In this document: positions 1 through 64,000 of the stretch, piece after piece
How the letters are laid out: every line of letters starts with the position of its first letter
Numbering within the stretch: position 1 is the first letter of the stretch
Assembly (NCBI GenBank): GCA_964654145.1
Contig: CAZZHI010000001.1
Location: 9,956 to 73,955 of the forward strand
Length of the DNA stretch: 64,000 bases
DNA from: an uncultured Candidatus Saccharibacteria bacterium
GTDB taxonomy: Bacteria; Patescibacteriota; Andersenbacteria; UBA10190
Direction of reading: 5' to 3'
The notes under the pieces: model-generated
The model's input: the letters and a program-made list of their open reading frames with translations, nothing else
The model's database searches: none
What the model was told of the DNA's origin: nothing
Made by a program: the position numbers and the translations under genes

Positions 1-340
1 ACCTGATATATATGTATGCAATAAAGAGTTCTGGTCCCCAGCGCCTGCGATACGACCCTGTATCGCAATAGCAGCTATTAGGCCAAAAAACACTATATGA
101 ACAACGGACTTCTTTGATAGAGAAGGCGTCCTAAAACGCGCTTTTCTTAATTGTCGCTTTTGTAAAATACCTTACTCCTTTTTTAGGGGCTTAAGGTTTG
201 TTTTGCATGTTTATATATCTTTGTCAGTACCCACTGACACATAGAAAGCTATTGTAGAGGAGTGGGCGGTATAGTCAATCTTGACATTATTATACTTATG
301 TTGTTTTTAAGAATCTATCATTTATAGTACACTTGCCTCC

Positions 341-2443
341 ATGCATGGATCCCTAGCTGGCCTCAACGAGCAACAACAACAGGTCGTATTGGCCACGAAA
401 GGGCCCATATTAGTGCTTGCGGGGGCTGGATCGGGCAAAACGAGGGCATTAACGCATAGAATCGCATATCTTATAGAACAACGTATTGCAGCCCCTGAAG
501 AGATTCTCGCAGTTACCTTTACAAACAAGGCAGCTGCCGAAATGAAGCATAGAATCCGAGAATTGCTAGGCTCTTCCTTTACGGCCCCCCAGGCAGTAAG
601 CACCTTCCATAGCATGGGAGTAAAGCTTCTTCGAGAACAATCCCACTTCCACACACGGTCTCGAGGGTTCTCTATTTTGGATTCCAAAGACTCTGAAAAA
701 TTGGTCCGAAAGGCCCTCAAGGACGCAAATTACCCATTAAAAGAATGGAGCCCCACAACAATACGAGGAATGATTTCTCGCCTCAAACATGAATACGTTG
801 AAAACCCAGAGAGCCTAGGGGCGGAAAGCCCTGCGGAAGAGGTGCTGGCAGCTATTTTCCCCGTATACGAAAAAATGCTCGCAGAACACGACGCGTATGA
901 TTTTGACGACCTCTTACGCATTCCACTCCGCATTCTACGCTCTCATTCCAGCGTACGAGCGCTCTATCAGTCTCGATGGAGATTCATTTCGGTTGATGAA
1001 TACCAGGACACAAACCCAATCCAGGACGAAATTATTTCTCATCTCTTGGGGGCCGAAAAGAATATTTGCGTTGTGGGGGACGATTACCAATCCATTTATT
1101 CATGGCGAGGAGCAAGCGTAGACCACATCCTTCAATTCGAAAAACGCCACCCAGGATGCAAAACCATTCTTTTAACGCAGAACTATAGATCTACACCCAA
1201 CATCCTTGAAGCAGCAAATAGCGTTATTGCACATAATGTGGGGCAAAAACACAAAACCCTTTGGACGACCCGAAAAACAGGAAATGAAGTTTCCCTGTCA
1301 CTTCTACCCTCAGATAGAGGAGAAGCGGAATGGGTATGCAAGCAAATTCGAGACCATGTAAGGGATGGGGGATCCTTGAGCGATTGTGCCGTCCTCTATA
1401 GAACAAACGCGCAATCTCGCCTTATGGAAGAACAATTTTTAACACATAGAATGCCCTACACTATAGTAGGAGGTTTTCGGTTCTACGACAGAAAAGAAGT
1501 TAAAGATGCCCTCGCCATACTTTCTTTTTACCTATCCCCATCTTCCAGAATTCATTTCGAACGAATTGCGGATGCCCTCTTAAGCCGAGTTGGTCCAAAA
1601 ACAATAGATAGATGGGATAACGAAGCAAAGTCTGCCGGAGTGTCTATAGGGGAATATCTTGCGTACACAAACGATCGCGCAGACTTGCGAAAAATATTTG
1701 CTGCGTACCGCGAGGCAAAAGATTCTCAATATGAGCGAGTATCGGATTTGCTTCGATTCCTTATTACCAATACGGGCTACTTAGCTTCTTTAGAACATCT
1801 ACCTGACGAAAAAGATCGAACAGAAAATATAAACGAACTTTTAAACGTAGCTGCCGCATACACCACTACAGAGGCATTTTTGGAAGACACTGCACTTCTT
1901 TCCGATATAGACACGCTCAATGCAACGGATAGTAAAGTTACCTGTATGACACTCCATGCTTCAAAGGGGCTCGAATTTCCAAATGTGTTTATTATTGGGT
2001 GCGAAGAGGGCCTTTTACCGCACCAAAATAGCGTTTCTTCATCTGCGGACCTCGAGGAAGAACGACGACTTTTTTATGTCGGAATGACTCGTGCGCGAGA
2101 ACAATTAACCTTAAGCCATAGCTCATATCGCTTCCGAGGGGGAGAGATGACACCTCAAGCACCTTCTCGTTTTCTCGAGAATCTTCCACCAACCATATCT
2201 TCGTTTAAAGAGAACACTTTTAGTGCACATACACCTTTTAACAGCTTTTCTCCCACTAATGACATCGCGGACTTTCTTCACGAAGAACCAACGATGGTCC
2301 AACCAACTTCCGGATCATACGTCACTCATCCCAAATTCGGACGCGGCGTTATTATTGGAATTATGGGCGAAACCATTACCTGTGTTTTTGAAGGTCACGG
2401 AGTTAAAAATGTTCCCGCCAACTCCTGCTCAACTCAAACCTAG
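341..2443 (+). CDS. uvrD: UvrD/PcrA-family ATP-dependent DNA helicase
   Basis: The protein is 700 aa. It has a Walker A motif (AGAGSGKTRAL), a TFTNKAAAEM motif, a DEYQDTN Walker B / motif II, and the C-terminal GCEEGLLPH...RRLFYVGMTRAREQL helicase motifs. Confidence 0.9.
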   Translation: MHGSLAGLNEQQQQVVLATKGPILVLAGAGSGKTRALTHRIAYLIEQRIAAPEEILAVTFTNKAAAEMKHRIRELLGSSFTAPQAVSTFHSMGVKLLREQSHFHTRSRGFSILDSKDSEKLVRKALKDANYPLKEWSPTTIRGMISRLKHEYVENPESLGAESPAEEVLAAIFPVYEKMLAEHDAYDFDDLLRIPLRILRSHSSVRALYQSRWRFISVDEYQDTNPIQDEIISHLLGAEKNICVVGDDYQSIYSWRGASVDHILQFEKRHPGCKTILLTQNYRSTPNILEAANSVIAHNVGQKHKTLWTTRKTGNEVSLSLLPSDRGEAEWVCKQIRDHVRDGGSLSDCAVLYRTNAQSRLMEEQFLTHRMPYTIVGGFRFYDRKEVKDALAILSFYLSPSSRIHFERIADALLSRVGPKTIDRWDNEAKSAGVSIGEYLAYTNDRADLRKIFAAYREAKDSQYERVSDLLRFLITNTGYLASLEHLPDEKDRTENINELLNVAAAYTTTEAFLEDTALLSDIDTLNATDSKVTCMTLHASKGLEFPNVFIIGCEEGLLPHQNSVSSSADLEEERRLFYVGMTRAREQLTLSHSSYRFRGGEMTPQAPSRFLENLPPTISSFKENTFSAHTPFNSFSPTNDIADFLHEEPTMVQPTSGSYVTHPKFGRGVIIGIMGETITCVFEGHGVKNVPANSCSTQT

Positions 2444-2520
2444 TCACACATAAAAAGCGTTCAAGATTTTTTTAAAATACTTCCCATGACACGCTTCATG
2501 AAAATAGGTACAGTTGCTGT

Positions 2521-3345
2521 ATGGTAGGGCCCTTAGTTAATCCGGAAAACTTGCAGCATTTTTTATCGTCACATAACCTTCGTGCTGCTAAGTCTCTTGG
2601 GCAAAATTTTCTTGTATGCGAAGAGGTTATTGATTCTATACTAATTGGGTTAGAAGGAGGGCCAAAAAAATTAACAGAACTTGGGCCAGGGCTTGGCACT
2701 TTGACTCAAGGTCTTATAGCTTCCGGATATACGGTACGGGGAATAGAAAAGGATGATGATTTTGTAAAAGTTTTACCAAGTGTCCTGCCTCCAAAATTAC
2801 GAGATAACCTCACGATTATTCATGGCGACTTACAGGAAACTTCTTGGGAGTGGGGCACTCCTTGGCAGCTCGTGGGCAATATACCTTACAATATTTCCGG
2901 CATGATAATTCGCCTCTTAACAAAGCTACGAGAAGTCCCGCACTCTGCTATATTTCTTATGCAAAAAGAGGTGGCACACAGGATCGCACATGATGAAAAT
3001 TCCATGAGCCTTCTTGGGCTTGCAGTTGATCTTTGGGGAAGTGCGACCATACTTCTCAACGTACCCCCTTCTTGCTTTATGCCTGCGCCCGCCGTTCACT
3101 CTGCACTCGTACAAATACGCCCTCACCAAACCATGCTTTCAACGGAAAAACGTGAGGCAATTATTGCGTGCGCAAAACCATTCTTTCAAGCAAAAAGAAA
3201 ACAAATTGGGCACACCCTAAAAACAGCCTACAAGAAAGACTCTCAAGAGATCGAGCAAATCATGAACACCCTTAAACTATCTGCATCCCTACGCCCAGAA
3301 AATCTTTCCGCACACGACTACGAGCGCCTGTGTGATATACTGTAG
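2521..3345 (+). CDS. rsmA: 16S rRNA (adenine1518/1519-N6)-dimethyltransferase RsmA/KsgA
   Basis: It carries the SLGQNFLV motif, a SAM-binding ELGPGLGTLT motif and a GNIPYNIS motif, with a size of about 270 aa. This is inferred from established KsgA motifs. Confidence 0.85.
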   Translation: MVGPLVNPENLQHFLSSHNLRAAKSLGQNFLVCEEVIDSILIGLEGGPKKLTELGPGLGTLTQGLIASGYTVRGIEKDDDFVKVLPSVLPPKLRDNLTIIHGDLQETSWEWGTPWQLVGNIPYNISGMIIRLLTKLREVPHSAIFLMQKEVAHRIAHDENSMSLLGLAVDLWGSATILLNVPPSCFMPAPAVHSALVQIRPHQTMLSTEKREAIIACAKPFFQAKRKQIGHTLKTAYKKDSQEIEQIMNTLKLSASLRPENLSAHDYERLCDIL

Positions 3346-3348
3346 TAC

Positions 3349-4302
3349 ATGTCTCGCCGCGTCGTTATCGGCATCCTTATTCTTCTTATCCTAGGCGTCC
3401 TCGGGGGCGCTGTTGCTCTTATTATTTCACGGTCCAGACAGCAAACCACACCTACCCCAACCCTTACACCAAGCTCCTTCCCGCAAGCATCTTCAACCCC
3501 TCAAGTAGTGCAAGACCCGACAGGGGACCCTGATGCAGACGGACTCTCAAACGCAGATGAAGCACTTTGGGGAACAAACCCATCTAACGCAGACACAGAC
3601 TCTGATGGCTACAAAGATGGAGAAGAAATTGCCGCTTCCCATAACCCAACAATTCCAAGCCCGAACGACAAGCTTCCCGAAGGGTTCCAGCCAGGCCAAA
3701 ACGTAACTCCACTTACAAGTTCAGCGCCCGCAGCTCAAGGATTTGAATCGCTATTCTCAGATTCTGTTGACGTAACAGGCGGAAATAAAAACCTTAGCCA
3801 AGAGTATGCACGATCCGTGCCAGATAATAACAAAACGCCTGTAACCCTCAATCAATTCATTGAAGCTCAAACAATTACAACAGTTCTTCCAAAAGTAAAC
3901 GACTCCGCAATTATCCCAGACCAAGCGACCCCATTAGCTTTAAATTATTATATGGCCGTAGCGGGGAACCTTGATGCAATATCTGATGAAACCCTATTAT
4001 CCCTAGCTTTAACTAATTTCCTAGATAATCAAAACGCATCTGGATTTGAAACAATTGCTATAGGAGTTAAATCTTTCCAAACGAGACTACAAGCATTGCG
4101 AGTCCCGCCACAAGCAACCCAATACCATAAGCTCTTACTTGGATATTGTGAGTTACTTGCTGGCACCCTAAATCAAATAGGAGGATATCCGAACGATCAA
4201 GTTAAAGCCCTTGTAGCATTTAGACAGTTAGACGCAATAGATAGGCAATATTATCCACTAGTAATTCAGGAACGGGCACGACTTCTTGAATTAGCACAAT
4301 AA
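3349..4302 (+). CDS. Membrane-anchored hypothetical protein with a Pro/Thr-rich linker and a paired DxDxDG calcium-binding (EF-hand/dockerin-like) module
   Basis: It has an N-terminal TM helix (IGILILLILGVLGGAVALII), a TPTPTLTP linker, and DPDADGLSNADEALWG followed by NADTDSDGYKDGEEI. It is the first gene of a long co-directional operon. Confidence 0.6.
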   Translation: MSRRVVIGILILLILGVLGGAVALIISRSRQQTTPTPTLTPSSFPQASSTPQVVQDPTGDPDADGLSNADEALWGTNPSNADTDSDGYKDGEEIAASHNPTIPSPNDKLPEGFQPGQNVTPLTSSAPAAQGFESLFSDSVDVTGGNKNLSQEYARSVPDNNKTPVTLNQFIEAQTITTVLPKVNDSAIIPDQATPLALNYYMAVAGNLDAISDETLLSLALTNFLDNQNASGFETIAIGVKSFQTRLQALRVPPQATQYHKLLLGYCELLAGTLNQIGGYPNDQVKALVAFRQLDAIDRQYYPLVIQERARLLELAQ

Positions 4303-4309
4303 CAATTAT

Positions 4310-5080
4310 ATGAATCCTACAAATAAAATTGGAATACGAATTATAGGGATAACACTTATATGCTCCATTCTTCTTATCGGAATATGGAAAGCCGTTGAGT
4401 TTGGAATTTCTGCTTACAAAGCCCCGCAAGCGACTACAACGCCTACCCCTGTTGCATTGCTCCCAGAACCAACCCAAGACCCTACTATCCAACAAGAATT
4501 ATCAACTTTTGTAGATACGGCACAAGAATCACTTACGGGGTACACAAAAAAATATGTCGACTCATTGCCAGCAGATAGCACAAAAGAACAAGTGCTGGAT
4601 CAAAAAGCATTAGAAGCTTTCGTAGATGCAAACCGTGGCCCGCTGTTACCAGAACTTCCAGCTGGCACAATCCAAACTACAAGTGCGTCAGGGAAGAAAG
4701 CAATTCAAACATACCTCGACTCCATATCTCCGGTTCAAAATAAAGAAATTGCAACCGTAACAGGAGACATGATTACCGAGGCTTTAGCAAAACAACAAAG
4801 CAACGAGGAGCTCCAAGCAATTGTTCCTATTCGTGCCTCTATTGAGAAAAATTTAGAAATATTTAAAAGCGTAAAAACACCTAAAGAATCACTCGAACTT
4901 CACACAAAACTTATTCAAGCAACCCAGTCATTACTGAGCAGCATTCAACTACTCCAAGAAATGCGAAATGATCTTGTAGGGGGTCTTATTGGGCAAAAAA
5001 ATCTTGCAGACCTAAACGGAATATTCACAGAAGTATCGAACAATATTCTTGCCCTCGAAAGTAAATACGACATCAAGTAA
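4310..5080 (+). CDS. Membrane-anchored hypothetical protein
   Basis: It has an N-terminal TM helix (IGIRIIGITLICSILLIGIW) and a Thr/Pro linker. It lies 8 bp after the previous gene, and I recognise no family. Confidence 0.55.
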   Translation: MNPTNKIGIRIIGITLICSILLIGIWKAVEFGISAYKAPQATTTPTPVALLPEPTQDPTIQQELSTFVDTAQESLTGYTKKYVDSLPADSTKEQVLDQKALEAFVDANRGPLLPELPAGTIQTTSASGKKAIQTYLDSISPVQNKEIATVTGDMITEALAKQQSNEELQAIVPIRASIEKNLEIFKSVKTPKESLELHTKLIQATQSLLSSIQLLQEMRNDLVGGLIGQKNLADLNGIFTEVSNNILALESKYDIK

Positions 5081-5113
5081 AACGTGGTATAATCCTGTCA
5101 TACTTTAGGTCGT

Positions 5114-6664
5114 ATGCCTGTAACTATCTTTTATTTTTTTCGCCATACTTTTAGAGCAGTAGTTATCGCTCTTATTTTTTTCGGCATCACAGTATTTTCG
5201 CCATCTGCATACGCAGATCCGCATGCAGTATTTTATACTGACCGGGCCCAAGAACAGCTTTTTTACAACACCCTCGCTGCGCTTAATCAGGCAGATTTCG
5301 TAGAGCCAGTCTCAAATAATCAATACAGCCGTGCCGTCCTCCTTGCAAGAAGGTCCTCTACTGTAGCAAGAACAAGTCCGCAACCAGGAGATAGAACTTT
5401 TGTAGCGGAGCAAAATCCGGTTATTAATTCCACGAGAACAGATTTACCCGCAATCTTGAGCAGAGGTATAACCCTCGAAGGAAACGACCTCTGGACTGCA
5501 TACCTTATTAATCAATTCGCCCTTGAAACTACAACAAGACGATCAGAAGATGAACTTGCTCGTACACTCTGCGAACGAGGTTTGGGAAGAGTTCAGTGTA
5601 ATAGAAGACTAGGCCGCAGTCAGCAGCAGAATAAAGCATTTATAACACAACCAGCAACAGAGTCTGGAAAGCTCGATGTCGCCGTAAATTCTGCTCTTTC
5701 ATCTGGACTTGCTAGTGAAACAGCCTTGCGCCAAAAAATTGCGGATCCAAACAACACAACAAGCGACCCTGTATACCGAATACCTCGACCGAATTCTCCG
5801 GCCTTAGCCGGCCTCAATAAAAATATTCAAGGCAACCCCGACGCATTGAATTTTATGAGTATAGTAACGGGCAACGCATTAAACGATATAGAGATAGACC
5901 CTGATACCCTCGAAGAATTAACATTCGATAAAAATGGAATACCTAGCGTTCCGGAAAACACGTCTGCAAGCGAATATGTTCGCAAACTTAATCAAATATC
6001 AAGTTTGCCCTCAAAACTATATTCCGTTGGGCAAAAGGCATATCAACAAGCTGTTGCGTTTCAGCATTACACTCAAAACCCAACAGCAGTTGCAGACTAC
6101 AAGCTGGTTGCCGAATCTCCTAATGGAGATGGAGGGTTAATTGCAAACATCACAACTCCAGTAAGCGCAAAACTTGATACAATTAGCTCTCTTGCAGCCC
6201 TCCAAACAGCGGCAGCAACGAGCCAAAAAAGCGCAAACCCAGCCGCTATCGGAGACCCCGGAGATACGCGAATTATTGAGACTGACAAGGTCGCAATTCC
6301 GCCATCACCCGCACCAACCCCACCGCTCATATTTGTAACAAACCCATCATCAGGAACCCCGCAAGTTGCTGGTATTTCAACAGAGCTCTATAACTTATAT
6401 CGCGATTATTACGACAACCCTCCAGATACTGCCCTTTCGCCCAATGCAAACTTAATTAACCCCAATAGGGAAAGGGGTCTTCATGATGGATTATTAGCCC
6501 TAACGGATAATACATATCGAAAAGGAAATCTAGCAGACTCCTCCGAAATGTCATGTGCATTTTGTATTCAACTTGATCAAGTCTTAGAACGCTTCACAAT
6601 CTCGAACGTACTTTGCTCATTATTCCCTACGCTAAATGTTTGCGTAAATAATAAAACAATATGA
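5114..6664 (+). CDS. Secreted hypothetical protein with a Cys-containing C-terminus
   Basis: The signal-peptide-like N-terminus ends in SAYA|DP. The protein is 516 aa and hydrophilic, and its stop overlaps the next start (ATGA). Confidence 0.55.
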   Translation: MPVTIFYFFRHTFRAVVIALIFFGITVFSPSAYADPHAVFYTDRAQEQLFYNTLAALNQADFVEPVSNNQYSRAVLLARRSSTVARTSPQPGDRTFVAEQNPVINSTRTDLPAILSRGITLEGNDLWTAYLINQFALETTTRRSEDELARTLCERGLGRVQCNRRLGRSQQQNKAFITQPATESGKLDVAVNSALSSGLASETALRQKIADPNNTTSDPVYRIPRPNSPALAGLNKNIQGNPDALNFMSIVTGNALNDIEIDPDTLEELTFDKNGIPSVPENTSASEYVRKLNQISSLPSKLYSVGQKAYQQAVAFQHYTQNPTAVADYKLVAESPNGDGGLIANITTPVSAKLDTISSLAALQTAAATSQKSANPAAIGDPGDTRIIETDKVAIPPSPAPTPPLIFVTNPSSGTPQVAGISTELYNLYRDYYDNPPDTALSPNANLINPNRERGLHDGLLALTDNTYRKGNLADSSEMSCAFCIQLDQVLERFTISNVLCSLFPTLNVCVNNKTI

Positions 6665-8589
6665 AAATCACGCTCCGACATATTTCTGTATTAGGATTAT
6701 TCCTCTTACTATTTGCTGCAAATTCTGCTCATGCTGCGCCAATAACAATGTCTGGCTCCAAGGGACCCAATATTCAAATCACATCTTTTTCTAGTGCGGA
6801 ACTAACTCAAAAAGGATGTCTCCTCGTGACCGCCCAAGTAGGTGATTACAACACGTTAACATGGACATACGAAAGTACTCATGCGGGGCTTACATTTTTC
6901 ATCCCAAAAGACAACCTAGAGAAAGAGGAAATGAAATATACCGATGACGACGGCTTTGAAACGTTCCGAGATTGGTATACAAATACGTTTTCTTGCCCAC
7001 CCGACATATCGAGCAATATCATTGCAGCCGATACCGCGGCAAACAGTTCAAGCTGGTGGAACGACCCATTCGCCGCTGTTATTAATAATCTTTTTGACTT
7101 TGTTGATGCAACAATAAGCTGGCTCATGGAAGGGCTAACAAGCAAGCTATTTTTAACAATTCTTCAGCATGGCGTTTTTATTCAGAGCGATATCGTAAAA
7201 GCTGGCTGGCCTTTTATTCAGGGAATCACCAACCTTGGTTTTATTTTTGTGCTTCTCTATATAGCGCTTGCAACAACACTTCGCTTAGAGTCGGTTTCTA
7301 CTTCTGTCCAACGCTTATTACCCAAGCTTCTCATGGGAGCGCTTCTGGTAAATTTCAGCCTCGTTATTGGAGGACTCATAATCGATGCATCTCGCCTGGT
7401 TATGGCAATAGAGCTACGTTTTGTAGGAGGGGGGGAAGTTAGCGATGGCAAACTCATAAGCGAAATACTAGAACACTCGAAAACGATAGAAACCTCTAGC
7501 GCCACAATCCTAGGACAAACAAGTGAGGCAAAGGGATATGCGGGGATCGTACTTACAAGACTACAGAGCACCATCGTACGCCTTGCCCTTACATTAGGGT
7601 TATTAATTATTGCACTCAATCTCTTTGTCCGATACGTTGCACTCCTTATATTACTTATATTCTCACCCATAGCGTATCTCGCCATGGTCCTCCCGCAAAC
7701 AAAGGATTTTTCCATTAAATGGTGGAGCTATTTCATTAAATGGGTGCTCTATGGTCCGATCGTTTTATTTTTTATGATTATTATCACAAAAATAAGCACC
7801 GTTAACATTCCCGATGATGCCGGGATACTGCCACAAGTTGCTCAATTTTGCGTTGCTATAGCCTTGCTTTATGGGGGACATATCGCTGGCAAAAATGCGG
7901 CAGGGGCGGGCTCTAGTGCCGTAATGGGCTTTGCTGCAAAACATCCTCGCGCCGCCCTTGCTGTGGGAGGAGTACTTACAGGAGGGGTACTACCCGCACT
8001 TGGATTATTGGCGGCCGAGCGAGGGGCTCGTATGGCGGGAACAGGGGTTAAAAATGCTGGACGCGACATCTACAATGCAGCGGGGGCAAACCTGAAAAAT
8101 GCTCCCGTAATTAAACCTATTAGGGACTTCATGGGATATGGCCTACGAGACGACAAAGGTAACATAAAAACAGGCAAGTCTTCATGGGCTTCAGCAGGGG
8201 CAAACGCGCTTACGGAGAAATTTAATAGCTCTTTACAAAAAGATGTTACTAATATTAGAGAGCTAATGGACAATGAAACCGGACAACTTATGACTGCCCC
8301 ATCAGAAGAATTAGCACTTATGCCCTCACAGCTTAAAAAGGGTCATGTTGTAGGGGCCTTAGGTAATAATGAAAAGGAGCGGAATGCGAATATTGAAATT
8401 ATCATGAAAAGTGGATCGCAAGCACAAAGGATGGCGTTAGCACAGAACAAAGACCATATTGCTTCGCTTAGCTCAACGCAAATGGCACAACTACAGCAAA
8501 TTGTTCAAAAATCTGTGCCTGACGGAAAAGACAAGACAGCGGTTCTTGAAAGAATGATTAAAACAGTAGACGAATTAGATAAAAAATAA
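6661..8589 (+). CDS. Polytopic membrane protein, VirB6/TrbL-like candidate of the T4SS-like operon
   Basis: It has a signal peptide (MKITLRHISVLGLFLLLFAANSAHA), a periplasmic domain of about 170 aa, a block of at least 5 predicted TM helices (residues about 180-430), and a hydrophilic tail. This architecture and its position upstream of VirB3/VirB4-like genes resemble VirB6. The assignment is inferred from architecture, not from a motif. Confidence 0.4.
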   Translation: MKITLRHISVLGLFLLLFAANSAHAAPITMSGSKGPNIQITSFSSAELTQKGCLLVTAQVGDYNTLTWTYESTHAGLTFFIPKDNLEKEEMKYTDDDGFETFRDWYTNTFSCPPDISSNIIAADTAANSSSWWNDPFAAVINNLFDFVDATISWLMEGLTSKLFLTILQHGVFIQSDIVKAGWPFIQGITNLGFIFVLLYIALATTLRLESVSTSVQRLLPKLLMGALLVNFSLVIGGLIIDASRLVMAIELRFVGGGEVSDGKLISEILEHSKTIETSSATILGQTSEAKGYAGIVLTRLQSTIVRLALTLGLLIIALNLFVRYVALLILLIFSPIAYLAMVLPQTKDFSIKWWSYFIKWVLYGPIVLFFMIIITKISTVNIPDDAGILPQVAQFCVAIALLYGGHIAGKNAAGAGSSAVMGFAAKHPRAALAVGGVLTGGVLPALGLLAAERGARMAGTGVKNAGRDIYNAAGANLKNAPVIKPIRDFMGYGLRDDKGNIKTGKSSWASAGANALTEKFNSSLQKDVTNIRELMDNETGQLMTAPSEELALMPSQLKKGHVVGALGNNEKERNANIEIIMKSGSQAQRMALAQNKDHIASLSSTQMAQLQQIVQKSVPDGKDKTAVLERMIKTVDELDKK

Positions 8590-8592
8590 ACC

Positions 8593-9165
8593 ATGGATAC
8601 TATCGCACTTAAGACAATCCCTATTAATTCTCTCGTTCTTATCCCAGAACAAGAACGAGGTAGTTACATTCAGAAAATATTTACTCTTCACCAAAAGATG
8701 CAACTTATGTTGTTCTCCGACGACACAGGAGCGTTTATACGGGGAATAGCAAAAACGTACAACGTAAGCCCAGAGACAGCCCCTCATATTGCGTTTGCCA
8801 TCCTGGAAATCGCAATTGGCAAAAAGACCATAGCTCAACTTCCGTCTATTCTGTCTACAGAACTCCAATTACCGATCGATACTGCGCAAAAGATGGCAAC
8901 GGAAATAGAGCATGATGTACTAGCGCCAATTAAAGCAGAGCTCAACGATCAATCCAGTCAGCAAAAGGGGAGTAGCGTGCCATCGCGTACAACTGCACAG
9001 GCAGCATCTTCTGGTATGAAAAATGTTCTTAACCTCAAAGAAATAGCCGCAAAGCCGCCCCAAACACAATTACCCCCGAAGCCCATACAGCCGTCCCTAC
9101 CCCCACGGCGCCCAGTACCTCCCAAAATGCCACCATCCCCGATAGAGCCTATTCGTTTTACATAA
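8593..9165 (+). CDS. Hypothetical protein with a proline-rich C-terminus
   Basis: The ORF has a codon-like composition and a C-terminal PPKPIQPSLPPRRPVPPKMPPSP tract. It lies 4 bp after the upstream gene. Confidence 0.45.
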   Translation: MDTIALKTIPINSLVLIPEQERGSYIQKIFTLHQKMQLMLFSDDTGAFIRGIAKTYNVSPETAPHIAFAILEIAIGKKTIAQLPSILSTELQLPIDTAQKMATEIEHDVLAPIKAELNDQSSQQKGSSVPSRTTAQAASSGMKNVLNLKEIAAKPPQTQLPPKPIQPSLPPRRPVPPKMPPSPIEPIRFT

Positions 9166-9174
9166 TTAGTACCC

Positions 9175-9621
9175 ATGCGCTTTCAAGTACCACAATTTAC
9201 CGACATTGAAGATAAAATAGTTGGTCCATTTACACTAAGACAGTTCTTAACGTACGTAGTAGCAGTTATGCTCTTGGTTCCTGTATATATTTATTCCGAC
9301 TTATCACTCTTTATTACTATCGCAATCCCAGTTCTTGGTGTTGCGGCAGTGTTTGCGCACTTAAAAATATATGGAAAAACATTCACCCAAGTGCTCTTTG
9401 CATCCATCGCATACGCTTCAAAGGGGCAATTGTATATTTGGAGGAGGCAGAAAAACCAGCCCTTTAAAATTGTTGATCCAGAATGGGATATTGCAGCAGG
9501 CAATCGCACAAATTCTGCGCTCACGCGCCCCGCATCTTCTCTTGATGCTATTGCGCAGTCACTGGAAACAACAGGAAATATAAGCAAAGAGGATATTCCA
9601 GACCCTCTCATGGTACAATAG
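9175..9621 (+). CDS. Small 2-TM membrane protein, VirB3/PrgI-like
   Basis: An N-terminal FTDIEDKIVGPFTLRQFL segment is followed by two TM helices. It sits immediately upstream of the VirB4-like ATPase, as virB3/prgI genes do in Gram-positive-type conjugation systems. Confidence 0.5.
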   Translation: MRFQVPQFTDIEDKIVGPFTLRQFLTYVVAVMLLVPVYIYSDLSLFITIAIPVLGVAAVFAHLKIYGKTFTQVLFASIAYASKGQLYIWRRQKNQPFKIVDPEWDIAAGNRTNSALTRPASSLDAIAQSLETTGNISKEDIPDPLMVQ

Positions 9622-9627
9622 CAAGAT

Positions 9628-10329
9628 ATGGCGATGTTCGACATGATGGCACCTCGTTCAAAGGGGAAAGCGAGCCAAACTCTCATCAATATCTCTGAGT
9701 TACGAGATGGGATTGTTATATTAAAAGATAACACCATGCGCGCAGTGCTCATGATTTCTTCTGTAAACTTCGCACTGAAGTCTGAAGATGAGCAAAATGC
9801 TATCGTATATGCATATCAAGACTTTATTAACTCGTTAGATTTTCCAATTCAACTTACAATATCTTCCCGAAAGATGGACATCACGCCCTACCTGGAGGAG
9901 GTTAAGCACCTGCGCGACCTGCAAAAAAATGAGCTCCTTCATCTCCAGATGACGGAATATATTAACTTCGTCTCGGAACTCGTAAAAGGAAGTAATATTA
10001 TGACAAAAACATTTTTTGTAACTATTCCCTTCGCAGTAACACAAGATAAAAAAGAAGGATTCTTCTCCAGAATGACAAAAGGGGCAAAAGGAGCTGCCGG
10101 AAAGGGGAAAATGAACGATATTGAATTTGAACATAACAAAACTCAGCTTATGCATAGGGTAGAGCAGGTTGCAATTGGACTGCGAGGCATCGGGCTGCGA
10201 GTAGTGCCGCTAAAAACCCAGGAATTAATCGAGTTATTCTACAACTACTTCAACCCCTCCACCTCCCGAAACCAAAGATTGCGAAACGTAGACAAGCTCA
10301 CAGTTCAGGAAACAGATACACCCCTATGA
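9628..10329 (+). CDS. VirB4/CagE/TrbE-like N-terminal domain protein (first of two coupled ORFs)
   Basis: The ISELRDGIVILKDNTMRAVLMISSVNFALKSEDEQNAIVYAYQDFINSLDFPIQLTISSRK segment matches the VirB4 N-terminal-domain pattern. Its stop overlaps the next ATG (ATGA at 10326-10329). Confidence 0.55.
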   Translation: MAMFDMMAPRSKGKASQTLINISELRDGIVILKDNTMRAVLMISSVNFALKSEDEQNAIVYAYQDFINSLDFPIQLTISSRKMDITPYLEEVKHLRDLQKNELLHLQMTEYINFVSELVKGSNIMTKTFFVTIPFAVTQDKKEGFFSRMTKGAKGAAGKGKMNDIEFEHNKTQLMHRVEQVAIGLRGIGLRVVPLKTQELIELFYNYFNPSTSRNQRLRNVDKLTVQETDTPL

Positions 10330-12134
10330 AACTGCCATCTTTTTTTCAAAAAACTCCAGCTAAAAAAGAAACAAAAGATCCTGTTATTGAACAGTTCGAT
10401 AAAGGCGTTTCTTCGCTACGAGATATTATTGCCCCTTCTGCATTTAAGGTAAAAACAAAATCACTAGAAATCGATGGGAAATTTGCAACGACTGTTTTTG
10501 TTACCACATACCCTCGATACCTCGACACGAATTGGTTTGCATCGATCGTAAACTTTGACGTGGAGTTTGATGTTGCAATGTTTATTTACCCGCAAGACTC
10601 TGCAACAATTTTGAAAGAATTACGAAAAAGAATAACCCAGGTTTCTACCTCTATTTCTATGCAAGCTGAACAAGGAAAAGTTCGTGACCCTCAACTAGAG
10701 ACTGCATACCAGGATATTGAAGAGCTTCGTGATCGCCTCGTGCAGGGAACTGAACGCTTCTACCAATACGGGCTATACATAACCATGTATGCGAATAACG
10801 AAGAAGAGCTTGATGAAATATTGTCTCAAGTAGAGGTTTTACTAGAAGGAAGGCTCATTTACGCAAAACCAGCCCTATTCCAAATGGAACAAGGATTCAC
10901 CTCTACGCTACCGCTAGGGCACGATGGCCTTGTAGTAAACGTAAACATGAACACCTCGCCGCTTTCAACAAGCTTTCCGTTTGTAAGTTCCGATCTTACG
11001 AGCAACTCTGGTGTTCTATACGGAATCAACCTCCATAACAGCAGCTTGGTTCTATTCGACCGCTTCAGCCTAGAAAATGCCAACATGGTTATCTTTGCAA
11101 AATCCGGTGCCGGAAAAAGTTATACTGTAAAATTAGAAATTCTCAGAAGCCTCATGTTCGGTACAGAAATTATTGTCATCGACCCAGAACAAGAATACCG
11201 ATACTTGGCGGAAGCAGTCGGTGGAGCGTACCTCCAAATCGCCATCTCTTCTGACCATCGTATCAATCCATTCGACTTACCAGAACTAGGGGAGGATGAA
11301 AATCCCGAAGCCGTACTCCGAGAAAATATCACGAGGCTTATTGGGCTTATATCACTGATGGTTGAGGGGCTTTCCGCAGAAGAGCAATCAATCGTAGACG
11401 GAGCGCTTTGGGAAACCTACGCATTAAAAGATATTACGCGCGGTGCAAGGTGGACAAAACCAGAAGTTCCAACGCTTCAAGATTTCTACAACATTACAAA
11501 AGACATGGAAGGTGGGAAGAATGTAGCAACAAGATTGCAGCGATTCGTAGAGGGTACCTTTGCCGGAGTATTTAATAGGGCTACAAACATCGACCTCGAT
11601 CAACAGCTCATTGTATTTAATATTCGAGACATGGAAGAAGAGCTTCGCCCAATTGCCATGTACGTAGTTCTTGGCTTTATATGGAACAGAATTAGAAGCC
11701 AGCTCAAGCGAAGAATTCTCGTGGTAGACGAAGCCTGGATCATGATGCGAAACGAAGAGTCTGCGAAATTCTTGTTCTCCATGGCAAAACGAGCTCGAAA
11801 ATACTACCTGGGCGTAACTACGATCACACAAGATATTTCCGACTTTTTGGGCTCAAAATATGGCAAACCAATTGTTACAAACTCCTCAATCCAACTTCTC
11901 CTGCGCCAGTCTCCTGCGGCAATCGATGCTCTATCTGAATTGTTTTATCTCACAGACCACGAAAAGTTTCGCTTACTTGAGAGCGATGTGGGCGAGGGAA
12001 TATTTTTCGCAGGCCTTAAGCATGTTGCCATTAAGGTTGTCGCCAGCTATGCGGAAGACCAGGTAATTACATCCGACCCTCAGCAAATCCTTGCAATCGA
12101 AGCGGCCAAGAAAGAGCTTGGCGGCCAAGCGTAA
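10326..12134 (+). CDS. VirB4-family type IV secretion/conjugation ATPase (ATPase part)
   Basis: It has a Walker A (FAKSGAGKSYTV), a Walker B (RRILVVDEAWIMM) and TcpF/PrgJ-like N-terminal segments (IIAPSAFKV...TTYPRYLDTNWFASIV). Walker A lies at residue 257, which is too N-terminal for a complete VirB4 unless ORF 9628-10329 is part of the same protein. Confidence 0.75.
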   Translation: MKLPSFFQKTPAKKETKDPVIEQFDKGVSSLRDIIAPSAFKVKTKSLEIDGKFATTVFVTTYPRYLDTNWFASIVNFDVEFDVAMFIYPQDSATILKELRKRITQVSTSISMQAEQGKVRDPQLETAYQDIEELRDRLVQGTERFYQYGLYITMYANNEEELDEILSQVEVLLEGRLIYAKPALFQMEQGFTSTLPLGHDGLVVNVNMNTSPLSTSFPFVSSDLTSNSGVLYGINLHNSSLVLFDRFSLENANMVIFAKSGAGKSYTVKLEILRSLMFGTEIIVIDPEQEYRYLAEAVGGAYLQIAISSDHRINPFDLPELGEDENPEAVLRENITRLIGLISLMVEGLSAEEQSIVDGALWETYALKDITRGARWTKPEVPTLQDFYNITKDMEGGKNVATRLQRFVEGTFAGVFNRATNIDLDQQLIVFNIRDMEEELRPIAMYVVLGFIWNRIRSQLKRRILVVDEAWIMMRNEESAKFLFSMAKRARKYYLGVTTITQDISDFLGSKYGKPIVTNSSIQLLLRQSPAAIDALSELFYLTDHEKFRLLESDVGEGIFFAGLKHVAIKVVASYAEDQVITSDPQQILAIEAAKKELGGQA

Positions 12135-12143
12135 CCAATCTAT

Positions 12144-12623
12144 ATGGCAGCTTCTATTTCACAAACCGAGCAAATGCGATCAACCGCACTAAATACAGCA
12201 CGATATAGAAAACAGAATATTCAACAAGAAGTTCGAAAAGGCTTATTTCAATCAACCGCACCACAAGAAGAGCCCGAGACTGTCCCGGAACAATCTCAAT
12301 ATAAACAACGACTTGCGATGCTAAAAGCCGGATCAATAAAGCGCGCAAATACTGAGCTTGGAAGTAAGGCTGGAGCAACTGCTGGGAGCGCTATTGGATC
12401 AATCATACCCGTATTAGGTACAGGTATTGGATTTTTTCTAGGCCGATTTATAGGAAGAAAATTAGGAATCACTGGAATCATAATTATTTCTCTCATACTA
12501 TTAGCATTCTGTATGACGATATTTTTTATAATTTTCATAGGAGCACTTAAGGGGTATTGCGATACGTATGTCGGTACTGCTGTAGACTATATAACAATGC
12601 AAATATGTCCAAGCTTTCAATAA
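12144..12623 (+). CDS. Small membrane protein (hypothetical)
   Basis: It has a hydrophilic N-terminal half and a Gly-rich double TM segment (AGATAGSAIGSIIPVLGTGIGFFLG...ITGIIIISLILLAFCMTIFFIIFIG). Confidence 0.4.
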   Translation: MAASISQTEQMRSTALNTARYRKQNIQQEVRKGLFQSTAPQEEPETVPEQSQYKQRLAMLKAGSIKRANTELGSKAGATAGSAIGSIIPVLGTGIGFFLGRFIGRKLGITGIIIISLILLAFCMTIFFIIFIGALKGYCDTYVGTAVDYITMQICPSFQ

Positions 12624-13207
12624 TTTTTACATTTATACTTCTAATATTTTTCTGCGCTACCAGCCCCCTTGCTTTAAGGGCCCAAGAATCTGGCAGCACA
12701 GCCCAAACGAGCGGGTTTGGAAAATTTGAAGTAGGCCTGCCAGGGATTCCCAGCGACACAACAATCGATAGCTTTGCCAGCGATCCTGAACCCATCCTTA
12801 AATTTATTAACCTAGCCACAAATGCCGTAATTGCAATTTTAGTTATTATTGGCCTTATTAGTATCACTGTTGGCGGATACTTATATATGACAGCAGCTGG
12901 AAATGGGAAGCAAATTGAAACCGCAAAAGAAATAATAATTGCAGCATTGGCTGGAATATTTCTAGCCCTTATATCAGTTGTCATACTTAATACAATCAAC
13001 AACTACTTAGGGAAAGACGCGAAAGAACCTACGCTCGGGCCTGTGGAGGGCTCAGCGCTTGATAGCCCTTCGGGAGCAATGCAGAATTTTAATAGTGACG
13101 GTAATTCCTTCGAAAACTTTGAAGACTTCGATAGTTCTGGTGGATCTTTTGAAGACCTAGATAATCCCGACTCATTCGGAAGCCCAGATAACCTTCCTAC
13201 GCTCTAG
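12605..13207 (+). CDS. Secreted 2-TM hairpin protein with an acidic tail, VirB2/TrbC-like pilin candidate
   Basis: The track ORF starts at 12557, but the internal Met at 12605 gives a typical signal peptide (MSKLSIIFTFILLIFFCATSPLALRA|QE). This is followed by two hydrophobic helices separated by AAGNGKQIETAKE and a D/E/F-rich tail. Confidence 0.4.
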   Translation: MSKLSIIFTFILLIFFCATSPLALRAQESGSTAQTSGFGKFEVGLPGIPSDTTIDSFASDPEPILKFINLATNAVIAILVIIGLISITVGGYLYMTAAGNGKQIETAKEIIIAALAGIFLALISVVILNTINNYLGKDAKEPTLGPVEGSALDSPSGAMQNFNSDGNSFENFEDFDSSGGSFEDLDNPDSFGSPDNLPTL

Positions 13208-14420
13208 GAATACGATGAAGGGTGGGAAGTAAGCTGAGTGTAAAGAATGCCCACCATAGGGCAGAGAGATCATTTTTCCAGTAGATTGTATCAACAAGTC
13301 CAAATAACAGCATACACACCACGGCTAGAATGCTTGCTTGCTGATATATGTCTGCGTGTTTTATTGCCTGGCTCCACGCCCCTATAACAAAAGAATTTAA
13401 TGCAACAAAACTTACAAGCCCCAAAAGCCCCATATTAAGGTAAAAGGAAAGTATCCAGTTGTGCGGATCTCGAAATACGAATTCGTGTTGCAATACATAT
13501 AATCCGTTCCATAGACCAGCCCGCTGCTTACTAAAAAGCCCATGAAGCTCTGCTTGATACGCCTGTTCAAATTGCCCCAAGCCAACCCCTAGAAGAGGGT
13601 TTTTTTGGATAAGCCGTATTCCAATGTCCCATAACTGCAATCGAACCGTTACAGAATTTCCAAAAGATCTATCCGATAAAGGAAGAAGAATATAGTGCAA
13701 ACGCCCTGAAGCAAAAAACACTGCGCCTGCACACAAAACCGTAAGAAGTAGCCCCAATATCAATTTTTTTGCACTCACGGAGGGTACTGTGCGCCAAGAA
13801 AAGATGAGGCCACCTATAAGGCATCCAATTATTGCGGCCATAGCACCGAAAGACTGGGTTGCAATAATAGCAGTTAAAAGAAAAATTGCGCCTATTCCAT
13901 AAAAACGATCCCGCCCGCGTATCCAAAGCCATATAGATAAAACCGCTATTGGAGCAAGAAACAGCGCAAGAGAATTCGGAACATCGTACAACGCGGCAAT
14001 GCGTTCAAAGTTACGGATCTGAGATAGTCCGATCAGTGCAACAACCAAACCAGAACATACAAAAGAATAGAGTATTTCTTTACGCCCACGTTTAATCCCC
14101 ACAAGATACAGTAAAAAACTAAACATAATAGGAGTCACAATCCAACTTTTCAAAATACCCAAACTAGAGCGTAAAACAGGAGAATAAAAAGTTGCCAAAA
14201 GCGCAGCGACAACAAATAAAATGACCCACACTCTATACACAAAGGAAATGCCAAGCATGGCGCCCAAGAGATATTTTCGAAACCTTGGATTGCTAAGAGC
14301 AATAAGCAGAACGCTCCAAACCATAACCTCAAAAAGATTTGTAGGAATTCCAGCGATTGAAAACCTTACGACGTATAAAGGAAGCAGCCCCGCCAGAATT
14401 GTAATAAGCGTATATATCAT
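13197..14420 (-). CDS. Polytopic membrane protein, O-antigen ligase/polymerase (Wzy/WaaL-like) family candidate
   Basis: The protein is 407 aa with at least 10 TM helices and a large loop. It is the first minus-strand gene of a glycosyltransferase/flippase cluster. Confidence 0.4.
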   Translation of the reverse strand: MIYTLITILAGLLPLYVVRFSIAGIPTNLFEVMVWSVLLIALSNPRFRKYLLGAMLGISFVYRVWVILFVVAALLATFYSPVLRSSLGILKSWIVTPIMFSFLLYLVGIKRGRKEILYSFVCSGLVVALIGLSQIRNFERIAALYDVPNSLALFLAPIAVLSIWLWIRGRDRFYGIGAIFLLTAIIATQSFGAMAAIIGCLIGGLIFSWRTVPSVSAKKLILGLLLTVLCAGAVFFASGRLHYILLPLSDRSFGNSVTVRLQLWDIGIRLIQKNPLLGVGLGQFEQAYQAELHGLFSKQRAGLWNGLYVLQHEFVFRDPHNWILSFYLNMGLLGLVSFVALNSFVIGAWSQAIKHADIYQQASILAVVCMLLFGLVDTIYWKNDLSALWWAFFTLSLLPTLHRIPRA

Positions 14421-15724
14421 AGAGTAAGCGCTGCGAAGATAATGTACGGAATAAGGACGTGAGGATATAAGATGCTATTTACGAATTGAGCATGCACAAG
14501 CAGGGCAATAGTTGCCCAAACAAAGAAGAGAGAGTTGTAACTCCGCATAAAAAGCCAGCGCCGTATATGGAATACCACCCCCAAGAGCATGGGGGTAAAA
14601 AATAGAAGAGCTCCAACCATCCCGGTAGTCACCAGAATAGTAAAAATACTGTTGTCAGACCCTGCGCGCGAGTGTACAGAGAAACTAGATACGAGATTTT
14701 CATTTGCTGCAGCAAATTGATACGCATTATACCCGACACCGAACAACATATTTGGACTAACCAAAAATCTCCAGACAGATCGGTAAGACTCCGCCCTGAG
14801 TGCTATTGTTGGGTCATGAAAAAAAACTTGATATGCCCGTTCTCGAAGGAGGGTAATACTTCCGGAAAAAATAATAACTAACAACACACCTCCGGGCACA
14901 ATTGCTTTCTTCCAGTTTCCAGAAATCTTAGATGAAAATACCCAAATAATTCCGCAACATAAACCCGCAACCAAAAGAGCAAGATAAGAACTTCTAGACT
15001 CCGTTAAACCGATGGCTACAACCGCAAAAAACAACCAAAAAATTCGAGTGATTGCAGAAACTTTATGCGGCATCCAATACAAAAATATAGGGAGAAATAC
15101 TACAAAGAATATCCCCAAAAAATTAGGGTCGAGCCACGTTGAAACCATCCTATCAATATGCGGATCCCAACCGTTGTCCACAAATCCAGCAAGGCTGGGG
15201 AGAAAGAATAGCTGCACAAATCCAGCAACGAGCAATGCTCCATAGAGATACACGAACCCCTTTTTCATGCTAGAAAAAATACTGGGCAGAGAGGTTGCAA
15301 TAAGGGCTGCCGGGAGCAATGAAAGCACCACGGCAAGCCTGATCCAATACAGAAAAGAAATACGAATATCTACCATCTGGTATACCCCCACGTGAGCCAC
15401 AAGTACTGCTAACCCCCAAAGCAAAAACGGAGAGATAGCAATAGACGCTAAAAAAATCTTCTTAGTATAGAAAGGCAATTCTCCCCTTAATAGAGATACG
15501 AATAAGGATAATAAAAAGACAAGAACCGCAATATCACTCACCAAAAGACCACCCCCTTGCCCCTGCAGCGGGATGCGGATAAGTTGTCCTAAAAATAACG
15601 ATAGATAAACTCCGGTGATCGAAGCTTTCAGGGAAAATATCATCCCAAAGACACATGCCGCAACTAAGAGACCCGTGGTCGTAGCAATCGGTAAATACTC
15701 CGCAAGAATCTCTGAAGCTTCCAT
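14417..15724 (-). CDS. Polytopic membrane protein, O-antigen ligase/polymerase-like (paralog of the previous gene)
   Basis: The protein is 435 aa with multiple TM helices. The track start at 15724 overlaps the upstream GT2 gene by 61 nt. An internal Met (MIFSLKAS, about 15643) is an alternative start. Confidence 0.4.
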   Translation of the reverse strand: MEASEILAEYLPIATTTGLLVAACVFGMIFSLKASITGVYLSLFLGQLIRIPLQGQGGGLLVSDIAVLVFLLSLFVSLLRGELPFYTKKIFLASIAISPFLLWGLAVLVAHVGVYQMVDIRISFLYWIRLAVVLSLLPAALIATSLPSIFSSMKKGFVYLYGALLVAGFVQLFFLPSLAGFVDNGWDPHIDRMVSTWLDPNFLGIFFVVFLPIFLYWMPHKVSAITRIFWLFFAVVAIGLTESRSSYLALLVAGLCCGIIWVFSSKISGNWKKAIVPGGVLLVIIFSGSITLLRERAYQVFFHDPTIALRAESYRSVWRFLVSPNMLFGVGYNAYQFAAANENLVSSFSVHSRAGSDNSIFTILVTTGMVGALLFFTPMLLGVVFHIRRWLFMRSYNSLFFVWATIALLVHAQFVNSILYPHVLIPYIIFAALTL

Positions 15725-16434
15725 ATATAAATAGGGTAGTGCTTTTTATAGTACCTGTCAGCCGAGTCGTCGTATATCAGAGTCTTTTTCTTTTTATTTA
15801 ATTTACTACCCCCTCGCCGGTGGACTACTAATGCCCGAGGATCAAGCATAACAACACGTCCTTCTGCGCGAGCCCGATGACACAAATCGATGTCCTCCCA
15901 ATACAAGAAAAAGCCTTCATCAAACCCTCCCAATTTTTCAAAAAATTCCCTTGATATAAGAAGTGCTCCGCCAGAGACCCAACCAACAGAGACGGGCATA
16001 CGTGGCATTACGTTTCGATATGCATGCCTTGTTAGTAGATTGAATATTCCAGGCTCTTCGCCATAGGAATTTTTTTCAGGAACCATATAAGAATCGGAGA
16101 GCAACATTCCCACAATACCAACACGGGGAATAGCTTGCATCGTATGTGCAGCATACTCTATTGCACCACCAATAAGCTTTGCGTCTGGGTTCAAGAAAAG
16201 AACATATTCCGTGTTCAATAATCGCGCTGCCTTATTTGCAGCGTATCCGAACCCCAGATTCTCCCGCAGATCTTCGCAGGCACGCCCCAAGCGAGTAATC
16301 TCCGCAACCGTTCCGTCATTAGATGCACTATCCACAATCGCGATATCGGAAATACCCGCAGATAGAACACTCTCAATACAGGCGGCTATATCTTGCTCGT
16401 TATTATGCGTAACAATAGCAACTCCTATATTCAT
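15664..16434 (-). CDS. Family 2 glycosyltransferase (GT-A fold)
   Basis: It has VAIVTHNNEQDIAACIESV, DSASNDGT and DAK (DxD-like) motifs. The track ORF extends to 16563, but Met MNIGVAIV at 16434 avoids a 133-nt overlap with the upstream gene. Confidence 0.7.
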   Translation of the reverse strand: MNIGVAIVTHNNEQDIAACIESVLSAGISDIAIVDSASNDGTVAEITRLGRACEDLRENLGFGYAANKAARLLNTEYVLFLNPDAKLIGGAIEYAAHTMQAIPRVGIVGMLLSDSYMVPEKNSYGEEPGIFNLLTRHAYRNVMPRMPVSVGWVSGGALLISREFFEKLGGFDEGFFLYWEDIDLCHRARAEGRVVMLDPRALVVHRRGGSKLNKKKKTLIYDDSADRYYKKHYPIYIWKLQRFLRSIYRLLRPRVS

Positions 16435-17294
16435 AGAGCCATTTGTCCTAATTTTTTCATGCGAGCATCGCGCAAGGCCTGCACAATACCAGAGTGCCCA
16501 TTCCCCATAATTATATGATAGAAAATCCGTAGAGTGTTTTTCGCATACCAAAACATCCTCCAAGTAAACGGTGTTAGCCTTTCTAGCACATAGGCCCCGT
16601 TTCGTACCAAGTAATACAGCTTATCGGGCAAAAGCACCCCGATTGAATCATTATGAAGTACGGAGATATTAGGAATAATAGCGAGCACCCCTCCTATTGC
16701 TCGAACCCGCATACTTATAGCAACATCCTCCCAATACATGAAAAAATCTTCATAGAAGGGGATCTGCTGAGCGAATCCATACTCCAAAACCATACAACAA
16801 CCGTGAATATAAGGAATTACAAAGGGACTTCTTTCTTCTAAGCGCCCTACAACATCCGCCCTCCCAGAAAGAAGCGAAACGGCACCCCAAGAAGCTCCCG
16901 CCAGTACGGCATGCCCCCCTGACTCATCCCACCAAATCGCAATATCCCTTAAGGCGCTAGGGGACAGGATAAGGTCATTATTGAGAAGAACGCAGACATC
17001 AGCATCTTTTGCGCCTATAACCCCGGCATACTGTATTCCGGCCCGCAATCCCGACGCGTACCCGTTATTTCTAAAAGGGCGAACAACCTCAACTGGCACA
17101 AGGGGAGTGAAGGAGGCTGAAGAATGATCAACCACAATAATTTTTTCCGGATCACATCCAGCCGTAAGGGCCGCCTCTATTGCCACATCAGTCTTTTCCC
17201 TTGATCCAAAATGGACAAAAATAACGAATATATCCCTTTTCTGTGGAGAGCTTGTGGATAAATCTGTGGATAATGTCGTATTTTTTGTGAACAT
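16431..17294 (-). CDS. Family 2 glycosyltransferase
   Basis: It has IFVIFVHFGS, NNGYASG and NND motifs. Codons 7-17 coincide with a cluster of DnaA-box motifs (see findings). Confidence 0.65.
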   Translation of the reverse strand: MFTKNTTLSTDLSTSSPQKRDIFVIFVHFGSREKTDVAIEAALTAGCDPEKIIVVDHSSASFTPLVPVEVVRPFRNNGYASGLRAGIQYAGVIGAKDADVCVLLNNDLILSPSALRDIAIWWDESGGHAVLAGASWGAVSLLSGRADVVGRLEERSPFVIPYIHGCCMVLEYGFAQQIPFYEDFFMYWEDVAISMRVRAIGGVLAIIPNISVLHNDSIGVLLPDKLYYLVRNGAYVLERLTPFTWRMFWYAKNTLRIFYHIIMGNGHSGIVQALRDARMKKLGQMAL

Positions 17295-17333
17295 GATGCG
17301 TATTCTGTACTATTATAGCTTAATAGAGCATTT

Positions 17334-18242
17334 TTATTTCTTTTCGCTTTTCAACAGTTTGTTCGCATGGTGTACGCCATACCAAAATTCTCCCGCGTTT
17401 ATAATTGCAAAAATACGCGGAATATTAAGGATATCACCCCACTTCTCCATAAAGTACCGAGCAAGGCCCCTAATACCCAAGGCCCCGTATAGGGCGTGGC
17501 GCAGCCTACGAATCGAATTGGTGTTCACGCGATACTTTGCAGACCCAACTATCCGCTGCCTATGCAGAATATCTTTTGCAACGTAAAAATGTCGGTGCAG
17601 GGCAAGGGAGTTATGAAGTATATGCAGTATGAGCCCAAGGGAATCTAATCGCTTACCAAACTCTAGATCTTCCCATCCGTATTGAGAAAACTCTTCTGAA
17701 AATCTTTCACCTCCCAAAAAACTCCTTTTTACCGAAACAAATGATCCGTAGAAAAAATCTCTCCCTAGGCATGTCGTGCGGCCCAGCAATGCATCATAAT
17801 CATTTTGCTGTCCTCCATGAGTCATCCACTCCATAAGTGGCGTAGGAGCTATCCTGGGGTCCCAGACGATACATCCGAGAGCCGCTGCCTCTACTTCCGG
17901 ATGAATTGTATGGAAAGCCATATGCTCTTTCAAAGCGCCCTGACGAAGAATCATATCATCCGCTAAAAACAATATGATATCGGCTGTTGCATTAGTAATA
18001 CCAATATTACGAGCTTGCGCCCTACCTCCGCGAGAAGTCCGAATAATAAGAGGGGATTCCCACAAGCCTATCCAATCGTGCCCTCGAATAAGGCTTGCTA
18101 CATCTTCCGTTGAACCATCATCGACAAGAATTACCCGCGCACTCCATTGGCGTGGCATGTCCTGATCAAGGAGCGCAGGAAGGGCTACGCGCAACTTTTC
18201 GCATCCATTGTAAGTTGGGATAATAATATCGCACTTATTCAT
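17334..18242 (-). CDS. Family 2 glycosyltransferase
   Basis: It has CDIIIPTYNGCEKL...VILVDDGSTED...FLADDMI motifs. Confidence 0.75.
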   Translation of the reverse strand: MNKCDIIIPTYNGCEKLRVALPALLDQDMPRQWSARVILVDDGSTEDVASLIRGHDWIGLWESPLIIRTSRGGRAQARNIGITNATADIILFLADDMILRQGALKEHMAFHTIHPEVEAAALGCIVWDPRIAPTPLMEWMTHGGQQNDYDALLGRTTCLGRDFFYGSFVSVKRSFLGGERFSEEFSQYGWEDLEFGKRLDSLGLILHILHNSLALHRHFYVAKDILHRQRIVGSAKYRVNTNSIRRLRHALYGALGIRGLARYFMEKWGDILNIPRIFAIINAGEFWYGVHHANKLLKSEKK

Positions 18243-19675
18243 ATACTAGACACGCTACGTAGTATTCCGATTGTTCGCTTATCCCATAAGCCAAAAACAT
18301 ACCCCATTCCTCCATATAATACCGCCACAAAACAAACTCTTGCAGCTATATGAACCCCCGAGGGCAATATGTGCCCAACGTACGAAGCCACAAACGCTGC
18401 AGCTAAACCAAGACCTATCTGGAACACTGGCATACTCCAGCGAAGACGCATGTACACAATTCGAGCAGCAACCACCATAGCAACAAGCTCTGTCGCAACA
18501 GTTACCCAAGCGGCGGCTATTGCGCCATACAATGGAATAAATATCGCGTTGCAGACTAGATTGCCAATCAACAACGCAAGATATAACCAGACAAGTTTTC
18601 GCTGTTCAGAAAGCGCAATAAGCGCGAAACCAAAAATATTACCCACAAACATAATTGCGAGCGCTATAGATAAAATCTGGAGCAATGGAGCAGATTCTAA
18701 AAAATTGTGGCCAGCTATAAAGAAAATAAGCTGCTTAGGGAAAATAACAAGAACCGCGACAATAATACTTCCTCCATAGACAGAAAGCGTAAGCCCCTGG
18801 GAAACAAGTTCTTTCGCCTTATAAAAGTTTTGCGAAGTAATAGCAGCGCTTATATGGGGCAACAGGAGACCTCCTAGCATCGCGGGGAAAAAGAGGCCAT
18901 TTTCAATAATTTTATATGCTAGAGAATACCAGCCTACCTCCTGCTCCGATCTTAAAATAGACAAAATAATAATATCTATTCGAAAATAGAGAGCGTTTAA
19001 CACAAGCATAACTGCGAGAGGCCATGAAGACTTCATAATAGTTCGCCACGCCTCCACCGACACCCTAGGAATAAGACTTCTACGATGAGGGGCAAGAGCA
19101 TAATGAACGCCAAAGGCAATAAAGAGCCCCACCGCGAAAGACCCTGCGACTCCGACAAGATCGCCCACACCCTTACTTTGTGTATTAATAATTAAATATT
19201 GGAGAATTGCGACCTGAAAAACCCTCCCAACAAGATCTCCGACGGTCGCCTTCCAAACACACCCATAAGCCTGAAACACACCCATAAGGAGCTGACTTAA
19301 AGATTGCATAATAAGACCGAACGAGATTAAGAGAAAAATAACAGCAGAGCCCCGGAGTGACGGAATACCCAAAAACCCAAGCAAGCCAATTACGAACACT
19401 CCAAGAAGTAATGCAATCCTTAAAGAAGCGATGTGTTGAATAATAGAATTTTGCGTACCGCGCGATGATCCGATCTCTCTACTTGCCGTAAGATACAACC
19501 CGAAGTCAGCAATGAGCTGAAAAAATGTTCCGATAGTAAGAATAAAAGAGTATATTCCGAATTCTTGGACCGAAATAATGCGAACCGTAAGCGCAGTTGC
19601 TACCAAACCCAATAGAGTTACCGCAATACGACTCCATGCGGCAATTAATACATTAGAAAAAATTGAATGCCCCAT
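18239..19675 (-). CDS. MOP-superfamily polysaccharide/oligosaccharide flippase (Wzx-like; MurJ not excluded)
   Basis: The protein is 478 aa with about 12-14 TM helices. It lies next to the GT genes. Confidence 0.55.
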   Translation of the reverse strand: MGHSIFSNVLIAAWSRIAVTLLGLVATALTVRIISVQEFGIYSFILTIGTFFQLIADFGLYLTASREIGSSRGTQNSIIQHIASLRIALLLGVFVIGLLGFLGIPSLRGSAVIFLLISFGLIMQSLSQLLMGVFQAYGCVWKATVGDLVGRVFQVAILQYLIINTQSKGVGDLVGVAGSFAVGLFIAFGVHYALAPHRRSLIPRVSVEAWRTIMKSSWPLAVMLVLNALYFRIDIIILSILRSEQEVGWYSLAYKIIENGLFFPAMLGGLLLPHISAAITSQNFYKAKELVSQGLTLSVYGGSIIVAVLVIFPKQLIFFIAGHNFLESAPLLQILSIALAIMFVGNIFGFALIALSEQRKLVWLYLALLIGNLVCNAIFIPLYGAIAAAWVTVATELVAMVVAARIVYMRLRWSMPVFQIGLGLAAAFVASYVGHILPSGVHIAARVCFVAVLYGGMGYVFGLWDKRTIGILRSVSSI

Positions 19676-20146
19676 CTAAAGAAAAATTGGACGAATTACT
19701 ACTCGTCGCTTATCGCCATCGCCAGTACTTTCAGTTACAACTTCTTTTCTTCCCGCGAGCGCAGCATGAATAGTTCGACGATCCGTCGGACTCATAGGGG
19801 ACAGAGTAACGGGTCGACCAGTTTTTTGAGCTCTTCGGGCAGTCTCTTCTGCAAAGCCCAATAAACTACGTTCCCTTCGAAGGCGATATCCGTTCACGTC
19901 TACAATTACCCGAACATGATCATGGAGTTGCTTCCGCAACACACATCGAACGACATGCTGCAGAGCATTAAGAGTTGTGCCTTGCGTCCCTATCAACATA
20001 CTTCCTTCATCCCCAACAACCATAGAAATACGAAGGGTGTCGCCCCCAGAAAAATCACAATCCAACCGAATATGCTGCAAGCCCATTACCTCCATCAACC
20101 TTCGAACATGCTCTGCAATAAGTGCTTCTGCAGGATCTTCTGTCAT
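19676..20146 (-). CDS. jag: Jag/KhpB RNA-binding protein (KH + R3H domains)
   Basis: It has a KH-like segment (LIGTQGTTLNALQHVV) and an R3H segment (RPVTLSPMSPTDRRTIHAAL). It lies in its canonical position after yidC. Confidence 0.8.
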   Translation of the reverse strand: MTEDPAEALIAEHVRRLMEVMGLQHIRLDCDFSGGDTLRISMVVGDEGSMLIGTQGTTLNALQHVVRCVLRKQLHDHVRVIVDVNGYRLRRERSLLGFAEETARRAQKTGRPVTLSPMSPTDRRTIHAALAGRKEVVTESTGDGDKRRVVIRPIFL

Positions 20147-20179
20147 ATGTAAGCACCTTATGCAAAAAGAGGGAAAATA

Positions 20180-20941
20180 TCAAATGTTTGGAGGATTAGC
20201 CTCTAGGTGCAATGTCTTTTTTACAATAATTTGCTGAGCGATTCCAAATAACGTAGAAACTGTCCAATATAACGCGAGTGCCGCTGGCAAACGAAGGGCG
20301 ATAAAGATCGTCATAGCAGGGAATATGTAGGTCATATTTTTCTGCATTGATGCCATCATTTTTGCCGCCTCTTCATTTCCCGCAGGCTGGGACTGTTGCT
20401 GGGGAGCTAAATATTTCATTTGGATAAACTGAAATACCCCGGCTATCACACCTATAACAAGACTTGGGGTGCTAAGATTTACACCTAAAAACAAAAAGCT
20501 GAGTGATGTTGGCTTTTCTACAAAAGAATAAAGATAGTGATATATCTCAGGGGTTAAGCCAGAGAAAAATACTTGGTACAGAGCAATTAACACAGGGAGC
20601 TGAACAATGAGTGGCAGGCACCCGCTTGCCGGATTAATGCCAGCCTCGCGATACACCTTCATCGTTTCCTCTGCTTGCTTTGCTTTATCGTCTTTATGCT
20701 TTCTTTTTAACTCATCTAACCTGCCTTGTACCTGCTTCATTTTTTCCTGATTTTTCCTCATTGCAGTCGCTTGGTGTAAAAAGGAGGGGAGGAGCACAAG
20801 CCGAACAATGATAGTGACTGCAATAATAGCCCATCCAACACTATGGCCAGGCAAGACGTTCGTAACCCCGACTAAAAGATTTAATAAGGGGCGAAACAAA
20901 ACCTCTGTATAAAGAGCGCTAGGGAGTGATGTAATATTCAT
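20180..20941 (-). CDS. yidC: Membrane protein insertase YidC (short, Gram-positive-type)
   Basis: The protein is 253 aa with multiple TM helices. A GCLPLIVQLPVLIALY segment matches the YidC/Oxa1 conserved region. Its position in rnpA-yidD-yidC-jag is canonical. Confidence 0.85.
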   Translation of the reverse strand: MNITSLPSALYTEVLFRPLLNLLVGVTNVLPGHSVGWAIIAVTIIVRLVLLPSFLHQATAMRKNQEKMKQVQGRLDELKRKHKDDKAKQAEETMKVYREAGINPASGCLPLIVQLPVLIALYQVFFSGLTPEIYHYLYSFVEKPTSLSFLFLGVNLSTPSLVIGVIAGVFQFIQMKYLAPQQQSQPAGNEEAAKMMASMQKNMTYIFPAMTIFIALRLPAALALYWTVSTLFGIAQQIIVKKTLHLEANPPNI

Positions 20942-20959
20942 AATATATTTTTCTGGTAA

Positions 20960-21241
20960 TTAAGGACGCTTTACGGGGTCATAACCCCCTTTATGGAACG
21001 GGTGGCACCGAAGCACCCTTTTTACTCCGATACTAATTCCAGAAAGACCATATAGTGAGATTGCCTCTTTTGTATAGTCCGAGCAAGTTGGCTCAAACCT
21101 ACAAACCGGCCCAATAAATAGCTTTAACGGACCATGATCCGGCGAGAGTGTTTTTTGGTATACCCGTATACACAGTATACACAACGAACTTATTGCATTA
21201 ACCACACTCTCTTTAAAAGGCATGTGAAATTTCCCGGGCAA
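20960..21241 (-). CDS. yidD: Membrane protein insertion efficiency factor YidD
   Basis: It has a CRFEPTCSDY motif and is 93 aa. It overlaps the 3' end of rnpA, as is typical. Confidence 0.8.
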   Translation of the reverse strand: MPGKFHMPFKESVVNAISSLCILCIRVYQKTLSPDHGPLKLFIGPVCRFEPTCSDYTKEAISLYGLSGISIGVKRVLRCHPFHKGGYDPVKRP

Positions 21242-21533
21242 TATCCTGAACCTTCATAAAACGAATTTCGGGAGTTGTTGCCACTATTACAATATCTAAT
21301 TGCTCTTGTTTTATATCTAAAAACTTACAGGCGGCCCGTATTTTTCTCTGCACAGAATGTCTCACCACAGCGCTCTTATGAACTTTCTTCCCAGCAATAC
21401 AAGCAAAGCGAAGAGCGCCCACATTCGAGGGCGCTATATATACAGAAGCTATATTCGTTCGAATTCGAGCCCCCGTTGTAACCACCCTTTTAATATCAGA
21501 ATCAGCAGATAGACGATTCTTAAAAGGGAGCAT
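21213..21533 (-). CDS. rnpA: Ribonuclease P protein component RnpA
   Basis: The protein is 106 aa and basic, with a KKVHKSAVVRHSVQRKIRAA (RNR-motif-like) segment. It lies downstream of rpmH. Confidence 0.8.
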   Translation of the reverse strand: MLPFKNRLSADSDIKRVVTTGARIRTNIASVYIAPSNVGALRFACIAGKKVHKSAVVRHSVQRKIRAACKFLDIKQEQLDIVIVATTPEIRFMKVQDIAREISHAF

Positions 21534-21535
21534 TA

Positions 21536-21673
21536 TTACATTTTTGGAATAAGCCGAGCTCTGCCGCGCTTTCTCCTGCGCGCAAGAACGTTTGGACTTT
21601 TCCTTTTTCGGGCAAGAAATCCAAATCTTCGCGCCCGACGGCGCTTACTTGGTTGGTAGGTTCGTTTTGGCAT
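21536..21673 (-). CDS. rpmH: 50S ribosomal protein L34
   Basis: This ORF is not in the ORF track because it is under 60 aa. Reverse-strand translation of 21673 to 21536 gives MPKRTYQPSKRRRARRFGFLARKRKSPNVLARRRKRGRARLIPKM, which matches the L34 consensus (MKRTYQPSKxKRxRxHGFRARM...GRKVLxRRRAKGR). Confidence 0.85.
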   Translation of the reverse strand: MPKRTYQPSKRRRARRFGFLARKRKSPNVLARRRKRGRARLIPKM

Positions 21674-21786
21674 GTGATGATGATGACGTATTCATTAAAA
21701 CAAGTCAAGACCGGGGCTGTATTACAAACTTTCCACAAATTATCAACACCTTTTCCACACTTTGAGGCTTAAGCCCCTTTCTTAAC

Positions 21787-21795
21787 TGTGGATAA
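21787..21795. promoter_or_regulatory. Perfect DnaA box (TGTGGATAA) 3 bp upstream of the dnaA start codon
   Basis: The sequence reads ctgTGTGGATAAccATG. Two weaker boxes (tttccacaa at 21731-21739, ttttccaca at 21751-21759) lie upstream in the rpmH-dnaA spacer. Confidence 0.6.
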
Positions 21796-21797
21796 CC

Positions 21798-23222
21798 ATG
21801 ATACGCTATTTTTCGTATATGAAAGATGCTCAAATATGGAAAGTCGCACTCGATCAGCTTGAGCTTAAAGTAAGCCAGGGGAACTTCCTTACTTGGTTCC
21901 GGAATACTAGCATTAAAGAAAGGAATGGAAGCACATTACTCATAGAAACAAAAAACCCATTCGCATACGAATGGCTATCTAAAAAATATCGTCCTATTAT
22001 CCTAGAGACTCTTCAGGGTATTGATTCTAAAATTTCAGATGTTAAGTTTTGTATCGCATCAAAAAGCACAGAAAAAAGAATTATTAAAAAAAATATCCGT
22101 GTCATTGCCCAAAAAAACGCCTCCGCAAGCTCAATAGGTACATCTTTATCAGGAACACCCTCAAATACAGTCCAAGAATCATCAAAAGATCATCCATCAT
22201 CACTTCCATTTAATAAAAATTATACTTTCGACACATTCGTTGTTGGCACAAGTAATGAAATTGCCCACGCGGCTTGCCGCGCGGTTGCCGCACGCCCCGG
22301 GGAAGCGTATAACCCTCTCTTTATTTATGGGGGAGTAGGATTAGGTAAAACACACCTCCTCCAAGCTGTTGGTAATACTATAAAAGAAGCTAATCCAAAC
22401 TTTACTGTCCTATATGTTGCTTCGGAAAAATTCGCAAATGAATTCGTGGAATCCCTCCAAGAGCACACTACCCAACAATTTAAAAAAAGGTATAGAAATA
22501 TAGATGTTCTTATTATTGACGATGTTCAATTTTTTGCCGGTAAAGACAAAACACAAGAAGAGCTCTTTTATACATTTAACGCGCTTCATAGCCAAAACAA
22601 ACAACTTATCTTAAGTAGCGATCGACCACCTAGCGCAATCCCTACACTCCAGGAACGATTATCATCCAGACTTTCAGCTGGAATGATTGCTGATATTAAA
22701 AAACCAGATTACGAAACTCGCCTCGCAATACTTCAGGAAAAAAGAGACTTACGAAATATTCCAATAGACCAAGACGCATTAGTATTTATCGCTAAGAATA
22801 TTCAAAGTAATGTAAGGGAATTAGAGGGTGCCCTTAACAGAGTTGCGGCATACTGCGAACTCCATAAAGAACGAGCAACTGTAGAGTATACAAAACATAT
22901 CCTTAAAGACATTTTAGAAAAACCCCAAAGAAAAACTATAAACGTAGAAGATTTAATTGCCGCAGTTAGCTCTTACTATAACGTCCCCAACACTGAACTA
23001 AGGGGGAAGTCTAGAAAAAAAGAAATTGTGCGCCCCCGCCAAGTTGCTATGTACCTCCTCAGAAAAGAAAGTAGTATGTCGTTCCCATCTATTGGTAACC
23101 ACTTTAGTGGAAGAGACCACACTACAGCTATGCACGCTTGTGAAAAAATAGAAAAACTTATAGAGCACGATGAGGAACTCTCTCGAGAGATCGGCTTCCT
23201 CCGAGAAAGAATATATGCCTAG
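21798..23222 (+). CDS. dnaA: Chromosomal replication initiator DnaA
   Basis: It has an AAA+ Walker A (GGVGLGKTHLL), a Walker B (LIIDDVQF), and a C-terminal DNA-binding domain (VAMYLLRKESSMSFPSIGNHFSGRDHTTAMHA). Confidence 0.95.
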   Translation: MIRYFSYMKDAQIWKVALDQLELKVSQGNFLTWFRNTSIKERNGSTLLIETKNPFAYEWLSKKYRPIILETLQGIDSKISDVKFCIASKSTEKRIIKKNIRVIAQKNASASSIGTSLSGTPSNTVQESSKDHPSSLPFNKNYTFDTFVVGTSNEIAHAACRAVAARPGEAYNPLFIYGGVGLGKTHLLQAVGNTIKEANPNFTVLYVASEKFANEFVESLQEHTTQQFKKRYRNIDVLIIDDVQFFAGKDKTQEELFYTFNALHSQNKQLILSSDRPPSAIPTLQERLSSRLSAGMIADIKKPDYETRLAILQEKRDLRNIPIDQDALVFIAKNIQSNVRELEGALNRVAAYCELHKERATVEYTKHILKDILEKPQRKTINVEDLIAAVSSYYNVPNTELRGKSRKKEIVRPRQVAMYLLRKESSMSFPSIGNHFSGRDHTTAMHACEKIEKLIEHDEELSREIGFLRERIYA

Positions 23223-23462
23223 TGTGAGTAAATTGTGGGTAACCACACACCTAGTGAGGAAAACCTGTGTGCATATAATAAAGTTTTCCCAAACCATCCC
23301 CAGTTCCTATATTTTTCCACACAGAAAATCCACAGATCTACAAAAAATATCCACATCTTTTCCAATGAGCAAGTATCTGTGTAAAGCCTTTTTATCCCCT
23401 TATCCCCAGATTTTCTCCTTACTACAATAACGTATAACTAACTTTTATATTATTACGGCCTT
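23223..23462. other. Candidate oriC: dnaA-dnaN intergenic region with clustered DnaA-box-like motifs and an AT-rich unwinding stretch
   Basis: It contains tgtgggtaa (23234-23242), ttttccaca (23313-23321), aaatccaca (23326-23334), atatccaca (23347-23355), ttatcccct/ttatcccca (23392-23408), then acttttatattatta just before dnaN. Each motif is within 1-2 mismatches of TTATCCACA. Confidence 0.55.
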
Positions 23463-24569
23463 ATGAAATTCACATGTACGCAGGAAAACTTACTTCGAGG
23501 GGTCTCACAAGTTGCTCCAATAGCGGGTCGGAACGCTCAGCTTCCAATTCTGCAAAATATTCTTCTTCAGGTTCAAAATAATACACTAGCACTTACAACA
23601 ACTGATTTAGAGATAGGTATTAAAACTCAAATAGGTGGAAAGATGGAAGAAGATGGAAGTTGTGTTCTCCCTGCTAAAAGGTTTATGGAGTATGTTCAGC
23701 AACTTCCTAAGACAAACCCCATAACACTAGAAAAGAAGGAGGGTAAGGTTTTTGTTACCACAAAAGGATTTCGTGCTCAGTTTTTATCTGCTGATCCTGA
23801 AGAATACCCACTTCTTCCTGAAAATGTAAAAGATGACCCTATTACTATTAATGCAAAGATGTTTTGCGGCGCTATAAGTCAAACAATATTTTCTGCAACA
23901 CGGGAAGAGACAAGGCCTGAAATTAGGAGTGTGTATATAGTGTGGAAAGATGGAGGAATACACGTTGCTGCAACAGATAGTTTTCGACTCGCAGAGTATA
24001 CGGCCGCACTCCAGTCTTCTGATGATGGTGTGTCTCTTTTATTACCACTAGCTTCAGCCCAAGAGGTTGTTCGACTGTTTCATGAACAGGAGAGTATTCG
24101 TATCGCACTTTATGATAATTACGTTTCATTTGAAAGTGGTGGTATTGAGCTTACTTCGCGTCTTGTTGATGGTAAATATCCAAACTATGAAGATATTATC
24201 CCTACAAGTCATACAACAAAAATACAGATAGGTAGGGATGATTTATTACGAGCATTAAAAACACTATCCGTTTTTCTTCCAAAAGAATCACGTAGGGTCT
24301 CTTTGGAAATTCGTCCAGTAAAAGGTGAGGTTCTACTACGTGTTGCTGGGGGTGATGTGGGGCAGGGTGACGTTATTATTAGTGTTGAGGGTGAAGGTGA
24401 AGATGTGAATGTGTTGGTGAATATTCAATATCTTATAGATGGAATATCTCATTTTTCAGGAGATGTTTGTGAAGGGTTCTTTTTAGGGGCTTTTGATCCG
24501 GTTGTTTTTCGAAGGCAGAGTAAGGATGATGCGTATTTATATGTAATTATGCCAATTCAGGCCCAATAG
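23463..24569 (+). CDS. dnaN: DNA polymerase III beta sliding clamp DnaN
   Basis: The protein is 368 aa and starts MKFTCTQENLLRGVSQV. It has a three-domain beta-clamp size and pattern. Confidence 0.9.
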   Translation: MKFTCTQENLLRGVSQVAPIAGRNAQLPILQNILLQVQNNTLALTTTDLEIGIKTQIGGKMEEDGSCVLPAKRFMEYVQQLPKTNPITLEKKEGKVFVTTKGFRAQFLSADPEEYPLLPENVKDDPITINAKMFCGAISQTIFSATREETRPEIRSVYIVWKDGGIHVAATDSFRLAEYTAALQSSDDGVSLLLPLASAQEVVRLFHEQESIRIALYDNYVSFESGGIELTSRLVDGKYPNYEDIIPTSHTTKIQIGRDDLLRALKTLSVFLPKESRRVSLEIRPVKGEVLLRVAGGDVGQGDVIISVEGEGEDVNVLVNIQYLIDGISHFSGDVCEGFFLGAFDPVVFRRQSKDDAYLYVIMPIQAQ

Positions 24570-24570
24570 T

Positions 24571-25635
24571 ATGAAGGTTAAATCATTATCCGCGCATCAG
24601 TTTAGAAATTTTGCGCATTTTCAGCCAATAGTTTTTCCAGAAGCGCCACTTCTTGTTGTTTTGGCCCCAAATGCGAGCGGAAAAACTAATTTTTTAGAAG
24701 CGGTTGTTATGCTTTTGCGCGGGAAGTCCTTCCGAGCATCTGCGGAGGAGTGTGTTATGGCTGGATCGGACAATTTTATTGTTCGTGGTGATGTTGGGGG
24801 TAGTGAGGGGGATGTGGGACTTATGGTTTCTTACACTATCCCAACTCGAAGTATTAAAATACAAGAAAATAATACTCCTATTTCCCCGGTAACGTTTTTG
24901 GGTCATTATCCTCTTGTACTTTTTTTACCCGAAGATGCATTTCTTTTTAATCGTGGACCTGCTGGTCGAAGAAATTTTATTAACACCTCACTTGCTGGTA
25001 ATAGGCAATATCTTGCTAGTGTTGTTCAGTATCATAGGGCGCTTCGGCAGCGAAATTCTGCCCTAAAGAGTGCAAGTAAAATAGAGGATGTAGAAGTGTG
25101 GACTGATCTTTTAGTAGAGCATGCGAAGGTTATATGGGCGCACCGAGAGGTGTTTGGGAATTATCTTACAGAGAATACTCCAGTTATTTATAAGGATTTA
25201 TTTCAGGAGAGTCTTGATATAAAAGTCTCGTTTATTCCAGGAGTTGCTCAAGTAGATTCTTTTCGTGAATTACTTTCACAAGCTTGGGGGTATGAAAAAA
25301 GATATAAGTATACAATGTATGGCCCTCATCGAGATGATATTGTTGTGCATGTTAATAATAAGCCCGCGGAATCAGTTATGTCCCGAGGTCAGTTACGAGG
25401 ATTGGTTATATCTATGAAGGTTGCTGCCTATGGCTATATGAAGCAACTTTTAGGGCAAGACCCATTACTTTTATTTGATGAAGTATTAAGTGAATTGGAT
25501 CCTGATCGCCAAAAAAGCCTTCTACAACACCTACCTGCAACACAGACAATTCTTACATGTACAACAATTCCAGAAGAGGTTAAAAAAAGGGATAATGTAT
25601 TTGTTTTAGATGTTAGGCCTCTTGTCTCACCCTAG
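24571..25635 (+). CDS. recF: DNA replication/repair protein RecF
   Basis: It has a Walker A (APNASGKTNFLEAV) and an SMC-like C-terminal LLFDEVLSELD Walker B / D-loop. Confidence 0.9.
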   Translation: MKVKSLSAHQFRNFAHFQPIVFPEAPLLVVLAPNASGKTNFLEAVVMLLRGKSFRASAEECVMAGSDNFIVRGDVGGSEGDVGLMVSYTIPTRSIKIQENNTPISPVTFLGHYPLVLFLPEDAFLFNRGPAGRRNFINTSLAGNRQYLASVVQYHRALRQRNSALKSASKIEDVEVWTDLLVEHAKVIWAHREVFGNYLTENTPVIYKDLFQESLDIKVSFIPGVAQVDSFRELLSQAWGYEKRYKYTMYGPHRDDIVVHVNNKPAESVMSRGQLRGLVISMKVAAYGYMKQLLGQDPLLLFDEVLSELDPDRQKSLLQHLPATQTILTCTTIPEEVKKRDNVFVLDVRPLVSP

Positions 25636-25643
25636 CTATTTAT

Positions 25644-25919
25644 ATGGCACTTGAGCTAATTTCGGATTTATTTACCGACAGGGAGGGTATTATTGCTCCT
25701 CAGGATATCCAGTATAGTGTTGAGAGATTTTTACAAGACCAGCTTCACACTGAAAAAATTCGTTGTCGGGTAGTTGGAGCCTCTTTGGGGGTTGAGGTTA
25801 GGGTTGGTAGCCCTGCGCTCGCAGAAGCTGTTTTAATTCGAGAAGAGAGTGTGAGGCGAAATATTCAAAAAGGTTTAGGGTGTTCTCTTGGTGATATGAA
25901 GGTTATACTTGATGTGTAA
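25644..25919 (+). CDS. DUF721-like small protein that typically follows recF
   Basis: The protein is 91 aa and lies in the position usually occupied by DUF721/YaaA-like genes after recF. The family assignment is tentative. Confidence 0.4.
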   Translation: MALELISDLFTDREGIIAPQDIQYSVERFLQDQLHTEKIRCRVVGASLGVEVRVGSPALAEAVLIREESVRRNIQKGLGCSLGDMKVILDV

Positions 25920-25922
25920 TAT

Positions 25923-26630
25923 ATGAAACGAATTGTTATTGATATTGAAACAGTGGGGCGAGATTTTGAGTTATTTGATGAGATTACAAAAGCGGATGTA
26001 CGAGCAAGGCTAAAGGCGGATCCTGGTACCCCGGAATACGAAGAGGAACTCCAAGCGGCTACCCAAGAATTGCAATTCTCCCCTCTTTTAGGAGAGATTG
26101 TGGTTATTGGGGCTTACGATATTGATAAGGGTACGGGAGTTGTTTCGTTTCAGGCTCCCGAAAAAGAGATTGGGGATGTTGTTGAAGGTAGTATTACGTA
26201 CAAGCAGAGGACTGAAAAAAGCATGCTAGAGGCCTTTTGGGGCGGAATTGGTGAGTATGATGAGTGTATTACGTTTAATGGTAGGGGGTTTGATATTCCG
26301 TATATTATTGCGCGGTCTGGAATTAATAATGTTCACGTAACTAGGGATCTTATGAGTAATCGGTTTAATAATAAGTCGTGGGGCGGAATGCTTCATACAG
26401 ATCTTTATGATCAGTTGCGGTATTACGGGTCTGTGCAACGGGCTGGTAGCCTACACCTTTGGACGCAGGCTATGGGAATTGAAAGCCCTAAAGGGGGTTC
26501 AATCGCTGGTAAGGAGGTAGGTCAGGCGTTCCGTGATGGTAGGGGGTTTGAAATTGCGCAATATAATGCGCGGGATTTAATTGCAACAGCTGAGCTCTAC
26601 AAGCGTTGGAAAGAATACATGCAACCGTAG
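25923..26630 (+). CDS. RNase H-like fold predicted 3'-5' exonuclease
   Basis: It has VIDIETVG (DxE exonuclease motif I) and later acidic and aromatic motifs (YNARDL), and is 235 aa. Confidence 0.5.
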   Translation: MKRIVIDIETVGRDFELFDEITKADVRARLKADPGTPEYEEELQAATQELQFSPLLGEIVVIGAYDIDKGTGVVSFQAPEKEIGDVVEGSITYKQRTEKSMLEAFWGGIGEYDECITFNGRGFDIPYIIARSGINNVHVTRDLMSNRFNNKSWGGMLHTDLYDQLRYYGSVQRAGSLHLWTQAMGIESPKGGSIAGKEVGQAFRDGRGFEIAQYNARDLIATAELYKRWKEYMQP

Positions 26631-26646
26631 GTTTGCCTCTTGGGGC

Positions 26647-29475
26647 TTATTCAATAGTAATTGTGTGGGTTGATGATTGTGTGCTGTTTCCGGTTTTGTC
26701 GTATGCAACAGCATAGAGGCGGTATGTTCCTGGCCCTGGGGATGTTTGCCATGTAGAGTCATAGCGGTTTGGGTTTGATGAAGTTGGACTCGTGATGCGA
26801 ACTGCTCGTTGTGTACTCGTACTATCTTCTTTTGAGTACAGTACGTCTACAAAGTCGACTCCACTTGCGTCTGTTGCTGTTGTTTTAATAGTAAAGGGAA
26901 AGGCTGATTCCTTGATTTTGCTATTATTACCAGGTGTGTGAAGGGTGATTTTAGGGGCAGAGCTGTCAGGGTTGATTATAAATGTTCGATGAGCAACTCC
27001 AATAAGGCTATCTTCGGTGATCGCCTGTATGATAAGCGTTTTTCTACCCGAGAATGAAGAGGGGAATGAGAGGGAGGCTTCGTATGGCTCACCGGCTTTT
27101 CGGGAGGCTATTTCTTGCCCATCTACTAAGAAGCGCACAGTTTTTAGTGGGTGGCTAGATTCTATTTCTGCTACAATTTTTGTCGGACTTTCTTTTAGAA
27201 TTGTTTCACTTGGTGATGCAATCCTAACCTTTGGAAGCTCTTCACTACTCCCAATATTACAAGAAGGGGTTGGAAGTGATGTCACATATAGCGGTTCCGC
27301 AGGGTCATCTTTTTTCTCTTCGTTATGCTTTGCTGCCCATGCGGCAATCGCTGCTTCCCAGTTATTAAATTGAGGATCTGCTTCTGCCTGGGCTGGAGGT
27401 TGTCCATTTGGGTCTCCTTTTCGCGTGTAAAATAGGATGCTATGAATTTCTTTAAAGGTCCGTATTTGGCCAACGTTTATTGGGCAGTCTACTGTGTAGA
27501 GAGTTTGAGTTTCTGCTACCCATTTTCCCTTCACTTCAGGCATTTTTCCATCGATTATTCCATTTGGCGCAGGCTCTTGGGGTTCGGGGTTTGTAAATTG
27601 TTCAATTGGAGTTCCCTCTAGTGCTTTTTTCATAAAAGCATTCCAGATTGGGGCTGCGGTGTGGGCCCCTGCTGACTTACCGTTCATTGGGGAGTTGTCA
27701 TTATTTCCCGTCCAAACCCCTGCAACTAGGGATGGGGTGTAGCCAACGGTCCATCCGTCTCTAAAATCTTGAGTAGTTCCTGTTTTTGCCGCCGCCGGGC
27801 GTGCTCCTAGCTGAAGTGGGCTGTTTGTGCCGAATACAATCGATCGAGCATTGTTATCAGATAGTACATTCGTTACTGTTCTCGCAACTTGTGGATCGAG
27901 CGCTGATGTTCCTTGCACTGGATTTTTTTCTGCATCAAAGAGCGTCTCGTCTCCATGTTCTACTTTTAGGATTGCTCGAGGGGGGAGTTTTGTTCCCTCG
28001 TTTGCAAATACTCCATATGCGCTTGTTATATCGAGCAAACGCACCTCTCCTCCTCCAAGAACGAGCGATAAGCCATATCGATCTGGGTCTGTCAGTGTTG
28101 AGAGGCCCATCGCCTGCGCTAAGTTTATAGAATTCTTTACGCCAGCGAGGTATAAGGTTTTTACTGCAGGAATGTTAAACGAATTTCCTAAAGAAGACCG
28201 CATGGAGACAGGCCCTTTTTGGGAGAGGTCATAGTTTTTAGGAATGTACCCTTGGCCGAAATCTGTCTCAGCGTCTATGAGGATTGTTTCAGGCCTGTAG
28301 CCCTCTTGGAATGCCGCAGCATATATAAAAGGCTTGATAGATGACCCTGGGGATCGTAATCGAATCGCTACGTTTACGTTCCCATCAATTTCTTTATCGA
28401 AATAGTCCATTGAGCCAACCATCGCGAGAATATCTCCAGTCTTAGGGTTTATTGCAACCAGTGATGCATTTTTTGCGCCACCAGCTTTCAGGCGATCCCT
28501 GTAATTTTTCATCGCGTCTTCAGCGGCTTTTTGAAGGCGCATATCTAGCGATGTAATAACTTTTAACCCCCCTTGCCCAACAACCCGCTCTCCGTATTCC
28601 TGTTCAAGGAGCTCTTTTATATAAAAGACAAAATGAGGCGCTTGGATGTTTTCAGATGCGGCTTGGAATGAAAGGGTCTCTTTCTTCGCCTGTTCCGCTT
28701 CTTCTTTACTGATCATTCCAAGATCTGCCATGCGGCCAATAATATATTCTTGGCGAGACTTTAGATCATCCATGTGTGACCCGTAAGGGGAGTATCGCGT
28801 AGGCGCTTGGGGCATGGCTGCGAGCGTGGCGGCTTGAGCAATTGTAAGGTTCTGTGATGAAATTCCGAAGAATGTTTGAGCTGCCGCTTCTATCCCATAC
28901 GATCTGCTCCCGTAAGGAATGGCATTGAGGTACATTTCTAAAATCTCATCTTTTGAAAATCGTTGCTCAAGTTCTATCGCAAGCACAGCCTCTTTAACCT
29001 TTCGCTGAAGGGTTCTTTCTGGTGAGAGGATGGAATTTTTAATAAGCTGTTGCGTAATAGTGGAGCCTCCTTGAGCTCTTTGGCCGCTTAGGGGTTTTAA
29101 GATTACACCTCTAATTAAACCGCTCAACTTGATTCCTCGGTGCTCATAAAATTTGTCATCTTCTGCAGCAAGGGTTGCCTTTGCTACGTAGGATGAAATA
29201 TTCGAAAGTTTTACATATGTGCGTTTCGCCTCTCCTATTTCGTATAAGAGGTTTTTTCCAGTTGAGTCATATATTTTTGTGGACTCATTTATTGGGCCTT
29301 GTTGAATATTACTCGGATCTGGCAAATCTCGACTCCACCAAAGAACCGTTCCTGCGGATACAAGAAGTAATACCCCGGCCGCGGTAAGGGCTTTGGGAAT
29401 CATTTTTCTGGAAAACAGTCGGTGGAATAAAATGGCGCCAATATGAGTATGTCTATTGTATCGCCTTGTTGGCAT
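26647..29475 (-). CDS. Class A penicillin-binding protein (PBP1A: GT51 transglycosylase + transpeptidase) with a C-terminal Ig-like extension of about 250 aa
   Basis: It has an N-terminal TM helix, GT51 motifs (EDDKFYEHRGI, TITQQL), and transpeptidase motifs SxxK (GSSIKP) and KTG (KTGTT). A beta-rich tail with two repeated modules follows. Confidence 0.9.
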   Translation of the reverse strand: MPTRRYNRHTHIGAILFHRLFSRKMIPKALTAAGVLLLVSAGTVLWWSRDLPDPSNIQQGPINESTKIYDSTGKNLLYEIGEAKRTYVKLSNISSYVAKATLAAEDDKFYEHRGIKLSGLIRGVILKPLSGQRAQGGSTITQQLIKNSILSPERTLQRKVKEAVLAIELEQRFSKDEILEMYLNAIPYGSRSYGIEAAAQTFFGISSQNLTIAQAATLAAMPQAPTRYSPYGSHMDDLKSRQEYIIGRMADLGMISKEEAEQAKKETLSFQAASENIQAPHFVFYIKELLEQEYGERVVGQGGLKVITSLDMRLQKAAEDAMKNYRDRLKAGGAKNASLVAINPKTGDILAMVGSMDYFDKEIDGNVNVAIRLRSPGSSIKPFIYAAAFQEGYRPETILIDAETDFGQGYIPKNYDLSQKGPVSMRSSLGNSFNIPAVKTLYLAGVKNSINLAQAMGLSTLTDPDRYGLSLVLGGGEVRLLDITSAYGVFANEGTKLPPRAILKVEHGDETLFDAEKNPVQGTSALDPQVARTVTNVLSDNNARSIVFGTNSPLQLGARPAAAKTGTTQDFRDGWTVGYTPSLVAGVWTGNNDNSPMNGKSAGAHTAAPIWNAFMKKALEGTPIEQFTNPEPQEPAPNGIIDGKMPEVKGKWVAETQTLYTVDCPINVGQIRTFKEIHSILFYTRKGDPNGQPPAQAEADPQFNNWEAAIAAWAAKHNEEKKDDPAEPLYVTSLPTPSCNIGSSEELPKVRIASPSETILKESPTKIVAEIESSHPLKTVRFLVDGQEIASRKAGEPYEASLSFPSSFSGRKTLIIQAITEDSLIGVAHRTFIINPDSSAPKITLHTPGNNSKIKESAFPFTIKTTATDASGVDFVDVLYSKEDSTSTQRAVRITSPTSSNPNRYDSTWQTSPGPGTYRLYAVAYDKTGNSTQSSTHTITIE

Positions 29476-29518
29476 AGGGGTATTATAGCATGTCTTGGCA
29501 ACGTCTTTGTGTCAATGT

Positions 29519-30826
29519 CTATTTTTGACGAAATTTACTAGGGTTTACAAAGAAGCCTTTTAGGTCTCGGCGACCTAAGATCATGCCGTACTTCATGTGG
29601 GACCTATCAATAAGGGAAACTTCTGTTGTTATATGTTTTTTCCGAAGTATGAGCGATAGCGAGACTACCGGGCGAGTCTGCTTTCCTAGGGCTCCTCGTA
29701 CGCCTTTATGAAGAATGACCGGCTTATCAACGCCTAGCTTTTTAGCAATACTCTCATCGATAGTTGTTCTGTATGCTCCAGTGTCTACTTTTGCCAGAAG
29801 GGGAAATTGCTTGCCTTCATGATCCAAAATAATAACCTGCTCTTCTATTCCGAGGATTGTGTGCCCGGCAATTTCATCAAGTTCCTGCTCAACTTCTGCG
29901 CCAAATAAATGTTTTGCAAGTTGAATTTTCTTTTCAATGCCTTTTAGTTTTAGTCCCTCAACTCGTTGGAGACGCGATTTTAATGGAGCAAGATTTGCGA
30001 ACTGAATATCGAGTCCAGGCCGAGCGTTTACCTCGAGAACGAGAGGCCCATCTTCTCTGTCGATTGCTATATCTACTCCAACGTAATTAAGTCCGCATGC
30101 GAGCGATGCTCGAGAAGCAAGCAACAGTACATCGTCCCATTGCGGGATTTGCAAGCCCGCAATTCGTAGTCGGTTATGTGGCAAAATGTCTACTTGTTGG
30201 CGATGCTGTATTGCGGTTGTGGTGATACCGGTAGCTAAGTCTATGCCAACCCCGATTCCTCCCATATGGAGATTTGCGCGCCCTGCCGACTCCTCTGTTG
30301 GGAGGCGAAGCATGGCCATTACGGGCACCTGGTTATAGAGGATAATGCGAATATCTGGAATGCCTTTAATGCAGTATGGTTTTAAGTCGGCATGTATTTT
30401 AACTCTCTGTTCAAAAAAAGCTGTATCAGGAACATTCCCTTTTGAAAAATCTCCATCAAGGATGTCCATGATATGTTTTCGGAGGTCGGGGATAAAGACT
30501 TCGCTTTTATTTGCTTTTACCCAGTTCCCTTTTTTGTTTCTCCCAAAAATAACAACAATGCCCCCGCCCCCAGATGATGAATTCGGCTTAAGCACGAACG
30601 AGGAGGGGAGTTTCGTCCACCTGAAGTTTTTCAGTTCGGATCTATTTCTTACTATGGAAAATAAGCGGGGGGTGCCAAGACCATTTTTTTGAAGAGCCTT
30701 TTTTGTTGCCAGTTTGTTATTAGCAATACGTATGGATTCAGGGGAGTTTGCTTTTACTATATAGTCAACCATTCGGGAATTCATACCCAAAATATTTTTC
30801 CATTGCTTGTTGATCCACGCCGCCAT
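29519..30826 (-). CDS. RimK-like ATP-grasp ligase fused to a C-terminal retropepsin-like (Zn_protease/DUF785-type) domain
   Basis: The ATP-grasp part has FVLKPNSSSGGGGI, IRIILYN...LHMGG and VGVDIAIDREDGPLVLEVNARPGL. The C-terminal part has LLAKVDTGAYRTTIDESIAKKLG and is 435 aa. Confidence 0.6.
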   Translation of the reverse strand: MAAWINKQWKNILGMNSRMVDYIVKANSPESIRIANNKLATKKALQKNGLGTPRLFSIVRNRSELKNFRWTKLPSSFVLKPNSSSGGGGIVVIFGRNKKGNWVKANKSEVFIPDLRKHIMDILDGDFSKGNVPDTAFFEQRVKIHADLKPYCIKGIPDIRIILYNQVPVMAMLRLPTEESAGRANLHMGGIGVGIDLATGITTTAIQHRQQVDILPHNRLRIAGLQIPQWDDVLLLASRASLACGLNYVGVDIAIDREDGPLVLEVNARPGLDIQFANLAPLKSRLQRVEGLKLKGIEKKIQLAKHLFGAEVEQELDEIAGHTILGIEEQVIILDHEGKQFPLLAKVDTGAYRTTIDESIAKKLGVDKPVILHKGVRGALGKQTRPVVSLSLILRKKHITTEVSLIDRSHMKYGMILGRRDLKGFFVNPSKFRQK

Positions 30827-30844
30827 AATGTATGGAGTATGAAA

Positions 30845-32398
30845 TTATTGAATGTACTGAAGGAGCCGCCTAAAGCGAATATATTCTGTGAGTCGAAGCC
30901 CGCTCCAGCGTCCCAAAAGTATATTAATTGGGATTGCTAGCAATACAATTTCCGGATAAGACACAAATAGTGTTCGAACAATTTGCCAGCTTACGATAAA
31001 GTAGCAGCCAATAGAAAGTGCGAGTGTCCACGCAGTTACGGTTAATGCTTTTTTTGCGCCAGATTTAAACTGAAGCGCAATAAACTCCTCTGCTAGCAAT
31101 GTGAGAATTAAGATAGGGAATATAGAGAATGATGTTAGCGCGGTGTTGTCAGTAGCAACCCCTAATCCAAAGACGAGTAATATGGCCAAGCTTACGCCAG
31201 TAAGCACGAGAGCCATTCGGGGTAAGTAGAGAAGATGTAGTCTTCGCATAGCAAGTCTTGTTATGGTTCCTGACACTAAAATCGCGGAGAAGATGAGAAG
31301 CCCGTAGGGGAGGCCCATTACCAAAAAACTGAGAGTTGTCATCGCTGGGGTTACAAGTCCGAATGCCTTCATTCCAATCACTTGCCTTGAAAACGATAAG
31401 ATCGTTGCAATAACTGGAAGCATTAAAATAAGAGAAATACTGTTGATGGGAATTCCTTTATTTACGAGGTAATTGATTCCAAAAGACATAAAATTGGTAG
31501 GCCCTATATCCGCACTTGTTCGAGCGCTAAACTCTCCTAATAAGCGATGCCCAACAGAAGATGCGATGATTTTTTGTTTGGCAGCTTCTGCGGAAAGTGG
31601 CTCTAGGAGCATGCTTAGGGCGTCGGGTTTTGCCAGTAGGATATAGCTTGGCTGTAACTGATTAAATGCAAATTGAGCGGAAGGTGTGAGTACTCCAAAC
31701 GGAGTTTCTGATAAGATGATGATCCCTTTATCTCGCATCGCAAGATCATTAAACGATATATCGGAAACTTGTCTAATGTGTTGCGCTAATTTTGATAGAA
31801 CGTTTACCCCTACGCTTCCGGAGGTTTGTACAATGATAAGATTTGTTTTCTTGATGGCTTCTCGGGCATCAAGGAGCTGGCTCGTAAGAGCCTCTTCCGT
31901 AACAACTTCGGGGCTGTTTGTTTTTGCGCGAATGGGTATGAGGAGTACCTGTTCTTGGGCTGCCTGCTGTTCGCGGAGTGCTATTTGATCTTCGGGAAAA
32001 GCGTTGTCGATAACAAGCATTGTCACGTGACTAAAGATATGAATTTCTGTAGTGTCTTCGGCTATTGATCCGTCATCTGTTATAAGTGAAAGCCGTACGG
32101 TGTATGTGCCTGCGGATGTGTATGTGTGACTAACGTTTTCTCCGGTTACTCGCGTTCCGTCTCCAAAATTCCAAACAAACTCTTTTGCCGACGATCCTTC
32201 TTTGAGAGAGTAGTTTCCAATAGAAAAATCATTGGATTTACCACTAAACGAGTTGCGTATACCTTGGGCGATATAGACAACGTTTTCAGAAGCGGCTTCC
32301 TCTTGGGCTTGCGCAATATATGCCCCGCTTACTGATGCTGATATAAAGATTGTTAAAAATAGTGTAGTAATTTTTTTCATAGATATTATGTTGCGCAT
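30845..32398 (-). CDS. Secreted PKD-domain protein fused to a C-terminal multi-TM domain (7TM fused to an inactive-transglutaminase-like region candidate)
   Basis: It has a signal peptide (alternative start MKKITTLFL at 32380), a PKD signature (NFGDGTRVTGENVSHTYTSAGTYTVRLSLITDDGS), and about 7 TM helices in the last 220 aa. Confidence 0.55.
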   Translation of the reverse strand: MRNIISMKKITTLFLTIFISASVSGAYIAQAQEEAASENVVYIAQGIRNSFSGKSNDFSIGNYSLKEGSSAKEFVWNFGDGTRVTGENVSHTYTSAGTYTVRLSLITDDGSIAEDTTEIHIFSHVTMLVIDNAFPEDQIALREQQAAQEQVLLIPIRAKTNSPEVVTEEALTSQLLDAREAIKKTNLIIVQTSGSVGVNVLSKLAQHIRQVSDISFNDLAMRDKGIIILSETPFGVLTPSAQFAFNQLQPSYILLAKPDALSMLLEPLSAEAAKQKIIASSVGHRLLGEFSARTSADIGPTNFMSFGINYLVNKGIPINSISLILMLPVIATILSFSRQVIGMKAFGLVTPAMTTLSFLVMGLPYGLLIFSAILVSGTITRLAMRRLHLLYLPRMALVLTGVSLAILLVFGLGVATDNTALTSFSIFPILILTLLAEEFIALQFKSGAKKALTVTAWTLALSIGCYFIVSWQIVRTLFVSYPEIVLLAIPINILLGRWSGLRLTEYIRFRRLLQYIQ

Positions 32399-32841
32399 AA
32401 AGCTGCTGCTAAGGCATCTGCCGCATCGTCTGGGCGAGGGATGTCTGTTAGGCGCAGTTGTTGTTGTACTGCTCGCTGCATTTGTTCTTTTGAAGCTGAC
32501 CCATAGCCTGTAAGGCGAGATTTGATTTGGAGCGGAGTGAGTGTTTGGATCGCGATGTTATGAATTTGCAGTACATATAAAAGAACTCCGCGAATATGGG
32601 CTGTTGTGATTGCTGTTTTTACGTTTGTCCCAAAAAATATCTGCTCTACCACTGCAGCTACGGGTTTGTGTTCTCTGATTATCTGTGTGAGATCTGATGC
32701 AATACTGGCAAGACGATTTTCTAGAGTGTCTGTTGAAGGTGTTGTAATGCACCCGCAACTAATAAATTGGTTTTTTTGAGAAGTGTCTACAATCCCGTAA
32801 CCAGTTCGGGCAATACCCGGATCTAGCCCTAAAATGATCAT
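32386..32841 (-). CDS. ruvC: Crossover junction endodeoxyribonuclease RuvC
   Basis: It has ILGLDPGIARTGYGIV, catalytic acidic residues and an RNase H-like fold pattern, and is 151 aa. Confidence 0.85.
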   Translation of the reverse strand: MIILGLDPGIARTGYGIVDTSQKNQFISCGCITTPSTDTLENRLASIASDLTQIIREHKPVAAVVEQIFFGTNVKTAITTAHIRGVLLYVLQIHNIAIQTLTPLQIKSRLTGYGSASKEQMQRAVQQQLRLTDIPRPDDAADALAAALCAT

Positions 32842-32893
32842 ATGATATATTGTAGGCTATTGGTTCGTATTTGCATACCGCGTAATCTTGCCG

Positions 32894-33427
32894 CTAACAA
32901 TTTCCATAGATGTCGATATTCCCAAATTTGTAAAAATTTCCTTGCCCTATTATGACTTTAGAGTTCTCCATGCAGCTAATTGAGGGGGATGCATGATGAA
33001 AGGTTGTGTGAGTTATCGTGTTAATACTGTTATGCTCGAGAGTAATTCCATTCCAGTTCCTGTTGCGCTCATTGCTCTCGTTAGAGATAAGCAAAATAGA
33101 GTCTTCTTCCGTGCCCAGTGCTTGTAGTGATCCGAAAACTCGTATACCGGCATACTCATCGAAGGCTAATACGGTACCGGGAAGAAGTGTTAATTTCCCT
33201 TCATTTTTTATTGTTATTGTTTCGTGGACGGTTACAATGCCTTGGTTTGGCCCTATGGTAATATGCTCCGTAATGGTGGATGGGAGTATTGAGTTTTGTG
33301 GATGCGCAGGTGTGTGGAATGGTATGTCTTCTGGTTCTTTTGTGGACTGTATGAGGGAATCTATAGAAGAAAGCGCAAGTGCTGATACGAGTGCCGCAGC
33401 AATAACAATAGGGAAGATTGCTTTCAT
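32894..33427 (-). CDS. Secreted hypothetical protein
   Basis: It has a signal peptide (MKAIFPIVIAAALVSALALSS), is 177 aa, and I recognise no family. Confidence 0.45.
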   Translation of the reverse strand: MKAIFPIVIAAALVSALALSSIDSLIQSTKEPEDIPFHTPAHPQNSILPSTITEHITIGPNQGIVTVHETITIKNEGKLTLLPGTVLAFDEYAGIRVFGSLQALGTEEDSILLISNESNERNRNWNGITLEHNSINTITHTTFHHASPSISCMENSKVIIGQGNFYKFGNIDIYGNC

Positions 33428-33604
33428 ACGAATAGGTTATTGCTACGATACCACAATTCTCGTGTAGATAGCTGTAGACATGAGAAGGATAAGTGTCGAG
33501 GAGAAGCGTCGCACTTGCGTACCACAACAACCCGAACTGGGCACAGACCCCACAAAAGCAATGTCTACAGTTATCTAAAAGAGAACCCTCTATCCTAGCG
33601 CGTA

Positions 33605-34636
33605 TTGCCAAAATATGCAAGTATACAGATGACTATGGCTATCGAAGAGGCAAAAACTAGTATCGTTGCCGCAAGCGCAACATATGAGGATGAAACACTT
33701 GATTCTACCTTGCGTCCCAAGTTGCTCGATGATTTTACTGGGCAGTCTCATGTAAAAAAGAGCCTTCGTGTGTTCCTGGAGGCTGCGAAACAGAGGGGCG
33801 ATTCCTTGGAGCATGTGCTCCTAGCTGGCCCTCCTGGGCTCGGAAAGACGAGCCTTGCGTATATTATTGCTCGGGAGTTATCTTCCAATATTCGTGTGAC
33901 TGCTGGCCCTGTTCTTACAAAGGTTGCTGATTTGGCGGCAATTCTTACAAACTTACAAAAAGGTGATGTGTTATTTATCGATGAAATTCATCGTTTACAT
34001 AGGTCTATTGAGGAGGTTCTATATCCTGCAATGGAAAGCTACGCTCTCGATCTTGTTGTAGGGCAGGGCCCTGGGGCTAAAACACTGCGTATCGACCTTC
34101 CTGAATTCACGTTAATTGGAGCTACTACGAGGGTTGGAATGCTCGGGGCGCCTTTACGGGACAGGTTTGGGATGACGTATCGGTTAGAGTTTTATGATGT
34201 AGGGGAAATGAAGAGAATTCTTTCTCGCTCAGCTGAATTGTTGGGCTTAGCTATCGAGGATGCTGCGCTCACTGAGATTGCCGAACGGTGCAGGAGGACG
34301 CCTAGAATTGGCAACCGGCTTCTAAAGAGGGTGAGGGACGTAGCGCAGGTGGGTGGACACAGTGAGGTTACTGTGGATGTTGTGCGGCAAACGTTGTCTT
34401 TGTTAAATATTGATCCAAGGGGGCTTGATGCTTCTGATCGCCTCATACTCTCTACGATTATTGAAAAGTTCCAGGGTGGTCCGGTTGGCTTGCAGACTCT
34501 GGCAATGGTATGTGCGGAGGAGGAGCAAACAATCGAGGATGTTATTGAGCCATTTTTAATCCAGTGCGGGTTTATTGTTCGAACCCCGCGTGGTCGCGAA
34601 GTTACAGATGCCGGATATCAACACATGGAAAAGTAG
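33605..34636 (+). CDS. ruvB: Holliday junction branch migration ATPase RuvB
   Basis: It has a Walker A (GPPGLGKTSLA), a Walker B (LFIDEIHRL), and RuvB-type sensor and winged-helix regions. The true start may be one of the internal Mets (MTMAIEE). Confidence 0.9.
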   Translation: MPKYASIQMTMAIEEAKTSIVAASATYEDETLDSTLRPKLLDDFTGQSHVKKSLRVFLEAAKQRGDSLEHVLLAGPPGLGKTSLAYIIARELSSNIRVTAGPVLTKVADLAAILTNLQKGDVLFIDEIHRLHRSIEEVLYPAMESYALDLVVGQGPGAKTLRIDLPEFTLIGATTRVGMLGAPLRDRFGMTYRLEFYDVGEMKRILSRSAELLGLAIEDAALTEIAERCRRTPRIGNRLLKRVRDVAQVGGHSEVTVDVVRQTLSLLNIDPRGLDASDRLILSTIIEKFQGGPVGLQTLAMVCAEEEQTIEDVIEPFLIQCGFIVRTPRGREVTDAGYQHMEK

Positions 34637-35132
34637 CTGGGGGCCGTACGCAACAGCTGCAAATGCCATAACGGCATCTCGAATTATTTTTTTTGGAATA
34701 TTTATATATTTTCTTTCGAAGCACAATATTGAGGTTGCGCTTATTGCCTTTGTAGTAGCTTGGGGGCTTGATGCAATAGATGGTTTTGTTGCTCGGCGGA
34801 TGGGTGAGGAGAGTGTTTTTGGGTCCCAGCTCGATAAGCTTATAGATCGCATTATTATTATTGGAGCTGTTGTTTGCTTGATTCGGTATGAGTATTTGCC
34901 CGCAATTGCTCTTTTTCTGCTAGTAAAAGATATTGGACTTTCGGTGGCGCTGACTGTTCGCAAGCCTAACGCGCCCTTCCCCTCAGCCGGTATACAGGGT
35001 AAGGCTCTGAGTCTTTTTCAGGGGGTTGCTATACTGTGGCTTATTTTTGGATTACCGTTTCCTCAAATTATTGTCGGTGTAATAGGCCTCTGGGGAGCTT
35101 TTGTTGCTATTTATTACTTAAAGCGGTTGTAA
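34608..35132 (+). CDS. CDP-alcohol phosphatidyltransferase (PgsA-like)
   Basis: It has a DG(x)2AR(x)8G(x)3D-type motif (AWGLDAIDGFVARRMGEESVFGSQLDKLIDR) and multiple TM helices. The track start at 34575 overlaps ruvB, so I took the Met at 34608. Confidence 0.7.
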   Translation: MPDINTWKSSWGPYATAANAITASRIIFFGIFIYFLSKHNIEVALIAFVVAWGLDAIDGFVARRMGEESVFGSQLDKLIDRIIIIGAVVCLIRYEYLPAIALFLLVKDIGLSVALTVRKPNAPFPSAGIQGKALSLFQGVAILWLIFGLPFPQIIVGVIGLWGAFVAIYYLKRL

Positions 35133-35136
35133 GGAT

Positions 35137-36948
35137 ATGATGTTCGGCCCTATACCTCTTCTTTTTATAAGTTTTTGGCCAATTTTAAGGGGTGTTGCAG
35201 CACAGGAAGTTCCAAGGGTCGCCTTAAATGAAGTAATGTGGGCTAAGGCAGAGTATATAGAGTTAGTAAATTACGGTGACGAGGATATTAATCTAAGCGG
35301 CTGGCGTATTGTGCGGCAAAAGCCGGGAGATTCGGAGGAGGACATAGTGCTATTTGGTACTTCTGACGAAGTCTCCGCAAAGCAATATTTTCTTATTGAG
35401 TCAGCAGAGGATGCTACGAGCGTATCTGCAAATAAGATTAAGGGTTCCTTGGGTCTTATCGATGGCGGTGTACTGTTGCGTCTCTATAATTCCGAAGGAG
35501 TTGCAGTTGATACTATAAATCAATTAGGTTCGTGGTTTGCGGGCAAAAATGATGCTGTTGGAGCGTCTATGGAGCGAAACAATCCCTCGGATGACGGAAC
35601 GAGCTCATCGAGCTGGCACACTTCTATTGGGAATAGCAGGGGAAGAATCGGCACTCCTGCCGAAGAAAACAGTCCCAATAGCACGCCGTCCCCAACGCCA
35701 AGTAATACCCCCGCATCTTCTCCGAGCGCAACTCCTTCTACGGTCCCTAGTAGCGTGCCTTCCGTGCCTCCCATTTACTCTGATCGAGTGTATATTAATG
35801 AATTTATACCGAACCCCGCAGGAGATGATGCTGCGGGTGAATTTATTGAACTCTATAACGCTTCTTCGGCGCCGATTGATATATCTGGTTGGATTTTGGA
35901 TGATGTTGAGAACGGGGGCAGCGCTCCTTTTACTATTCCAGAGGGGGCAAGTATACCCGCGAACGGATACGCAGTATTTTCTCGAACCCAAACAAAAATA
36001 TCAATGAACAATGATAGTGATCATGTTAGGTTGGTAAGGCCGGATGGGGTAATTCAAAACGATATCGCGTATCAGGATTTAGGTGATGGTATTTCTTACA
36101 GTAGAGGTACGTCTGGGGATTTTCAAAAAACCTCAATTCCTACTATGGGCGCAGAAAATATTATTCAGACTCCTAAGGATTCTCCTGTAAAAGCAGAGGG
36201 CGGAGAGAGTGGGGAGGATGAAGAAAATTCCCCGACTATTTCTTATGATTTTTCTTCCAAAATATTTATTAATGAAATTTTGCCAAATCCCGAGGGTTCC
36301 GACATAGAACAAGAGTTTATTGAGTTAAAAAGCCACGATACGCAACATATTAATCTTGTGGGTTGGGCACTTGATGATGGAATTGATGGAAGTAGTCCGT
36401 ATAGATTTAGTGAAAAAGATTCTATTGCTCCCGGAAAATTTTTTGTTTTATTTCGTTCTAAAACAAAGCTCGCTCTTAATAATGATGTAGATAGTGTTCG
36501 TCTTATTGATCCGACCGGAAAAATTGTTTCTCATGTTGAGTATGGTGTTGGTATAGTAGAGGGTGCTTCTTATAGTAGGATTGAACGAGATCAGTTTGTT
36601 TGGACCCAAAAACCTACGCCGGGTATAGAGAATACTATTTATGTTCAATCAAAAGATAAGGATTCGCCCGAAAATGAAGTTATCAAAAAATCGACCCCTA
36701 AGCCAAAGGCCCAGTCTCGTGTTCGAGGTCTTGCCGTATCCGTGCCTCGAATATCTCCTTCGCCTACCCCCTTGCTTCCATGGGAGGATCTTACCAATAC
36801 GGCTAAGGCGACAAAAGATCCTAGTAGGGCTTCTTTGGGGAATTCTTTTGGCCCACGGCAAAAAATCTTTATATTCGGGTGGATGGTCGTTGGGTGCGCT
36901 CAATTTTTATCAGGATTATCTCGAAAAGAGGCAATTTGGCAGAAGTAA
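35137..36948 (+). CDS. Secreted protein with three lamin-tail-domain (LTD) repeats and a Ser/Pro/Thr linker
   Basis: Three LTD signatures are present: LNEVMWAKAEYIELVNYGDEDINLSGWRI, INEFIPNPAGDDAAGEFIELYNASSAPIDISGWILDD and INEILPNPEGSDIEQEFIELKSHDTQHINLVGWALDD. Confidence 0.7.
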   Translation: MMFGPIPLLFISFWPILRGVAAQEVPRVALNEVMWAKAEYIELVNYGDEDINLSGWRIVRQKPGDSEEDIVLFGTSDEVSAKQYFLIESAEDATSVSANKIKGSLGLIDGGVLLRLYNSEGVAVDTINQLGSWFAGKNDAVGASMERNNPSDDGTSSSSWHTSIGNSRGRIGTPAEENSPNSTPSPTPSNTPASSPSATPSTVPSSVPSVPPIYSDRVYINEFIPNPAGDDAAGEFIELYNASSAPIDISGWILDDVENGGSAPFTIPEGASIPANGYAVFSRTQTKISMNNDSDHVRLVRPDGVIQNDIAYQDLGDGISYSRGTSGDFQKTSIPTMGAENIIQTPKDSPVKAEGGESGEDEENSPTISYDFSSKIFINEILPNPEGSDIEQEFIELKSHDTQHINLVGWALDDGIDGSSPYRFSEKDSIAPGKFFVLFRSKTKLALNNDVDSVRLIDPTGKIVSHVEYGVGIVEGASYSRIERDQFVWTQKPTPGIENTIYVQSKDKDSPENEVIKKSTPKPKAQSRVRGLAVSVPRISPSPTPLLPWEDLTNTAKATKDPSRASLGNSFGPRQKIFIFGWMVVGCAQFLSGLSRKEAIWQK

Positions 36949-36972
36949 ATAAGGCAGTGTACCCTTACGAGC

Positions 36973-37992
36973 ATGAAACGAGTTGTTGTGCTGGGCGGGG
37001 GGAATGGGACTTCGCGTCTTCTTACTGCTTTAGGGGGGTTATTGCAGGATAAGACCATAGATTCTCTGTACGCCTTAGTGCATATGGCTGATGACGGAGG
37101 ATCCACCGGTAGGTTGCGCGAGCAGTATGATGTGGGTGCAATGGGGGATCTCACGAAGTGCCTTTTAGCTCTTAGTTCATTGCGTGGAGACATTCGAGGC
37201 GATAAGTTTTTACGAGCATTGGAATACAGATTTGAAAATGGCGATTTTGAGGGGCATACGCTCAGGAACGCCTTGCTTACTGCCTTAGAGCTTACCAGTG
37301 ACCTTGATGCTGCAATTGCAACCTTTGCGCGTATTATTCAGGCTCCCAAGCATACAGGGGTTATCCCAACGACCCTCAAGCCTCTTACGCAGCAAGTCGC
37401 GGTTGTTCGAGATGGGGCCCAAGAGCTTTTGGGCAGCGGGCAGCACTTTATTTCTTGGAATGTAGATGTGCAAAAGGACCCTAACTGGAAACCAGAAGAT
37501 ATTCGGGTCCTGTTTAAAGAGCAGGATGCTCAGCTTAATCCTCGTGCAAAAAATGCACTAGAAACAGCAACTCACATTATTATTGCTCCGGGGCATACGT
37601 ATGGATCTATTCTCCCTACACTTTCTTCTCTTTCGCTTGGCAATACCGATGCATTAAAAAATAGTAAAGCCCACATTACTGTTGTGATGACACTTCTTAC
37701 GACTCCATTACATACAGTTGGTTGGACCGGGGAGGATTTTGTGAGGGTATATGAGTCATATTTACATCGTCCTGTTGATGTCGTTATTGCTAACACGGGG
37801 AGAGTTGATATGGACCTTGTTCCTGGGCAGGCGTGGGTTAATTTTTCTTCTGATGCGCATTCGTATAAGCTTGAACGCGCAAATGTGGCAAGAAGGGTTG
37901 AGACTCCTCAGCAGGCCCACGATACTGTTCCGCGCGCAGTTCTTGTGCACGACGATCAAGAAATGAATCGAATATTTAGAGCGTATCTCTAA
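36973..37992 (+). CDS. YvcK/CofD-family (UPF0052, gluconeogenesis-factor-like) protein
   Basis: The N-terminus VVVLGGGNGTSRLLTALGG matches the YvcK-family N-terminal P-loop-like motif. The protein is 339 aa. Confidence 0.55.
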   Translation: MKRVVVLGGGNGTSRLLTALGGLLQDKTIDSLYALVHMADDGGSTGRLREQYDVGAMGDLTKCLLALSSLRGDIRGDKFLRALEYRFENGDFEGHTLRNALLTALELTSDLDAAIATFARIIQAPKHTGVIPTTLKPLTQQVAVVRDGAQELLGSGQHFISWNVDVQKDPNWKPEDIRVLFKEQDAQLNPRAKNALETATHIIIAPGHTYGSILPTLSSLSLGNTDALKNSKAHITVVMTLLTTPLHTVGWTGEDFVRVYESYLHRPVDVVIANTGRVDMDLVPGQAWVNFSSDAHSYKLERANVARRVETPQQAHDTVPRAVLVHDDQEMNRIFRAYL

Positions 37993-38021
37993 GAAAGAAG
38001 AGGGAAATACTATATACTTAC

Positions 38022-39710
38022 GTGTATATGGTGTTTGATCCTGTCTTATCGGAGGCTGAGCGAAATAAAGAGCTCGGTGCTCGGTTGTCTACATTCTCTC
38101 AAGGACAAGAAGAGCGTCTTGCTGAGCGTCGTGCAGAAGAGCTTGGTCTTCCGTATATAAATTTAGTTGTGTTTCCTATTGATTCTGACGTACTGGAAAG
38201 GGTTCCAAAAACAGATGCTCTTCGTGCACAAGCGGTTTTGTTTTACAAGCAGGGTGGAGATATTCGCCTTGCGGCGGTCGACCCTTCATCTAAGGAGGTG
38301 CAGGAGCTCGCAAAGCAAATTGAGACAAAGATAGGGTATGCGCCGCATTTATATGTAGTATCTTCTCGGAGCGTTGCGGCTGCAATTGCTCGATACAGGA
38401 GAGACTCAACGATAAATAATGCTCCTCAGGATGAATTGAGGATTAATCAAAAAGAGGCGGATGCATTTTCTACGGAACTTAAAAATCTAGAAGAGCTCGG
38501 GCTTCGTATTACTACGATGCCGCCGACTGAAATTTTAAGCGCTATCGTAATTAGTGCTGTTCGTCTCCGTGCTTCCGACATTCACGTTGAGCCAAAAGAA
38601 AAGCAGGCGCGTTTGCGTTTTCGTATTGATGGTGTCTTGCAGGATGTTGCTACGTTTGATCGAGAGGGTTGGTCCCTTCTTCTTTCTCGAGTTAAGGTTA
38701 TGGCGAAATTAAAGCTCAATGTTCGAGACGTGCCTCAGGACGGTAGTTTTGTATTACGAATAGGCGAAGAAACGTTCGATATGCGTCTTTCTACGTTGCC
38801 AGGGGGAACGGGGGAGAATATCGTTATTCGTTTGCTTGATAGAAGGGCTGAAGCGGTAGAACTGCCTGCTCTTGGTATGAAGACTCGGGATTTAGAGATT
38901 GTTCATCGCGAGCTAAAGCGCGTAAACGGAATGATATTAATAACAGGTCCTACCGGATCAGGAAAAACCACTACACTAGCCTCTTTTTTGCGAGAAGTAA
39001 ATAATTCTGATTTAAAAATTATTACCTTAGAGGATCCTATTGAGTATCGAATTACGGGAGTTGAGCAGACCCAAGTAGATGCTGATGCAGGGTACTCCTT
39101 TGCGTTGGGGTTGCGCTCTATTTTGCGCCAAGACCCAGACATGATTATGGTGGGTGAAATGCGTGATGTGGAAACCGCAGAGACTGCAGTACACGCTGCG
39201 CTAACTGGGCATTTAGTATTTTCAACACTTCATACAAACGATGCCGCGGGCGCAATTCCTCGACTTATTGATATGGGGATACGCCCCTACGTTCTTGCCC
39301 CGGCGCTGAATCTTGTGATTGCCCAGCGTCTTGTTCGAGTGGTTTGCAGCTCTTGTGCTCAGGAGTATAAGCCAGACGCTTCTCAAATAGCTCGAGCAAA
39401 AGAAGTAATGAAAGGTGTTCGAGAGGATATATTTAATCCAAGTGTTCTTGATGATACTTCTCTTATGTTTATGAGAGCTGTGGGTTGCGCCGCGTGCGGC
39501 AACACGGGGTATCATGGGCGCTTGGGCGCATTTGAGATATTCGCAGTTCAGGGAGAGATGAAAGATAAAATATTACAAGGCGCAAGTAGTGCGGATATTC
39601 AGGTTCTTGCGCAAAAAGACGGAATGACAACCATTGCCCAGGATGCGTATTTAAAAGTTATAGACAAAAAAACAACAATAGAAGAAGTGGAGCGAGTTTC
39701 TCAGGAATAA
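38022..39710 (+). CDS. GspE/PilB-family type II secretion / type IV pilus assembly ATPase
   Basis: It has a T2SSE N-domain, a Walker A (GPTGSGKTTTL), Asp-box and His-box motifs, and a C-terminal tetracysteine (CSSC...CAACGNTG). Confidence 0.85.
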   Translation: MYMVFDPVLSEAERNKELGARLSTFSQGQEERLAERRAEELGLPYINLVVFPIDSDVLERVPKTDALRAQAVLFYKQGGDIRLAAVDPSSKEVQELAKQIETKIGYAPHLYVVSSRSVAAAIARYRRDSTINNAPQDELRINQKEADAFSTELKNLEELGLRITTMPPTEILSAIVISAVRLRASDIHVEPKEKQARLRFRIDGVLQDVATFDREGWSLLLSRVKVMAKLKLNVRDVPQDGSFVLRIGEETFDMRLSTLPGGTGENIVIRLLDRRAEAVELPALGMKTRDLEIVHRELKRVNGMILITGPTGSGKTTTLASFLREVNNSDLKIITLEDPIEYRITGVEQTQVDADAGYSFALGLRSILRQDPDMIMVGEMRDVETAETAVHAALTGHLVFSTLHTNDAAGAIPRLIDMGIRPYVLAPALNLVIAQRLVRVVCSSCAQEYKPDASQIARAKEVMKGVREDIFNPSVLDDTSLMFMRAVGCAACGNTGYHGRLGAFEIFAVQGEMKDKILQGASSADIQVLAQKDGMTTIAQDAYLKVIDKKTTIEEVERVSQE

Positions 39711-39713
39711 TAC

Positions 39714-40865
39714 CTATTGAGTTCTGATTGGAAGAATGCTTTGTATTTTTGCGATTGTGCGCTTTTCTGCTTCATCGAGTGATGGGGCTGATATTGGGAA
39801 TGTGAGAAGGTTGCCTTCTTTTTGCGCAGCAAGTGTTTCCTGAATTTCCTTTGCGCGCTTTGTGAGGCCTTTTCCTAAAATCATGTACGCAGTATATTGC
39901 TTTGCCTCGTCTTCATAGAGGATGCACGCAGCATTATACCCGGAAATATTATTTGTTAATTCTTGGATAACGAGTGGAAGGTGGCGTGTAGTTGCTCCGC
40001 TTTCAGCAAGATCGAGTGTTCGTAATATGCTCCAAAAAATTTGACCATGTTCGTCGTGCCGAAGACGAGCATACGTTCTCCCTGCTAGTTTTAATAGAAA
40101 TAAAGGCTTTGTTTTTACTAATTGCTGAATGACGGTTTCCGTATTTGCGCGGTATTCCATGAGTTCTGCTGCTATTTGGAATGCGTGAGGAGTTGTTGAT
40201 GGCCTCTGAAACGACTCCGTTGCCCCTACAATGCCCGCATAGAGCGCGGTAGCTACATCCGCATCTATACTATCTGGGCCAAGCGCAGATATGATTTCAT
40301 GGGTTATTTCTGCAATAGATGATGCGGTAATGTCTACGATATTTACGGTCCCAAAATGCTCATTCGTGGGGCGGTGATCAATGTTTATAATAGGGGTATT
40401 ATAGAAAAAATCGGCATGGCTTGTGAAAAGTTTTCCGATATCCGCTAAATCAGATGCGCCAAATATCACAATGGCGTCGTATGGGAGCTGTTGAATATGG
40501 GCTTCTATAGAATCCGCGCCTATTTCTATGCCCTCTGGTAAAGAAAACTGAATTCGGATACCACCCTTGAGTTCTTGCTGTTGAATGTCTTGTATTGAGG
40601 AGACCCCAGCTAGGTCGATAATTACTTGAGGTTTAAACGTTGGCTGCATGGATACTTGTGACGATCCAGGGAGGAATTGCAGCTCTTGCGGGACATGGGA
40701 GGGACTAACGGAATGGATAGCTTTATGTTGCAGTTTTCCGAGTGCGAGGTTGAGAGCGATCATGGACGAAAAGGCATCAGTAGAAGTTTTTTCGGGTACG
40801 AGCAGGAGAATACTGGTTGCTTTGCTTAGAATAGATAGCGCTTGTTGTGTTTCTGGGAGGCTCAT
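39714..40865 (-). CDS. NrnA-like DHH/DHHA1 phosphoesterase homolog with apparently degenerate catalytic motifs
   Basis: The NIDHRPTNEHFGTVNIVDITASSIAEITHEI...YAGIVGATESF block aligns with B. subtilis NrnA KIDHHPNEDPYGDLLWVDTSASSVSEMIYEL...YAGIVGDTGRF. However DHH becomes DHR, the motif I DxD is absent, and GGGH becomes GATTRH. Confidence 0.55.
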   Translation of the reverse strand: MSLPETQQALSILSKATSILLLVPEKTSTDAFSSMIALNLALGKLQHKAIHSVSPSHVPQELQFLPGSSQVSMQPTFKPQVIIDLAGVSSIQDIQQQELKGGIRIQFSLPEGIEIGADSIEAHIQQLPYDAIVIFGASDLADIGKLFTSHADFFYNTPIINIDHRPTNEHFGTVNIVDITASSIAEITHEIISALGPDSIDADVATALYAGIVGATESFQRPSTTPHAFQIAAELMEYRANTETVIQQLVKTKPLFLLKLAGRTYARLRHDEHGQIFWSILRTLDLAESGATTRHLPLVIQELTNNISGYNAACILYEDEAKQYTAYMILGKGLTKRAKEIQETLAAQKEGNLLTFPISAPSLDEAEKRTIAKIQSILPIRTQ

Positions 40866-40987
40866 GAAAGATAAAAGATGGATATGTAATAAATCTTTTC
40901 ATCCTATATCGTTTATCGAATAAAAGAAACAGCTAGAATGTGGAAATGTATTTATAATTACGAAAAACTTGTTGTAGGATTGGCAGT

Positions 40988-41476
40988 ATGGAAGAAATTT
41001 CCCTGAACGGAACTCACGCAATAGCAAATTTGGCTCAGCTAGGCATTCTTGCTACCCGGCTATCTGAAGAGCTTTTACCAGGAGATGTTGTATTACTGTC
41101 CGGAGAGCTTGGAGCAGGAAAGACAACGTTTACTCAGTATCTTGGCAAAGCTCTTGGAATTACAGATCCTATCACTTCGCCTACATATACTTTAGTAGGA
41201 GAGTATGTAGTTACCGGTAGGGAGGGTATTAACCGGCTTATTCATATTGATCTGTATCGTACTGGCGGGGCTACTGTAAAGGGGCAATCAGCATTGAATA
41301 CTGATTATGTTCAAGATATTTTTACAACCGCAAAAGAGGGGCAGGCTGTTGTAATAGTTGAGTGGCCAGAATTTTTAGGGCTCAAGATTTCTAACCGGGT
41401 TTGGGATGTGAAAATAAAGAGCGGCAAAGAAGCTGAAAGTAGGATTATTACCGTCTTTATGCATACGACGGCATAG
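40988..41476 (+). CDS. tsaE: tRNA threonylcarbamoyladenosine biosynthesis protein TsaE (YjeE ATPase)
   Basis: It has a P-loop (LSGELGAGKTTFTQ) and is 162 aa. Confidence 0.8.
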   Translation: MEEISLNGTHAIANLAQLGILATRLSEELLPGDVVLLSGELGAGKTTFTQYLGKALGITDPITSPTYTLVGEYVVTGREGINRLIHIDLYRTGGATVKGQSALNTDYVQDIFTTAKEGQAVVIVEWPEFLGLKISNRVWDVKIKSGKEAESRIITVFMHTTA

Positions 41477-41490
41477 TCTACACTTACCAC

Positions 41491-44202
41491 ATGGCAAAAC
41501 GGCAGAAACTGGCAATTATAGATGCTCATGCGCTCATTCATCGGGCGTATCATGCATTGCCACCGATGACTACGACAGACGGTACTCCAACAAACGCAGT
41601 ATATGGCTTTACTACGATGTTGCTTAAAATGATGGCAACCTTAAAGCCAACCCATGTCATAGCCGCGTTCGACATGAAAGGGCCTACATTTCGACATGAA
41701 AAGTACGAAGATTATAAGGCTCATAGGAAAGCGCTCGATGACGACCTTATTGTTCAGTTTGATATTGTCCGTAAGGTAGCCCAGGCTTTTTCTATTCCCG
41801 TTTTAGAGAAAAGCGGATATGAGGCAGACGATATCATTGGCACTGTAGTGAAGCGCTTAAAAAAAGAAATTCCTATTGTGATTATTACTGGTGATATGGA
41901 CACATTACAGTTAGTTGAGGAGAATGTTTCCGTGTTTGCTCCCAAGCGCGGCATGGCCGATACGATACTGTATACCCCGGAGATTGTGCAGGAAGTATAT
42001 GGGTTTGCTCCAACTCTTATTCCTGATTACAAGGGTTTAGCTGGTGATTCTTCTGATAATATTAAGGGCGTTGCAGGCATTGGTACAAAAACAGCGAAAG
42101 AGTTGGTAGGGGCTTATGGCGCACTGGAAAATATTTTTAAACATGTGGACGATTTGCCTACGCGTGCAAAAACGAGACTCACGGGGCATGAGGATGATGC
42201 ACTCTTTAGTCGCGAGTTAGCAACGATTCACCAGGACGCTCCTATAGAAGTTTCGCTAGAAGATGCAGTATTTGATAATTATAATGAACGTAATGTTCGT
42301 GAAATATTTCGTGCTCTTGGATTTCGCACACTCCTTTCAAGAATTCCGGGATCCGATTCAGGAACTAGATCAACAATTCAGGATATAGATAAGGCGGATA
42401 TTCAGCTTCCGGAAGGGTATACTCTTGTTCAAACAACGGATGAGCAGAAAGATTTACGAGTAATATTAAAAGACGCTCGTGTTGTAGCTTTTGATACAGA
42501 GACAGATGGGTTGGGTCCACGAACGAGCCCAATTATAGGAATGAGCTTTGCTATGTATGACGAACAGGAAAAAGTGCGAGCTTGGTATGTGCCTATTGAT
42601 GCAGGAGGTTTAGTTGCTTGGAAGGATTTTTTTGAAGATGAGAGTATCTCAAAAACAGGGCACAACATAAAATATGATATGGAGGTTTTACTTCAATCGG
42701 GTATTACTCTAAGGGGTGTTGTATTTGATAGTATGATTGCAAGTTATCTCTTGCGCCCAGGGAGTCGCGCTCATGGTATGGATGATTTGGCACAGGAAAA
42801 ACTAGACTACACGCCAATTCCTATTACGGATTTAATCGGTTCTGGAAAAAACCAAAAAAGTATGAAGGATGTGCCTCTTGTAGAAATTGCCCGCTATGCC
42901 GCCGAGGATGCGGATGTGTCTCTTCGTCTCTACACAGTATTTTTAAAAGAGCTTCGTGACGAGAAGCTCCAAGATGTTTTGCTGGATATCGAAATTCCGT
43001 TAATAGAGGTCTTGGCTCATATTGAAAATACGGGAGTTGCAATCGATTTGCGCGTGCTCACTACTTTGCGGAAGAAGGTTGTTCAACGGATATCCGCCAT
43101 TGAACAGGAGATATGGTCAATGGCGGGAGAGAATTTTAATGTTAATTCACCCAAGCAGCTACAGGTGATTTTATTCGATCGTCTCAAGTTACCTACTGTT
43201 GGAATTAAAAAAACTCAAACGGGGTATTCTACTGCTGCCGGCGAGCTTGAGAAATTAGCTGGGACTCACGCAATTATCGCACTTCTTTCTGAATATAGGG
43301 AGATCTCTAAGCTTAAAAGTACGTATTTGGATCTTTTACCTCCTCTAATTAATAAGGATACTGGTAGGATTTATGCATCGTTTAATCAAACCGTTGCTGC
43401 AACGGGTCGCCTTTCTTCCTCTGATCCTAATTTGCAAAATATCCCAGTTCGAACTGAAATGGGCCAAGAGATTCGCAGTGCATTTATTGCAAAAAATGGG
43501 TCAGTATTTGTGAAAGCGGACTATTCTCAACTTGAGCTTCGTATTGCAGCTCATATGGCGCAAGATGCAAAAATGCTCTCAGCATTTAAAGCCGGGCAGG
43601 ATATTCATCGAGCAACCGCTGCTTCGGTATTTGGCATTTCTCCGGAAGAGGTAACTGATGATATGCGCCGCCAAGCGAAGACACTCAATTTTGGAGTGCT
43701 GTACGGGATGGGTTCCCAGAGTTTTGCTCGGGCGGCAAGTGTGAGTGTGGAAGAGGCACGATCTTTTATTGATCGATATAAAAAGGAATATAGCGGTATT
43801 GAGGCATTTGTTGAAAAAACTATCTCCTTTGCCCAAGAGCACGGATATGTAGAAACGATGTTTGGGCGCAAAAGGTATATGCCAGAACTTAATTCCAATA
43901 ATCCAGCTATTCGTGCTGCTGCTGAGCGTATGGCGTTTAATTTCCCTATTCAGGGGACGGAAGCAGACATTATTAAAAAGGCCATGATTCAGCTATATGC
44001 GCTTATTCGAGATACATACAAGGATAGCGCTATTGTTTTAACGGTTCATGATGAGTTGGTGTGCGAAGTCCCTCTTCACCAAGCTCATGATTTTGCCCTT
44101 GCAATGAAGGGTGTTATGGAGGGTATTGTGGTGCTTGATTCAATCTTGATGGTTGATGTCGGGACTGGGGCTAATTGGAACACTATTTCCGCGCTATCTT
44201 AA
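41491..44202 (+). CDS. polA: DNA polymerase I (5'-3' exo, 3'-5' exo-like and polymerase domains)
   Basis: It has the 5' nuclease N-terminus (KLAIIDAHALIHRAYHA), polymerase motif A (DYSQLELRIAAH), motif B (RRQAKTLNFGVLYGM) and motif C (VHDELV). Confidence 0.95.
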   Translation: MAKRQKLAIIDAHALIHRAYHALPPMTTTDGTPTNAVYGFTTMLLKMMATLKPTHVIAAFDMKGPTFRHEKYEDYKAHRKALDDDLIVQFDIVRKVAQAFSIPVLEKSGYEADDIIGTVVKRLKKEIPIVIITGDMDTLQLVEENVSVFAPKRGMADTILYTPEIVQEVYGFAPTLIPDYKGLAGDSSDNIKGVAGIGTKTAKELVGAYGALENIFKHVDDLPTRAKTRLTGHEDDALFSRELATIHQDAPIEVSLEDAVFDNYNERNVREIFRALGFRTLLSRIPGSDSGTRSTIQDIDKADIQLPEGYTLVQTTDEQKDLRVILKDARVVAFDTETDGLGPRTSPIIGMSFAMYDEQEKVRAWYVPIDAGGLVAWKDFFEDESISKTGHNIKYDMEVLLQSGITLRGVVFDSMIASYLLRPGSRAHGMDDLAQEKLDYTPIPITDLIGSGKNQKSMKDVPLVEIARYAAEDADVSLRLYTVFLKELRDEKLQDVLLDIEIPLIEVLAHIENTGVAIDLRVLTTLRKKVVQRISAIEQEIWSMAGENFNVNSPKQLQVILFDRLKLPTVGIKKTQTGYSTAAGELEKLAGTHAIIALLSEYREISKLKSTYLDLLPPLINKDTGRIYASFNQTVAATGRLSSSDPNLQNIPVRTEMGQEIRSAFIAKNGSVFVKADYSQLELRIAAHMAQDAKMLSAFKAGQDIHRATAASVFGISPEEVTDDMRRQAKTLNFGVLYGMGSQSFARAASVSVEEARSFIDRYKKEYSGIEAFVEKTISFAQEHGYVETMFGRKRYMPELNSNNPAIRAAAERMAFNFPIQGTEADIIKKAMIQLYALIRDTYKDSAIVLTVHDELVCEVPLHQAHDFALAMKGVMEGIVVLDSILMVDVGTGANWNTISALS

Positions 44203-44252
44203 ATGCAGTATACTAGAGAAATTATTTTAAACCTTAAGACGATTTAATTATC

Positions 44253-45455
44253 ATGCCTGAAGAATCTCCTCAATTACCGCCAAACGTCCCCCAAGGGGCT
44301 GCGAACACGCTATCACATACTCCGAAGCGAGGGAGTTCTAAAAAAATGATGTTTATTGTAGGCGGGGTAATTTTGCTCGGCGTTCTTATTGCTGCTTTTG
44401 GTGTGTATGCTGCAATGAAGTCGAAAAGTACCACAGGGACATATTTTGGACAGCTTCCTTTTTTGGGAGATAAATACGGACAGCTTCCTCTTGGCGGGGT
44501 TCGTGAAGGAGAATCTATAAACGTCCCAGATAAAGATGATTCTAAGGTTAATCGTGAGACGAGCGGACTTTCTGGGGTGTCTTGTGAAAATCCTAATAGG
44601 CGTGCTATTGGGGTGATGATGGCAGGGGACCCAATTAATCGTCCGATGTCTGGGTTCTCTAAAGCTGATATGGTTTTTGAATTACCGGTTCTTGTAAGTG
44701 GTGTAACAAGGCTTACGGGCGTGTATCAGTGTGGGGAGCCAAAAGATATCGGCTCTGTCCGCTCTGTTCGTCATGATTATTTATTCCTTCTTGAGGGTGT
44801 TGATGGAATTATGGCTCACTGGGGAGGAAGCTATCATGCGCTTAATCGAATTGCTGCTGGTGAATTCCAAACATTAAACGCTTTAACGAATCCTCATAAC
44901 GCATTCTTTAGAAAGAATAATCTTCCTGCGCCATATAATGGATTTACTACCTATGAGCGACTATGGAATGCGCTTGAAAAGTTAGGATACCGCACGACAA
45001 CTAACTTTAAGGGGTATGAATTTAAGGATGATATTGCAGCTGACCAGCGCCCTGCCGGCGGTACTCTTTCTATCGGATGGCCAGGAGCTTTTCGGGTAAG
45101 CTACGAATACAACAAAGAAACAAATCGATATGATCGATATTGGGCAGGTGTGAAGCAAGTTGATGCAGAGGATAACGCACAAGTTGCTCCAAGCTCAGTT
45201 GTTGTTATGAGGGCTACGAATACCTATGCCGATGGACCGGGCGGCTATAATGATGTTGCTATTGAGGGTAAAGGGGAAGCAACTGTGTATCAGGATGGAA
45301 AAGCTATTGTTGGCACGTGGACAAAAAATGAACTCGAAAAGAAAGATCCGCTTCGTTTCTTTAATGAAAAAGGAGACCCGATTATCTTTACTAGGGGGCA
45401 AGTGTGGATTACCGCAGTTGAGCCTACTGTCACGGTTACTTGGGAGCAAAAATGA
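44253..45455 (+). CDS. Membrane-anchored DUF3048-like protein (YerB-like)
   Basis: It has an N-terminal TM helix. The RAIGVMMAGDPINRPMSGFSKADMVFELPVLVSGVTRLTGVY segment matches the DUF3048 N-terminal signature. Confidence 0.5.
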   Translation: MPEESPQLPPNVPQGAANTLSHTPKRGSSKKMMFIVGGVILLGVLIAAFGVYAAMKSKSTTGTYFGQLPFLGDKYGQLPLGGVREGESINVPDKDDSKVNRETSGLSGVSCENPNRRAIGVMMAGDPINRPMSGFSKADMVFELPVLVSGVTRLTGVYQCGEPKDIGSVRSVRHDYLFLLEGVDGIMAHWGGSYHALNRIAAGEFQTLNALTNPHNAFFRKNNLPAPYNGFTTYERLWNALEKLGYRTTTNFKGYEFKDDIAADQRPAGGTLSIGWPGAFRVSYEYNKETNRYDRYWAGVKQVDAEDNAQVAPSSVVVMRATNTYADGPGGYNDVAIEGKGEATVYQDGKAIVGTWTKNELEKKDPLRFFNEKGDPIIFTRGQVWITAVEPTVTVTWEQK

Positions 45456-46381
45456 TTGAATATATCTTTGGTGACGACACTCTGACGGGAAGGGGCGTCA
45501 TTAAGGAGAAGGCTCGAGCACTTCGTGCAAATATACGATGGGTTGAAAAAGAAGATATTGAACGTGGCTCAGTTGAGTCGATTTTAGACTCCGCGCAAGG
45601 GTCCCTTCTTGGCGCAATTATTGTAGTGTTTCGTGATCCTTCGACTTATTCGGAGGATGTTCAAGAAATTATTCTGAAAAAAATAGAGCAGTCTGCTCCT
45701 GGGAATGTTGTGTTATGGGACCCTTTGGTTGATAGAAGGTTGGGATTTTATAAAAAAATAAAAAAACTTACATCAATTTCTGAATATAACCAACCCAAAA
45801 AAGACGACGATATGGTCCGCTGGACATCTTTATATATAAAGGAATACCGAAAAGATCTTCGTATGGATATTCAGGCAATTCGTGAGCTTGTTCGCCGTGT
45901 TGGGTGTGATGTTTGGGGAGTTGCGAGTGAATTGGATAAATTGTCCGCGATTTCTCAATCTATTGAGATTGCTGACGTCGTTCGTATAGTGCCTCAGCGC
46001 GAGCATGGGTATGAAAGCGCATTTCCTTTGCTCGAAGCGATCGCTCAAAAGCGTTCTCAGCGTGCGATTGCTATACTGGCCGATATGCAGAAGGAGGGTG
46101 CAACAGAGCGATTTATTCTTGCAATGCTAACATATCAATTTAGATTATTTTTGGCAGTGCGTATGGGGAAAGATTCTCGCTTTAGTGTTGATGATATTCA
46201 TAAAAAAACGGGGCTTCATCCTGTTGCAATTCAAAAAGCTATGGCCATTGCCTCAACATTATCAACCGCGGTAATTTTGGACATATTGGCAAGAGTTGCA
46301 GCTGCTGAAAAGTCTCTTATTACAACAACAATGGACGGAAGGTCCATTGTTACAATGCTTATTCTTGGGTTGTGTCGTTAA
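45452..46381 (+). CDS. holA: DNA polymerase III delta subunit HolA
   Basis: The N-terminus MIEYIFGDDTL matches the HolA start pattern (YLLYGEEEFL). The protein is about 310 aa and overlaps the upstream gene with ATGA. Confidence 0.55.
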   Translation: MIEYIFGDDTLTGRGVIKEKARALRANIRWVEKEDIERGSVESILDSAQGSLLGAIIVVFRDPSTYSEDVQEIILKKIEQSAPGNVVLWDPLVDRRLGFYKKIKKLTSISEYNQPKKDDDMVRWTSLYIKEYRKDLRMDIQAIRELVRRVGCDVWGVASELDKLSAISQSIEIADVVRIVPQREHGYESAFPLLEAIAQKRSQRAIAILADMQKEGATERFILAMLTYQFRLFLAVRMGKDSRFSVDDIHKKTGLHPVAIQKAMAIASTLSTAVILDILARVAAAEKSLITTTMDGRSIVTMLILGLCR

Positions 46382-46647
46382 GCTGAAATTGCTGCGGCAA
46401 CAGATTTTCGAAGGCGAGATTTTTTTCGAGCAGCTTTATTTGGGTGAATAATATTACGTTTTGCTGCTCGGTCTATAATACTTTCTGTTTTTGAAAGCTC
46501 TTGTTTTGCTAGGTCGTTATTCTTTGCTGTTAAAGCTTCACGAATAGTTTTTGTTGCAGCTTTCATTTTTCGGCGCCATATGTCATTTACCGCACGTCGG
46601 CGTGCGTTTGTTCGGAGGGCTTTCTTTCCTGCGGATAGTTGTGGCAT
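46378..46647 (-). CDS. rpsT: 30S ribosomal protein S20
   Basis: Translation gives MPQLSAGKKALRTNARRRAVNDIWRRKMKAATKTIREA... The basic N-terminus is typical of S20. The track ORF extends to 46683, but the Met at 46647 fits the family. Confidence 0.8.
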   Translation of the reverse strand: MPQLSAGKKALRTNARRRAVNDIWRRKMKAATKTIREALTAKNNDLAKQELSKTESIIDRAAKRNIIHPNKAARKKSRLRKSVAAAISA

Positions 46648-46736
46648 AAAAACAAGTATCGCAAAGAGGGGGAATAATGTCAACTAGAAGGTCTTAGTTT
46701 GACGTTTTGAGTCCTTAGGGGAAAAGGGAGGGAGGC

Positions 46737-47645
46737 TTACAGGAATATTTTTTTTGGCTTTATTGCAAGGGCGTTTGTTTCTCGGATCCCAATACCAAAT
46801 AAGTCTTTGCTCTCGTTGAGCAGAGCTATTGGGGTATTTTTAGGCATATTACTAGGGCTTACCCCTTCTTTCCCCTGTTTATATTTTGCGACATTGTCTT
46901 CGGGGCAAACAAGTTGAGGTATATGATTTGTGAGCTCTGCCATTGAAATGAGCACATTTTCTAGCCTGCTAGGAAGGTCTTTTACTAAAAATCCATTTGT
47001 ATCCGAAAATGCTCCTATTGCTGTTCTTGAAAGCTTGGAGCAGTATCCTCCAGTTTTTAGGAGTGTGCCAATATCGCGCGCAATAGACCGAATATATGTT
47101 CCTGTGCTGCACTTCACTGAAATATCTAGAATTGGATAGTTGTATGCGTGAAGAATGATCTCATGAATTATAACGGGGCGCGGCTCCCTCTCTACTACCT
47201 TTCCCTCCCGGGCATACTCATACATTTTTTTACCCTTAATCTTGATTGCTGCGTAGTGTGGTGGAATTTGCTCTGTTTGCTGTTTGATAAAGTTAAGTGC
47301 GGCTTCCACGTCTTTTTGTGTAGGTTGTTGGGGGGCGTTGGTTTTAGTGAGAGTGCCAGTACTGTCGTCTGTATCACTGGTTGCTCCTAGCGTTATTTCT
47401 GCTCGGTATGTTTTAGGGAGTAGGTGGAGTTCGTCTTGTAGTCGCGTCGCGTGCCCTAAAAGGATAATAAGTAGGCCTGTTGCAAAGGGGTCGAGGGTTC
47501 CGCTATGCCCCACCTTTGGCCGTTGGTCTGGGGTGGATACGGTAGCTATGTGGCGTCGGACAGCGTTTACTGCATCATGGGACGTAGCGCCCGCTTCTTT
47601 GTATACGAGCAGCCCGCCATGAGCTATGACTGTATTTTTCTCCAT
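46737..47645 (-). CDS. truB: tRNA pseudouridine(55) synthase TruB
   Basis: The catalytic motif GHSGTLDPFATGLLIILLG is present, and there is a C-terminal PUA-like domain. Confidence 0.85.
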   Translation of the reverse strand: MEKNTVIAHGGLLVYKEAGATSHDAVNAVRRHIATVSTPDQRPKVGHSGTLDPFATGLLIILLGHATRLQDELHLLPKTYRAEITLGATSDTDDSTGTLTKTNAPQQPTQKDVEAALNFIKQQTEQIPPHYAAIKIKGKKMYEYAREGKVVEREPRPVIIHEIILHAYNYPILDISVKCSTGTYIRSIARDIGTLLKTGGYCSKLSRTAIGAFSDTNGFLVKDLPSRLENVLISMAELTNHIPQLVCPEDNVAKYKQGKEGVSPSNMPKNTPIALLNESKDLFGIGIRETNALAIKPKKIFL

Positions 47646-47699
47646 AGATTGGTTACGATACAGGAATTGAGATTATTCAACAATTATTTCTTTTTGTAT

Positions 47700-48659
47700 A
47701 TGTCTAAAACAGCGCTTATAACAGGTATTACGGGGCAAGATGGTTCATACTTAACGGAGCTTCTTTTGGAGAAGGGGTATGATGTGTATGGTCTTGTGCA
47801 GAGGAGCGCAAATTATCAATTTGAGAATATTGAGCACCTGCTTCCTGATATTACTATTATTACGGGTGACTTGGCTGATTCTTCCTCTCTTATGCGAGCA
47901 GTCCAAGTATCAGGTCCTGATGAAGTGTATAATCTTGCAGCTCAGTCCTTTGTGAAGGCGAGTTGGGATATACCGGAGCTTACGGGAGATATTACGGGAG
48001 TAGGGGTTTCTCGAGTACTTGAGGCTGTACGCCTAGAGGCACCAAAGGCTCGCTTTTATCAAGCTAGTAGTAGTGAAATGTTTGGAAAGGTGCTCGCGGT
48101 TCCCCAAAATGAAGATACTCCGTTCTACCCTCGAAGTCCTTACGGAGTTTCAAAGGTGTACGGGCATTACGCTACTGTGAATTATAGGGAAAGTTTTGGA
48201 CTCTATGCATGTTCTGGCATTTTGTTTAATCACGAATCCCCTCGACGTGGAAGAGAGTTTGTAACTCGCAAGATAGCAATTTCGGTAGCAAGAATTAAAA
48301 AAGGTCTCGATTCTGCACTTAAAATGGGCAACATAGAAGCAAAGCGTGATTGGGGTTTTGCGGGAGATTATGTTCGAGCTATGTGGCTCATGCTCCAGCA
48401 GGATACGCCAGAAGATTTTGTTGTTGGGACCGGAGAAACACATTCTGTTAAGGAGTTTCTCGAACTTGCTTTTAGCCATGTAGGTCTAAACTGGCAGGAC
48501 TATGTAACAGAAGACCCCGAATTTATGAGGCCGGCGGAAGTAGATTTGTTGTTGGCTGACCCTACGCGCGCTCGAGAAAAGCTCGGCTGGACTACGGAGG
48601 TTTCCTTTCCTGAGCTTGTTTCCATGATGGTGGAAGCGGAGTTGAAGGCGCTCGCGTAA
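47700..48659 (+). CDS. gmd: GDP-mannose 4,6-dehydratase
   Basis: The real start is an internal Met (MSKTALITGITGQDGSYLTELLLEKGYDVYGL). The track ORF from 47505 overlaps truB and is out of context. The catalytic SxxxxxYxxxK region is present (SPYGVSKVYGHY). Confidence 0.85.
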   Translation: MSKTALITGITGQDGSYLTELLLEKGYDVYGLVQRSANYQFENIEHLLPDITIITGDLADSSSLMRAVQVSGPDEVYNLAAQSFVKASWDIPELTGDITGVGVSRVLEAVRLEAPKARFYQASSSEMFGKVLAVPQNEDTPFYPRSPYGVSKVYGHYATVNYRESFGLYACSGILFNHESPRRGREFVTRKIAISVARIKKGLDSALKMGNIEAKRDWGFAGDYVRAMWLMLQQDTPEDFVVGTGETHSVKEFLELAFSHVGLNWQDYVTEDPEFMRPAEVDLLLADPTRAREKLGWTTEVSFPELVSMMVEAELKALA

Positions 48660-49597
48660 TGGATAGTAGCTCTGTCATTATAACGGGCGGGGGTGGATTT
48701 GTAGGGAGGCATCTTATTGCGGAGCTTCAGCAAAAATCCTCATTTTCTCGCATTCTTGTTTTTGATACGCATGTTGAGCAGCTCCCCCTTGGCGTTGAGG
48801 GGTACGAGGTTGATATTACTAATCCTAAAACATATCAGCATATTCTTCGTGATAATAATCCGGCATGGATTATTCATCTTGCCGCAGTGAGCTCTGTCGG
48901 TTTTGCGATTGATCATCCAGATATTACAAAAACAGTAAATGTGTTCGCAACTGAACAACTGCTTGAAGTATCAAAAAAGCTTGGAAATGAAACTAAGTTT
49001 CTCATTATAAGCAGCGCGGATATTTATGGTCGTGTTGATTTGGAAATAGTTCCTGAATTACCACTTTCTGGTGCGCATCCTACTAACCCCTATGCACAGA
49101 GTAAGCTCGATATGGAGATGATGATTGAAGAAAAGTATAACGATCGATGCATTCGGGTTCGCCCATTTCCGCACATTGGTCCTGGGCAAAACAAGGGTTT
49201 TGTGACCGCTGATTTTGCATCCCAAATCGCGGCTATCGAGAAAGGGGATCAGGACCCAGTAGTTTCCGTTGGGAATTTGGATGCGAAGAGGGACTTTACA
49301 GATGTTCGTGATGTGGTGCGAGCGTATAATCTTTTACTCGAAAAGGGCCGCATGGGCGAGGTATACCATGTTGCGAGCTCGCAGGCTCACTCTATTTCGG
49401 ATGTGTTAGCAACAATGCTATCTATGAGTAGTGTTGCTATCGAAGTTTCTCAAGATGCTTCTCGAATGAGGCCTTCTGACACCCCTATTCTTATAGGGTC
49501 GGCTGAAAAAATATTCTTAGAAACAGCCTGGAAGCCAGAAATTTCATTTGAGACTTCCCTCAAAGATGTTTTGAATGACTGGCGAGGGCGATCTTAG
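48659..49597 (+). CDS. NAD-dependent epimerase/dehydratase partner of Gmd (GDP-6-deoxy-4-keto-mannose reductase Rmd- or GDP-fucose-synthase-like)
   Basis: It has a Rossmann motif (IITGGGGFVGRHL), a YxxxK motif (PYAQSKLDME), and is 312 aa. It lies immediately after gmd with a 1-nt overlap. Confidence 0.6.
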   Translation: MDSSSVIITGGGGFVGRHLIAELQQKSSFSRILVFDTHVEQLPLGVEGYEVDITNPKTYQHILRDNNPAWIIHLAAVSSVGFAIDHPDITKTVNVFATEQLLEVSKKLGNETKFLIISSADIYGRVDLEIVPELPLSGAHPTNPYAQSKLDMEMMIEEKYNDRCIRVRPFPHIGPGQNKGFVTADFASQIAAIEKGDQDPVVSVGNLDAKRDFTDVRDVVRAYNLLLEKGRMGEVYHVASSQAHSISDVLATMLSMSSVAIEVSQDASRMRPSDTPILIGSAEKIFLETAWKPEISFETSLKDVLNDWRGRS

Positions 49598-51453
49598 TTA
49601 GTTCTATACAGCGTGTATGGCCCATAGGACGCTACCGCGTTCCAGGTTGGCCGTATGATAAGTGATTTGAATACTATGTTCTCCTGAGGGCCTACGAGTA
49701 CGTAGCGAGGATCTTCGCCTTCTATAGTGTTGGTCATTTCTGCAAAGTAGCTTTTTATCTCCCTTTCTCTTTCCCAAGGCGTTCCTCCATGGCTCCATAT
49801 ATGGGCGGGGTATCCTAGGAAGATTGATCTTCCGGATAGTATTGCGGGAGAATTGTGTACAGGGGCTGTGAGGACGGGGATTTTGGGTGGAACAATTCTT
49901 TGTATCGCTCTAGCCATATATATGCCATTTTGATCCCATTCGAGCCATGTTGTTGCTGTTGGCAGTGTTAGTTTGTAGATATCGAGTATTCCAGCAAAAA
50001 TATGAATAAAGATGACCCCCAAAACTCCAAGACGTATCCAGATTCTTGGAGTTCGTTTTATGAGCGTTGCTGCGCACCATGCGATAATTGGAAGAATAAA
50101 AATAAGCCAAAATACAAATAGTTTGAAGTTGTCCCATGCCCATGGGGCAAATAAAAATGTGTCCGCAAGAATAAATAAGAATGTTCCCGCTCCTGTTAGC
50201 GCTTTTGCGCTTTTGGGTACTTTTTTGATACATAGGGCGGCAATACTTAAGGGGATGTATATTCCGGTATTTTGGATCCAGTAGACAATGTGATTTATTG
50301 TTCCAGCCATCCACCCCGGACCATATCTGAAAAAGGAACCTTCTACGGCGCTTCCGTTCATATAGAAGAAAAGTTCGGGTATTCCAATAAGGAGCGCAGA
50401 GCAAAAAAAGCGAACCCAAAAACTGCGAACCGGGTAGCATATAAGCATTGCAAGAATTGCTGCGGAGAGCGCGATACAGGCATGTGCATGAAAGAGTGGG
50501 AGCATTCCGGCGAGAAGGCCAGCAACTATTGGTGCGTACTGCCTCTTCATTCTCTTGGGGTGAATAAGAAGGAGTACCGATAATACGATAGGTATTCCAA
50601 ACAACATTGCTCGTTGTGGAAGAAGAAGGGATGTTACGGGGTTTAAAAAGTGAAAGCCATTTACGTCAGTTCCTACGCCCGAATAATCTCTTGTGGGCAG
50701 GTGCAAAAAGAATTCTCCGATTGAAGTTGTACTTGCTGCAATATCTGAGGGAAGTCGAATCCAGCCAAGTGCGGCGCCTCCAAATAAAAATAATGCGCAT
50801 GCAATAATGCCGGCCTGTTTAGATTCTCCATAATCTTTTCCAACGATATATATAAGAACCAGGAGGCAGGGAATTAATAATATTGCTGGTACATTTATGC
50901 TTGCTGCAAGCGATGATCCTAGGCTTACCATTGTTGCGCTAATAAGGTTTGCAAGAAAAGGATAGGTGAGCTTTTCGCCAGTAAATATAGGATCTTCCAT
51001 TGGCAGTGTGCCTTGTTCTGATAGCCCCATAATAATTGCGCCGTGCCACCCAATATCCCCGTATGCGTTTATAATCCCGGTGTATAAACCATCTGGTCGC
51101 TCTATAAGGAGTTTTGATCCGATAATGCTAAATAGAATTATTGATACAATAAAAATACCGCCTCCTATCCAATCTGTTTTCATGTTTCGCAATTGGTAGA
51201 AAATTTTGGGATGGAGTATCGATATGGCGATAGTGCAAAATAAGCCAAGTTGAATGGCAACGCTTAGGGGTGTTATTGGGACAATGTAAGCTGTCGCATA
51301 CGCAATAGTTCCATAGAGCGTTACGCCCAATACGCTCCCAACGCTATATGTAAGTATTTTTTCTCGAAATAGTTTAAGCCAGGATACCAGAGCAACGCCT
51401 GCAAATGCAGGAATCAGAAGTGTTATTGCAGCAATGAGCCATTGGTATACCAT
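49594..51453 (-). CDS. Large polytopic membrane protein, putative GT-C-type glycosyltransferase
   Basis: The protein is about 620 aa with more than 12 TM helices. The start was taken at Met MVYQWLIAAITLL (the track start 51516 overlaps the divergent gene). The family is not recognised with confidence. Confidence 0.4.
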   Translation of the reverse strand: MVYQWLIAAITLLIPAFAGVALVSWLKLFREKILTYSVGSVLGVTLYGTIAYATAYIVPITPLSVAIQLGLFCTIAISILHPKIFYQLRNMKTDWIGGGIFIVSIILFSIIGSKLLIERPDGLYTGIINAYGDIGWHGAIIMGLSEQGTLPMEDPIFTGEKLTYPFLANLISATMVSLGSSLAASINVPAILLIPCLLVLIYIVGKDYGESKQAGIIACALFLFGGAALGWIRLPSDIAASTTSIGEFFLHLPTRDYSGVGTDVNGFHFLNPVTSLLLPQRAMLFGIPIVLSVLLLIHPKRMKRQYAPIVAGLLAGMLPLFHAHACIALSAAILAMLICYPVRSFWVRFFCSALLIGIPELFFYMNGSAVEGSFFRYGPGWMAGTINHIVYWIQNTGIYIPLSIAALCIKKVPKSAKALTGAGTFLFILADTFLFAPWAWDNFKLFVFWLIFILPIIAWCAATLIKRTPRIWIRLGVLGVIFIHIFAGILDIYKLTLPTATTWLEWDQNGIYMARAIQRIVPPKIPVLTAPVHNSPAILSGRSIFLGYPAHIWSHGGTPWEREREIKSYFAEMTNTIEGEDPRYVLVGPQENIVFKSLIIRPTWNAVASYGPYTLYRTN

Positions 51454-51462
51454 ATACGTATT

Positions 51463-52869
51463 ATGAATAGTATAACCTTCTTTGGCGGAGCTGGAAGTGT
51501 CACGGGCAGTAAGCATCTTGTCGAAATTGCTGGGAAGAGAATCTTATTAGATTGTGGTACGTTCCAAGGGCTGCCAGATGTTCGTTCTCGAAATAGAGTA
51601 TTTTCCTTTCCTCCCGATTCTATCGATGCTGTAGTTATTTCTCATTCTCATTTGGATCATATTGGAATGCTCCCCCTTCTTGTAAAGCGTGGGTATGCCG
51701 GAAAAATTTTCTCTACCCCCGCTACGAAAGACGTTGCGTCTTACATGCTTTCGGATTCAGCTGCTATTGAAATGCAGGACGTTTTGTATCGCCAGAAGCA
51801 TCATTTTGGTTCTCCTGATGAGCGAGAGCCGTTATTTGTGTTAGAGGATGTTTCCACAACTTTGGATCGATTTATAACATTTCCGTATGCTCGGGAGGAT
51901 GATTCCTGGCATGAAATACTCCCAGGGGTTTCTTTGAAGTTTTATGACGCCGGGCATATTTTAGGGTCCTCTATTATCGTATTGCGTTACGAAGAAGATG
52001 GTGCTGTAAAGCATGTTGCGTATACAGGGGATGTTGGCCCTAAGGGCGTACCCCTTTTGCATGATCCAGAAGTTCCTAAGGAGGAAATACATACACTTCT
52101 TATGGAAAGTACATATGGAAACAGAAAGCATTCTCCTCTTGTTGAAGCTGAGGATCGATTAGTTGAAGAGATTATAAAAATCCACAAAAGAAAGGGAGTT
52201 ATTGTTGTACCAGCATTTTCTCTTGGTCGAACACAGATGTTGGTCTATACAATTCACAAGCTTGTTGACTCTGGGCGCATCCCTCGATTTCCAATTTTTG
52301 TAGATTCTCCGCTTGCTACCGATATTACGGATATATATCGGAACTATCATAAAGAATACGATAAAGAAGCGGGCACGGATTTTTCTCGTACAGGGGAGGT
52401 TCCTCTAGAGTTTCGAAATTTGGAATATATTCGATCTGCTGAAGAGTCAAAACGTCTAAATGGGAAGCCGGGACCTTTTATGATTATTTCCGCTTCCGGA
52501 ATGATGACTGCAGGCCGAGTAGTCCATCATCTTCGCAATACTATTACCGACCCTAAAAATGCAGTTTTTATAACTGGGTATCAAGCAATCGGTACAACAG
52601 GAAGAAAAATTTTAAGCGGAGCTGACCAAGTAGAGCTCCATGGGCAGTGGTATAAGATCGGGGCGGAGGTATTGTTGTTCAATGAATTTTCTGCGCATGC
52701 AGATGCGGAGCAGCTTACGGAACTGGCCTCTCGTATTCATGGGCTTTCTACAATAGCTCTTGTTCATGGGGAGGTACGGGAATCAGAGGCGCTTAAGGTA
52801 GCGTTGAAGCAGAAAAACGATCAGTGGGAAATTGTTTTATCTAGTGAGGGAAAATCTATTTCCATTTAG
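51463..52869 (+). CDS. MBL-fold beta-CASP family metallo-hydrolase (RNA-metabolising, RNase J/CPSF-like)
   Basis: The N-terminus is MNSITFFGGAGSVTGSKHL. It has the HxHxDH motif (ISHSHLDHIG) and a beta-CASP region with a C-terminal His motif (FSAHAD). Confidence 0.75.
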   Translation: MNSITFFGGAGSVTGSKHLVEIAGKRILLDCGTFQGLPDVRSRNRVFSFPPDSIDAVVISHSHLDHIGMLPLLVKRGYAGKIFSTPATKDVASYMLSDSAAIEMQDVLYRQKHHFGSPDEREPLFVLEDVSTTLDRFITFPYAREDDSWHEILPGVSLKFYDAGHILGSSIIVLRYEEDGAVKHVAYTGDVGPKGVPLLHDPEVPKEEIHTLLMESTYGNRKHSPLVEAEDRLVEEIIKIHKRKGVIVVPAFSLGRTQMLVYTIHKLVDSGRIPRFPIFVDSPLATDITDIYRNYHKEYDKEAGTDFSRTGEVPLEFRNLEYIRSAEESKRLNGKPGPFMIISASGMMTAGRVVHHLRNTITDPKNAVFITGYQAIGTTGRKILSGADQVELHGQWYKIGAEVLLFNEFSAHADAEQLTELASRIHGLSTIALVHGEVRESEALKVALKQKNDQWEIVLSSEGKSISI

Positions 52870-53086
52870 GATTGTCTGGGTGCCATTGGCTATTATGCTC
52901 CGCCGCTTTTCGAATAGCTTCTTCATGCTTTTCCATTCGTAAGGGCATACCTTTCCCAAACAGTGCATTTGCGAGTAGTAGCCCAACGATAAAGCCCGGT
53001 CCGAATCCTGTTACAAAATACACGAGAATAAACGCAGCTATCCTTACGATATCTGCGGATAGCTGTATGATGCTCGAGGTATCCAT
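52856..53086 (-). CDS. Small 2-TM membrane protein (hypothetical)
   Basis: The protein is 76 aa with a hydrophobic core (IVRIAAFILVYFVTGFGPGFIVGLLLANALFG) and a basic C-terminus. Confidence 0.35.
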   Translation of the reverse strand: MDTSSIIQLSADIVRIAAFILVYFVTGFGPGFIVGLLLANALFGKGMPLRMEKHEEAIRKAAEHNSQWHPDNPKWK

Positions 53087-53093
53087 ACTCGGA

Positions 53094-53207
53094 TTAATAT
53101 CTTAGCTTACTTGCTTGCATGAGGATAAATGTAATGACAAGCCCCAGCAGCATACCTACAATAAAAAAAGCTCCCCAGAGAATTGCATGATCAAGTAATG
53201 AGCTCAT
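53094..53207 (-). CDS. Hydrophobic miniprotein of 37 aa (below the ORF-track cutoff)
   Basis: Reverse translation gives MSSLLDHAILWGAFFIVGMLLGLVITFILMQASKLRY. It lies in tandem immediately upstream of the 76-aa membrane protein, with no convincing SD. Confidence 0.25.
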   Translation of the reverse strand: MSSLLDHAILWGAFFIVGMLLGLVITFILMQASKLRY

Positions 53208-53245
53208 ACTGCTATGGTACACAATAGAGTATACTTTTAGCTAGT

Positions 53246-53854
53246 ATGATCACTGATATATCGCGGCCTATTCACCCCCATATGGCAATCTATCCCCAGA
53301 ATCCAGCTGTAAGGATTACCACTATTCGGGAAGCCTCTTCCGGGAAAACGGCTCTTAGTGAGATTACGCTAGGCTCCCATACAGGGACACATATTGATGC
53401 TCCTTCCCATATTCATTTAGGGGGTAGGGGGGTAGATGTATATCCACTCGAGCAGCTCATTGGAGATGCTCAGCTGGTAGAAATTGACCCCTCTATTGAA
53501 ACTATTAATGGGCAGGATATACCTCCTACTTCCTGTGAGCGTGTTTTGTTAAAGACGAAAAACTCTCAAAACGATATAGATACATTCGAGGATTCATTTA
53601 CTGCGTTATCAGAAGATGGCGCCCAGGAACTCCTTCGTCGAAATATCCGCTTAATTGGAATAGACGGTTTTTCTATTAAAAAACGAGGGGTCGTTGATCG
53701 AGTGCATGAACTATTATTGGATGCGGGAGTCGTTGTAATAGAGGGGTTGTATTTGCGCCAGGCTGCTATCGGGGATTATCGGCTTATATGCTTACCTTTG
53801 CCAGTTGTTGGGGTTGATGGTGTGCCTGTTAGGGCAGTCCTTGATTCTCGATAA
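53246..53854 (+). CDS. Cyclase-family protein (kynurenine formamidase-like)
   Basis: It has the HxGTHxDxPxH motif (GSHTGTHIDAPSHIH) and is 202 aa. Confidence 0.7.
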   Translation: MITDISRPIHPHMAIYPQNPAVRITTIREASSGKTALSEITLGSHTGTHIDAPSHIHLGGRGVDVYPLEQLIGDAQLVEIDPSIETINGQDIPPTSCERVLLKTKNSQNDIDTFEDSFTALSEDGAQELLRRNIRLIGIDGFSIKKRGVVDRVHELLLDAGVVVIEGLYLRQAAIGDYRLICLPLPVVGVDGVPVRAVLDSR

Positions 53855-53876
53855 GAAATAGACTATCACTACTGAT

Positions 53877-55757
53877 ATGCACGTTGAACCTCTTATGTTA
53901 GGGGATCGAAAAATCGGTCCAGGGTATCCAGCATTTATTATTGCCGAAGCAGGAATAAATCATAATGGAAGTATTGAGCGCGCGTATGCGCTTATTGATG
54001 CTGCTAAGGATGCGGGGGCTGATGCTGTAAAGTTTCAAAAGCGAAATCTCGCTGAAACGTATCAAAAGAAAATTTTGGATAATCCAAATAGCGCTGAGCA
54101 AAAATATCAGTACTTAATTCCCCTTTTAAAAGAATTTGAACTTCCCGACTCTGCCTTTGTTGAAATGGAGCGCTATGCCGAGAAGAGAAATATTATATTT
54201 ATGGTAAATCCGTGGGATAAAAAAAGTGCGGATGCTATAGAAGAGTTGCTTCATGTGCCTTTGTATAAAGTTGGCTCTCCTGATTTTACAAATAACGAGC
54301 TATTGGAATATATTGCGAAAACAAAAAAACCCATGATTGTTTCTACTGGCATGGCGCAAGATGCTGAAATTGAAACTGGAATGGCATTCATTAAAACGCT
54401 CGGCGTTCCATTTGCTGTGTTGCATTGTAACAGTACATACCCTGCTCCCTTTGATGAAATTAATTTAAAGTATATGGACACCCTGACCAAATATGGTGTT
54501 CCTGTTGGGTACTCTGGTCATGAGCGTGGAATTGCCGTCTCTATTGGAGCCGTTGCTCGGGGCGCTTCTATTATTGAGCGACATATTACGGTTGATAAAA
54601 ATCTAGATGGCCCAGACCATAAGGCTTCATTGTTGCCTGATGAATTTAAGGAAATGGTTTCTGGTATTCGCGAGGTAGAGCGCGCAATTGGAAACCCTAT
54701 TAAAAAGCTTTCTCGGGGAGAAATTATGAATCGAGAATTATTGGCGAAAAGCATTGTTGCTAAGGTGTTTATTGCTGAAGGTGCGGTTATAACCCGAGAG
54801 ATGCTCACTACAAAAAGTCCCGCTAAAGGACTATCTCCTCAGAAAATGGATCAAATTGTGGGAACTGTGGCGTCTCGTGATATTCCGGAGGGTGACGCCT
54901 TAACTGAAGATGATCTAAGCGCTTCTGACATTGCCTCTACATTTTCCTCGGAGGATATTGCCTGGAAATGGGGGCCTGTTGTGAGATGGAAAGATTTTGA
55001 ATCGTATTTACCCTATAACCCTTCTTTGTTTGAGTTTCATTTGAGTGATAAAGATTTAGATGAAGCGATACCGAAGGGTACATTCTCTCAAGAAGTGATC
55101 GTTCATGCGCCAGAATACATGAAGCGTGTCTACTTAAACCCAGCATCGGAAGATGCTGATGAGCGCAAGGCGACAATTAAAATCCTTCAAAAGAGTGTGG
55201 ATATTGCTCGTTTATTGGGCGAATCTTTTGTTGGAACCCCAAAGTTTATTATCCATCCTGGCGGGATTACTCTTACGAAGTCCGATCACCCCAAACAGTT
55301 ACTCGAAATATTTGCCGACACCCTTTCGCAACTCAAGTCGGACGGAGTTGAAATATTGCCAGAAAATCTCCCCCCACGCCCATGGGTGTTTGGGGGTGAG
55401 TGGGTGACAAATATTTTTATGCTCGCAGGCGAAATTGAAGAATTCTTAAAATCCACTGGTTACAATATGTGTTTTGACACTTCTCATGCTGCACTTTCTT
55501 GTAATGCGTTTGGTGAAGATTTGCTAGCTATGATTACTCAGCTGCAACCATACATTCGACATTTGCATGTGGCGGACGGAAGTGGAACCGGTGAAGAGGG
55601 ACTTCAAATTGGTCAGGGTACGGTGGATTTTGGAACATTGCTAGCTCCGCTAGCTGGGTATAAACACACGATGGTTCCTGAAATTTGGCAGGGGCATTTA
55701 CATGGAGGAAAGGGATTTTTGCAGGCGATGGAGCATTTGAAGCCCTACTTGAAATAA
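53877..55757 (+). CDS. NeuB-family nonulosonic acid (sialic/pseudaminic/legionaminic acid) synthase fused to a C-terminal xylose-isomerase-like TIM-barrel (sugar phosphate isomerase/epimerase) domain
   Basis: The NeuB N-terminus is FIIAEAGINHNGSIERAYALIDAAKDAGADAVKFQ. It has HCNSTYPAPFDEINL and DKNLDGPDHKASL motifs and a SAF domain (IPEGDALTEDDL). About 270 extra residues follow, carrying IHPGG, LENLPP, FDTSHA and HLHVADG (AP_endonuc_2 / xylose isomerase-like). Confidence 0.8.
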   Translation: MHVEPLMLGDRKIGPGYPAFIIAEAGINHNGSIERAYALIDAAKDAGADAVKFQKRNLAETYQKKILDNPNSAEQKYQYLIPLLKEFELPDSAFVEMERYAEKRNIIFMVNPWDKKSADAIEELLHVPLYKVGSPDFTNNELLEYIAKTKKPMIVSTGMAQDAEIETGMAFIKTLGVPFAVLHCNSTYPAPFDEINLKYMDTLTKYGVPVGYSGHERGIAVSIGAVARGASIIERHITVDKNLDGPDHKASLLPDEFKEMVSGIREVERAIGNPIKKLSRGEIMNRELLAKSIVAKVFIAEGAVITREMLTTKSPAKGLSPQKMDQIVGTVASRDIPEGDALTEDDLSASDIASTFSSEDIAWKWGPVVRWKDFESYLPYNPSLFEFHLSDKDLDEAIPKGTFSQEVIVHAPEYMKRVYLNPASEDADERKATIKILQKSVDIARLLGESFVGTPKFIIHPGGITLTKSDHPKQLLEIFADTLSQLKSDGVEILPENLPPRPWVFGGEWVTNIFMLAGEIEEFLKSTGYNMCFDTSHAALSCNAFGEDLLAMITQLQPYIRHLHVADGSGTGEEGLQIGQGTVDFGTLLAPLAGYKHTMVPEIWQGHLHGGKGFLQAMEHLKPYLK

Positions 55758-55764
55758 CATACGC

Positions 55765-56562
55765 TTGATTTATATGATCCCTATTTACAAGTATCACGCT
55801 GAAGACTTTGATCGAGAACGTGCCTGGAACGACAGGTATCGTTCTATGTATTCAGGAGAAAAAAGTTTTGGCGAATATGAAAAACAATCTTTTTGGCAGC
55901 AACTTAAAGGCTATTTAAAAAAAGAGGGGAAGTATTTAGATGCGGGATGTGGAATTGGCGGATGGGTATTGTTTTTGAATGAGCAGGGCTTTCTTACTGA
56001 GGGAATTGATTCCAATTCGAGTGCAGTACGCGCTCTTACTGAATATGATCCTGATATTGTAGTAAGGATTGCAGGTACTGATGCTATTCCATACGGTAAC
56101 GAAACGTTTGACGGTATTATTTCTATTGGTTCATTGGAATATACAGAAGGGGCAATAGAAAAATCATTTCAAGAAATGTATCGCACGCTGAAAAAAGGCG
56201 GGTTCATTTGCGTGGAAGTTCCCCTCTTCAACACGATTCGAAAAGTTTTATACGTACCGCTTAAGCGCTTGGAGAGCTTTATGAAAAAATCCCAAGGAGT
56301 AACTCCTGATTTTGCGTACTACTTGTTTGATCGAAACGAGTTGGAGAACATGATTACGAATGCAGGTTTTACAATCGACACCGTAGCTGCTCACGATTTA
56401 CCGGATGCAAATAGTCATTTCGGGTTGTACGCAAACTGGCCGCTGCTCCGAGGCGAAAAGCCATACGAATTAAATGCGCTTGGAAGAGTTGTAAAAGCAA
56501 TCGCAAACAGCATTTCTCCGTGGATCGCTTCTGCTGGAGTTGTGGTTATTGCGAAAAAGTGA
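55765..56562 (+). CDS. Class I SAM-dependent methyltransferase
   Basis: Motif I is YLDAGCGIGGWV and motif II is GIISIGSLEY. The protein is 265 aa. Confidence 0.75.
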   Translation: MIYMIPIYKYHAEDFDRERAWNDRYRSMYSGEKSFGEYEKQSFWQQLKGYLKKEGKYLDAGCGIGGWVLFLNEQGFLTEGIDSNSSAVRALTEYDPDIVVRIAGTDAIPYGNETFDGIISIGSLEYTEGAIEKSFQEMYRTLKKGGFICVEVPLFNTIRKVLYVPLKRLESFMKKSQGVTPDFAYYLFDRNELENMITNAGFTIDTVAAHDLPDANSHFGLYANWPLLRGEKPYELNALGRVVKAIANSISPWIASAGVVVIAKK

Positions 56563-56683
56563 CCCGCAGGTCATCCCGGACTTGATCCGGGATCCACGTC
56601 GTGCTATTCCCCTCACCCCATCCCTCTCCCCAACTCAAAACCGCGCCTGTTGGCGCGGAGAAGGGAGAGGGCGATAGATTGAA
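56563..56683. terminator. Structured intergenic region between convergent genes: nested hairpins, candidate bidirectional terminator
   Basis: The hairpins are atcccgga-cttga-tccgggat (8-bp stem), ccgcgcc-tgtt-ggcgcgg (7-bp stem), and an outer pairing ccctctccc...gggagaggg. Confidence 0.4.
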
Positions 56684-57421
56684 TTACCACGCAGTCCAAC
56701 CACCATCTACTACCAGGTTTGAGCCAGTCATGTAGCTGGATGCATCAGATGCCAAAAATACGAGTGGCCCGCCCACTTCTTCCGGGTTCGCCATGCGACC
56801 CATAGGAGTTCGGGCGCCGTACGCATCAGTAAATTCTTTTCCATGGCCATGGAGTACTCCGCCGAGTGTAAGGGTGTTTGCACGTATTCCTTTATCTCCG
56901 TATGTTGTTGCAAGGAATTTCGTGAGCATTACAACGCCGCCTTTGGTCAAGAAGTAATCAACGGGCTTCTGGGTTCCATTCGGATAAATGCGCTGGTCAG
57001 GACCCGTTACTCCGTAAATGGAAGATATGTTAATGATGTTACCGGACCCTGCTTCAAGCATGTGTCGTACAGCTTCCTGCGCAACGAGCGTATAGCCAAG
57101 TAGGTTCACGTCGAGGCTCTGCCTGATGAGTTCTTCCGGATAGTTCTCAAACAGCTTTGTGTTCTGGGCTGCGTCGGGCTCAAACTTCGGATCAATTGCG
57201 GCGTTGTTAATGACAATGTCTATCTTGCCGTGCATCTCTTTCGCTTTTGTAAATGCAGCAGCTATAGATGATGCATTTGTTACGTCCATTTGAACGTCCG
57301 CATCTTCGCCCCTGTCTGTAATAATTACCGTTGCACCTGCTTCTTGTAATGCCTTAATAAAGTATCCACCGAGGAAACCTTTTCCGCCGGTTATAAGTAC
57401 GATTTTGTTTGTGAGTTCCAT
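56684..57421 (-). CDS. Short-chain dehydrogenase/reductase (SDR)
   Basis: It has TGGKGFLGG, NNAAI and YxxxK (YFLTK) motifs, and is 245 aa. Confidence 0.8.
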   Translation of the reverse strand: MELTNKIVLITGGKGFLGGYFIKALQEAGATVIITDRGEDADVQMDVTNASSIAAAFTKAKEMHGKIDIVINNAAIDPKFEPDAAQNTKLFENYPEELIRQSLDVNLLGYTLVAQEAVRHMLEAGSGNIINISSIYGVTGPDQRIYPNGTQKPVDYFLTKGGVVMLTKFLATTYGDKGIRANTLTLGGVLHGHGKEFTDAYGARTPMGRMANPEEVGGPLVFLASDASSYMTGSNLVVDGGWTAW

Positions 57422-57425
57422 AGCG

Positions 57426-58364
57426 CTAGTCTACCTTGGGCCACTTCGCTGGGTCAATTTGGTTCGTATCGGAAATTGCGAGCGGTAAAAGTTCTTGGAG
57501 AATATCTGGCGCCAATTGCCCTGTATTTGCGGCCTCAATTGCGCTTTGGAGGTGGTGCGGTTTTGTTGTACCGATCAACACCGTGGAAACGGCCGGATTG
57601 GAAATGGCGAATCGAATCGCGAGGGTTGGTAGGTCTATGCCAGCTTGCTGGGCAATGGTCGCTGCTTTATCGCTTATTTCTTGCAAGGCGGCGAGGCTAG
57701 GATGTAGCTTTTCTCGCACATTTGTGAGAGCGCCTTTTAGGAGTACTGAACGATTAATAATTCCTACATTGGCTGTTTGAGCTTGAGGGAGGACTGCTTG
57801 GGCCATACGCTGATCTGCAATGCTGTATGCCACCTGCATCGTTTCAAAAAAGCCTGTGTTGAGTGCAGCCAAGGCCGCCGCCTCTCCTCTGATTGCTACT
57901 CCTGCGTGAAGAATTTTTTGCTCATCTTGAAGCTTTTGGAATATTTCTATTATGGCAGAAAAATCAGTGTAATCTTCCAATTCATTGTGAAATTGTACGA
58001 GTTGTAATACTTCTTGGCCCAGATTTTTTCGGCTCATATCTATTTCTTCGCGGATGCGCTGCTCGAGTTCAGCGGGGGAAAGTGTGGGTTCGTTTTTTAA
58101 AAACTGTCCGCATTTGGTTCCGATAACAACGTTCGGATTTTGAGTGATATTGGATTTTCCAATACGCTCTTCTGCAAGTCCGTATCCCCGAGCCGTGTCG
58201 ATGTAGGTGATGCCCATCTCTACCGCAGTTTTTAAAATTGTAATCGCCTCCTGTTCACTGGGCAGTGAAACAGGACCGATGCCATAAGGAATTCCAATCT
58301 CTACGGTTCCAAGGCCGATTTTGGATACATTAAGTCCGGTTTTTCCTAATAGCGTTGTGTTCAT
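57426..58364 (-). CDS. Aldo/keto reductase
   Basis: It has GLGTVEIG...IDTARGYG AKR signature motifs, and is 312 aa. Confidence 0.8.
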   Translation of the reverse strand: MNTTLLGKTGLNVSKIGLGTVEIGIPYGIGPVSLPSEQEAITILKTAVEMGITYIDTARGYGLAEERIGKSNITQNPNVVIGTKCGQFLKNEPTLSPAELEQRIREEIDMSRKNLGQEVLQLVQFHNELEDYTDFSAIIEIFQKLQDEQKILHAGVAIRGEAAALAALNTGFFETMQVAYSIADQRMAQAVLPQAQTANVGIINRSVLLKGALTNVREKLHPSLAALQEISDKAATIAQQAGIDLPTLAIRFAISNPAVSTVLIGTTKPHHLQSAIEAANTGQLAPDILQELLPLAISDTNQIDPAKWPKVD

Positions 58365-58831
58365 ATGAGAAGTTTCTTGTGTATTTTTATTACTACTTTA
58401 TTGAGGTTATTGTAGGATCCAGTACGAATTTTTGGCATATGAGGTTCTTGTGGAAAGAATATTGCAAAATCCCCCTTTTGCATTATGTACACGCTATATT
58501 CGTTGGGCGGCGTAAAAAGCTGGTAATCTTTTTCGGTATCAAACGATGTTTTTTCCGTTAGTGTTGCTAGCGGTGCAAAACCAATAAGTTCTGCGCCCTC
58601 AATGCAGTAATGAATATCAATATACTGAGCATGAACTTCAAATACCCCTTCTTGCTCAGAGACTGCTGGTATACGCATGACATTCGCATATAAATCTCGG
58701 CCAATAATTTCATGTTCCCCATGCGGGACTGTTGCTGCATGTTCTTGAATCCAGGCGAAGGCCTGTTGCCATACAGGGCTGGTAAGTCCGTTTTCTTGCA
58801 ATGCTTGGTTGGTATATTCCCCAAAAATCAT
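58361..58831 (-). CDS. YhcH/YjgK/YiaL (DUF386, NanQ-like) family protein
   Basis: It aligns well with E. coli YhcH. ANVMRIPAVSEQEGVFEVHAQYIDIHYCIEG matches [30 protein letters not shown]. The EKDYQL and FPQEPHMP blocks match EDDYQL and MPGEPHKP. Confidence 0.75.
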   Translation of the reverse strand: MIFGEYTNQALQENGLTSPVWQQAFAWIQEHAATVPHGEHEIIGRDLYANVMRIPAVSEQEGVFEVHAQYIDIHYCIEGAELIGFAPLATLTEKTSFDTEKDYQLFTPPNEYSVYIMQKGDFAIFFPQEPHMPKIRTGSYNNLNKVVIKIHKKLLI

Positions 58832-58853
58832 GAGTTCAGTGTATCATAGGCGT

Positions 58854-59645
58854 ATGAATACCAATCCCAAAAACACCCCAGTAGAAGTTGCGGCTATTAT
58901 TCCTGCCCGTGCAGGTCAACAGAGCGTCCCGTATAAGAATTTACAAGTTTTAGGAGGTAAAACCCTCTTGCAATGGGCGATTGAGGTCGCATTTGAGGCA
59001 GAGGCGATCGATGTAGTTATTGTTTCAACGGAAGATGAGAGAGTGAAGGAGGAGGCGGAAAGATTTGGCGCATTAGTCGCTCCTCGGCCAGCAGAGTTCT
59101 CTCAGCCTAGTAGTGGAGATGCGGGCTTTTACCAGCATGCGGTGAAGTGGATGGAAGAAGAGCATGGGTGGACCCCAGAATATTTGGTTAACCTACGACC
59201 GACTAGTCCACTACGATTTGCTTCAGACATTGATAAGATGGTTGAACACATAAAAAGTTCAGATGCGGATGGACTCAAGAGTATTATTCCAACGCCGCTT
59301 CATCCATATAAAATGTGGCAATTGGATGGATCCGCAGAAATAGGATCTTCTGGAAAATTACTCCCCGTGTTTGATAATGAATTTCGACAAAAACATGGGC
59401 CTGATCAGCCACGGCAAAAAATTCAAGAAATGTTCCCTGTGTTTTTTCAGGATGGGCAAGTAGATATTACTCGCAGAAAATTTGTCTTACGTCCCGAGGC
59501 GTTGGAGTTACAAAATATATGGGGTGAAAATCTTCATGGGTTTGTTCTTGATCCTCGAACAAGTACCGACTTGGATGAGCCGGAAGACTTTTTGCGCGCG
59601 GAAAAAATATACAAAGACATGCAGTCAGAGCGCGGAGAGGCGTAA
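58854..59645 (+). CDS. Acylneuraminate cytidylyltransferase family (CMP-nonulosonic acid synthetase, NeuA/PseF/LegF-like)
   Basis: The N-terminal motif is AAIIPARAGQQSVPYKNLQVLGGKTLLQWAI (compare IPARGGSKGIPRKNI). The start was taken at Met MNTNPKN, because the track start at 58809 overlaps the divergent yhcH-like gene. Confidence 0.7.
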   Translation: MNTNPKNTPVEVAAIIPARAGQQSVPYKNLQVLGGKTLLQWAIEVAFEAEAIDVVIVSTEDERVKEEAERFGALVAPRPAEFSQPSSGDAGFYQHAVKWMEEEHGWTPEYLVNLRPTSPLRFASDIDKMVEHIKSSDADGLKSIIPTPLHPYKMWQLDGSAEIGSSGKLLPVFDNEFRQKHGPDQPRQKIQEMFPVFFQDGQVDITRRKFVLRPEALELQNIWGENLHGFVLDPRTSTDLDEPEDFLRAEKIYKDMQSERGEA

Positions 59646-59715
59646 TGAGCTTTTAGCTGCTAACTTATACGCCGCGCCGACCTAACAGCTACAAGCTAAA
59701 ACCTATAAGCTAACT

Positions 59716-60036
59716 CTATTTAAGTTCGTCCTGGAGCTTCTTTAAGCCTTCTGGACCTTCTTTTGCTGCGTTCTCAACCTTTTTTCGCATTCCTTCGGGG
59801 AGGCGCGACATAATGCCCTGCATTAAATCCTCTGCGCTTACGGTTGTTTTCCCTGCTTTTCGTGCCTGCTCTTCTGCTGCTTGTTCTAATTCCCGTTTAA
59901 CTCTTTGCTTCATGATCCCTGGAACAGGGGCTTGGCCCACTGCTTGTGCAAGCGCTTTTGTTGCAGATGCTTCCCATGGAAGCGTTTCTTGGTCTGCACT
60001 ATCTTTGGATGATTTTTTTTGCCAGAATGAAAACAT
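59716..60036 (-). CDS. Small PCP_red-like domain protein (stand-alone homolog of the ChlB/BchB C-terminal domain)
   Basis: The start is at the internal Met MFSFWQKK. The LPWEASATKALAQAVGQAPVPGIMKQRVKRELEQAAEEQARKAGKTTVSAEDL segment fits the PCP_red pattern, recalled from memory. Confidence 0.4.
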   Translation of the reverse strand: MFSFWQKKSSKDSADQETLPWEASATKALAQAVGQAPVPGIMKQRVKRELEQAAEEQARKAGKTTVSAEDLMQGIMSRLPEGMRKKVENAAKEGPEGLKKLQDELK

Positions 60037-60736
60037 GTCCACAGTGTATACCGTATCGATTCGACACAGCAAGCGTGCAAAAAAGATGTTGCTCCATGTG
60101 CACCCCACGGGAGAGGTAGAGCTAGTGTTGCCTCGCTGGGTTAGTAAGGCTGTAGGGACTTCATTTCTAAAGGAGCGCCATGATTGGATTATTCAGATGC
60201 TTTCAAGCCAGGTGTCTCGTCAGGGGGTGCAACAGCCTCTTTTGCTCATAGATGGCGCCGATATGCCCTGCTTCGGAGATTCCCTTACGCTTTCTCTTGA
60301 AATAGATTCGAAACGAAAAAAAACATTTATCCATGCTTCTGGCTCTGATCTGATTGTGCGAGCCCCAGGTATGGCGAGTGCGGCTGCCTCTATTGGGAGC
60401 TGGTATAAAAAAGAGGCACAAGCATACTATAGTGCTCAGGGGGGCGAGTATGCGAAAATTCTGGGCTTCTCAGGTTTAACGATTCGTGCGAGGAATATGA
60501 AAACGCAGTGGGGAAGCTGCAGTCAAAAGGCAAAAGTCCTTACGTTTAATTGGAGATTGGCTTTAGGGCCGGAGCCCGTTGCTCGATACGTTGCTGCTCA
60601 TGAGGTTGCTCATCTTCTTCATCCAAATCATTCGCCTGTTTTTTGGTCCACGGTTCTGAAACTCTACCCTGAGTACGAAGAGCATCGAGCGTGGCTTCGG
60701 AAGTATGGGGGAGGTTTATATATTGCAAAAAGTTAG
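60035..60736 (+). CDS. DUF45/YgjP-like (M48/SprT-related) zinc metallopeptidase
   Basis: WGSCSQKAKVLTFNWRLALGPEPVARYVAAHEVAHLLHPNHSPVFW carries HExxH plus the conserved WGSC. The start was taken at MSTVYTV (60035), since the track start at 59813 is upstream and out of family. Confidence 0.7.
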   Translation: MSTVYTVSIRHSKRAKKMLLHVHPTGEVELVLPRWVSKAVGTSFLKERHDWIIQMLSSQVSRQGVQQPLLLIDGADMPCFGDSLTLSLEIDSKRKKTFIHASGSDLIVRAPGMASAAASIGSWYKKEAQAYYSAQGGEYAKILGFSGLTIRARNMKTQWGSCSQKAKVLTFNWRLALGPEPVARYVAAHEVAHLLHPNHSPVFWSTVLKLYPEYEEHRAWLRKYGGGLYIAKS

Positions 60737-60740
60737 TACG

Positions 60741-60790
60741 AATACAAAAACTCCCAGCCATATAATGATGTGTTGGGAGTTTTTGTATTC
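60741..60790. terminator. Inverted repeat between convergent genes (aaaaactccca...tgggagttttt), candidate bidirectional terminator
   Basis: The arms are 11 nt, perfect, flanked by A and T runs, with a 17-19-nt loop. They lie between the DUF45 stop (60736) and the stop of the minus-strand miniprotein (60803). Confidence 0.4.
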
Positions 60791-60802
60791 TTAAAACAAT
60801 TA

Positions 60803-60937
60803 TTACATTGTTCCTTCTGGAGCGCTCTCCGTGCCTTCTGTGCTTGGAGCCGCAGGAGTTGCTGCACACATTGCGCATAACCCTTCTTCGTTCAATTCAA
60901 CGTTTTCTGTTCCGCATCCTTTGCATGTTCCCATCAT
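60803..60937 (-). CDS. Unannotated 44-aa zinc-ribbon miniprotein (CxxC...CxxC) with a strong Shine-Dalgarno sequence
   Basis: The reverse strand reads GGAGGTGAtttct ATG ATG..., giving MMGTCKGCGTENVELNEEGLCAMCAATPAAPSTEGTESAPEGTM. Two CxxC pairs are 15 residues apart. Confidence 0.5.
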   Translation of the reverse strand: MMGTCKGCGTENVELNEEGLCAMCAATPAAPSTEGTESAPEGTM

Positions 60938-61005
60938 AGAAATCACCTCCTTCTTCAAGAGTTATATTTTAGGTTCTCATTTTTAGCATACCCCGAAAAA
61001 GATGC

Positions 61006-61034
61006 TTGCGTAAAACGTTTATATGATGTATATT
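61006..61034 (+). promoter_or_regulatory. Sigma70-like promoter candidate (TTGCGT, 17 nt, TATATT)
   Basis: The -35 element is at 61006-61011, the spacer is 17 nt, and the -10 element is at 61029-61034. The predicted TSS at about 61041-61043 coincides with the ATG at 61043, so the 74-aa ORF would be leaderless. Alternatively the promoter drives efp with a leader of about 240 nt. Confidence 0.35.
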
Positions 61035-61042
61035 GCATTCTT

Positions 61043-61267
61043 ATGATACCGACGAGTGAAATGAGGGAACTGTTTTCCGCCATAGCATTAATTGGCGGCT
61101 TTAGTGTTGCTGGTCTTTTTGTATCTGGCGGGTTGAAGGATATTTCCTTTCATTCTCCGGCAGAACCTAGCTATCGAGCAGGAGTAGGAATGAAGCATGT
61201 TACCTTTGTCGCAAGCCCGGTTGTTCATATAGCACTTCCCGAGCACAATATATTTACCTCTTATTAA
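61043..61267 (+). CDS. Possible small membrane protein (74 aa), leaderless candidate
   Basis: It has a hydrophobic segment (LFSAIALIGGFSVAGLFVSGGL). Its ATG sits at the predicted TSS of the promoter candidate. No family is recognised, and it could be spurious. Confidence 0.25.
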   Translation: MIPTSEMRELFSAIALIGGFSVAGLFVSGGLKDISFHSPAEPSYRAGVGMKHVTFVASPVVHIALPEHNIFTSY

Positions 61268-61281
61268 TCTAATCTCTTTGT

Positions 61282-61845
61282 ATGCTTGTATTTAATGATA
61301 TTCAAAAAGGAAAAGGAAAAATTATCGTATTAGATGGTGAGCCATATACTATTGTTTCCGCTGAATTTTTGAGAAAGCAGCAGCGTCGCCCTGTTATTAA
61401 CACGATTTTAAAACATCTAAAAACCAACCAAACAAAAGAGCATACATTTCAGCAGTCAGATCGAGTAGAGGAGGCAGATATTGAACGATCCCCGTATCAG
61501 TATCTTTTTGAGCAGGCTGGGAAGTATGTATTTATGAATGGTCAGACCTATGAGCAGATCGAGGTACCTGCCGATATTGTCGGTGATGTTGCTCGATTCT
61601 TACTTGAAGGCGAAGAGGCTCAGATTATGCTTTTTGAGGGCAATCCTGTATCTGTAGAGCTCCCTATTAAAATTGATCGAAAGGTTATTGATGCTCCGCC
61701 TGGCGTGAGGGGAGATACTTCCAGTAACGTGACTAAGGAGATCGTAATTGAAGGTAATGTCCGTATGCGAGCGCCACTTTTCATTAAAGAGGGTGATAGT
61801 ATCCGAGTTGATACTCGAACAGGCGAATATTTAGAGCGTGCTTAG
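61282..61845 (+). CDS. efp: Elongation factor P (EF-P) with a divergent beta3-beta4 loop
   Basis: NDIQKGKGKIIVLDGEPYTIVSAEFLRKQQRRPVINTILKHLKT aligns with E. coli [40 protein letters not shown]. The protein is 187 aa, and the C-terminal OB-domain pattern is present. Confidence 0.6.
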   Translation: MLVFNDIQKGKGKIIVLDGEPYTIVSAEFLRKQQRRPVINTILKHLKTNQTKEHTFQQSDRVEEADIERSPYQYLFEQAGKYVFMNGQTYEQIEVPADIVGDVARFLLEGEEAQIMLFEGNPVSVELPIKIDRKVIDAPPGVRGDTSSNVTKEIVIEGNVRMRAPLFIKEGDSIRVDTRTGEYLERA

Positions 61846-62651
61846 CTACTCGCGCTTGTGTATCTGGAGAGGCCTGCTCGCCACGCAATATTAGCAATAA
61901 AAAGGAATACTGCAGCTATGCATGTTGCAATTATTCCCATTGGTAGATGAGCTTTATTTGTAAGTATTTGCGCGGGCACAAACACCACGAATGCTACAGG
62001 GATTATATACGTTAAAATAAGCCTCGGAATTCTCGGAAATATATTCATAGGTACGGTAAGCGGCTCTGTATACAGATTCATAAGCCCCCAAAGGGCTTCA
62101 AGCCGTTCGAAGAAGAAGGCCGCAGAGGCTGTGGTGATAAGAATGCTATAAAAAGTAATAAGGCCCATTAGGCTTACCCATAGGAAGAGAGGTCCATTTG
62201 AGGCTGTAATACTGATCGATCCGGATGCTATAAGGGTTCCAAAGAGCAGTAGTCCTGCTATTACATTGCCGATGATATAAATATTTACAGTACGAAATGC
62301 CATATACAGTTGGGATGGAAGGGGCTTTGTGAGAATGTAATCAAACGTTCCCTTTTGAATAAATCCGGGGAATTCAGCGATATTTCTACTTATAGTAATA
62401 TCAAGGATACCTTCGAATATACGCGAGAGGGCTAAAATAAGGATCACTTCTTCTTTTGTCCACCCATAAATTGCATCAGTGTTTTGGAATATTACGGATA
62501 TAGAAAAGAGAAACGTGAATAGCCAGAGGAATTGTCGAATAATCCCGAGGACAAAATTGCTTCGAAATTCCATTTCTCGCATGATGCTGATCTTTGCAAG
62601 GGACCACCATACACGAAGTAAGCGCAGGGATTTGTTATCCTGGGGGAGCAT
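61842..62651 (-). CDS. ABC-2 family transporter permease
   Basis: The protein is 269 aa with 6 TM helices, which is typical of ABC-2 exporter permeases. It overlaps the neighbouring permease by 17 nt. Confidence 0.6.
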   Translation of the reverse strand: MLPQDNKSLRLLRVWWSLAKISIMREMEFRSNFVLGIIRQFLWLFTFLFSISVIFQNTDAIYGWTKEEVILILALSRIFEGILDITISRNIAEFPGFIQKGTFDYILTKPLPSQLYMAFRTVNIYIIGNVIAGLLLFGTLIASGSISITASNGPLFLWVSLMGLITFYSILITTASAAFFFERLEALWGLMNLYTEPLTVPMNIFPRIPRLILTYIIPVAFVVFVPAQILTNKAHLPMGIIATCIAAVFLFIANIAWRAGLSRYTSASS

Positions 62652-63435
62652 ATTTTTTCAATCCTTGCCTCCATTCAACCGATACTATTATGAACAATAA
62701 TAGTATCCATGCTAATTGAATAAGGATTATTTTAAACGATTCTTGCATAGTGATTTGCCCGCTTAATAATTCTGCTGGGGCAGAGATAATATATCGATAT
62801 GGCAGGAAGCTAAATGCGTCATGTACTGCTGGCGGAAGAAAACTGTATGGGATTAAAACTCCAGAAGCTACTTGGTAGAGGAGGTCTTGAAAGCGACGAA
62901 TCTGAAGAGCATCTTCTAGCCAAAACGCAATAAGTCCAAGCGATATATCTAGGAGGAAGGCAATGCACATTGCTAAAAAAATACTTAGAAGAGCAATTGG
63001 TATTAGGTTTGGCGATAACAGCGCTCCTTCAAAAAATCTATAAAATAGCACTATAGATATAATGAGTATCGGCAGTGGGATCATGAGCCGTAATAATTTT
63101 TCTACAATGTTTGTTACTATGTGCCCCCAAAAAAGAGAAAAGGGCTTTAACAGGTGTTTTGCTAGCTCCCCAGTCAATATTTCTTGAGCGATATAGTAGC
63201 CACTCCAGGCTAATGTTGCCGTGCTAAGGAAGGAAACAAAGATATAATACACGAGGGTGACGTGAGCATTTTTAGGGTCTCCTGAACTTATTGCAACTGC
63301 ATACCATAGGGCCATGGATACGAGCGGTGATATGGTAACTGCGAGTGTCCAGAGGGTAATGTCTGCTCGATATTGAAGAAGCTTGGACCATTCCATGCTT
63401 GCTAGGCGAAATATTTTTTGAACAAAAGACGTCAT
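62635..63435 (-). CDS. ABC-2 family transporter permease
   Basis: The protein is 266 aa with 6 TM helices. It lies between the ATPase and the second permease. Confidence 0.6.
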   Translation of the reverse strand: MTSFVQKIFRLASMEWSKLLQYRADITLWTLAVTISPLVSMALWYAVAISSGDPKNAHVTLVYYIFVSFLSTATLAWSGYYIAQEILTGELAKHLLKPFSLFWGHIVTNIVEKLLRLMIPLPILIISIVLFYRFFEGALLSPNLIPIALLSIFLAMCIAFLLDISLGLIAFWLEDALQIRRFQDLLYQVASGVLIPYSFLPPAVHDAFSFLPYRYIISAPAELLSGQITMQESFKIILIQLAWILLLFIIVSVEWRQGLKKYAPPG

Positions 63436-64000
63436 GCTTTTTTCGTAAATAATTCATGAACAACATCCTCTAGGCTGGGGTCTTCAATGGAAATATCTTC
63501 CACCGGAAATTGTTCGAGTAGGGATGCAGCAATGGCGGCAGTGGATTCTCTTGGAACCTGTATGCTAGCTTTTACGCCATTTTCCATCACAATTTTTCCG
63601 AACTTTTTTAAGTCATTTTCTTGAACATCTTTTGTGAACGTAAGAATTATTCTTTTATGCTTCACGTGTTCTCGTATTAATTTTTCTGTGTCGCCGTCAT
63701 ATTGAATTGATCCATGGTCAATGATGATCAGTCTTTTACATAATTCTCGAACGTCATCTAGGTAATGGCTGGTCAGTAGAATGGTCGCATTACGTGATTT
63801 GTTGTATCGAACAATAAACTCTCGAATCTGCTTTTGAACTATGACGTCCAGGCCTATGGTCGGCTCATCGAGGAAAAGTATTCGAGGTTTATATATGAGG
63901 GCTGCTGCTAATTCTCCTCGCATTCGTTGACCAAGGGAAAGTTTGCGTACTTGGGTGCCCATAATGGGGCCAAGGTCTAAAAGTTCGACAATTTCATCGC
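63432..64000 (-). CDS. ABC transporter ATP-binding protein (C-terminal part; N-terminus lies beyond the window)
   Basis: It has an ABC signature (LSLGQRMR) and a Walker B/D-loop (ILFLDEPTIGLD). The reading frame stays open upstream of the listed Met to the window edge (…DEIVELLDLGPIMGTQ…), so Walker A is outside the window. Confidence 0.8.
   Translation of the reverse strand, partial: DEIVELLDLGPIMGTQVRKLSLGQRMRGELAAALIYKPRILFLDEPTIGLDVIVQKQIREFIVRYNKSRNATILLTSHYLDDVRELCKRLIIIDHGSIQYDGDTEKLIREHVKHKRIILTFTKDVQENDLKKFGKIVMENGVKASIQVPRESTAAIAASLLEQFPVEDISIEDPSLEDVVHELFTKKA

Follow-up and report, generated by a model that had tools for sequence, protein, structure and literature searches.

A probable non-conjugative type IV secretion operon of the Patescibacteria clade on the chromosome of Candidatus Andersenbacteria, with a conserved motor and putatively exchanged exposed parts

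The prototype of the Patescibacteria-clade type IV secretion system (T4SS) is encoded by SEML1_0006-0019 of Ca. Southlakia epibionticum ML1 (Wang et al. 2023, PMC10633639). In this organism virB4, trsD, prgI, virB6 and the pilin genes are essential for epibiotic growth (PMC10633639, PMC12857230), and the Patescibacteria T4SS is among the few machines known to be necessary for the epibiotic lifestyle of a large and mostly uncultured radiation. Reviews describe its role in Saccharibacteria as "completely unknown" (PMC11665869). Regarding its location, the system lies near dnaA, dnaN, ksgA and rnpA in Patescibacteria, as reported by Quinonero-Coronel et al. 2025 (PMC12102498), whose dataset included Andersenbacteria genomes with VirB4.

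The operon analysed here shares with these systems VirB4, a TrsD-like protein, PrgI/VirB3, VirB6 and a VirB2-like pilin. It is also chromosomal, near dnaA, dnaN, ksgA (rsmA) and rnpA, with neither a relaxase nor a nearby coupling protein. However, the described systems have an array of 2-11 pilins whereas our operon has one pilin gene, and its virB4 is not followed by a peptidase/lysozyme (VirB1-like) gene. Furthermore, five of its proteins (p1, p2, p3, p5 and p9 below) are restricted to Andersenbacteria and are not described in PMC12102498. Taken as a whole, the operon is very probably a chromosomal, non-conjugative Patescibacteria T4SS derived from the conjugation machinery of monoderms (MPF-FATA). 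Wang 2023 and Quinonero-Coronel 2025 already described this system, the "Patescibacteria-clade T4SS", so it is real but not new. This is no new kind of system but a fully resolved example from Andersenbacteria, a class little discussed in the literature. What we add are five lineage-specific accessory genes, the assignment of VirB6 by fold, and a marked difference between the motor, which is under purifying selection, and the exposed parts (p3, VirB6, pilin), which seem to be swapped by allelic replacement at the strain level.

The window, that is the whole stretch of DNA analysed (64 kb), comes from Candidatus Andersenbacteria. The ORF listing gave ten tightly packed ORFs at 3349-13207, downstream of uvrD-rsmA and all on the + strand:

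p1, 3349-4302, + strand: exported, membrane-anchored protein with a TM helix, a Thr/Pro linker, TSP3 repeats and a C-terminal helical domain
p2, 4310-5080, + strand: paralogue of p1 that shares its C-terminal helical domain and also has a linker and a TM anchor at the N-terminus
p3, 5114-6664, + strand: exported or anchored protein of 516 aa
p4, 6661-8589, + strand: extended VirB6/TrbL-like polytopic membrane protein
p5, 8593-9165, + strand: soluble protein of 190 aa whose N-terminal domain is conserved; it has an NVLDLK motif and a tail rich in Pro
p6, 9175-9621, + strand: PrgI/VirB3-like 2-TM protein
p7, 9628-10329, + strand: TrsD-like protein, a detached VirB4 N-terminal domain
p8, 10326-12134, + strand: VirB4-family ATPase of 602 aa, with the middle and C-terminal ATPase domains
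p9, 12144-12623, + strand: small membrane protein whose N-terminal ~70 aa are cytoplasmic; it also contains a glycine zipper and a TM helix
p10, 12605-13207, + strand: T4SS pilin-like protein of the VirB2/TrbC type, which has a signal peptide and a TM hairpin

None of the ten ORFs is disrupted, and they are translationally coupled. The intergenic gaps are 3, 7, 33, 3, 9, 6 and 9 nt, with 3 nt between the rsmA stop codon and the start of p1. Two 4-nt ATGA overlaps join the p3 stop codon to the start of the virB6-like p4 (at 6661) and the p7 stop codon to the start of p8 (at 10326), and the last two genes, p9 and p10, overlap by 19 nt. The operon lies ~8.5 kb from dnaA/oriC (dnaA at 21798), where the replication origin is marked by DnaA-box clusters and a GC-skew minimum. 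Base composition is uniform, with no GC shift at the operon.

Regarding the motor, p8 carries a Walker A motif, FAKSGAGKSYTV (KSGAGKS), and the Walker B motif LVVDEAWIMM. It scored 381.5 bits against NCBIfam conju_CD1110 (cut-off 325), aligning to positions 179-733 of 752, and it was also matched by PF19044, PF12846, PF03135 and VirB4_plasma (E 1e-84). Its best relative in the PDB is 4ag5, the C-terminal domain of Thermoanaerobacter VirB4 (E 5.6e-45), and TrwK gave E 8e-10. Both the CD1110 score above the cut-off and a Firmicute protein as best structure give this VirB4 an MPF-FATA affinity. All of the 120 best matches of p8 belong to Patescibacteria (Andersenbacteria, Moranbacteria and Paceibacteria), as do all those of the 80 related loci that have an informative title, and its identity across Andersenbacteria loci is 75-99% (78-99% among the sequence-search matches). 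The upstream protein, p7, matched positions 3-137 of conju_CD1110 (E 2.5e-8), as well as VirB4_plasma (E 2.8e-8), the TrsD/TraD family (E 3.8e-5) and TraC_F_IV (positions 16-183); PF26593, TraC-like, is recorded for a protein identical to p7. Its orthologue stands directly before VirB4 in all the loci that extend that far. As judged from these matches, VirB4 is split in two, the TrsD-like p7 being the N-terminal piece and p8 the ATPase. Next to them p6, which has TM helices at 19-37 and 43-61 and scored 37.0 bits against PF12666 PrgI (cut-off 27), is the PrgI/VirB3-like membrane anchor of VirB4.

The other two core components were assigned with the help of their orthologues. In p4 a signal peptide precedes an N-terminal ectodomain rich in beta structure (~28-111); the TM core is helical (~175-450), as is the C-terminal domain (~480-641). 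Its own score against PF04610 VirB6/TrbL, 11.6 bits, is under the gathering threshold of 25.9, but among 46 orthologues TrbL matched 8 (best E 6.8e-10), CD3337/EF1877 matched 9 and Mbov_0396 matched 2; the orthologue profile gave E 5.8 against TrwI. The protein has the VirB6 fold and is polytopic, with its N-terminus outside and five or more TM helices, and we are confident that p4 is VirB6-like through its orthologues and its fold, its own score being sub-threshold. Similarly, p10 scored 20.0 bits against PF18895 T4SS_pilin (cut-off 26.6), a family that matched 17 of 24 orthologues (best E 1.1e-17), and it matched the pilin-like Mbov_0395 family with E 1e-5, as did 16 of the 24. Its hydrophobic segments (6-24, 75-93 and 110-128) form a signal peptide and then a two-helix hairpin whose loop, GGYxYMTAGG, is conserved, while the N-terminus is short and variable and the acidic tail is variable. 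On orthologues and fold, again with a sub-threshold score of its own, p10 is a predicted VirB2-type pilin. The operon therefore encodes an inner-membrane and pilus-assembly core made of p7/p8, p6, p4 and p10; VirB8-, VirB1- and VirB5-like components were not found in it.

The initial annotation had announced ten co-directional ORFs with ATGA overlaps, directly after uvrD-rsmA, and with this the ORF listing and the position of the rsmA stop codon agree. Nevertheless, it described only nine of them, and the one omitted (9628-10329) is the TrsD-like p7. Its VirB4 and PrgI proposals were borne out by the Walker motifs and by family scores above the cut-offs. Its VirB6/TrbL-like protein and its VirB2/TrbC pilin were recovered as well, the former through fold and orthologue matches and the latter through orthologue matches to PF18895. 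Thus, T4SS families besides the ATPase are matched, PrgI above its cut-off and also a TrsD-like one.

The five remaining proteins are lineage-specific envelope or accessory proteins. A single TM helix (residues 5-23) anchors p1, which matched PF18884 TSP3_bac, the Ca-binding thrombospondin type 3 family, with 29.5 bits (cut-off 25) and has orthologues in Andersenbacteria loci. Its paralogy with p2 was clear by hhalign (99.6%, E 5e-24). No Pfam or NCBIfam family reached the cut-off in p2, and the TSP3 repeats are absent from it here, yet they are kept in many of its orthologues. In p3 the N-terminal ~160 aa are conserved (ADPHAVFYT...TLEGNDLWTAY, with two invariant Cys) and the remainder is hypervariable; its structural model was of low confidence and gave no match. 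For p5 we found no TM segment and no match in Pfam, NCBIfam or the PDB. Finally, p9 has hydrophobic segments at 81-99 and 112-130, a variable C-terminal end and an under-cut-off match to Gly-zipper_Omp (E 1.3e-3). Orthologues of both p5 and p9 occur only in Andersenbacteria.

In comparison with Gram-positive conjugative T4SSs, the VirB4 of our operon belongs to the same family as that of CTn CD1110 of C. difficile (above the cut-off), a separate TrsD-like protein precedes VirB4 as in TrsC-TrsD-TrsE of pGO1/pSK41, PrgI is shared with PrgH-PrgI-PrgJ of pCF10 (above the cut-off in p6) and the VirB6-like membrane protein belongs to the CD3337/EF1877 family. However, our operon lacks a relaxase, a T4CP, a VirB1-like hydrolase, a VirB8-like protein and a PrgB-like adhesin, has a VirB2-like pilin and is not on a mobile element. 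With R388 Trw and Agrobacterium VirB (MPF-T; 7o3v, 7o41, 8rt9) it shares the VirB4 homology and the VirB3- and VirB2-type architectures, and these systems are the structural model for VirB4/VirB3/VirB6/VirB2 pilus assembly. In contrast to them, the outer-membrane core (VirB7/9/10), VirB5, VirB8, VirB11 and VirD4 are absent here, VirB6 carries extensions at both ends, VirB4 consists of two proteins and the envelope is monoderm.

In the comparison of a single close pair of strains, the window against the L003-type population, two hypervariable segments emerged:

hypervariable segment 1, 5535-8786: the last (C-terminal) three quarters of p3, the whole of p4 and the start of p5
hypervariable segment 2, 12484-13160: the end of p9 and the pilin p10

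The VirB4, TrsD and PrgI proteins of this population are 100% identical to those of the window and the flanks are 97-99% identical. Segment 1 could not be aligned at the DNA level, whereas elsewhere blastn identity was 92.5-98.6%, and the amino-acid identity in the two segments was 38-74% depending on the gene (38-73% for p3, VirB6 and the pilin). At fourfold sites the differences reached 55% in p3, 67% in p4, 35% in p9 and 47% in p10, against 3-6% in rsmA, p6, p7 and p8. In p3, VirB6 and the pilin, synonymous divergence is near saturation or strongly raised, which points to allelic replacement: p3 with VirB6, and p10 together with the last part of p9, have apparently been replaced by anciently diverged alleles between strains. 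Metagenome assemblies break repeatedly at the p3/p4 spot, and 6 of 8 contigs with an identical VirB4 terminate in or beside p3/p4. VirB4 had 0 amino-acid changes at 5.8% fourfold-site divergence and, in another pair, it was 99% identical at 36%. From the substitution pattern, the cytoplasmic motor is evidently under extreme purifying selection, while the predicted exposed parts (p3, p4 and the pilin termini) are fast-evolving and apparently swapped between strains as divergent alleles.

One could argue that the operon is an integrated conjugative element, or what remains of one, whose relaxase, coupling protein and integrase lie beyond the window or are too divergent. Actually, its VirB4, TrsD-like, PrgI, VirB6-like and pilin-like proteins are nearest to families of monoderm ICEs and plasmids (CD1110, CD3337/EF1877, Mbov_0395/0396/0397 and TrsD), and most Patescibacteria genomes are reported to encode T4CP homologues at a distance from virB4 (PMC12102498). 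Therefore, the earlier description as "coupling-protein-less" can be applied to the 64-kb window only. However, the Pfam scan of every window ORF of at least 120 aa found no relaxase, VirD4/TcpA coupling protein, VirB11, integrase or transposase, as the initial annotation had said, and the sole T2SSE-superfamily ATPase in the window, a PilB-type protein of 562 aa, lies at 38022-39710 and has an MshEN domain. Neither tRNA genes nor flanking or att-like repeats were found around the operon. Across 80 loci of Andersenbacteria and Moranbacteria/Paceibacteria the genes stand in the order uvrD-rsmA-...-VirB6-PrgI-TrsD-VirB4, which means that the arrangement is not due to chance. All the Andersenbacteria loci have uvrD-rsmA upstream and a surface-polysaccharide cluster, yidC, rnpA and dnaA downstream, and the uvrD-rsmA link is retained in many Moranbacteria/Paceibacteria loci. 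Moreover, the VirB4 phylogeny is reported to follow class taxonomy with rare transfer (PMC12102498). The synteny across two classes, the uniform composition and the lack of repeats, tRNA genes, integrase and relaxase support a chromosomal, non-mobile operon, as had been claimed; the conjugative element is largely refuted and we regard it as very improbable. The earlier overall interpretation, a non-conjugative chromosomal T4SS-like machine, is thus supported by profiles and synteny, for a system already published (PMC12102498). If the operon were what is left of an ancient conjugation system, decaying and no longer functional, this would explain why the canonical VirB1, VirB8, T4CP and relaxase are missing and why VirB4 is in two pieces, but the TrsD/VirB4 split is found in all loci and also in pGO1-type systems, the ten coupled ORFs are intact and the homologous genes have proved indispensable to S. 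epibionticum. The selection data refute this reading, since VirB4, TrsD and PrgI are unchanged at 3-6% synonymous divergence and VirB4 is nearly so in the more distant pair, and its probability is practically nil.

Regarding function, H. pylori ComB and archaeal Ced resemble our operon in that they derive from T4SSs, lie on the chromosome and do not serve conjugation, and they are precedents for DNA import without a relaxase. ComB has a diderm core and works without a T4CP. A ComB- or Ced-like machine could import DNA from the host or the environment, either to scavenge nucleotides or for transformation; Patescibacteria have no de novo nucleotide synthesis. Reviews proposed such a role in Saccharibacteria on the grounds that they can dispense with comEC (PMC11665869). 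The CedB match of p8 (E 1.4e-12) would fit, but its 47 bits are far under the cut-off of 700 and represent generic VirB4 similarity only. CedA/CedB- or ComB-specific components were not found (the CedD model gave E 4.4e-3), nor did Pfam and NCBIfam reveal a DNA-binding, nuclease or ComEC-like partner in the operon. Since the uptake of free DNA does not predict hypervariable exposed parts and the window data lend no support to DNA as substrate, we consider this role unlikely. An exporter of effectors or toxins, injecting factors into the host bacterium in order to manipulate or permeabilise it, agrees with those fast-evolving surface parts, which fit a host-contact organelle. Wang 2023 recognised neither a coupling protein nor a relaxase and for this reason suggested that the system exports proteins or has another role (PMC10633639), and effector systems without a T4CP exist, such as Ptl and Brucella VirB (PMC12857230). 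Nevertheless, no effector or immunity gene was recognisable in or beside the operon by Pfam and NCBIfam, the neighbours are housekeeping and surface-polysaccharide genes, and no secretion signal or adaptor is known, which leaves protein export doubtful.

For the Patescibacteria-clade secretion machine that we favour, the R388 T4SS structure offers an analogy. The p7/p8 ATPase, docked on p6, would pull the pilin p10 out of the membrane and hand it to the p4 platform, and a stalk or pilus-like filament would thereby be built across the thin monoderm envelope, with p1, p2 and p3 possibly supporting or decorating it outside the cell. The Tn-seq results for Ca. Southlakia epibionticum suggest that such a filament or channel would contact the host bacterium and move macromolecules between host and epibiont, which would account for its near-essentiality in the host-dependent lifestyle. 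The fast evolution and exchange of the exposed parts fit contact with a variable partner, for example the host surface. It is possible, and we propose it tentatively, that the exposed half of this frozen and near-essential secretion machine is an exchangeable host-specificity cassette. If so, the T4SS stalk or pilus would be the structure that recognises the host cell, the alleles of its exposed parts would set the host range of each strain, and recombination would shuffle them like phage receptor-binding proteins or O-antigen loci. The contrast between motor and exposed parts is in any case a testable pointer to the parts that touch the host.

Finally, all three families of the Mycoplasma ICE module, Mbov_0395 (pilin-like), Mbov_0396 (TM protein) and Mbov_0397 (VirB4), match proteins of our operon, although all the scores are under the curated cut-offs and the gene order is different. 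Both are systems of wall-poor monoderms with a pilin-like 2-TM protein. However, the Mycoplasma ICE is mobile, with a coupling protein and a DDE transposase, and these traits are absent from our operon. The matches to the three families suggest that the "pilin" of the Patescibacteria systems may be ancestral to monoderm T4SSs and not borrowed from diderm systems. As a minor observation on the pilin gene, the p10 ORF reaches a TTG at 12557 in the automatic ORF listing.

Ten co-directional ORFs lie on the + strand between 3349 and 13207, downstream of uvrD (341-2443) and rsmA (2521-3345), the first of them beginning 3 nt past rsmA. The intergenic gaps measure 3-33 nt, the stop and start codons overlap as ATGA at 6661 and 10326, and the overlap at the final junction is 19 nt. 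The initial annotation had reported ten same-strand ORFs directly after uvrD-rsmA and our ORF listing agrees with this count, although only nine of them had been described, the missing one being 9628-10329 (p7). The Walker A and Walker B motifs quoted there are found in the 602-aa protein p8. Compared with shuffled sequence, promoter-like sites were no commoner; terminator-like sites were in excess (24 vs 14.8 +/- 3.9 expected), but there was no convincing terminator within the operon. The genes are:

3349-4302, + strand: p1, anchored protein
4310-5080, + strand: p2, anchored protein
5114-6664, + strand: p3, exported or anchored protein
6661-8589, + strand: p4, VirB6-like
8593-9165, + strand: p5, lineage-specific protein
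9175-9621, + strand: p6, PrgI/VirB3
9628-10329, + strand: p7, TrsD-like
10326-12134, + strand: p8, VirB4
12144-12623, + strand: p9, lineage-specific protein
12605-13207, + strand: p10, pilin-like

This operon is very probably a Patescibacteria T4SS. The feature is real, and the locus agrees point for point with the "Patescibacteria-clade T4SS" (Quinonero-Coronel et al. 2025, PMC12102498); its first interpretation as a type IV secretion-like apparatus is therefore supported, but the system is of an already known kind. According to that study, whose dataset includes Andersenbacteria assemblies with VirB4, the VirB4 of these systems forms a clade nested within MPF-FATA, TrsD is its commonest companion, and PrgI/VirB3, VirB6 and VirB2-like pilins are encoded close to virB4; relaxases are nearly absent, homologues of the coupling protein (T4CP) are mostly distant from virB4, and the systems are often near dnaA, dnaN, KsgA (=RsmA), RnpA and RpmH (PMC12102498). 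In Ca. Southlakia epibionticum the homologues, including trsD, prgI, virB6 and pilins, are essential for epibiotic growth, whereas comEC and a t4cp homologue are not (PMC10633639).

Regarding the motor, p8 belongs to the CD1110 family of VirB4 (381.5 bits, cut-off 325), and the nearest solved structure is the Firmicute VirB4 domain 4ag5 (E 5.6e-45; TrwK, 8e-10). The preceding p7 had no match in the PDB; it matches positions 3-137 of the CD1110 model and also the TrsD/TraD family. As it covers the start of the same model as p8, VirB4 is divided in two, like that of pGO1-type systems, and this division is kept in all the related loci compared. The PrgI/VirB3 protein p6 scored 37 bits, the Pfam cut-off being 27. 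In the genomes of loci L008 and L010 the VirB4 proteins are 99.3% identical while the fourfold-degenerate sites differ by 36%; VirB4 is unusually constrained.

The VirB6-like p4 is marginal against TrbL (E 0.24). Nevertheless, 8 of its 46 syntenic orthologues matched TrbL (best 6.8e-10), 9 of the 46 the CD3337/EF1877 mobilome membrane family and 2 of the 46 Mbov_0396. We also tried to link p4 to solved VirB6 structures by sequence profile, but the orthologue profile reached TrwI only at E 5.8, which is too weak, and therefore a fold comparison was needed. The AlphaFold2 model (pLDDT 82.6, built on 64 homologues) supports an extended VirB6, which has a beta-rich ectodomain at its N-terminus and a helical domain at its C-terminus. 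In the last protein, p10, a signal peptide is followed by a hydrophobic hairpin. Although it is below the T4SS_pilin threshold (20.0 vs 26.6 bits), this family was matched by 17 of its 24 orthologues (best 1.1e-17), and 16 of the 24 matched the Mycoplasma-ICE "Mbov_0395 pilin-like" family. Thus, the four components named in the initial annotation all hold: VirB4 and PrgI/VirB3 by their own scores above the cut-offs, VirB6/TrbL through the orthologue matches and the model, and the VirB2/TrbC-pilin architecture through the orthologues of a protein that is itself sub-threshold.

We observed that p4, p8 and p10, or their orthologues, match families of one single Mycoplasma ICE module (Mbov_0396 transmembrane protein, Mbov_0397 VirB4 and Mbov_0395 "pilin-like"). 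Because of this, the pilin-like two-TM protein may be ancestral in monoderm T4SSs and not borrowed from diderm systems, a question left open by the 2025 paper (PMC12102498).

We compared 80 loci from species-representative genomes and searched the window for signs of an integrative conjugative element (ICE). The order VirB6-like, (p5), PrgI, TrsD-like, VirB4 is kept across Andersenbacteria and Moranbacteria/Paceibacteria, with VirB4 identities of 75-99% in the former and 56-64% in the latter. Furthermore, uvrD-rsmA is often still upstream across the 80 loci, and the Andersenbacteria loci have the Wzy cluster, yidC, rnpA and dnaA downstream. This shared gene order and these shared neighbours indicate that the operon is chromosomal and vertically inherited, and is not an island. 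The Pfam scan, which took in every window ORF of at least 120 aa, found an ordinary chromosomal gene content and no relaxase, VirD4/TcpA coupling protein, VirB11, integrase or transposase. The 64-kb window has no tRNA genes, no Rfam families, no flanking repeats and no compositional shift, and with integrase, repeats, tRNA genes and composition shift all negative there the ICE hypothesis was rejected. The synteny check supports the earlier view of a chromosomal, non-mobile system, the listed absences are reproduced by the scan, and the description "coupling-protein-less" stands for the 64-kb window only. Many MAG records that carry the operon bear the title "uncultured Candidatus Saccharibacteria" or "uncultured Bdellovibrionales" (L006, L008, L009, L011; L047, L054, L062). 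The identity of their VirB4 is that usual for Andersenbacteria or Moranbacteria, and these titles look like placeholders or wrong taxonomy.

What is new here is the contrast in selection and variability between the motor and the exposed part. We compared the window gene by gene with L003, a close strain (ENA ERZ964738 contig), as follows:

Amino acid identity and fourfold-site differences, window vs L003
rsmA: 98%; 5%
p3: 53%; 55%
p4: 38%; 67%
p6, p7, p8: 100%; 3-6%
p9: 74%; 35%
p10: 73%; 47%

The flanks are 97-98.6% identical at the nucleotide level, 5535-8786 is unalignable with L003 at the DNA level, and 12484-13160 is a second segment with a divergent allele. Synonymous divergence is at or near saturation in p3 and p4 and strongly raised in p9 and p10, which indicates, in this single pair, that divergent alleles have replaced both segments and that positive selection alone is not the cause. 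In 5.8 billion clusters the exact p4 protein had a single further copy, the next relative being 49% identical, and all 8 of the contigs with an identical VirB4 carry the other allele set. Six of these 8 (L087-L089, L091-L093) end inside or beside p3/p4, which suggests assembly breaks from strain heterogeneity there. Other pairs with 95-99% identical VirB4 were discarded as a replacement test, because they come from distant genomes with a fourfold-site divergence of 23-81% in the compared genes; they display strong VirB4 constraint and fast p4 evolution. In oral TM7 there is a precedent, with a conserved VirB4 and a clade-specific VirB6 (PMC7739484). It is possible, though rather doubtful, that p3, VirB6 and the pilin work as cassettes for host specificity, which can be exchanged while the motor stays frozen.

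The recognisable parts correspond exactly to one module of the R388 structure, that of the inner membrane and of pilus assembly, namely VirB4 docked via VirB3, the VirB6 platform and the VirB2 pilin. By this analogy, and as the likeliest course, the split ATPase (p7/p8) would pull the pilin out of the membrane and polymerise it on the VirB6 platform, so forming a stalk or a short pilus that crosses the monoderm envelope; p1, p2 and p3 would be anchored outside the cell, and the stalk or pilus would touch the host cell and act as a conduit. We give such a pilus or contact-conduit mechanism roughly an even chance. According to reviews, the role of the T4SS is unestablished, the proposals being that it delivers effectors or takes up DNA or nutrients (PMC12857230, PMC11665869). 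We consider an exported protein as the substrate rather unlikely, and imported DNA slightly less likely still.

Regarding the remaining proteins, p1 and p2 are paralogous (hhalign 99.6%, E 5e-24) and share a plan of a TM anchor, bacterial thrombospondin type 3 (TSP3) Ca-binding repeats and a common helical domain. PF18884 is above the cut-off in p1; the window p2 has lost the TSP3 repeats, which many orthologues retain. Several Moranbacteria loci have TSP3-repeat proteins 5' of the VirB6-like gene, and a related Andersenbacteria genome (L001, contig CAZSUC010000001.1) has an extra 789-aa gene at 1557-3926, without Pfam match, between the p1 and p2 orthologues. No relatives of p3, p5 or p9 were detected beyond this lineage. 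Among 1.84 billion proteins the p3 profile found no more than 142 representatives, the p3 model (pLDDT 63) matched nothing specific in the fold comparison, and p5 had no meaningful match in the PDB.

The window contains the chromosomal replication origin at 21700-23460. Both the sign switch of the GC skew and the minimum of the cumulative GC skew are at about 23 kb, and DnaA boxes are clustered both upstream of dnaA (21740-21795) and between dnaA and dnaN (23234-23408). As the skew switch and the boxes mark the origin, the operon ends about 8.5 kb from oriC; uvrD, rsmA and the T4SS operon, which lie left of it on the + strand, are therefore transcribed head-on to replication. The surroundings, from the operon onwards, are:

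13197-19675, - strand, adjoining the operon: surface-polysaccharide cluster with two tandem Wzy_C/O-antigen-ligase-like proteins, GT2 glycosyltransferases and a flippase; then jag (KH/R3H) and yidC
21798-23222: dnaA, then dnaN, then a RecF/SMC-type ATPase (PF02463)
29519-32398: two adjacent genes, one for an ATP-grasp protein (ATPgrasp_ST) that also has a Zn-protease domain, the other for a PKD protein bearing a 7TM_transglut domain
35137-39710: 603-aa protein with three lamin-tail domains, CofD-like protein and a lone PilB/GspE-type ATPase with an MshEN domain
47505-59645: sugar-nucleotide/nonulosonic-acid set (GDP-mannose dehydratase-like enzymes, NeuB fusion, methyltransferase, cytidylyltransferase), alongside a 640-aa protein without family match at 49594-51516
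past the dnaA-dnaN region, besides the PilB-type ATPase and the sugar-nucleotide genes of the rows above: PBP1, ruvC, ruvB and polA

The PilB/GspE-type ATPase is probably type IV pilus machinery and not VirB11. Finally, the first Wzy gene next to the operon varies among close relatives, with 74% identity where VirB4 has 99%.

What the first reader, a model, noticed from the sequence alone, without database searches (positions are those of the whole stretch)
9628..12134. VirB4-like ATPase encoded as two translationally coupled ORFs (ATGA overlap at 10326-10329)
ORF 9628-10329 (233 aa) has the VirB4/CagE/TrbE N-terminal-domain pattern. ORF 10326-12134 (602 aa) has the remainder plus Walker A at residue 257, which is too N-terminal for a full VirB4. 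Together they total 835 aa, a canonical VirB4 length. The junction is a stop/start overlap (cccctATGAaactg) with a -1 frame relationship. It is therefore either a genuinely split VirB4, which would be an unusual architecture, a programmed frameshift, or a sequencing frameshift or pseudogene.
Basis: partly seen in the sequence, partly recalled or inferred. Interest (0 to 1): 0.5.

Follow-up and report, generated by a model that had tools for sequence, protein, structure and literature searches.

The report
Two-gene VirB4 ATPase (TrsD-like plus core)
The secretion-system motor protein VirB4 really is encoded here as two adjacent overlapping genes, but this is the normal arrangement in this group of ultra-small bacteria, was already described as "TrsD + VirB4", and is neither a sequencing error nor a frameshift.

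Summary
ORF1 (9628-10329, 233 aa) and ORF2 (10326-12134, 602 aa) overlap by ATGA, with ORF2 in the -1 frame.

Together they make one VirB4. ORF1 covers positions 3-137 and ORF2 positions 179-733 of a 752-position VirB4 profile. The pair aligns end to end with fused 775-807 aa relatives. A model of the pair matches full-length R388 TrwK/VirB4 (TM 0.65-0.70).

The split is genuine:
- All 120 closest ORF1 homologues are 192-248 aa, and all 120 closest ORF2 homologues are 550-657 aa.
- All 80 related genomes keep two ORFs, with three different junction types: ATGA overlap, a 20-nt overlap in the +1 frame, and a 518-nt spacer holding an inserted gene.
- Both ORFs are under strong purifying selection (dN/dS about 0.01-0.04).
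- There is no slippery site.

The arrangement is not new. Staphylococcal pSK41/pGO1 has the same pair (trsD + traE/trsE), broken at the same profile position. A 2025 survey reports TrsD homologues next to virB4 at 1,664 Patescibacteria loci.

The organism is an Andersenbacteria-type CPR bacterium. The genes lie in its chromosomal T4SS-like cluster, downstream of a PrgI/VirB3-like gene and upstream of a weak pilin-like ORF.

Interest is low. The small addition is that TrsD is shown to be the detached, complementary N-terminal module of VirB4, fused in one CPR clade and split in others.

The parts
9175..9621 (+). PrgI/VirB3-like small membrane protein (148 aa). It sits immediately upstream of ORF1 with a 6-nt gap and is the presumed membrane anchor partner of the VirB4 N-terminal module.
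   Evidence: Pfam PF12666 PrgI, E 5e-9, 37 bits against a cut-off of 27. It is conserved upstream in 14/14 Andersenbacteria-type loci (median 77% identity) and detectable in 31 Saccharibacteria loci. A 135-aa ORF occupies the same position upstream of trsD in pSK41 but had no family match.
9628..10329 (+). ORF1, 233 aa: a TrsD-like protein that is the detached N-terminal module of VirB4 (first half of the VirB4 N-terminal domain).
   Evidence: NCBIfam CD1110 VirB4 positions 3-137, E 2.5e-8; TrsD/TraD NF041427, E 3.8e-5. Pfam TraC_F_IV positions 16-183. The 120 closest homologues are 192-248 aa. AF2 model pLDDT 85.9. The top 14 PDB fold matches are all TrwK/VirB4 chains (probability 0.99-1.00; five have E<=0.001). 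dN/dS is 0.013 against L001.
10326..10329 (+). ATGA stop/start overlap: the ORF2 start ATG (10326-10328) overlaps the ORF1 stop TGA (10327-10329). Likely a termination-reinitiation coupling point.
   Evidence: Sequence. The motif cTATGA is identical in 13 of 14 Andersenbacteria-type genomes even though synonymous sites are saturated and the flanking bases vary. Nine such overlaps occur in the window.
10326..12134 (+). ORF2, 602 aa: the VirB4 core, comprising the second half of the N-terminal domain (CagE_TrbE_VirB) and the C-terminal RecA-like ATPase domain.
   Evidence: NCBIfam CD1110 positions 179-733 of 752, E 8e-114, above cut-off. Pfam P-loop_TraG E 1.5e-25 and CagE_TrbE_VirB positions 61-196. 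PDB 4AG5 VirB4 C-terminal domain, E 5.6e-45; TrwK residues 306-736. The 120 closest homologues are 550-657 aa.
11097..11120 (+). Walker A motif, AKSGAGKS (ORF2 residues 258-265).
   Evidence: Motif search. G494, G496, K497 and S498 are invariant in alignment A2.
11715..11732 (+). Walker B-like motif, ILVVDE (ORF2 residues 464-469).
   Evidence: Motif search. D701 and E702 are invariant in alignment A2.
12557..13207 (+). Candidate VirB2-like T4SS pilin (weak match; the true start is probably downstream of the TTG).
   Evidence: Pfam T4SS_pilin, E 8e-4, 19.8 bits, below the cut-off of 26.6. NCBIfam Mbov_0395 pilin-like, E 1.2e-5, below cut-off. Syntenic in 10/14 Andersenbacteria-type loci.
3349..9165 (+). 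Five upstream co-oriented genes that are conserved in synteny with the VirB4 pair (317, 256, 516, 642 and 190 aa). Function unknown. The 642-aa protein (6661-8589) is proposed here, untested, as a candidate VirB6 analogue.
   Evidence: Found in the same order in 6-11 of the 14 Andersenbacteria-type loci. No significant Pfam family apart from one TSP3 repeat. The VirB6 assignment was not tested.

Best explanation
This is a genuine two-subunit VirB4-type secretion ATPase in a chromosomal, monoderm-type (MPF-FATA-like) type IV secretion cluster of an Andersenbacteria-like CPR/Patescibacteria bacterium.

ORF1 is a TrsD-like protein and supplies the first ~200 residues of the VirB4 N-terminal domain. 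ORF2 supplies the rest of that domain plus the Walker A/B ATPase domain. The gene is broken in a poorly conserved, predicted-disordered linker.

Inferred mechanism: the two chains are made from one mRNA. Ribosomes terminating ORF1 at TGA reinitiate at the overlapping ATG, which keeps the two products near 1:1. The chains then associate non-covalently to rebuild a complete VirB4 protomer. That protomer oligomerises and docks on the membrane through the upstream PrgI/VirB3-like protein, as covalent VirB4 does in R388.

Shown here: the complementarity and colinearity of the two ORFs, the conservation of the split, purifying selection on both ORFs, and the fold. Inferred only: translational coupling, physical association, stoichiometry and ATPase function.
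For: Complementary profile coverage:
- CD1110 VirB4: ORF1 matches 3-137, ORF2 matches 179-733.
- TraC_F_IV: ORF1 matches 16-183, ORF2 matches 275-373.

Colinearity with fused relatives:
- ORF1+ORF2 aligns end to end with 53 fused VirB4 proteins of 775-807 aa at 45-50% identity.
- About 33 extra residues lie exactly at the junction.

Structure:
- The ORF1 model has pLDDT 85.9, and its top 14 PDB fold matches are all TrwK/VirB4 chains.
- The model of the joined pair matches full-length TrwK/VirB4 at E 2.9e-31, with TM 0.65-0.70 over about 870-900 columns.
- Residues 220-247, which span the junction, have pLDDT below 50.

The split is conserved:
- ORF1 homologues down to 66% identity are 192-248 aa.
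- ORF2 homologues are 550-657 aa.
- Of the 150 best 50%-identity cluster representatives, only one is fused.
- 80/80 genome loci are split. Thirteen have the ATGA overlap, 66 oral Saccharibacteria loci have a 20-nt overlap in the +1 frame, and one has a 518-nt spacer with an inserted gene.

Selection: dN/dS is 0.012-0.042 for both ORFs wherever dS could be estimated. Elsewhere dS is saturated while dN stays at or below 0.21.

Same pair on a characterised plasmid:
- pSK41 trsD (227 aa) lies directly upstream of traE (672 aa).
- TraE starts at CD1110 position 183, against 179 for ORF2.
- ORF1 against pSK41 TrsD gives BLASTP E 4e-5.
- The N-terminus of the fused protein P0256 hits the TrsD model at E 8.5e-8.

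Literature: TrsD homologues lie next to virB4 at 1,664 Patescibacteria loci, and the TrsD homologue is listed as essential in Ca. Southlakia epibionticum (PMC12102498).
Against: - No direct evidence exists for physical association of the two products, for translational coupling, or for ATPase activity.
- The joined-pair model was computed as a covalent fusion, using an alignment of naturally fused homologues. Its domain packing is therefore homology-driven and is not an independent docking result.
- ORF1 scores far below NCBIfam's curated cut-off for the staphylococcal TrsD subfamily (23.6 against 200 bits), so the link to TrsD is remote homology plus synteny.
- One relative (L014) keeps both genes 518 nt apart, so tight coupling is not obligatory.
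- A possible Shine-Dalgarno-like GGAA lies about 15 nt upstream of the ORF2 ATG, so independent initiation cannot be excluded.
Confidence: 0.9

Rival explanations
1. Sequencing or assembly frameshift: the real gene is a single ~835-aa VirB4, and an indel near 10326 split it artificially.
For: - The ORF2 frame is open for 56 codons upstream of its ATG in the window, so a single indel could in principle fuse the frames.
- Fused 775-807 aa VirB4 proteins exist in another CPR clade.
Against: - The same two-ORF structure, with an identical cTATGA junction, occurs in 13 independent assemblies that differ at saturated synonymous sites.
- In several of these, the ORF2 frame has a stop only 2-3 codons upstream of the ATG.
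- All 120+120 closest homologues have split-type lengths.
- Relative to fused forms, the pair carries about 33 extra residues at the junction, made up of a real C-terminal tail and a real N-terminal tail. One indel would not produce that.
- True artefactual splits look different: P0409 and P0505 are interrupted by 100-N scaffold gaps.
Confidence: 0.01
2. A programmed -1 ribosomal frameshift produces a full-length fused VirB4 from the two frames.
For: - ORF2 is in the -1 frame.
- The two frames overlap for 168 nt in the window.
Against: - No X XXY YYZ slippery heptamer lies in the ORF1 frame within the overlap zone.
- The overlap zone shrinks to 2-3 codons in close relatives.
- Saccharibacteria homologues have a +1 frame relation with a stop 4 codons upstream of the ORF2 ATG.
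- L014 has an entire inserted gene between the two ORFs.
- pSK41 has a 14-nt intergenic gap.
Confidence: 0.01
3. A decaying pseudogene: a VirB4 gene inactivated by a frameshift in a reduced genome.
For: CPR genomes are reduced, and T4SS clusters without a relaxase could be remnants.
Against: - dN/dS is 0.012-0.042 in both ORFs.
- Walker A and B motifs are intact, and many columns are invariant across 54 sequences.
- The whole cluster is syntenic across the lineage.
- T4SS genes, including the TrsD homologue, are reported essential in a cultivated Saccharibacterium (PMC12102498).
Confidence: 0.01
4. ORF1 is an accessory T4SS protein in its own right. It would be a paralogue of the VirB4 N-terminus that works independently, for example as a regulator or adaptor, rather than as a structural piece of one VirB4 protomer.
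For: - The literature treats TrsD as a separate component with no assigned function.
- Many TrsD-like proteins carry long disordered N- or C-terminal tails that fused forms lack.
- TrsD homologues in Gracilibacteria are mostly not adjacent to virB4.
Against: - ORF2 lacks the region that ORF1 provides, so the two are complementary rather than duplicated.
- Fused homologues contain each module exactly once and in the same order.
- The joined-pair model superposes on full-length TrwK.
Confidence: 0.07

Closest known systems
TrsD/TraD + TrsE/TraE of staphylococcal conjugative plasmids pGO1/pSK41 (MPF-FATA class, pGO1 subclass)
   Same: - Same gene order: a small upstream ORF (PrgI-like in the window; no family match for the pSK41 ORF), then a ~230-aa TrsD, then a ~600-670-aa VirB4 core.
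- Same breakpoint in VirB4 profiles: TraE starts at CD1110 position 183 and ORF2 at 179.
- ORF2 and TraE are 26% identical over 590 aa, E 7e-44.
- ORF1 and TrsD are detectably homologous.
   Different: - The window's cluster is chromosomal, in a CPR bacterium. No relaxase domain turned up in the 15 neighbouring ORFs scanned (341-16563); the rest of the window was not scanned. pSK41 is a conjugative plasmid.
- The junction is a 4-nt overlap here and a 14-nt gap in pSK41.
- ORF1 is far below the NCBIfam TrsD cut-off (23.6 against 200 bits).
Patescibacteria T4SS clusters with TrsD next to virB4 (Quinonero-Coronel et al. 2025, Microb Genom, PMC12102498)
   Same: This locus is an instance of what that survey describes: VirB4 of the Patescibacteria clade with TrsD, PrgI/VirB3 and a VirB2-like pilin nearby, located on the chromosome.
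   Different: The paper lists TrsD as a separate component of unknown function with remote homology to the VirB4 N-terminus. In the passages searched it does not use the words 'split' or 'truncated' or describe a complementary split. Not checked in its supplements: whether it says the partner VirB4 lacks that region, that one CPR clade has the two fused, or that the breakpoint equals that of pSK41.
Single-chain VirB4 (R388 TrwK; Colwellbacteria-type CPR VirB4; CD1110, PrgJ and TcpF of Firmicutes)
   Same: Same domains in the same order, and the same fold over the whole length (TM 0.65-0.70 to TrwK). Identity to fused CPR VirB4 is 45-50%.
   Different: One polypeptide rather than two. The fused CPR forms lack the ~33 junction residues.
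VirB3-VirB4 fusions (e.g. Campylobacter and some other conjugative systems)
   Same: Another example of fission/fusion plasticity at the N-terminal end of the VirB4 module.
   Different: The event runs in the opposite direction and at a different boundary. Here PrgI/VirB3-like is a separate gene, and the break lies inside the VirB4 N-terminal domain.

Membership tests
VirB4/TraC/CagE-family T4SS ATPase | C-terminal RecA-like P-loop ATPase domain with Walker A and Walker B motifs | tested here: met
   ORF2 has AKSGAGKS at residues 258-265 and ILVVDE at 464-469. Pfam P-loop_TraG E 1.5e-25. PDB 4AG5 VirB4 C-terminal domain E 5.6e-45.
VirB4/TraC/CagE-family T4SS ATPase | Score above a curated family cut-off | tested here: met
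   ORF2 scores 381.5 bits against NF045971 (VirB4-like, CD1110 family), cut-off 325. It is below the cut-offs of the diderm VirB4, TraC and TrbE equivalogs.
VirB4/TraC/CagE-family T4SS ATPase | Complete N-terminal domain on the same polypeptide as the ATPase domain | tested here: not met
   ORF2 begins at about position 180 of 752 (CD1110) and 238 of 792 (TIGR00929). The missing part is on ORF1. The two chains together meet the feature.
VirB4/TraC/CagE-family T4SS ATPase | Full-length fold equivalent to a solved VirB4 | tested here: met
   The joined-pair model against TrwK (8RTD, 7O41) gives E 2.9e-31 and TM 0.65-0.70. Caveat: the pair was modelled as a fusion.
VirB4/TraC/CagE-family T4SS ATPase | ATP hydrolysis, hexamer formation and a role in secretion | not testable with these tools
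   Needs biochemistry or genetics.
TrsD/TraD family (NCBIfam NF041427; CONJscan MPF-FATA TrsD) | Score above the NCBIfam curated cut-off | tested here: not met
   ORF1 scores 23.6 bits (E 3.8e-5) against a cut-off of 200. pSK41 TrsD scores 227.6. ORF1 is TrsD-like but is not a member of the staphylococcal subfamily.
TrsD/TraD family (NCBIfam NF041427; CONJscan MPF-FATA TrsD) | A ~200-230-aa protein encoded immediately upstream of an N-terminally short VirB4-type ATPase, downstream of a small ORF in the VirB3/TrsC position | tested here: met
   The window's gene order matches the pSK41 order, although the 135-aa pSK41 ORF had no family match. The breakpoint is the same.
TrsD/TraD family (NCBIfam NF041427; CONJscan MPF-FATA TrsD) | Hit to the CONJscan TrsD profile used in the Patescibacteria survey, or to Pfam PF26593 | not tested
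   The CONJscan profile is not available here. PF26593 is precomputed on all 120 listed ORF1 homologues, but the local Pfam scan of ORF1 did not return it, so ORF1 itself has no PF26593 result.
Programmed -1 ribosomal frameshift site | Slippery heptamer X XXY YYZ in the 0 frame within the overlap | tested here: not met
   None found between 10158 and 10326.
Programmed -1 ribosomal frameshift site | Conserved frame relation and overlap among homologues | tested here: not met
   Homologues show a -1 frame with 4-nt overlap, a +1 frame with 20-nt overlap, a 518-nt spacer and a 14-nt gap.
Patescibacteria MPF-FATA-like T4SS cluster | VirB4 together with PrgI/VirB3, TrsD, a VirB2-like pilin and VirB6 nearby, with no relaxase | tested here: inconclusive
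   VirB4, the TrsD-like protein and PrgI are met. The pilin matches are below cut-off. No VirB6 family hit was found; the 642-aa ORF at 6661-8589 is only a candidate. No relaxase domain was found in the 15 neighbouring ORFs scanned (341-16563).

The most novel reading that the evidence does not exclude
The most novel reading not excluded is that the split is functional rather than neutral. Under this reading the TrsD-like chain is a dissociable adaptor, and its regulated binding to PrgI/VirB3 on one side and to the VirB4 core on the other controls assembly or disassembly of the secretion motor in epibiotic CPR cells. The fission and fusion states (split in Andersenbacteria, Saccharibacteria and pSK41; fused in Colwellbacteria) would then mark different modes of T4SS regulation. 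The frequent disordered tails on TrsD-like proteins would be the regulatory handles.
Probability: 0.12. Interest if true: 0.4.

Novelty: already known. Interest (0 to 1): 0.15.

Why it matters
It matters mainly for annotation. The 233-aa ORF, labelled 'hypothetical protein' in most public records, is the N-terminal module of VirB4. Pipelines should not flag the pair as a frameshifted pseudogene or merge the two genes.

It also gives the function-less 'TrsD' component of monoderm and CPR type IV secretion systems a concrete structural role as the missing first part of the VirB4 N-terminal domain. That role could be tested directly in the genetically tractable Saccharibacterium, where the TrsD homologue is listed as essential.

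It does not reveal a new kind of system.

Tried and rejected
- A sequence search of ORF1 against PDB chains found nothing at E<=1. The link to solved VirB4 came only from fold comparison.
- Foldseek output gives no residue ranges. I therefore could not read off which TrwK residues ORF1 covers, and relied on profile coordinates instead.
- Model coordinates are not exposed to scripts, so inter-chain contacts in the joined model could not be measured.
- I looked for recent independent fissions inside the fused Colwellbacteria clade. The only two short proteins there (P0409, P0505) are cut by 100-N scaffold gaps and are not real splits.
- I first suspected that the N-terminally extended TrsD-like representatives (P0225, P0231) were PrgI-TrsD fusions. 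Their extensions are low-complexity Q/P/T-rich tails.
- The apparent >=1069-aa ORF2 homologue in L004 is not a fusion. It contains an intein-like insertion in the Walker A motif.
- dS is saturated for most pairwise comparisons, so dN/dS could be computed for only a few pairs.
- No phylogeny was built to decide whether the split or the fused state is ancestral.
Full report
**1. Observation**

The window holds ORF1 at 9628-10329 (233 aa) and ORF2 at 10326-12134 (602 aa) on the + strand. The junction reads cccctATGAaactg. The ORF2 ATG (10326-10328) overlaps the ORF1 TGA (10327-10329), so ORF2 is in the -1 frame. Walker A (AKSGAGKS) is at ORF2 residues 258-265 and Walker B-like ILVVDE at 464-469. 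The description is accurate. The overlap itself is unremarkable here, because nine same-strand gene pairs in the window share a 4-nt ATGA overlap.

**2. The two ORFs are complementary parts of one VirB4**

| Profile | ORF1 matches | ORF2 matches |
|---|---|---|
| NCBIfam NF045971 (VirB4-like, CD1110 family, 752 positions) | 3-137 (E 2.5e-8) | 179-733 (E 8e-114; 381.5 bits, cut-off 325) |
| NF045975 (894 positions) | 100-222 | 276-893 |
| Pfam TraC_F_IV (375 positions) | 16-183 | 275-373 |

- ORF2 also carries CagE_TrbE_VirB (positions 61-196 of 204) and the P-loop_TraG/AAA_10 ATPase domain.
- ORF2 matches the solved VirB4 C-terminal domain 4AG5 (E 5.6e-45) and TrwK residues 306-736.
- The break therefore lies inside the VirB4 N-terminal domain, not between the N- and C-terminal domains.
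- A CPR clade with covalently fused VirB4 exists. P0256 and 117 of its 119 listed relatives are 775-807 aa, mostly labelled Colwellbacteria.
- The concatenated ORF1+ORF2 aligns with 53 of these end to end at 45-50% identity.
- The only large indel is about 33 extra residues exactly at the junction: the last ~13 residues of ORF1 and the first ~20 of ORF2. It falls between the conserved YNxYNP and IAP motifs.

**3. Structure**

- An AlphaFold2 model of ORF1 built from 94 sequences has mean pLDDT 85.9.
- Its top 14 PDB fold matches are all TrwK/VirB4 chains of the R388 T4SS (probability 0.99-1.00, best E 5.7e-4). Nothing else is credible.
- A model of the joined pair has pLDDT 78.2 and pTM 0.71. 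Residues 220-247, which span the junction, are below pLDDT 50.
- That model superposes on full-length TrwK/VirB4 at E 2.9e-31, with TM 0.65 (query) and 0.68-0.70 (target) over about 870-900 columns.
- Caveat: it was modelled as a fusion with an alignment of fused homologues, so the packing is homology-based.

**4. The split is real and conserved**

- The 120 closest ORF1 homologues (66-88% identity; those named are mostly Candidatus Andersenbacteria) are 192-248 aa.
- The 120 closest ORF2 homologues (76-99% identity) are 550-657 aa.
- An exhaustive search of 1.84 billion cluster representatives found 2,223 ORF1 relatives. Among the best 150 (35-60% identity), only one is fused.
- In 80 related genome loci, every one has two ORFs in different frames.

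Junction types:

| Group | Loci | Junction |
|---|---|---|
| Andersenbacteria-type | 13 | Identical cTATGA overlap with variable flanks; in several, an ORF2-frame stop lies only 2-3 codons upstream of the ATG |
| Oral Saccharibacteria (Nanoperiomorbus group; 42% and 46% identity for ORF1 and ORF2) | 66 | 20-nt overlap, +1 frame |
| L014 | 1 | 518-nt spacer |

- The L014 spacer holds an inserted ~120-aa ORF flanked by inverted repeats. From its sequence and my own knowledge it looks like a four-helix-bundle, 23S-rRNA-IVS-type protein; no family scan was run on it. Both VirB4 parts remain intact around it.
- Selection: dN/dS against L001 is 0.013 for ORF1 and 0.012 for ORF2. Where dS was estimable for other pairs, the ratio is 0.014-0.042. 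Elsewhere dS is saturated while dN stays at or below 0.21.
- No X XXY YYZ heptamer lies in the zone where both frames are open.
- As a control for what artefacts look like, the only two 'short' VirB4 proteins inside the fused clade are interrupted by 100-N scaffold gaps.
- Sequencing error, programmed frameshift and pseudogene are therefore all rejected.

**5. What it is called**

- ORF1 also hits NCBIfam NF041427, 'TrsD/TraD family conjugative transfer protein' (E 3.8e-5, far below the cut-off).
- In Staphylococcus aureus pSK41 the order is: a CagC-like pilin gene, a 135-aa ORF, trsD (227 aa), then a 672-aa DUF87 protein (TraE/TrsE), followed by a membrane protein and a CHAP hydrolase.
- TraE starts at CD1110 position 183, against 179 for ORF2. 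It aligns with ORF2 from residue 36 to ORF2 residue 33 (26% identity, E 7e-44).
- ORF1 against pSK41 TrsD gives E 4e-5. The N-terminus of the fused P0256 hits the TrsD model at E 8.5e-8.
- The window's pair is thus the CPR counterpart of TrsD+TrsE, broken at the same place.
- The literature already records this pairing. Quinonero-Coronel et al. [quoted passage not shown] They counted 2,272 homologues, 1,664 of them associated with virB4. They note that no function is assigned and that the homologue in Ca. Southlakia epibionticum ML1 is listed as essential.

**6. Context**

- A PrgI/VirB3-like gene lies directly upstream (9175-9621; PF12666, above cut-off).
- A weak VirB2-like pilin candidate lies downstream (12557-13207).
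- The block 3349-13207 is syntenic in Andersenbacteria-type genomes.
- Flanking genes are housekeeping or envelope genes: UvrD, an rRNA adenine dimethylase, O-antigen-ligase-like proteins and a glycosyltransferase.
- No relaxase domain was found in the 15 neighbouring ORFs scanned (341-16563). The rest of the window was not scanned.
- This fits the chromosomal, relaxase-less CPR T4SS described in the 2025 paper.

**7. Mechanism**

Shown here:
- Two complementary, conserved, selected cistrons.
- A break in a variable, predicted-disordered linker.
- A stop/start overlap kept across saturated synonymous divergence.

Inferred:
- Translation of ORF2 by termination-reinitiation at ATGA, giving roughly equimolar products.
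- Non-covalent reassembly into a VirB4 protomer.
- Docking to the membrane through the PrgI/VirB3-like protein. This follows from established knowledge of R388, where the VirB4 N-terminal domain binds VirB3 (entries 7O41 and 8RTB, the top fold hits).
- L014 and pSK41 show that tight overlap is not obligatory.

**8. Verdict**

The 'genuinely split' reading is correct, and the frameshift, error and pseudogene readings are refuted. The architecture is the norm for this lineage and is already catalogued as TrsD + VirB4. It is not unusual.

The increments here are modest:
- TrsD and the short VirB4 are shown to be strictly complementary.
- The breakpoint is shared with pSK41.
- At least one CPR clade carries the fused form.

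Interest is low.

Noticed in passing
L004 4065-7271 (CAZSWB010000035.1, Andersenbacteria-type MAG): The ORF2/VirB4 homologue carries a ~650-aa insertion exactly inside the Walker A motif: ...SGAGK|SIKGSEP...GGMFVHN|SYTVKLEIL. It contains LAGLIDADG-like motifs, and its flanks rejoin to the window's GAGKSYTVK. This looks like an intein with a homing endonuclease in the P-loop. It is absent from the window.
   Followed up: partly
L014 2559-3077 (CAZUSC010000029.1): A ~120-aa ORF flanked by inverted repeats (cgagtaactagtaacgagtaacc... / ...ggttactagttactc) is inserted between the TrsD-like and VirB4 genes. From its sequence and my own knowledge it looks like a four-helix-bundle, 23S-rRNA-IVS-type protein; no family scan was run. 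It behaves like a small mobile cassette and serves as a natural uncoupling of the two cistrons.
   Followed up: partly
representatives (e.g. P0225, P0231, P0152, P0137): Many TrsD-like proteins of other CPR lineages are 300-480 aa because of long low-complexity (Q/P/T/A-rich) N- or C-terminal tails that fused VirB4 forms lack. Their function is unknown.
   Followed up: no
L082 3886-6470 (CAYJCP010000001.1, fused-VirB4 clade): In this Colwellbacteria-type contig the PrgI-VirB4 cluster lies within about 2 kb of rnpA-yidC-dnaA. This agrees with the published remark that CPR T4SS clusters often sit near the replication origin. It was not checked for the window.
   Followed up: no
L082 ~1545-1647 and L083 ~1802-2008: 100-N scaffold gaps inside the VirB4 N-terminal region make gene callers report a 600-aa 'short' VirB4 in an otherwise fused clade. 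This is an annotation artefact that mimics the genuine split.
   Followed up: yes
window 12144-12623 and 12557-13207: The 159-aa glycine-zipper-like membrane ORF and the pilin-like ORF overlap by 67 nt if the TTG start at 12557 is used. The pilin-like gene more likely starts at the ATG near 12605 (MSKLSIIFTF...).
   Followed up: no
window 13197-15724 (- strand): Two tandem O-antigen-ligase-like (Wzy_C) membrane proteins joined by an ATGA overlap, followed by a family-2 glycosyltransferase. This is an envelope glycan locus directly abutting the T4SS cluster.
   Followed up: no
window 3349-4302: A 317-aa protein with a bacterial TSP3 (thrombospondin type 3-like, calcium-binding) repeat is the first gene of the syntenic block upstream of the T4SS genes. 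It may be a surface or adhesion component of the system.
   Followed up: no

Follow-up and report, generated by a model that had tools for sequence, protein, structure and literature searches.

The window, a 64-kb stretch of DNA analyzed here, contains an array of co-oriented DnaA boxes at the start of a glycosyltransferase gene (GTq), and the sequence and its conservation make it very probable that the array is maintained by selection. Homologues place the organism in the Patescibacteria, as a Candidatus Andersenbacteria. DnaA would presumably bind these boxes, and we lean toward the reading in which they form a DnaA operator at the promoter or 5′ end of GT-GT-Wzy-Wzy, the distal half of a Wzx/Wzy surface-glycan cluster beside oriC. 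A co-oriented, helically phased array is present at the same gene junction in 28 of 28 Andersenbacteria genomes; this comparison set comprises the window and 27 orthologous loci from species-representative genomes, with DnaA proteins 59–100% identical.

On the + strand, the window carries dnaA (21798-23222), dnaN (23463-24569), and recF; the − strand carries rnpA, yidD, yidC, jag, a Wzx-type flippase, three GT2-type glycosyltransferases, and two Wzy_C proteins. A previous, sequence-only reading of this DNA described the array as far from oriC. That description is wrong, because dnaA, dnaN, and the point at which cumulative GC skew is lowest (23602, between dnaA and dnaN) all lie in the window, and the distance from the array to oriC is 4.5–6 kb. 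The 39-bp gap between GTq and the upstream GT2 gene (GTup) is the only gap in the jag-wzx-GT-GT-GT-Wzy-Wzy string, in which genes otherwise overlap, and the array spans both this gap and the GTq start codon. The order of the GT2 and Wzy_C genes downstream of GTq is conserved, with synteny in all loci. Coordinates of the individual features are given in Table 1.

Table 1. Boxes, candidate promoter elements, and genes at and around the GTq start (window coordinates)
Feature	Position	Strand	Description
Genes downstream of GTq	13197..16434	−	GT2 15664-16434/16563, Wzy_C 14417-15724, Wzy_C 13197-14420; overlapping/abutting; putative unit controlled by the array
GTq	16431..17294	−	GT-A fold glycosyltransferase; first 18 codons overlap the array
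Possible fifth degenerate box	17210..17218	−	TTGTCCATT; codons V27-H28; 32 bp past box D; speculative
Box D	17242..17250	−	Degenerate CTCTCCACA, 2 bp beyond box C; codons S16-P17-Q18
Box C	17253..17261	−	Perfect TTATCCACA; codons L12-S13-T14
Box B	17265..17273	−	Perfect TTATCCACA; codons L8-S9-T10 of GTq
Box A	17286..17294	−	Degenerate ATGTTCACA; provides the start codon in the window's subclade
Conserved non-coding 12-mer	17295..17306	−	AGAATACGCATC; directly upstream of the ATG
TATAAT hexamer, candidate −10	17312..17317	−	Precedes the ATG by 17 nt; shared by the window, L002, and L003
GTup, upstream GT2 gene	17334..18242	−	Stop 39 bp before the GTq ATG
Inverted box	17348..17356	+	TTTTCAACA; within the final L-K-S codons of GTup

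Across the array, the + strand reads cTGTGGAGAGctTGTGGATAAatcTGTGGATAAtg, with TGTGGAGAG starting at 17242 and TGTGGATAA at 17253 and 17265, all in a single orientation and with start-to-start distances of 11 and 12 bp. The sequence-only reading had listed three phased DnaA-box motifs at these positions, in one orientation and 11–12 bp apart, and the sequence confirms this; two of the three are perfect, whereas the third (CTCTCCACA) has two mismatches. In the − strand direction, boxes B and C are in-frame TTA-TCC-ACA (L-S-T) of the ORF 16431-17294, and the residues previously placed at codons 7–17 are actually codons 8–18. Exactly three perfect TTATCCACA sequences occur in the 64-kb window (17253, 17265, and 21787; 0.62 expected), and the only one away from the array is, as had been reported, upstream of dnaA (21787-21795), where it stops 2 nt short of the dnaA ATG (21798). 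Based on 9-mer matching to TTATCCACA or TTWTNCACA, the array has two perfect boxes, and the flanking boxes have two to three mismatches to the DnaA consensus. Boxes B and C, 3 bp apart, make up a perfect “double DnaA box” (0+0 mismatches), and boxes C and D, 2 bp apart, make up a second one (0+2 mismatches). The array is also larger than the three motifs first described, as it includes box A (ATGTTCACA), which precedes box B by 21 bp (two helical turns), and an inverted TTTTCAACA, a CAACA variant that also occurs upstream of dnaA, in the box at 21740.

Individual boxes are retained to a high degree among the relatives. The box B position holds TTATCCACA or TTTTCCACA in 26 of the 28 genomes, with invariant codons TTA/TCC/ACA, and box C is kept in 27. 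Box D takes the form nATTCCACA or nAATCCACA, with a nearly invariant TCCACA core across 25 aligned loci; its P17 codon is always CCA, and the base right after the box (the third position of Q18) varies between A and G. The box A site reads TTATCCCCA or TTATCCACA in the deeper subclade, where it is non-coding. The inverted TTTTCAACA lies at −61/−62 from the ATG in 12 of 13 subclade-1 sequences that reach far enough upstream and is missing only in L016.

The genomes fall into two subclades: subclade 1 (the window and 13 loci) and subclade 2 (14 loci, ~33% protein identity). At the DNA level, subclade 1 follows the indel-free pattern AGAATACGCAT(C/A)-ATGTTCACA-n12-TTATCCACA-GAn-TTATCCACA-nnn-ATTCCACA(A/G). 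Subclade 2 has phased, co-oriented boxes in the order TTATCCCCA/TTATCCACA, 21 bp, TTTTCCACA/TTATCCACA, 12 bp, TTATCCACA, 11 bp, AATCCACA; these lie outside the ORF, and several loci contain stop codons in that frame. The subclade-2 ATG directly follows box C (TTATCCACA-ATG-AAT-CCA-CAA), except in L017, where it is between boxes A and B. A degenerate array with 11-bp phasing (TCCACA-gt-TTGTACACA-tt-TGGTAAACA) is found in outgroups L029 and L031 as well, just upstream of the ATG and again outside the ORF. More distant GT homologues (L030-L053) were without boxes. Since the boxes persist as non-coding DNA in subclade 2 and the outgroups while the ATG position shifts, it is the boxes that are constant and the start codon that is variable; in the window's subclade, the start codon has moved upstream into box A, making the boxes coding. 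The array is thus conserved in orthologous loci well beyond coding constraint. The block dnaN-dnaA<>yidC-jag-wzx-GT-GT-GT-Wzy-Wzy is syntenic in every locus with enough flanking sequence, and this synteny extends to outgroup L029, whose DnaA is only 47% identical.

Perfect boxes are concentrated at two DnaA loci. We found 70 in 452.7 kb from the 28 genomes: 35 at the GT site, 27 at oriC/dnaA, and 8 elsewhere. The 35 GT-site boxes fall within a 91-bp site that makes up 0.6% of the sequence and share one orientation, and the 8 others are spread over the remaining ~413 kb; general scatter of such boxes, which would have marked the array as a compositional artifact, is therefore not what we observed. 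Co-oriented pairs spaced 2–3 bp apart number 5 in the window against 0.13 expected (2 at the GT site, 2 upstream of dnaA, 1 just after dnaA, and none elsewhere in the window), which, together with retention of the array in every genome compared, bears out the earlier judgment that it is unlikely to have arisen by chance.

Domain IV of the window's DnaA keeps the base-contact motif RPRQ...P...GRDHTT...H, based on alignment to E. coli 1J1V (RPRQ, SFPSIG, GRDHTTAMH); the base-contacting residues are R399, P423, D433, H434, T435, and H439 in E. coli numbering (PMC2533591). In the same genome, the dnaA promoter has co-oriented boxes at 21729, 21740, and 21751 (11-bp spacing) and the inverted perfect box at 21787, a layout conserved across the clade. 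The GT array shares this grammar of co-oriented, regularly spaced boxes plus an inverted box. ChIP-seq in E. coli indicates that DnaA in vivo prefers co-oriented pairs spaced 2–3 bp apart, termed “double DnaA boxes”; examples include polA, purH, nrdA, datA, and DARS, and such pairs are typically upstream of regulated genes (PMC11317965). Metagenome contigs with TTATCCACAnnnTTATCCACA represent at least 120 loci from many bacteria, often beside dnaA and with further boxes nearby, so the pair is best regarded as a generic DnaA-binding module. The GT context was absent among the metagenome matches listed for TTATCCACAnnnTTATCCACA, and they yielded no additional orthologues.

Several features suggest that the array overlaps a promoter. 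Shine-Dalgarno sites are rare in this organism (7/56 ORFs), and TANNNT (−10-like) hexamers ending 7–12 nt before the start codon are strongly enriched (29/54 genes), which together point to leaderless or very short-leader mRNAs with promoters that abut the ATG. Because promoters would abut start codons in this organism, the array would overlap the GTq promoter and transcription start zone. Besides the TATAAT hexamer shared with two relatives, −10-like hexamers occur at varying distances from the ATG in other relatives; in subclade 2, the B/C spacer often forms CATATT, CATACT, or CATAAT, 8 nt before the ATG. A conserved nAGAAT occurs 7 nt before the GTq ATG, and the 12-mer AGAATACGCATC could represent a weak −10 (nAGAAT) plus discriminator, or a short mRNA leader. 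Its 10-nt core, GAATACGCAT, is not a general motif, having one exact copy in the window and one-mismatch copies at chance level. On the gene strand, a sigma-70 two-hexamer scan of the junction yielded no promoter call, not even at the TATAAT, and neither the window nor the relatives had a convincing conserved −35/−10 pair there; we infer the existence and position of the GTq promoter from the features above. No clear GTup-GTq terminator was found, so GT-GT-Wzy-Wzy is only a candidate for a separate transcription unit: none was called, hairpins at the junction were weak and differed among genomes (−0.2 to −7 kcal/mol), and in several genomes box A is overlapped by the stop of GTup.

Among the functions that had been suggested for the array, a DnaA-controlled promoter for surface-polysaccharide genes fits best, because the array occupies the only intergenic gap, overlaps the start codon and presumed promoter zone, and shares the grammar of the dnaA promoter; the suggested likeness to DARS does not hold, as opposed boxes are absent. 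We consider it somewhat likely that transcriptional control of the GT-Wzy genes is the array's main role. In this model, boxes B and C would be bound by a DnaA dimer, and a high level of ATP-DnaA would lead to cooperative spread onto boxes A and D. The spread DnaA would occlude the promoter or block early elongation, thereby repressing the distal glycan genes, and repression would be lifted once DnaA activity drops or the fork passes after initiation. Envelope-glycan synthesis would then be coupled to the replication cycle. A repressing operator or roadblock is favored as the sign of regulation because every reading places the boxes either over the promoter or across the first ~55 bp of the transcript. 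For E. coli, DnaA bound inside a transcribed or coding region has been described as able to stop elongating RNA polymerase (work cited in PMC11317965). This parallel would apply to subclade 1, in which the boxes are codons 1–18; the classical intragenic guaB DnaA site was not confirmed by ChIP-seq (PMC11317965).

Extra-oriC DnaA sites that regulate neighboring genes or buffer DnaA are a well-known kind of element, and the array resembles several of them. E. coli double-box sites (polA, purH, nrdA, nrdD, mioC, and dnaA) consist of co-oriented 9-mers spaced 2–3 bp apart, with at least one consensus box, at or near a gene start (Stringer, Fitzgerald & Wade 2024, PMC11317965). In E. coli, this is the unit occupied by DnaA in vivo away from oriC, and the B-C (3 bp) and C-D (2 bp) pairs fit it exactly in sequence. 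Unlike the E. coli sites, the array has two perfect boxes (B and C), is translated in the window's subclade, and belongs to another phylum; its target is a surface-glycan operon, whereas the E. coli targets are nucleotide, replication, and repair genes. In P. aeruginosa, oriCII/gidA likewise has boxes a few kilobases from oriC that control an adjacent operon and link initiation to another cell-cycle process (PMC13438810). There, the boxes precede the promoter, and gidAB-parAB expression falls when the region is deleted, which suggests activation by DnaA; in contrast, the present array overlaps or follows the start codon, suggesting repression, and the regulated functions also differ. E. coli DARS1 and DARS2 also have a three-box core outside oriC. 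Boxes I and II of the DARS core are in opposing orientation (PMC8682772), whereas the strong boxes here are all co-oriented; we rejected a DARS-like element because the defining opposed boxes I/II are absent, A–D are co-oriented, and the only inverted box is ~60 bp away.

First among the rivals to the operator reading, and a minority possibility in our estimation, is that the array works primarily as a DnaA sink or in replication control close to oriC, much as the B. subtilis clusters or datA do, with effects on the GT genes being secondary. A few DnaA molecules would be held or inactivated by the origin, delaying re-initiation, or the array would help to organize the oriC domain; either function can coexist with an operator. 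The array is fixed 4.5 kb from dnaA in every genome with enough flanking sequence, including the outgroup with 47% DnaA identity, and in L016 the boxes are retained although the GT ORF is frameshifted. Since synteny with oriC is as well conserved as the array, a replication-control role explains the conservation about equally well. Precedents come from B. subtilis, where the effect of extra-oriC clusters, one of which is at thdF-jag, is strongest near oriC and deletion results in early initiation (PMC3245932; PMC2533591), and from E. coli datA, which is most effective near oriC (PMC10380432). Counting against a sink are its small capacity (only 2 strong and 2–3 weak boxes) and the fact that oriC proximity follows from the conserved synteny of the whole block. 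Moreover, a pure sink needs no fixed register to the start of one gene while the start codon moves around the boxes.

The B. subtilis DnaA-box clusters (DBCs, including thdF-jag, ywlC, and yydA; Ishikawa 2007, PMC2533591; Okumura 2012, PMC3245932) are likewise outside but near oriC and beside the jag/yidC block, and they have a dual role in regulation of neighboring genes and negative control of initiation (PMC2533591; PMC3245932). They are defined by at least four clustered boxes within one mismatch of TTATNCACA and an affinity/distance score A>0.3. The array agrees with them in location, being outside oriC and 4.5 kb from dnaA. B. subtilis DBCs contain 4–8 boxes within one mismatch, with A > 0.3, whereas the window has 2 such boxes plus degenerate ones; 27 of the 28 genomes fail the definition (L026 alone passes). 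The window's own oriC falls short of it too, as do local oriC regions in many cases, so this threshold may carry over poorly to the clade. The array is located at a gene junction and inside coding sequence, whereas the B. subtilis DBCs are in a roomy intergenic region. E. coli datA is likewise an oriC-proximal cluster of strong boxes with position-dependent function, but the present array is much more compact. datA has an IHF site at fixed spacing to boxes 2, 3, and 7 and catalyzes DnaA-ATP hydrolysis (PMC10380432); by analogy, datA-like titration or inactivation by the array is possible.

A broader proposal, which we regard as rather unlikely, would combine the two roles: the array may serve Andersenbacteria, and perhaps Patescibacteria related to them, as a dedicated cell-cycle switch. 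It would be the main extra-oriC DnaA buffer, in cells tiny enough for four or five bound DnaA molecules to make a difference, and would also license Wzx/Wzy glycan synthesis only once replication is under way. If true, this would constitute a direct checkpoint from replication to envelope. What is new here is the phylum, the Wzx/Wzy surface-glycan target, and the translation of the sites into a disordered N-terminal peptide that is spuriously “conserved.” A link between the initiator and cell-surface glycan genes is an atypical function for a DnaA regulon. A literature search combining “DnaA box” and “Patescibacteria” found no paper, and within the literature searched this is apparently the first candidate extra-oriC DnaA regulatory or titration site in Patescibacteria/CPR. 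The 60-bp target is precise and conserved and can be tested without culturing.

It is very unlikely that the conserved DNA is recognized by a different factor or functions at the RNA level, for instance through a 5′ UTR structure or by recruiting an RNA-binding protein. The subclade-2 boxes do lie in a presumed 5′ untranslated region; however, an Rfam search gave no match above noise, RNAalifold found zero consensus pairs on 25 loci, and the motif is the exact DnaA consensus, found elsewhere only at oriC/dnaA.

Still less probable is a second replication origin or unwinding module composed of tandem boxes and DnaA-trios, known as the “basal unwinding system” (BUS), which requires at least three DnaA-trios (NAN) within 16 bp of a strong box and, beyond them, an unwinding region where replication starts (PMC8287927). 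The array does resemble the box part of a BUS, with tandem co-oriented boxes spaced ≤3 bp apart (PMC8287927), and the same box pattern is common beside dnaA in metagenome contigs. The first NAN run, however, is 21 nt past the strong box, over the 16-nt limit, and corresponds to NTN codons of the hydrophobic beta1 strand; the region is coding and has no AT-rich unwinding element, and the GC-skew minimum is in the dnaA-dnaN spacer.

A further alternative, to which we give very little credence, is that LSTDLSTxIPQ has a function of its own at the N-terminus, as a sorting signal, membrane anchor, or interaction motif, and that its identity with DnaA boxes is coincidental. The GTq product begins MFTKNTTLSTDLSTSSPQKRDIFVIFVHFG, and in an alignment of 36 homologues (41–99% identity) the N-terminus MFTKNxxLSTDLSTxIPQ, which includes this stretch, is the best-conserved part of the protein, with S9, T10, L12, S13, and T14 invariant; the frame is open in 14 of 14 subclade-1 sequences. 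Codon usage argues against a protein-level explanation. In 11 non-redundant subclade-1 genes, in-box residues use one codon each (TCC, ACA, TCC, ACA, and CCA), and L12 is TTA in 10 of the 11; by comparison, none of 19 other invariant residues with at least four synonymous codons is restricted to a single codon (mean of 3.7 codons), and synonymous variation restarts exactly at the box edges. In the possible fifth box, the V27 codon is always GTC. In subclade 2 and the outgroup, this DNA is not translated and contains in-frame stops, and the box motif is identical to the oriC box of the same genome. AlphaFold2 predicted a confident GT-A fold for GTq (mean pLDDT of 86.5), in which beta1 starts at residue 22 and residues 1–17 score <50, so the N-terminal peptide is predicted to be disordered; Foldseek matched the model to GalNAc-T2, GlfT2, and TarS/TarP. 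Codon invariance, the disordered peptide, and the lack of an Rfam match or consensus structure indicate that constraint acts on double-stranded DNA rather than on protein or RNA. The peptide is a by-product of translated DnaA boxes, and the case is a warning for the reading of motifs, as the best-conserved “motif” of this protein is the translation of overlapping predicted DNA-binding sites.

Finally, chance or a recent, functionless 12-bp tandem duplication is a negligible explanation for the box pair: one perfect box per 64 kb is about the expected number, and the pair could stem from an in-frame duplication, given that its 12-bp period corresponds to four codons, but Tandem Repeats Finder reported no tandem repeat at the array, the 3-nt spacers that follow the identical 9-mers of B and C (GAT and AGC) differ at all positions, and all 28 genomes have the array, including those whose DnaA is as little as 59% identical.

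Within a related metagenome-assembled genome (L016:10001-10802; MAG MHHP01000014.1), the reading frame of GTq, the GT-A fold glycosyltransferase gene whose first 18 codons overlap the DnaA-box array, is broken after 84 codons by a frameshift or an assembly error; boxes B and C, the two perfect boxes of the array, are still perfect there. The two outgroup loci, L029 (9940-9995) and L031 (equivalent site), belong to more distant Patescibacteria and have the same synteny as the window, confirmed as far as dnaA only for L029. In both, a conserved, 11-bp-phased motif, TCCACA-gy-TTGTACACA-tt-TGnTAAACA, lies just 5' of where the homologous glycosyltransferase starts, and TTATCCACA-type boxes are still in use in the dnaA promoter of L029.

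The window contains oriC (regions 21500-21800 and 23223-23462), and its cumulative GC-skew minimum lies at 23602. The arrangement upstream of dnaA, a double box plus an inverted box, is kept throughout the clade.

A further site, following the degenerate box D, resembles a DnaA box and may be a degenerate copy. It includes the V27 codon of GTq, which is GTC in 13/13 tabulated sequences of subclade 1 (the loci with translated boxes), and GTCCA is near-invariant among 25 aligned loci. Whereas V27 uses this single codon, the invariant residue G30 uses all four of its codons.

Features in and around the DnaA-box regions and gene starts of the window
Feature	Position	Strand	Location
TTGTCCAY, degenerate-DnaA-box-like	17210-17218	-	~three helical turns after box D
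Non-coding 12-mer AGAATACGCATC	17295-17306	-	directly 5' of GTq ATG
Three co-oriented DnaA boxes, 11-bp spacing	21729, 21740, 21751		upstream of dnaA
Inverted perfect DnaA box	21787		2 nt before dnaA ATG
DnaA boxes with 1-2 mismatches	23234, 23313, 23326, 23347, 23400		dnaA-dnaN spacer
TTGACA-n18-TATAAT-acccct-ATG, an example of a TANNNT hexamer near an ATG	29475	-	

The non-coding 12-mer preceding GTq is nearly invariant across subclade 1, with similar sequences in L020 and L023, and it is not a general motif within the window; it may act as a weak -10 element, form a leader or serve as some other site. Across the whole window, only 7/56 ORFs have a Shine-Dalgarno-like motif, and TANNNT hexamers are enriched with their end 7-12 nt before the ATG (29/54 genes). 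Together, these sequence patterns suggest that leaderless or very short-leader mRNAs are widespread in this Patescibacteria genome.

The mechanical ORF start of the next GT2 gene after GTq (15664-16563, - strand) is TTG 16563, which gives a 133-nt overlap with GTq; the alternative start, ATG 16434, gives a 4-nt overlap (ATGA) with the GTq stop and is more likely. Overlaps of 4 nt likewise occur between wzx and GTup, the GT2 gene upstream of GTq, and between the two Wzy genes, a recurrence that suggests translational coupling of these glycan-cluster genes.

Many of the orthologous MAGs (L002, L005-L007, L012, L014, L018, L020, L023-L025, L027 and L028) are titled "uncultured Candidatus Saccharibacteria." Yet they are fully syntenic with the Andersenbacteria MAGs, to which their DnaA is up to 85% identical; their titles are probably wrong.
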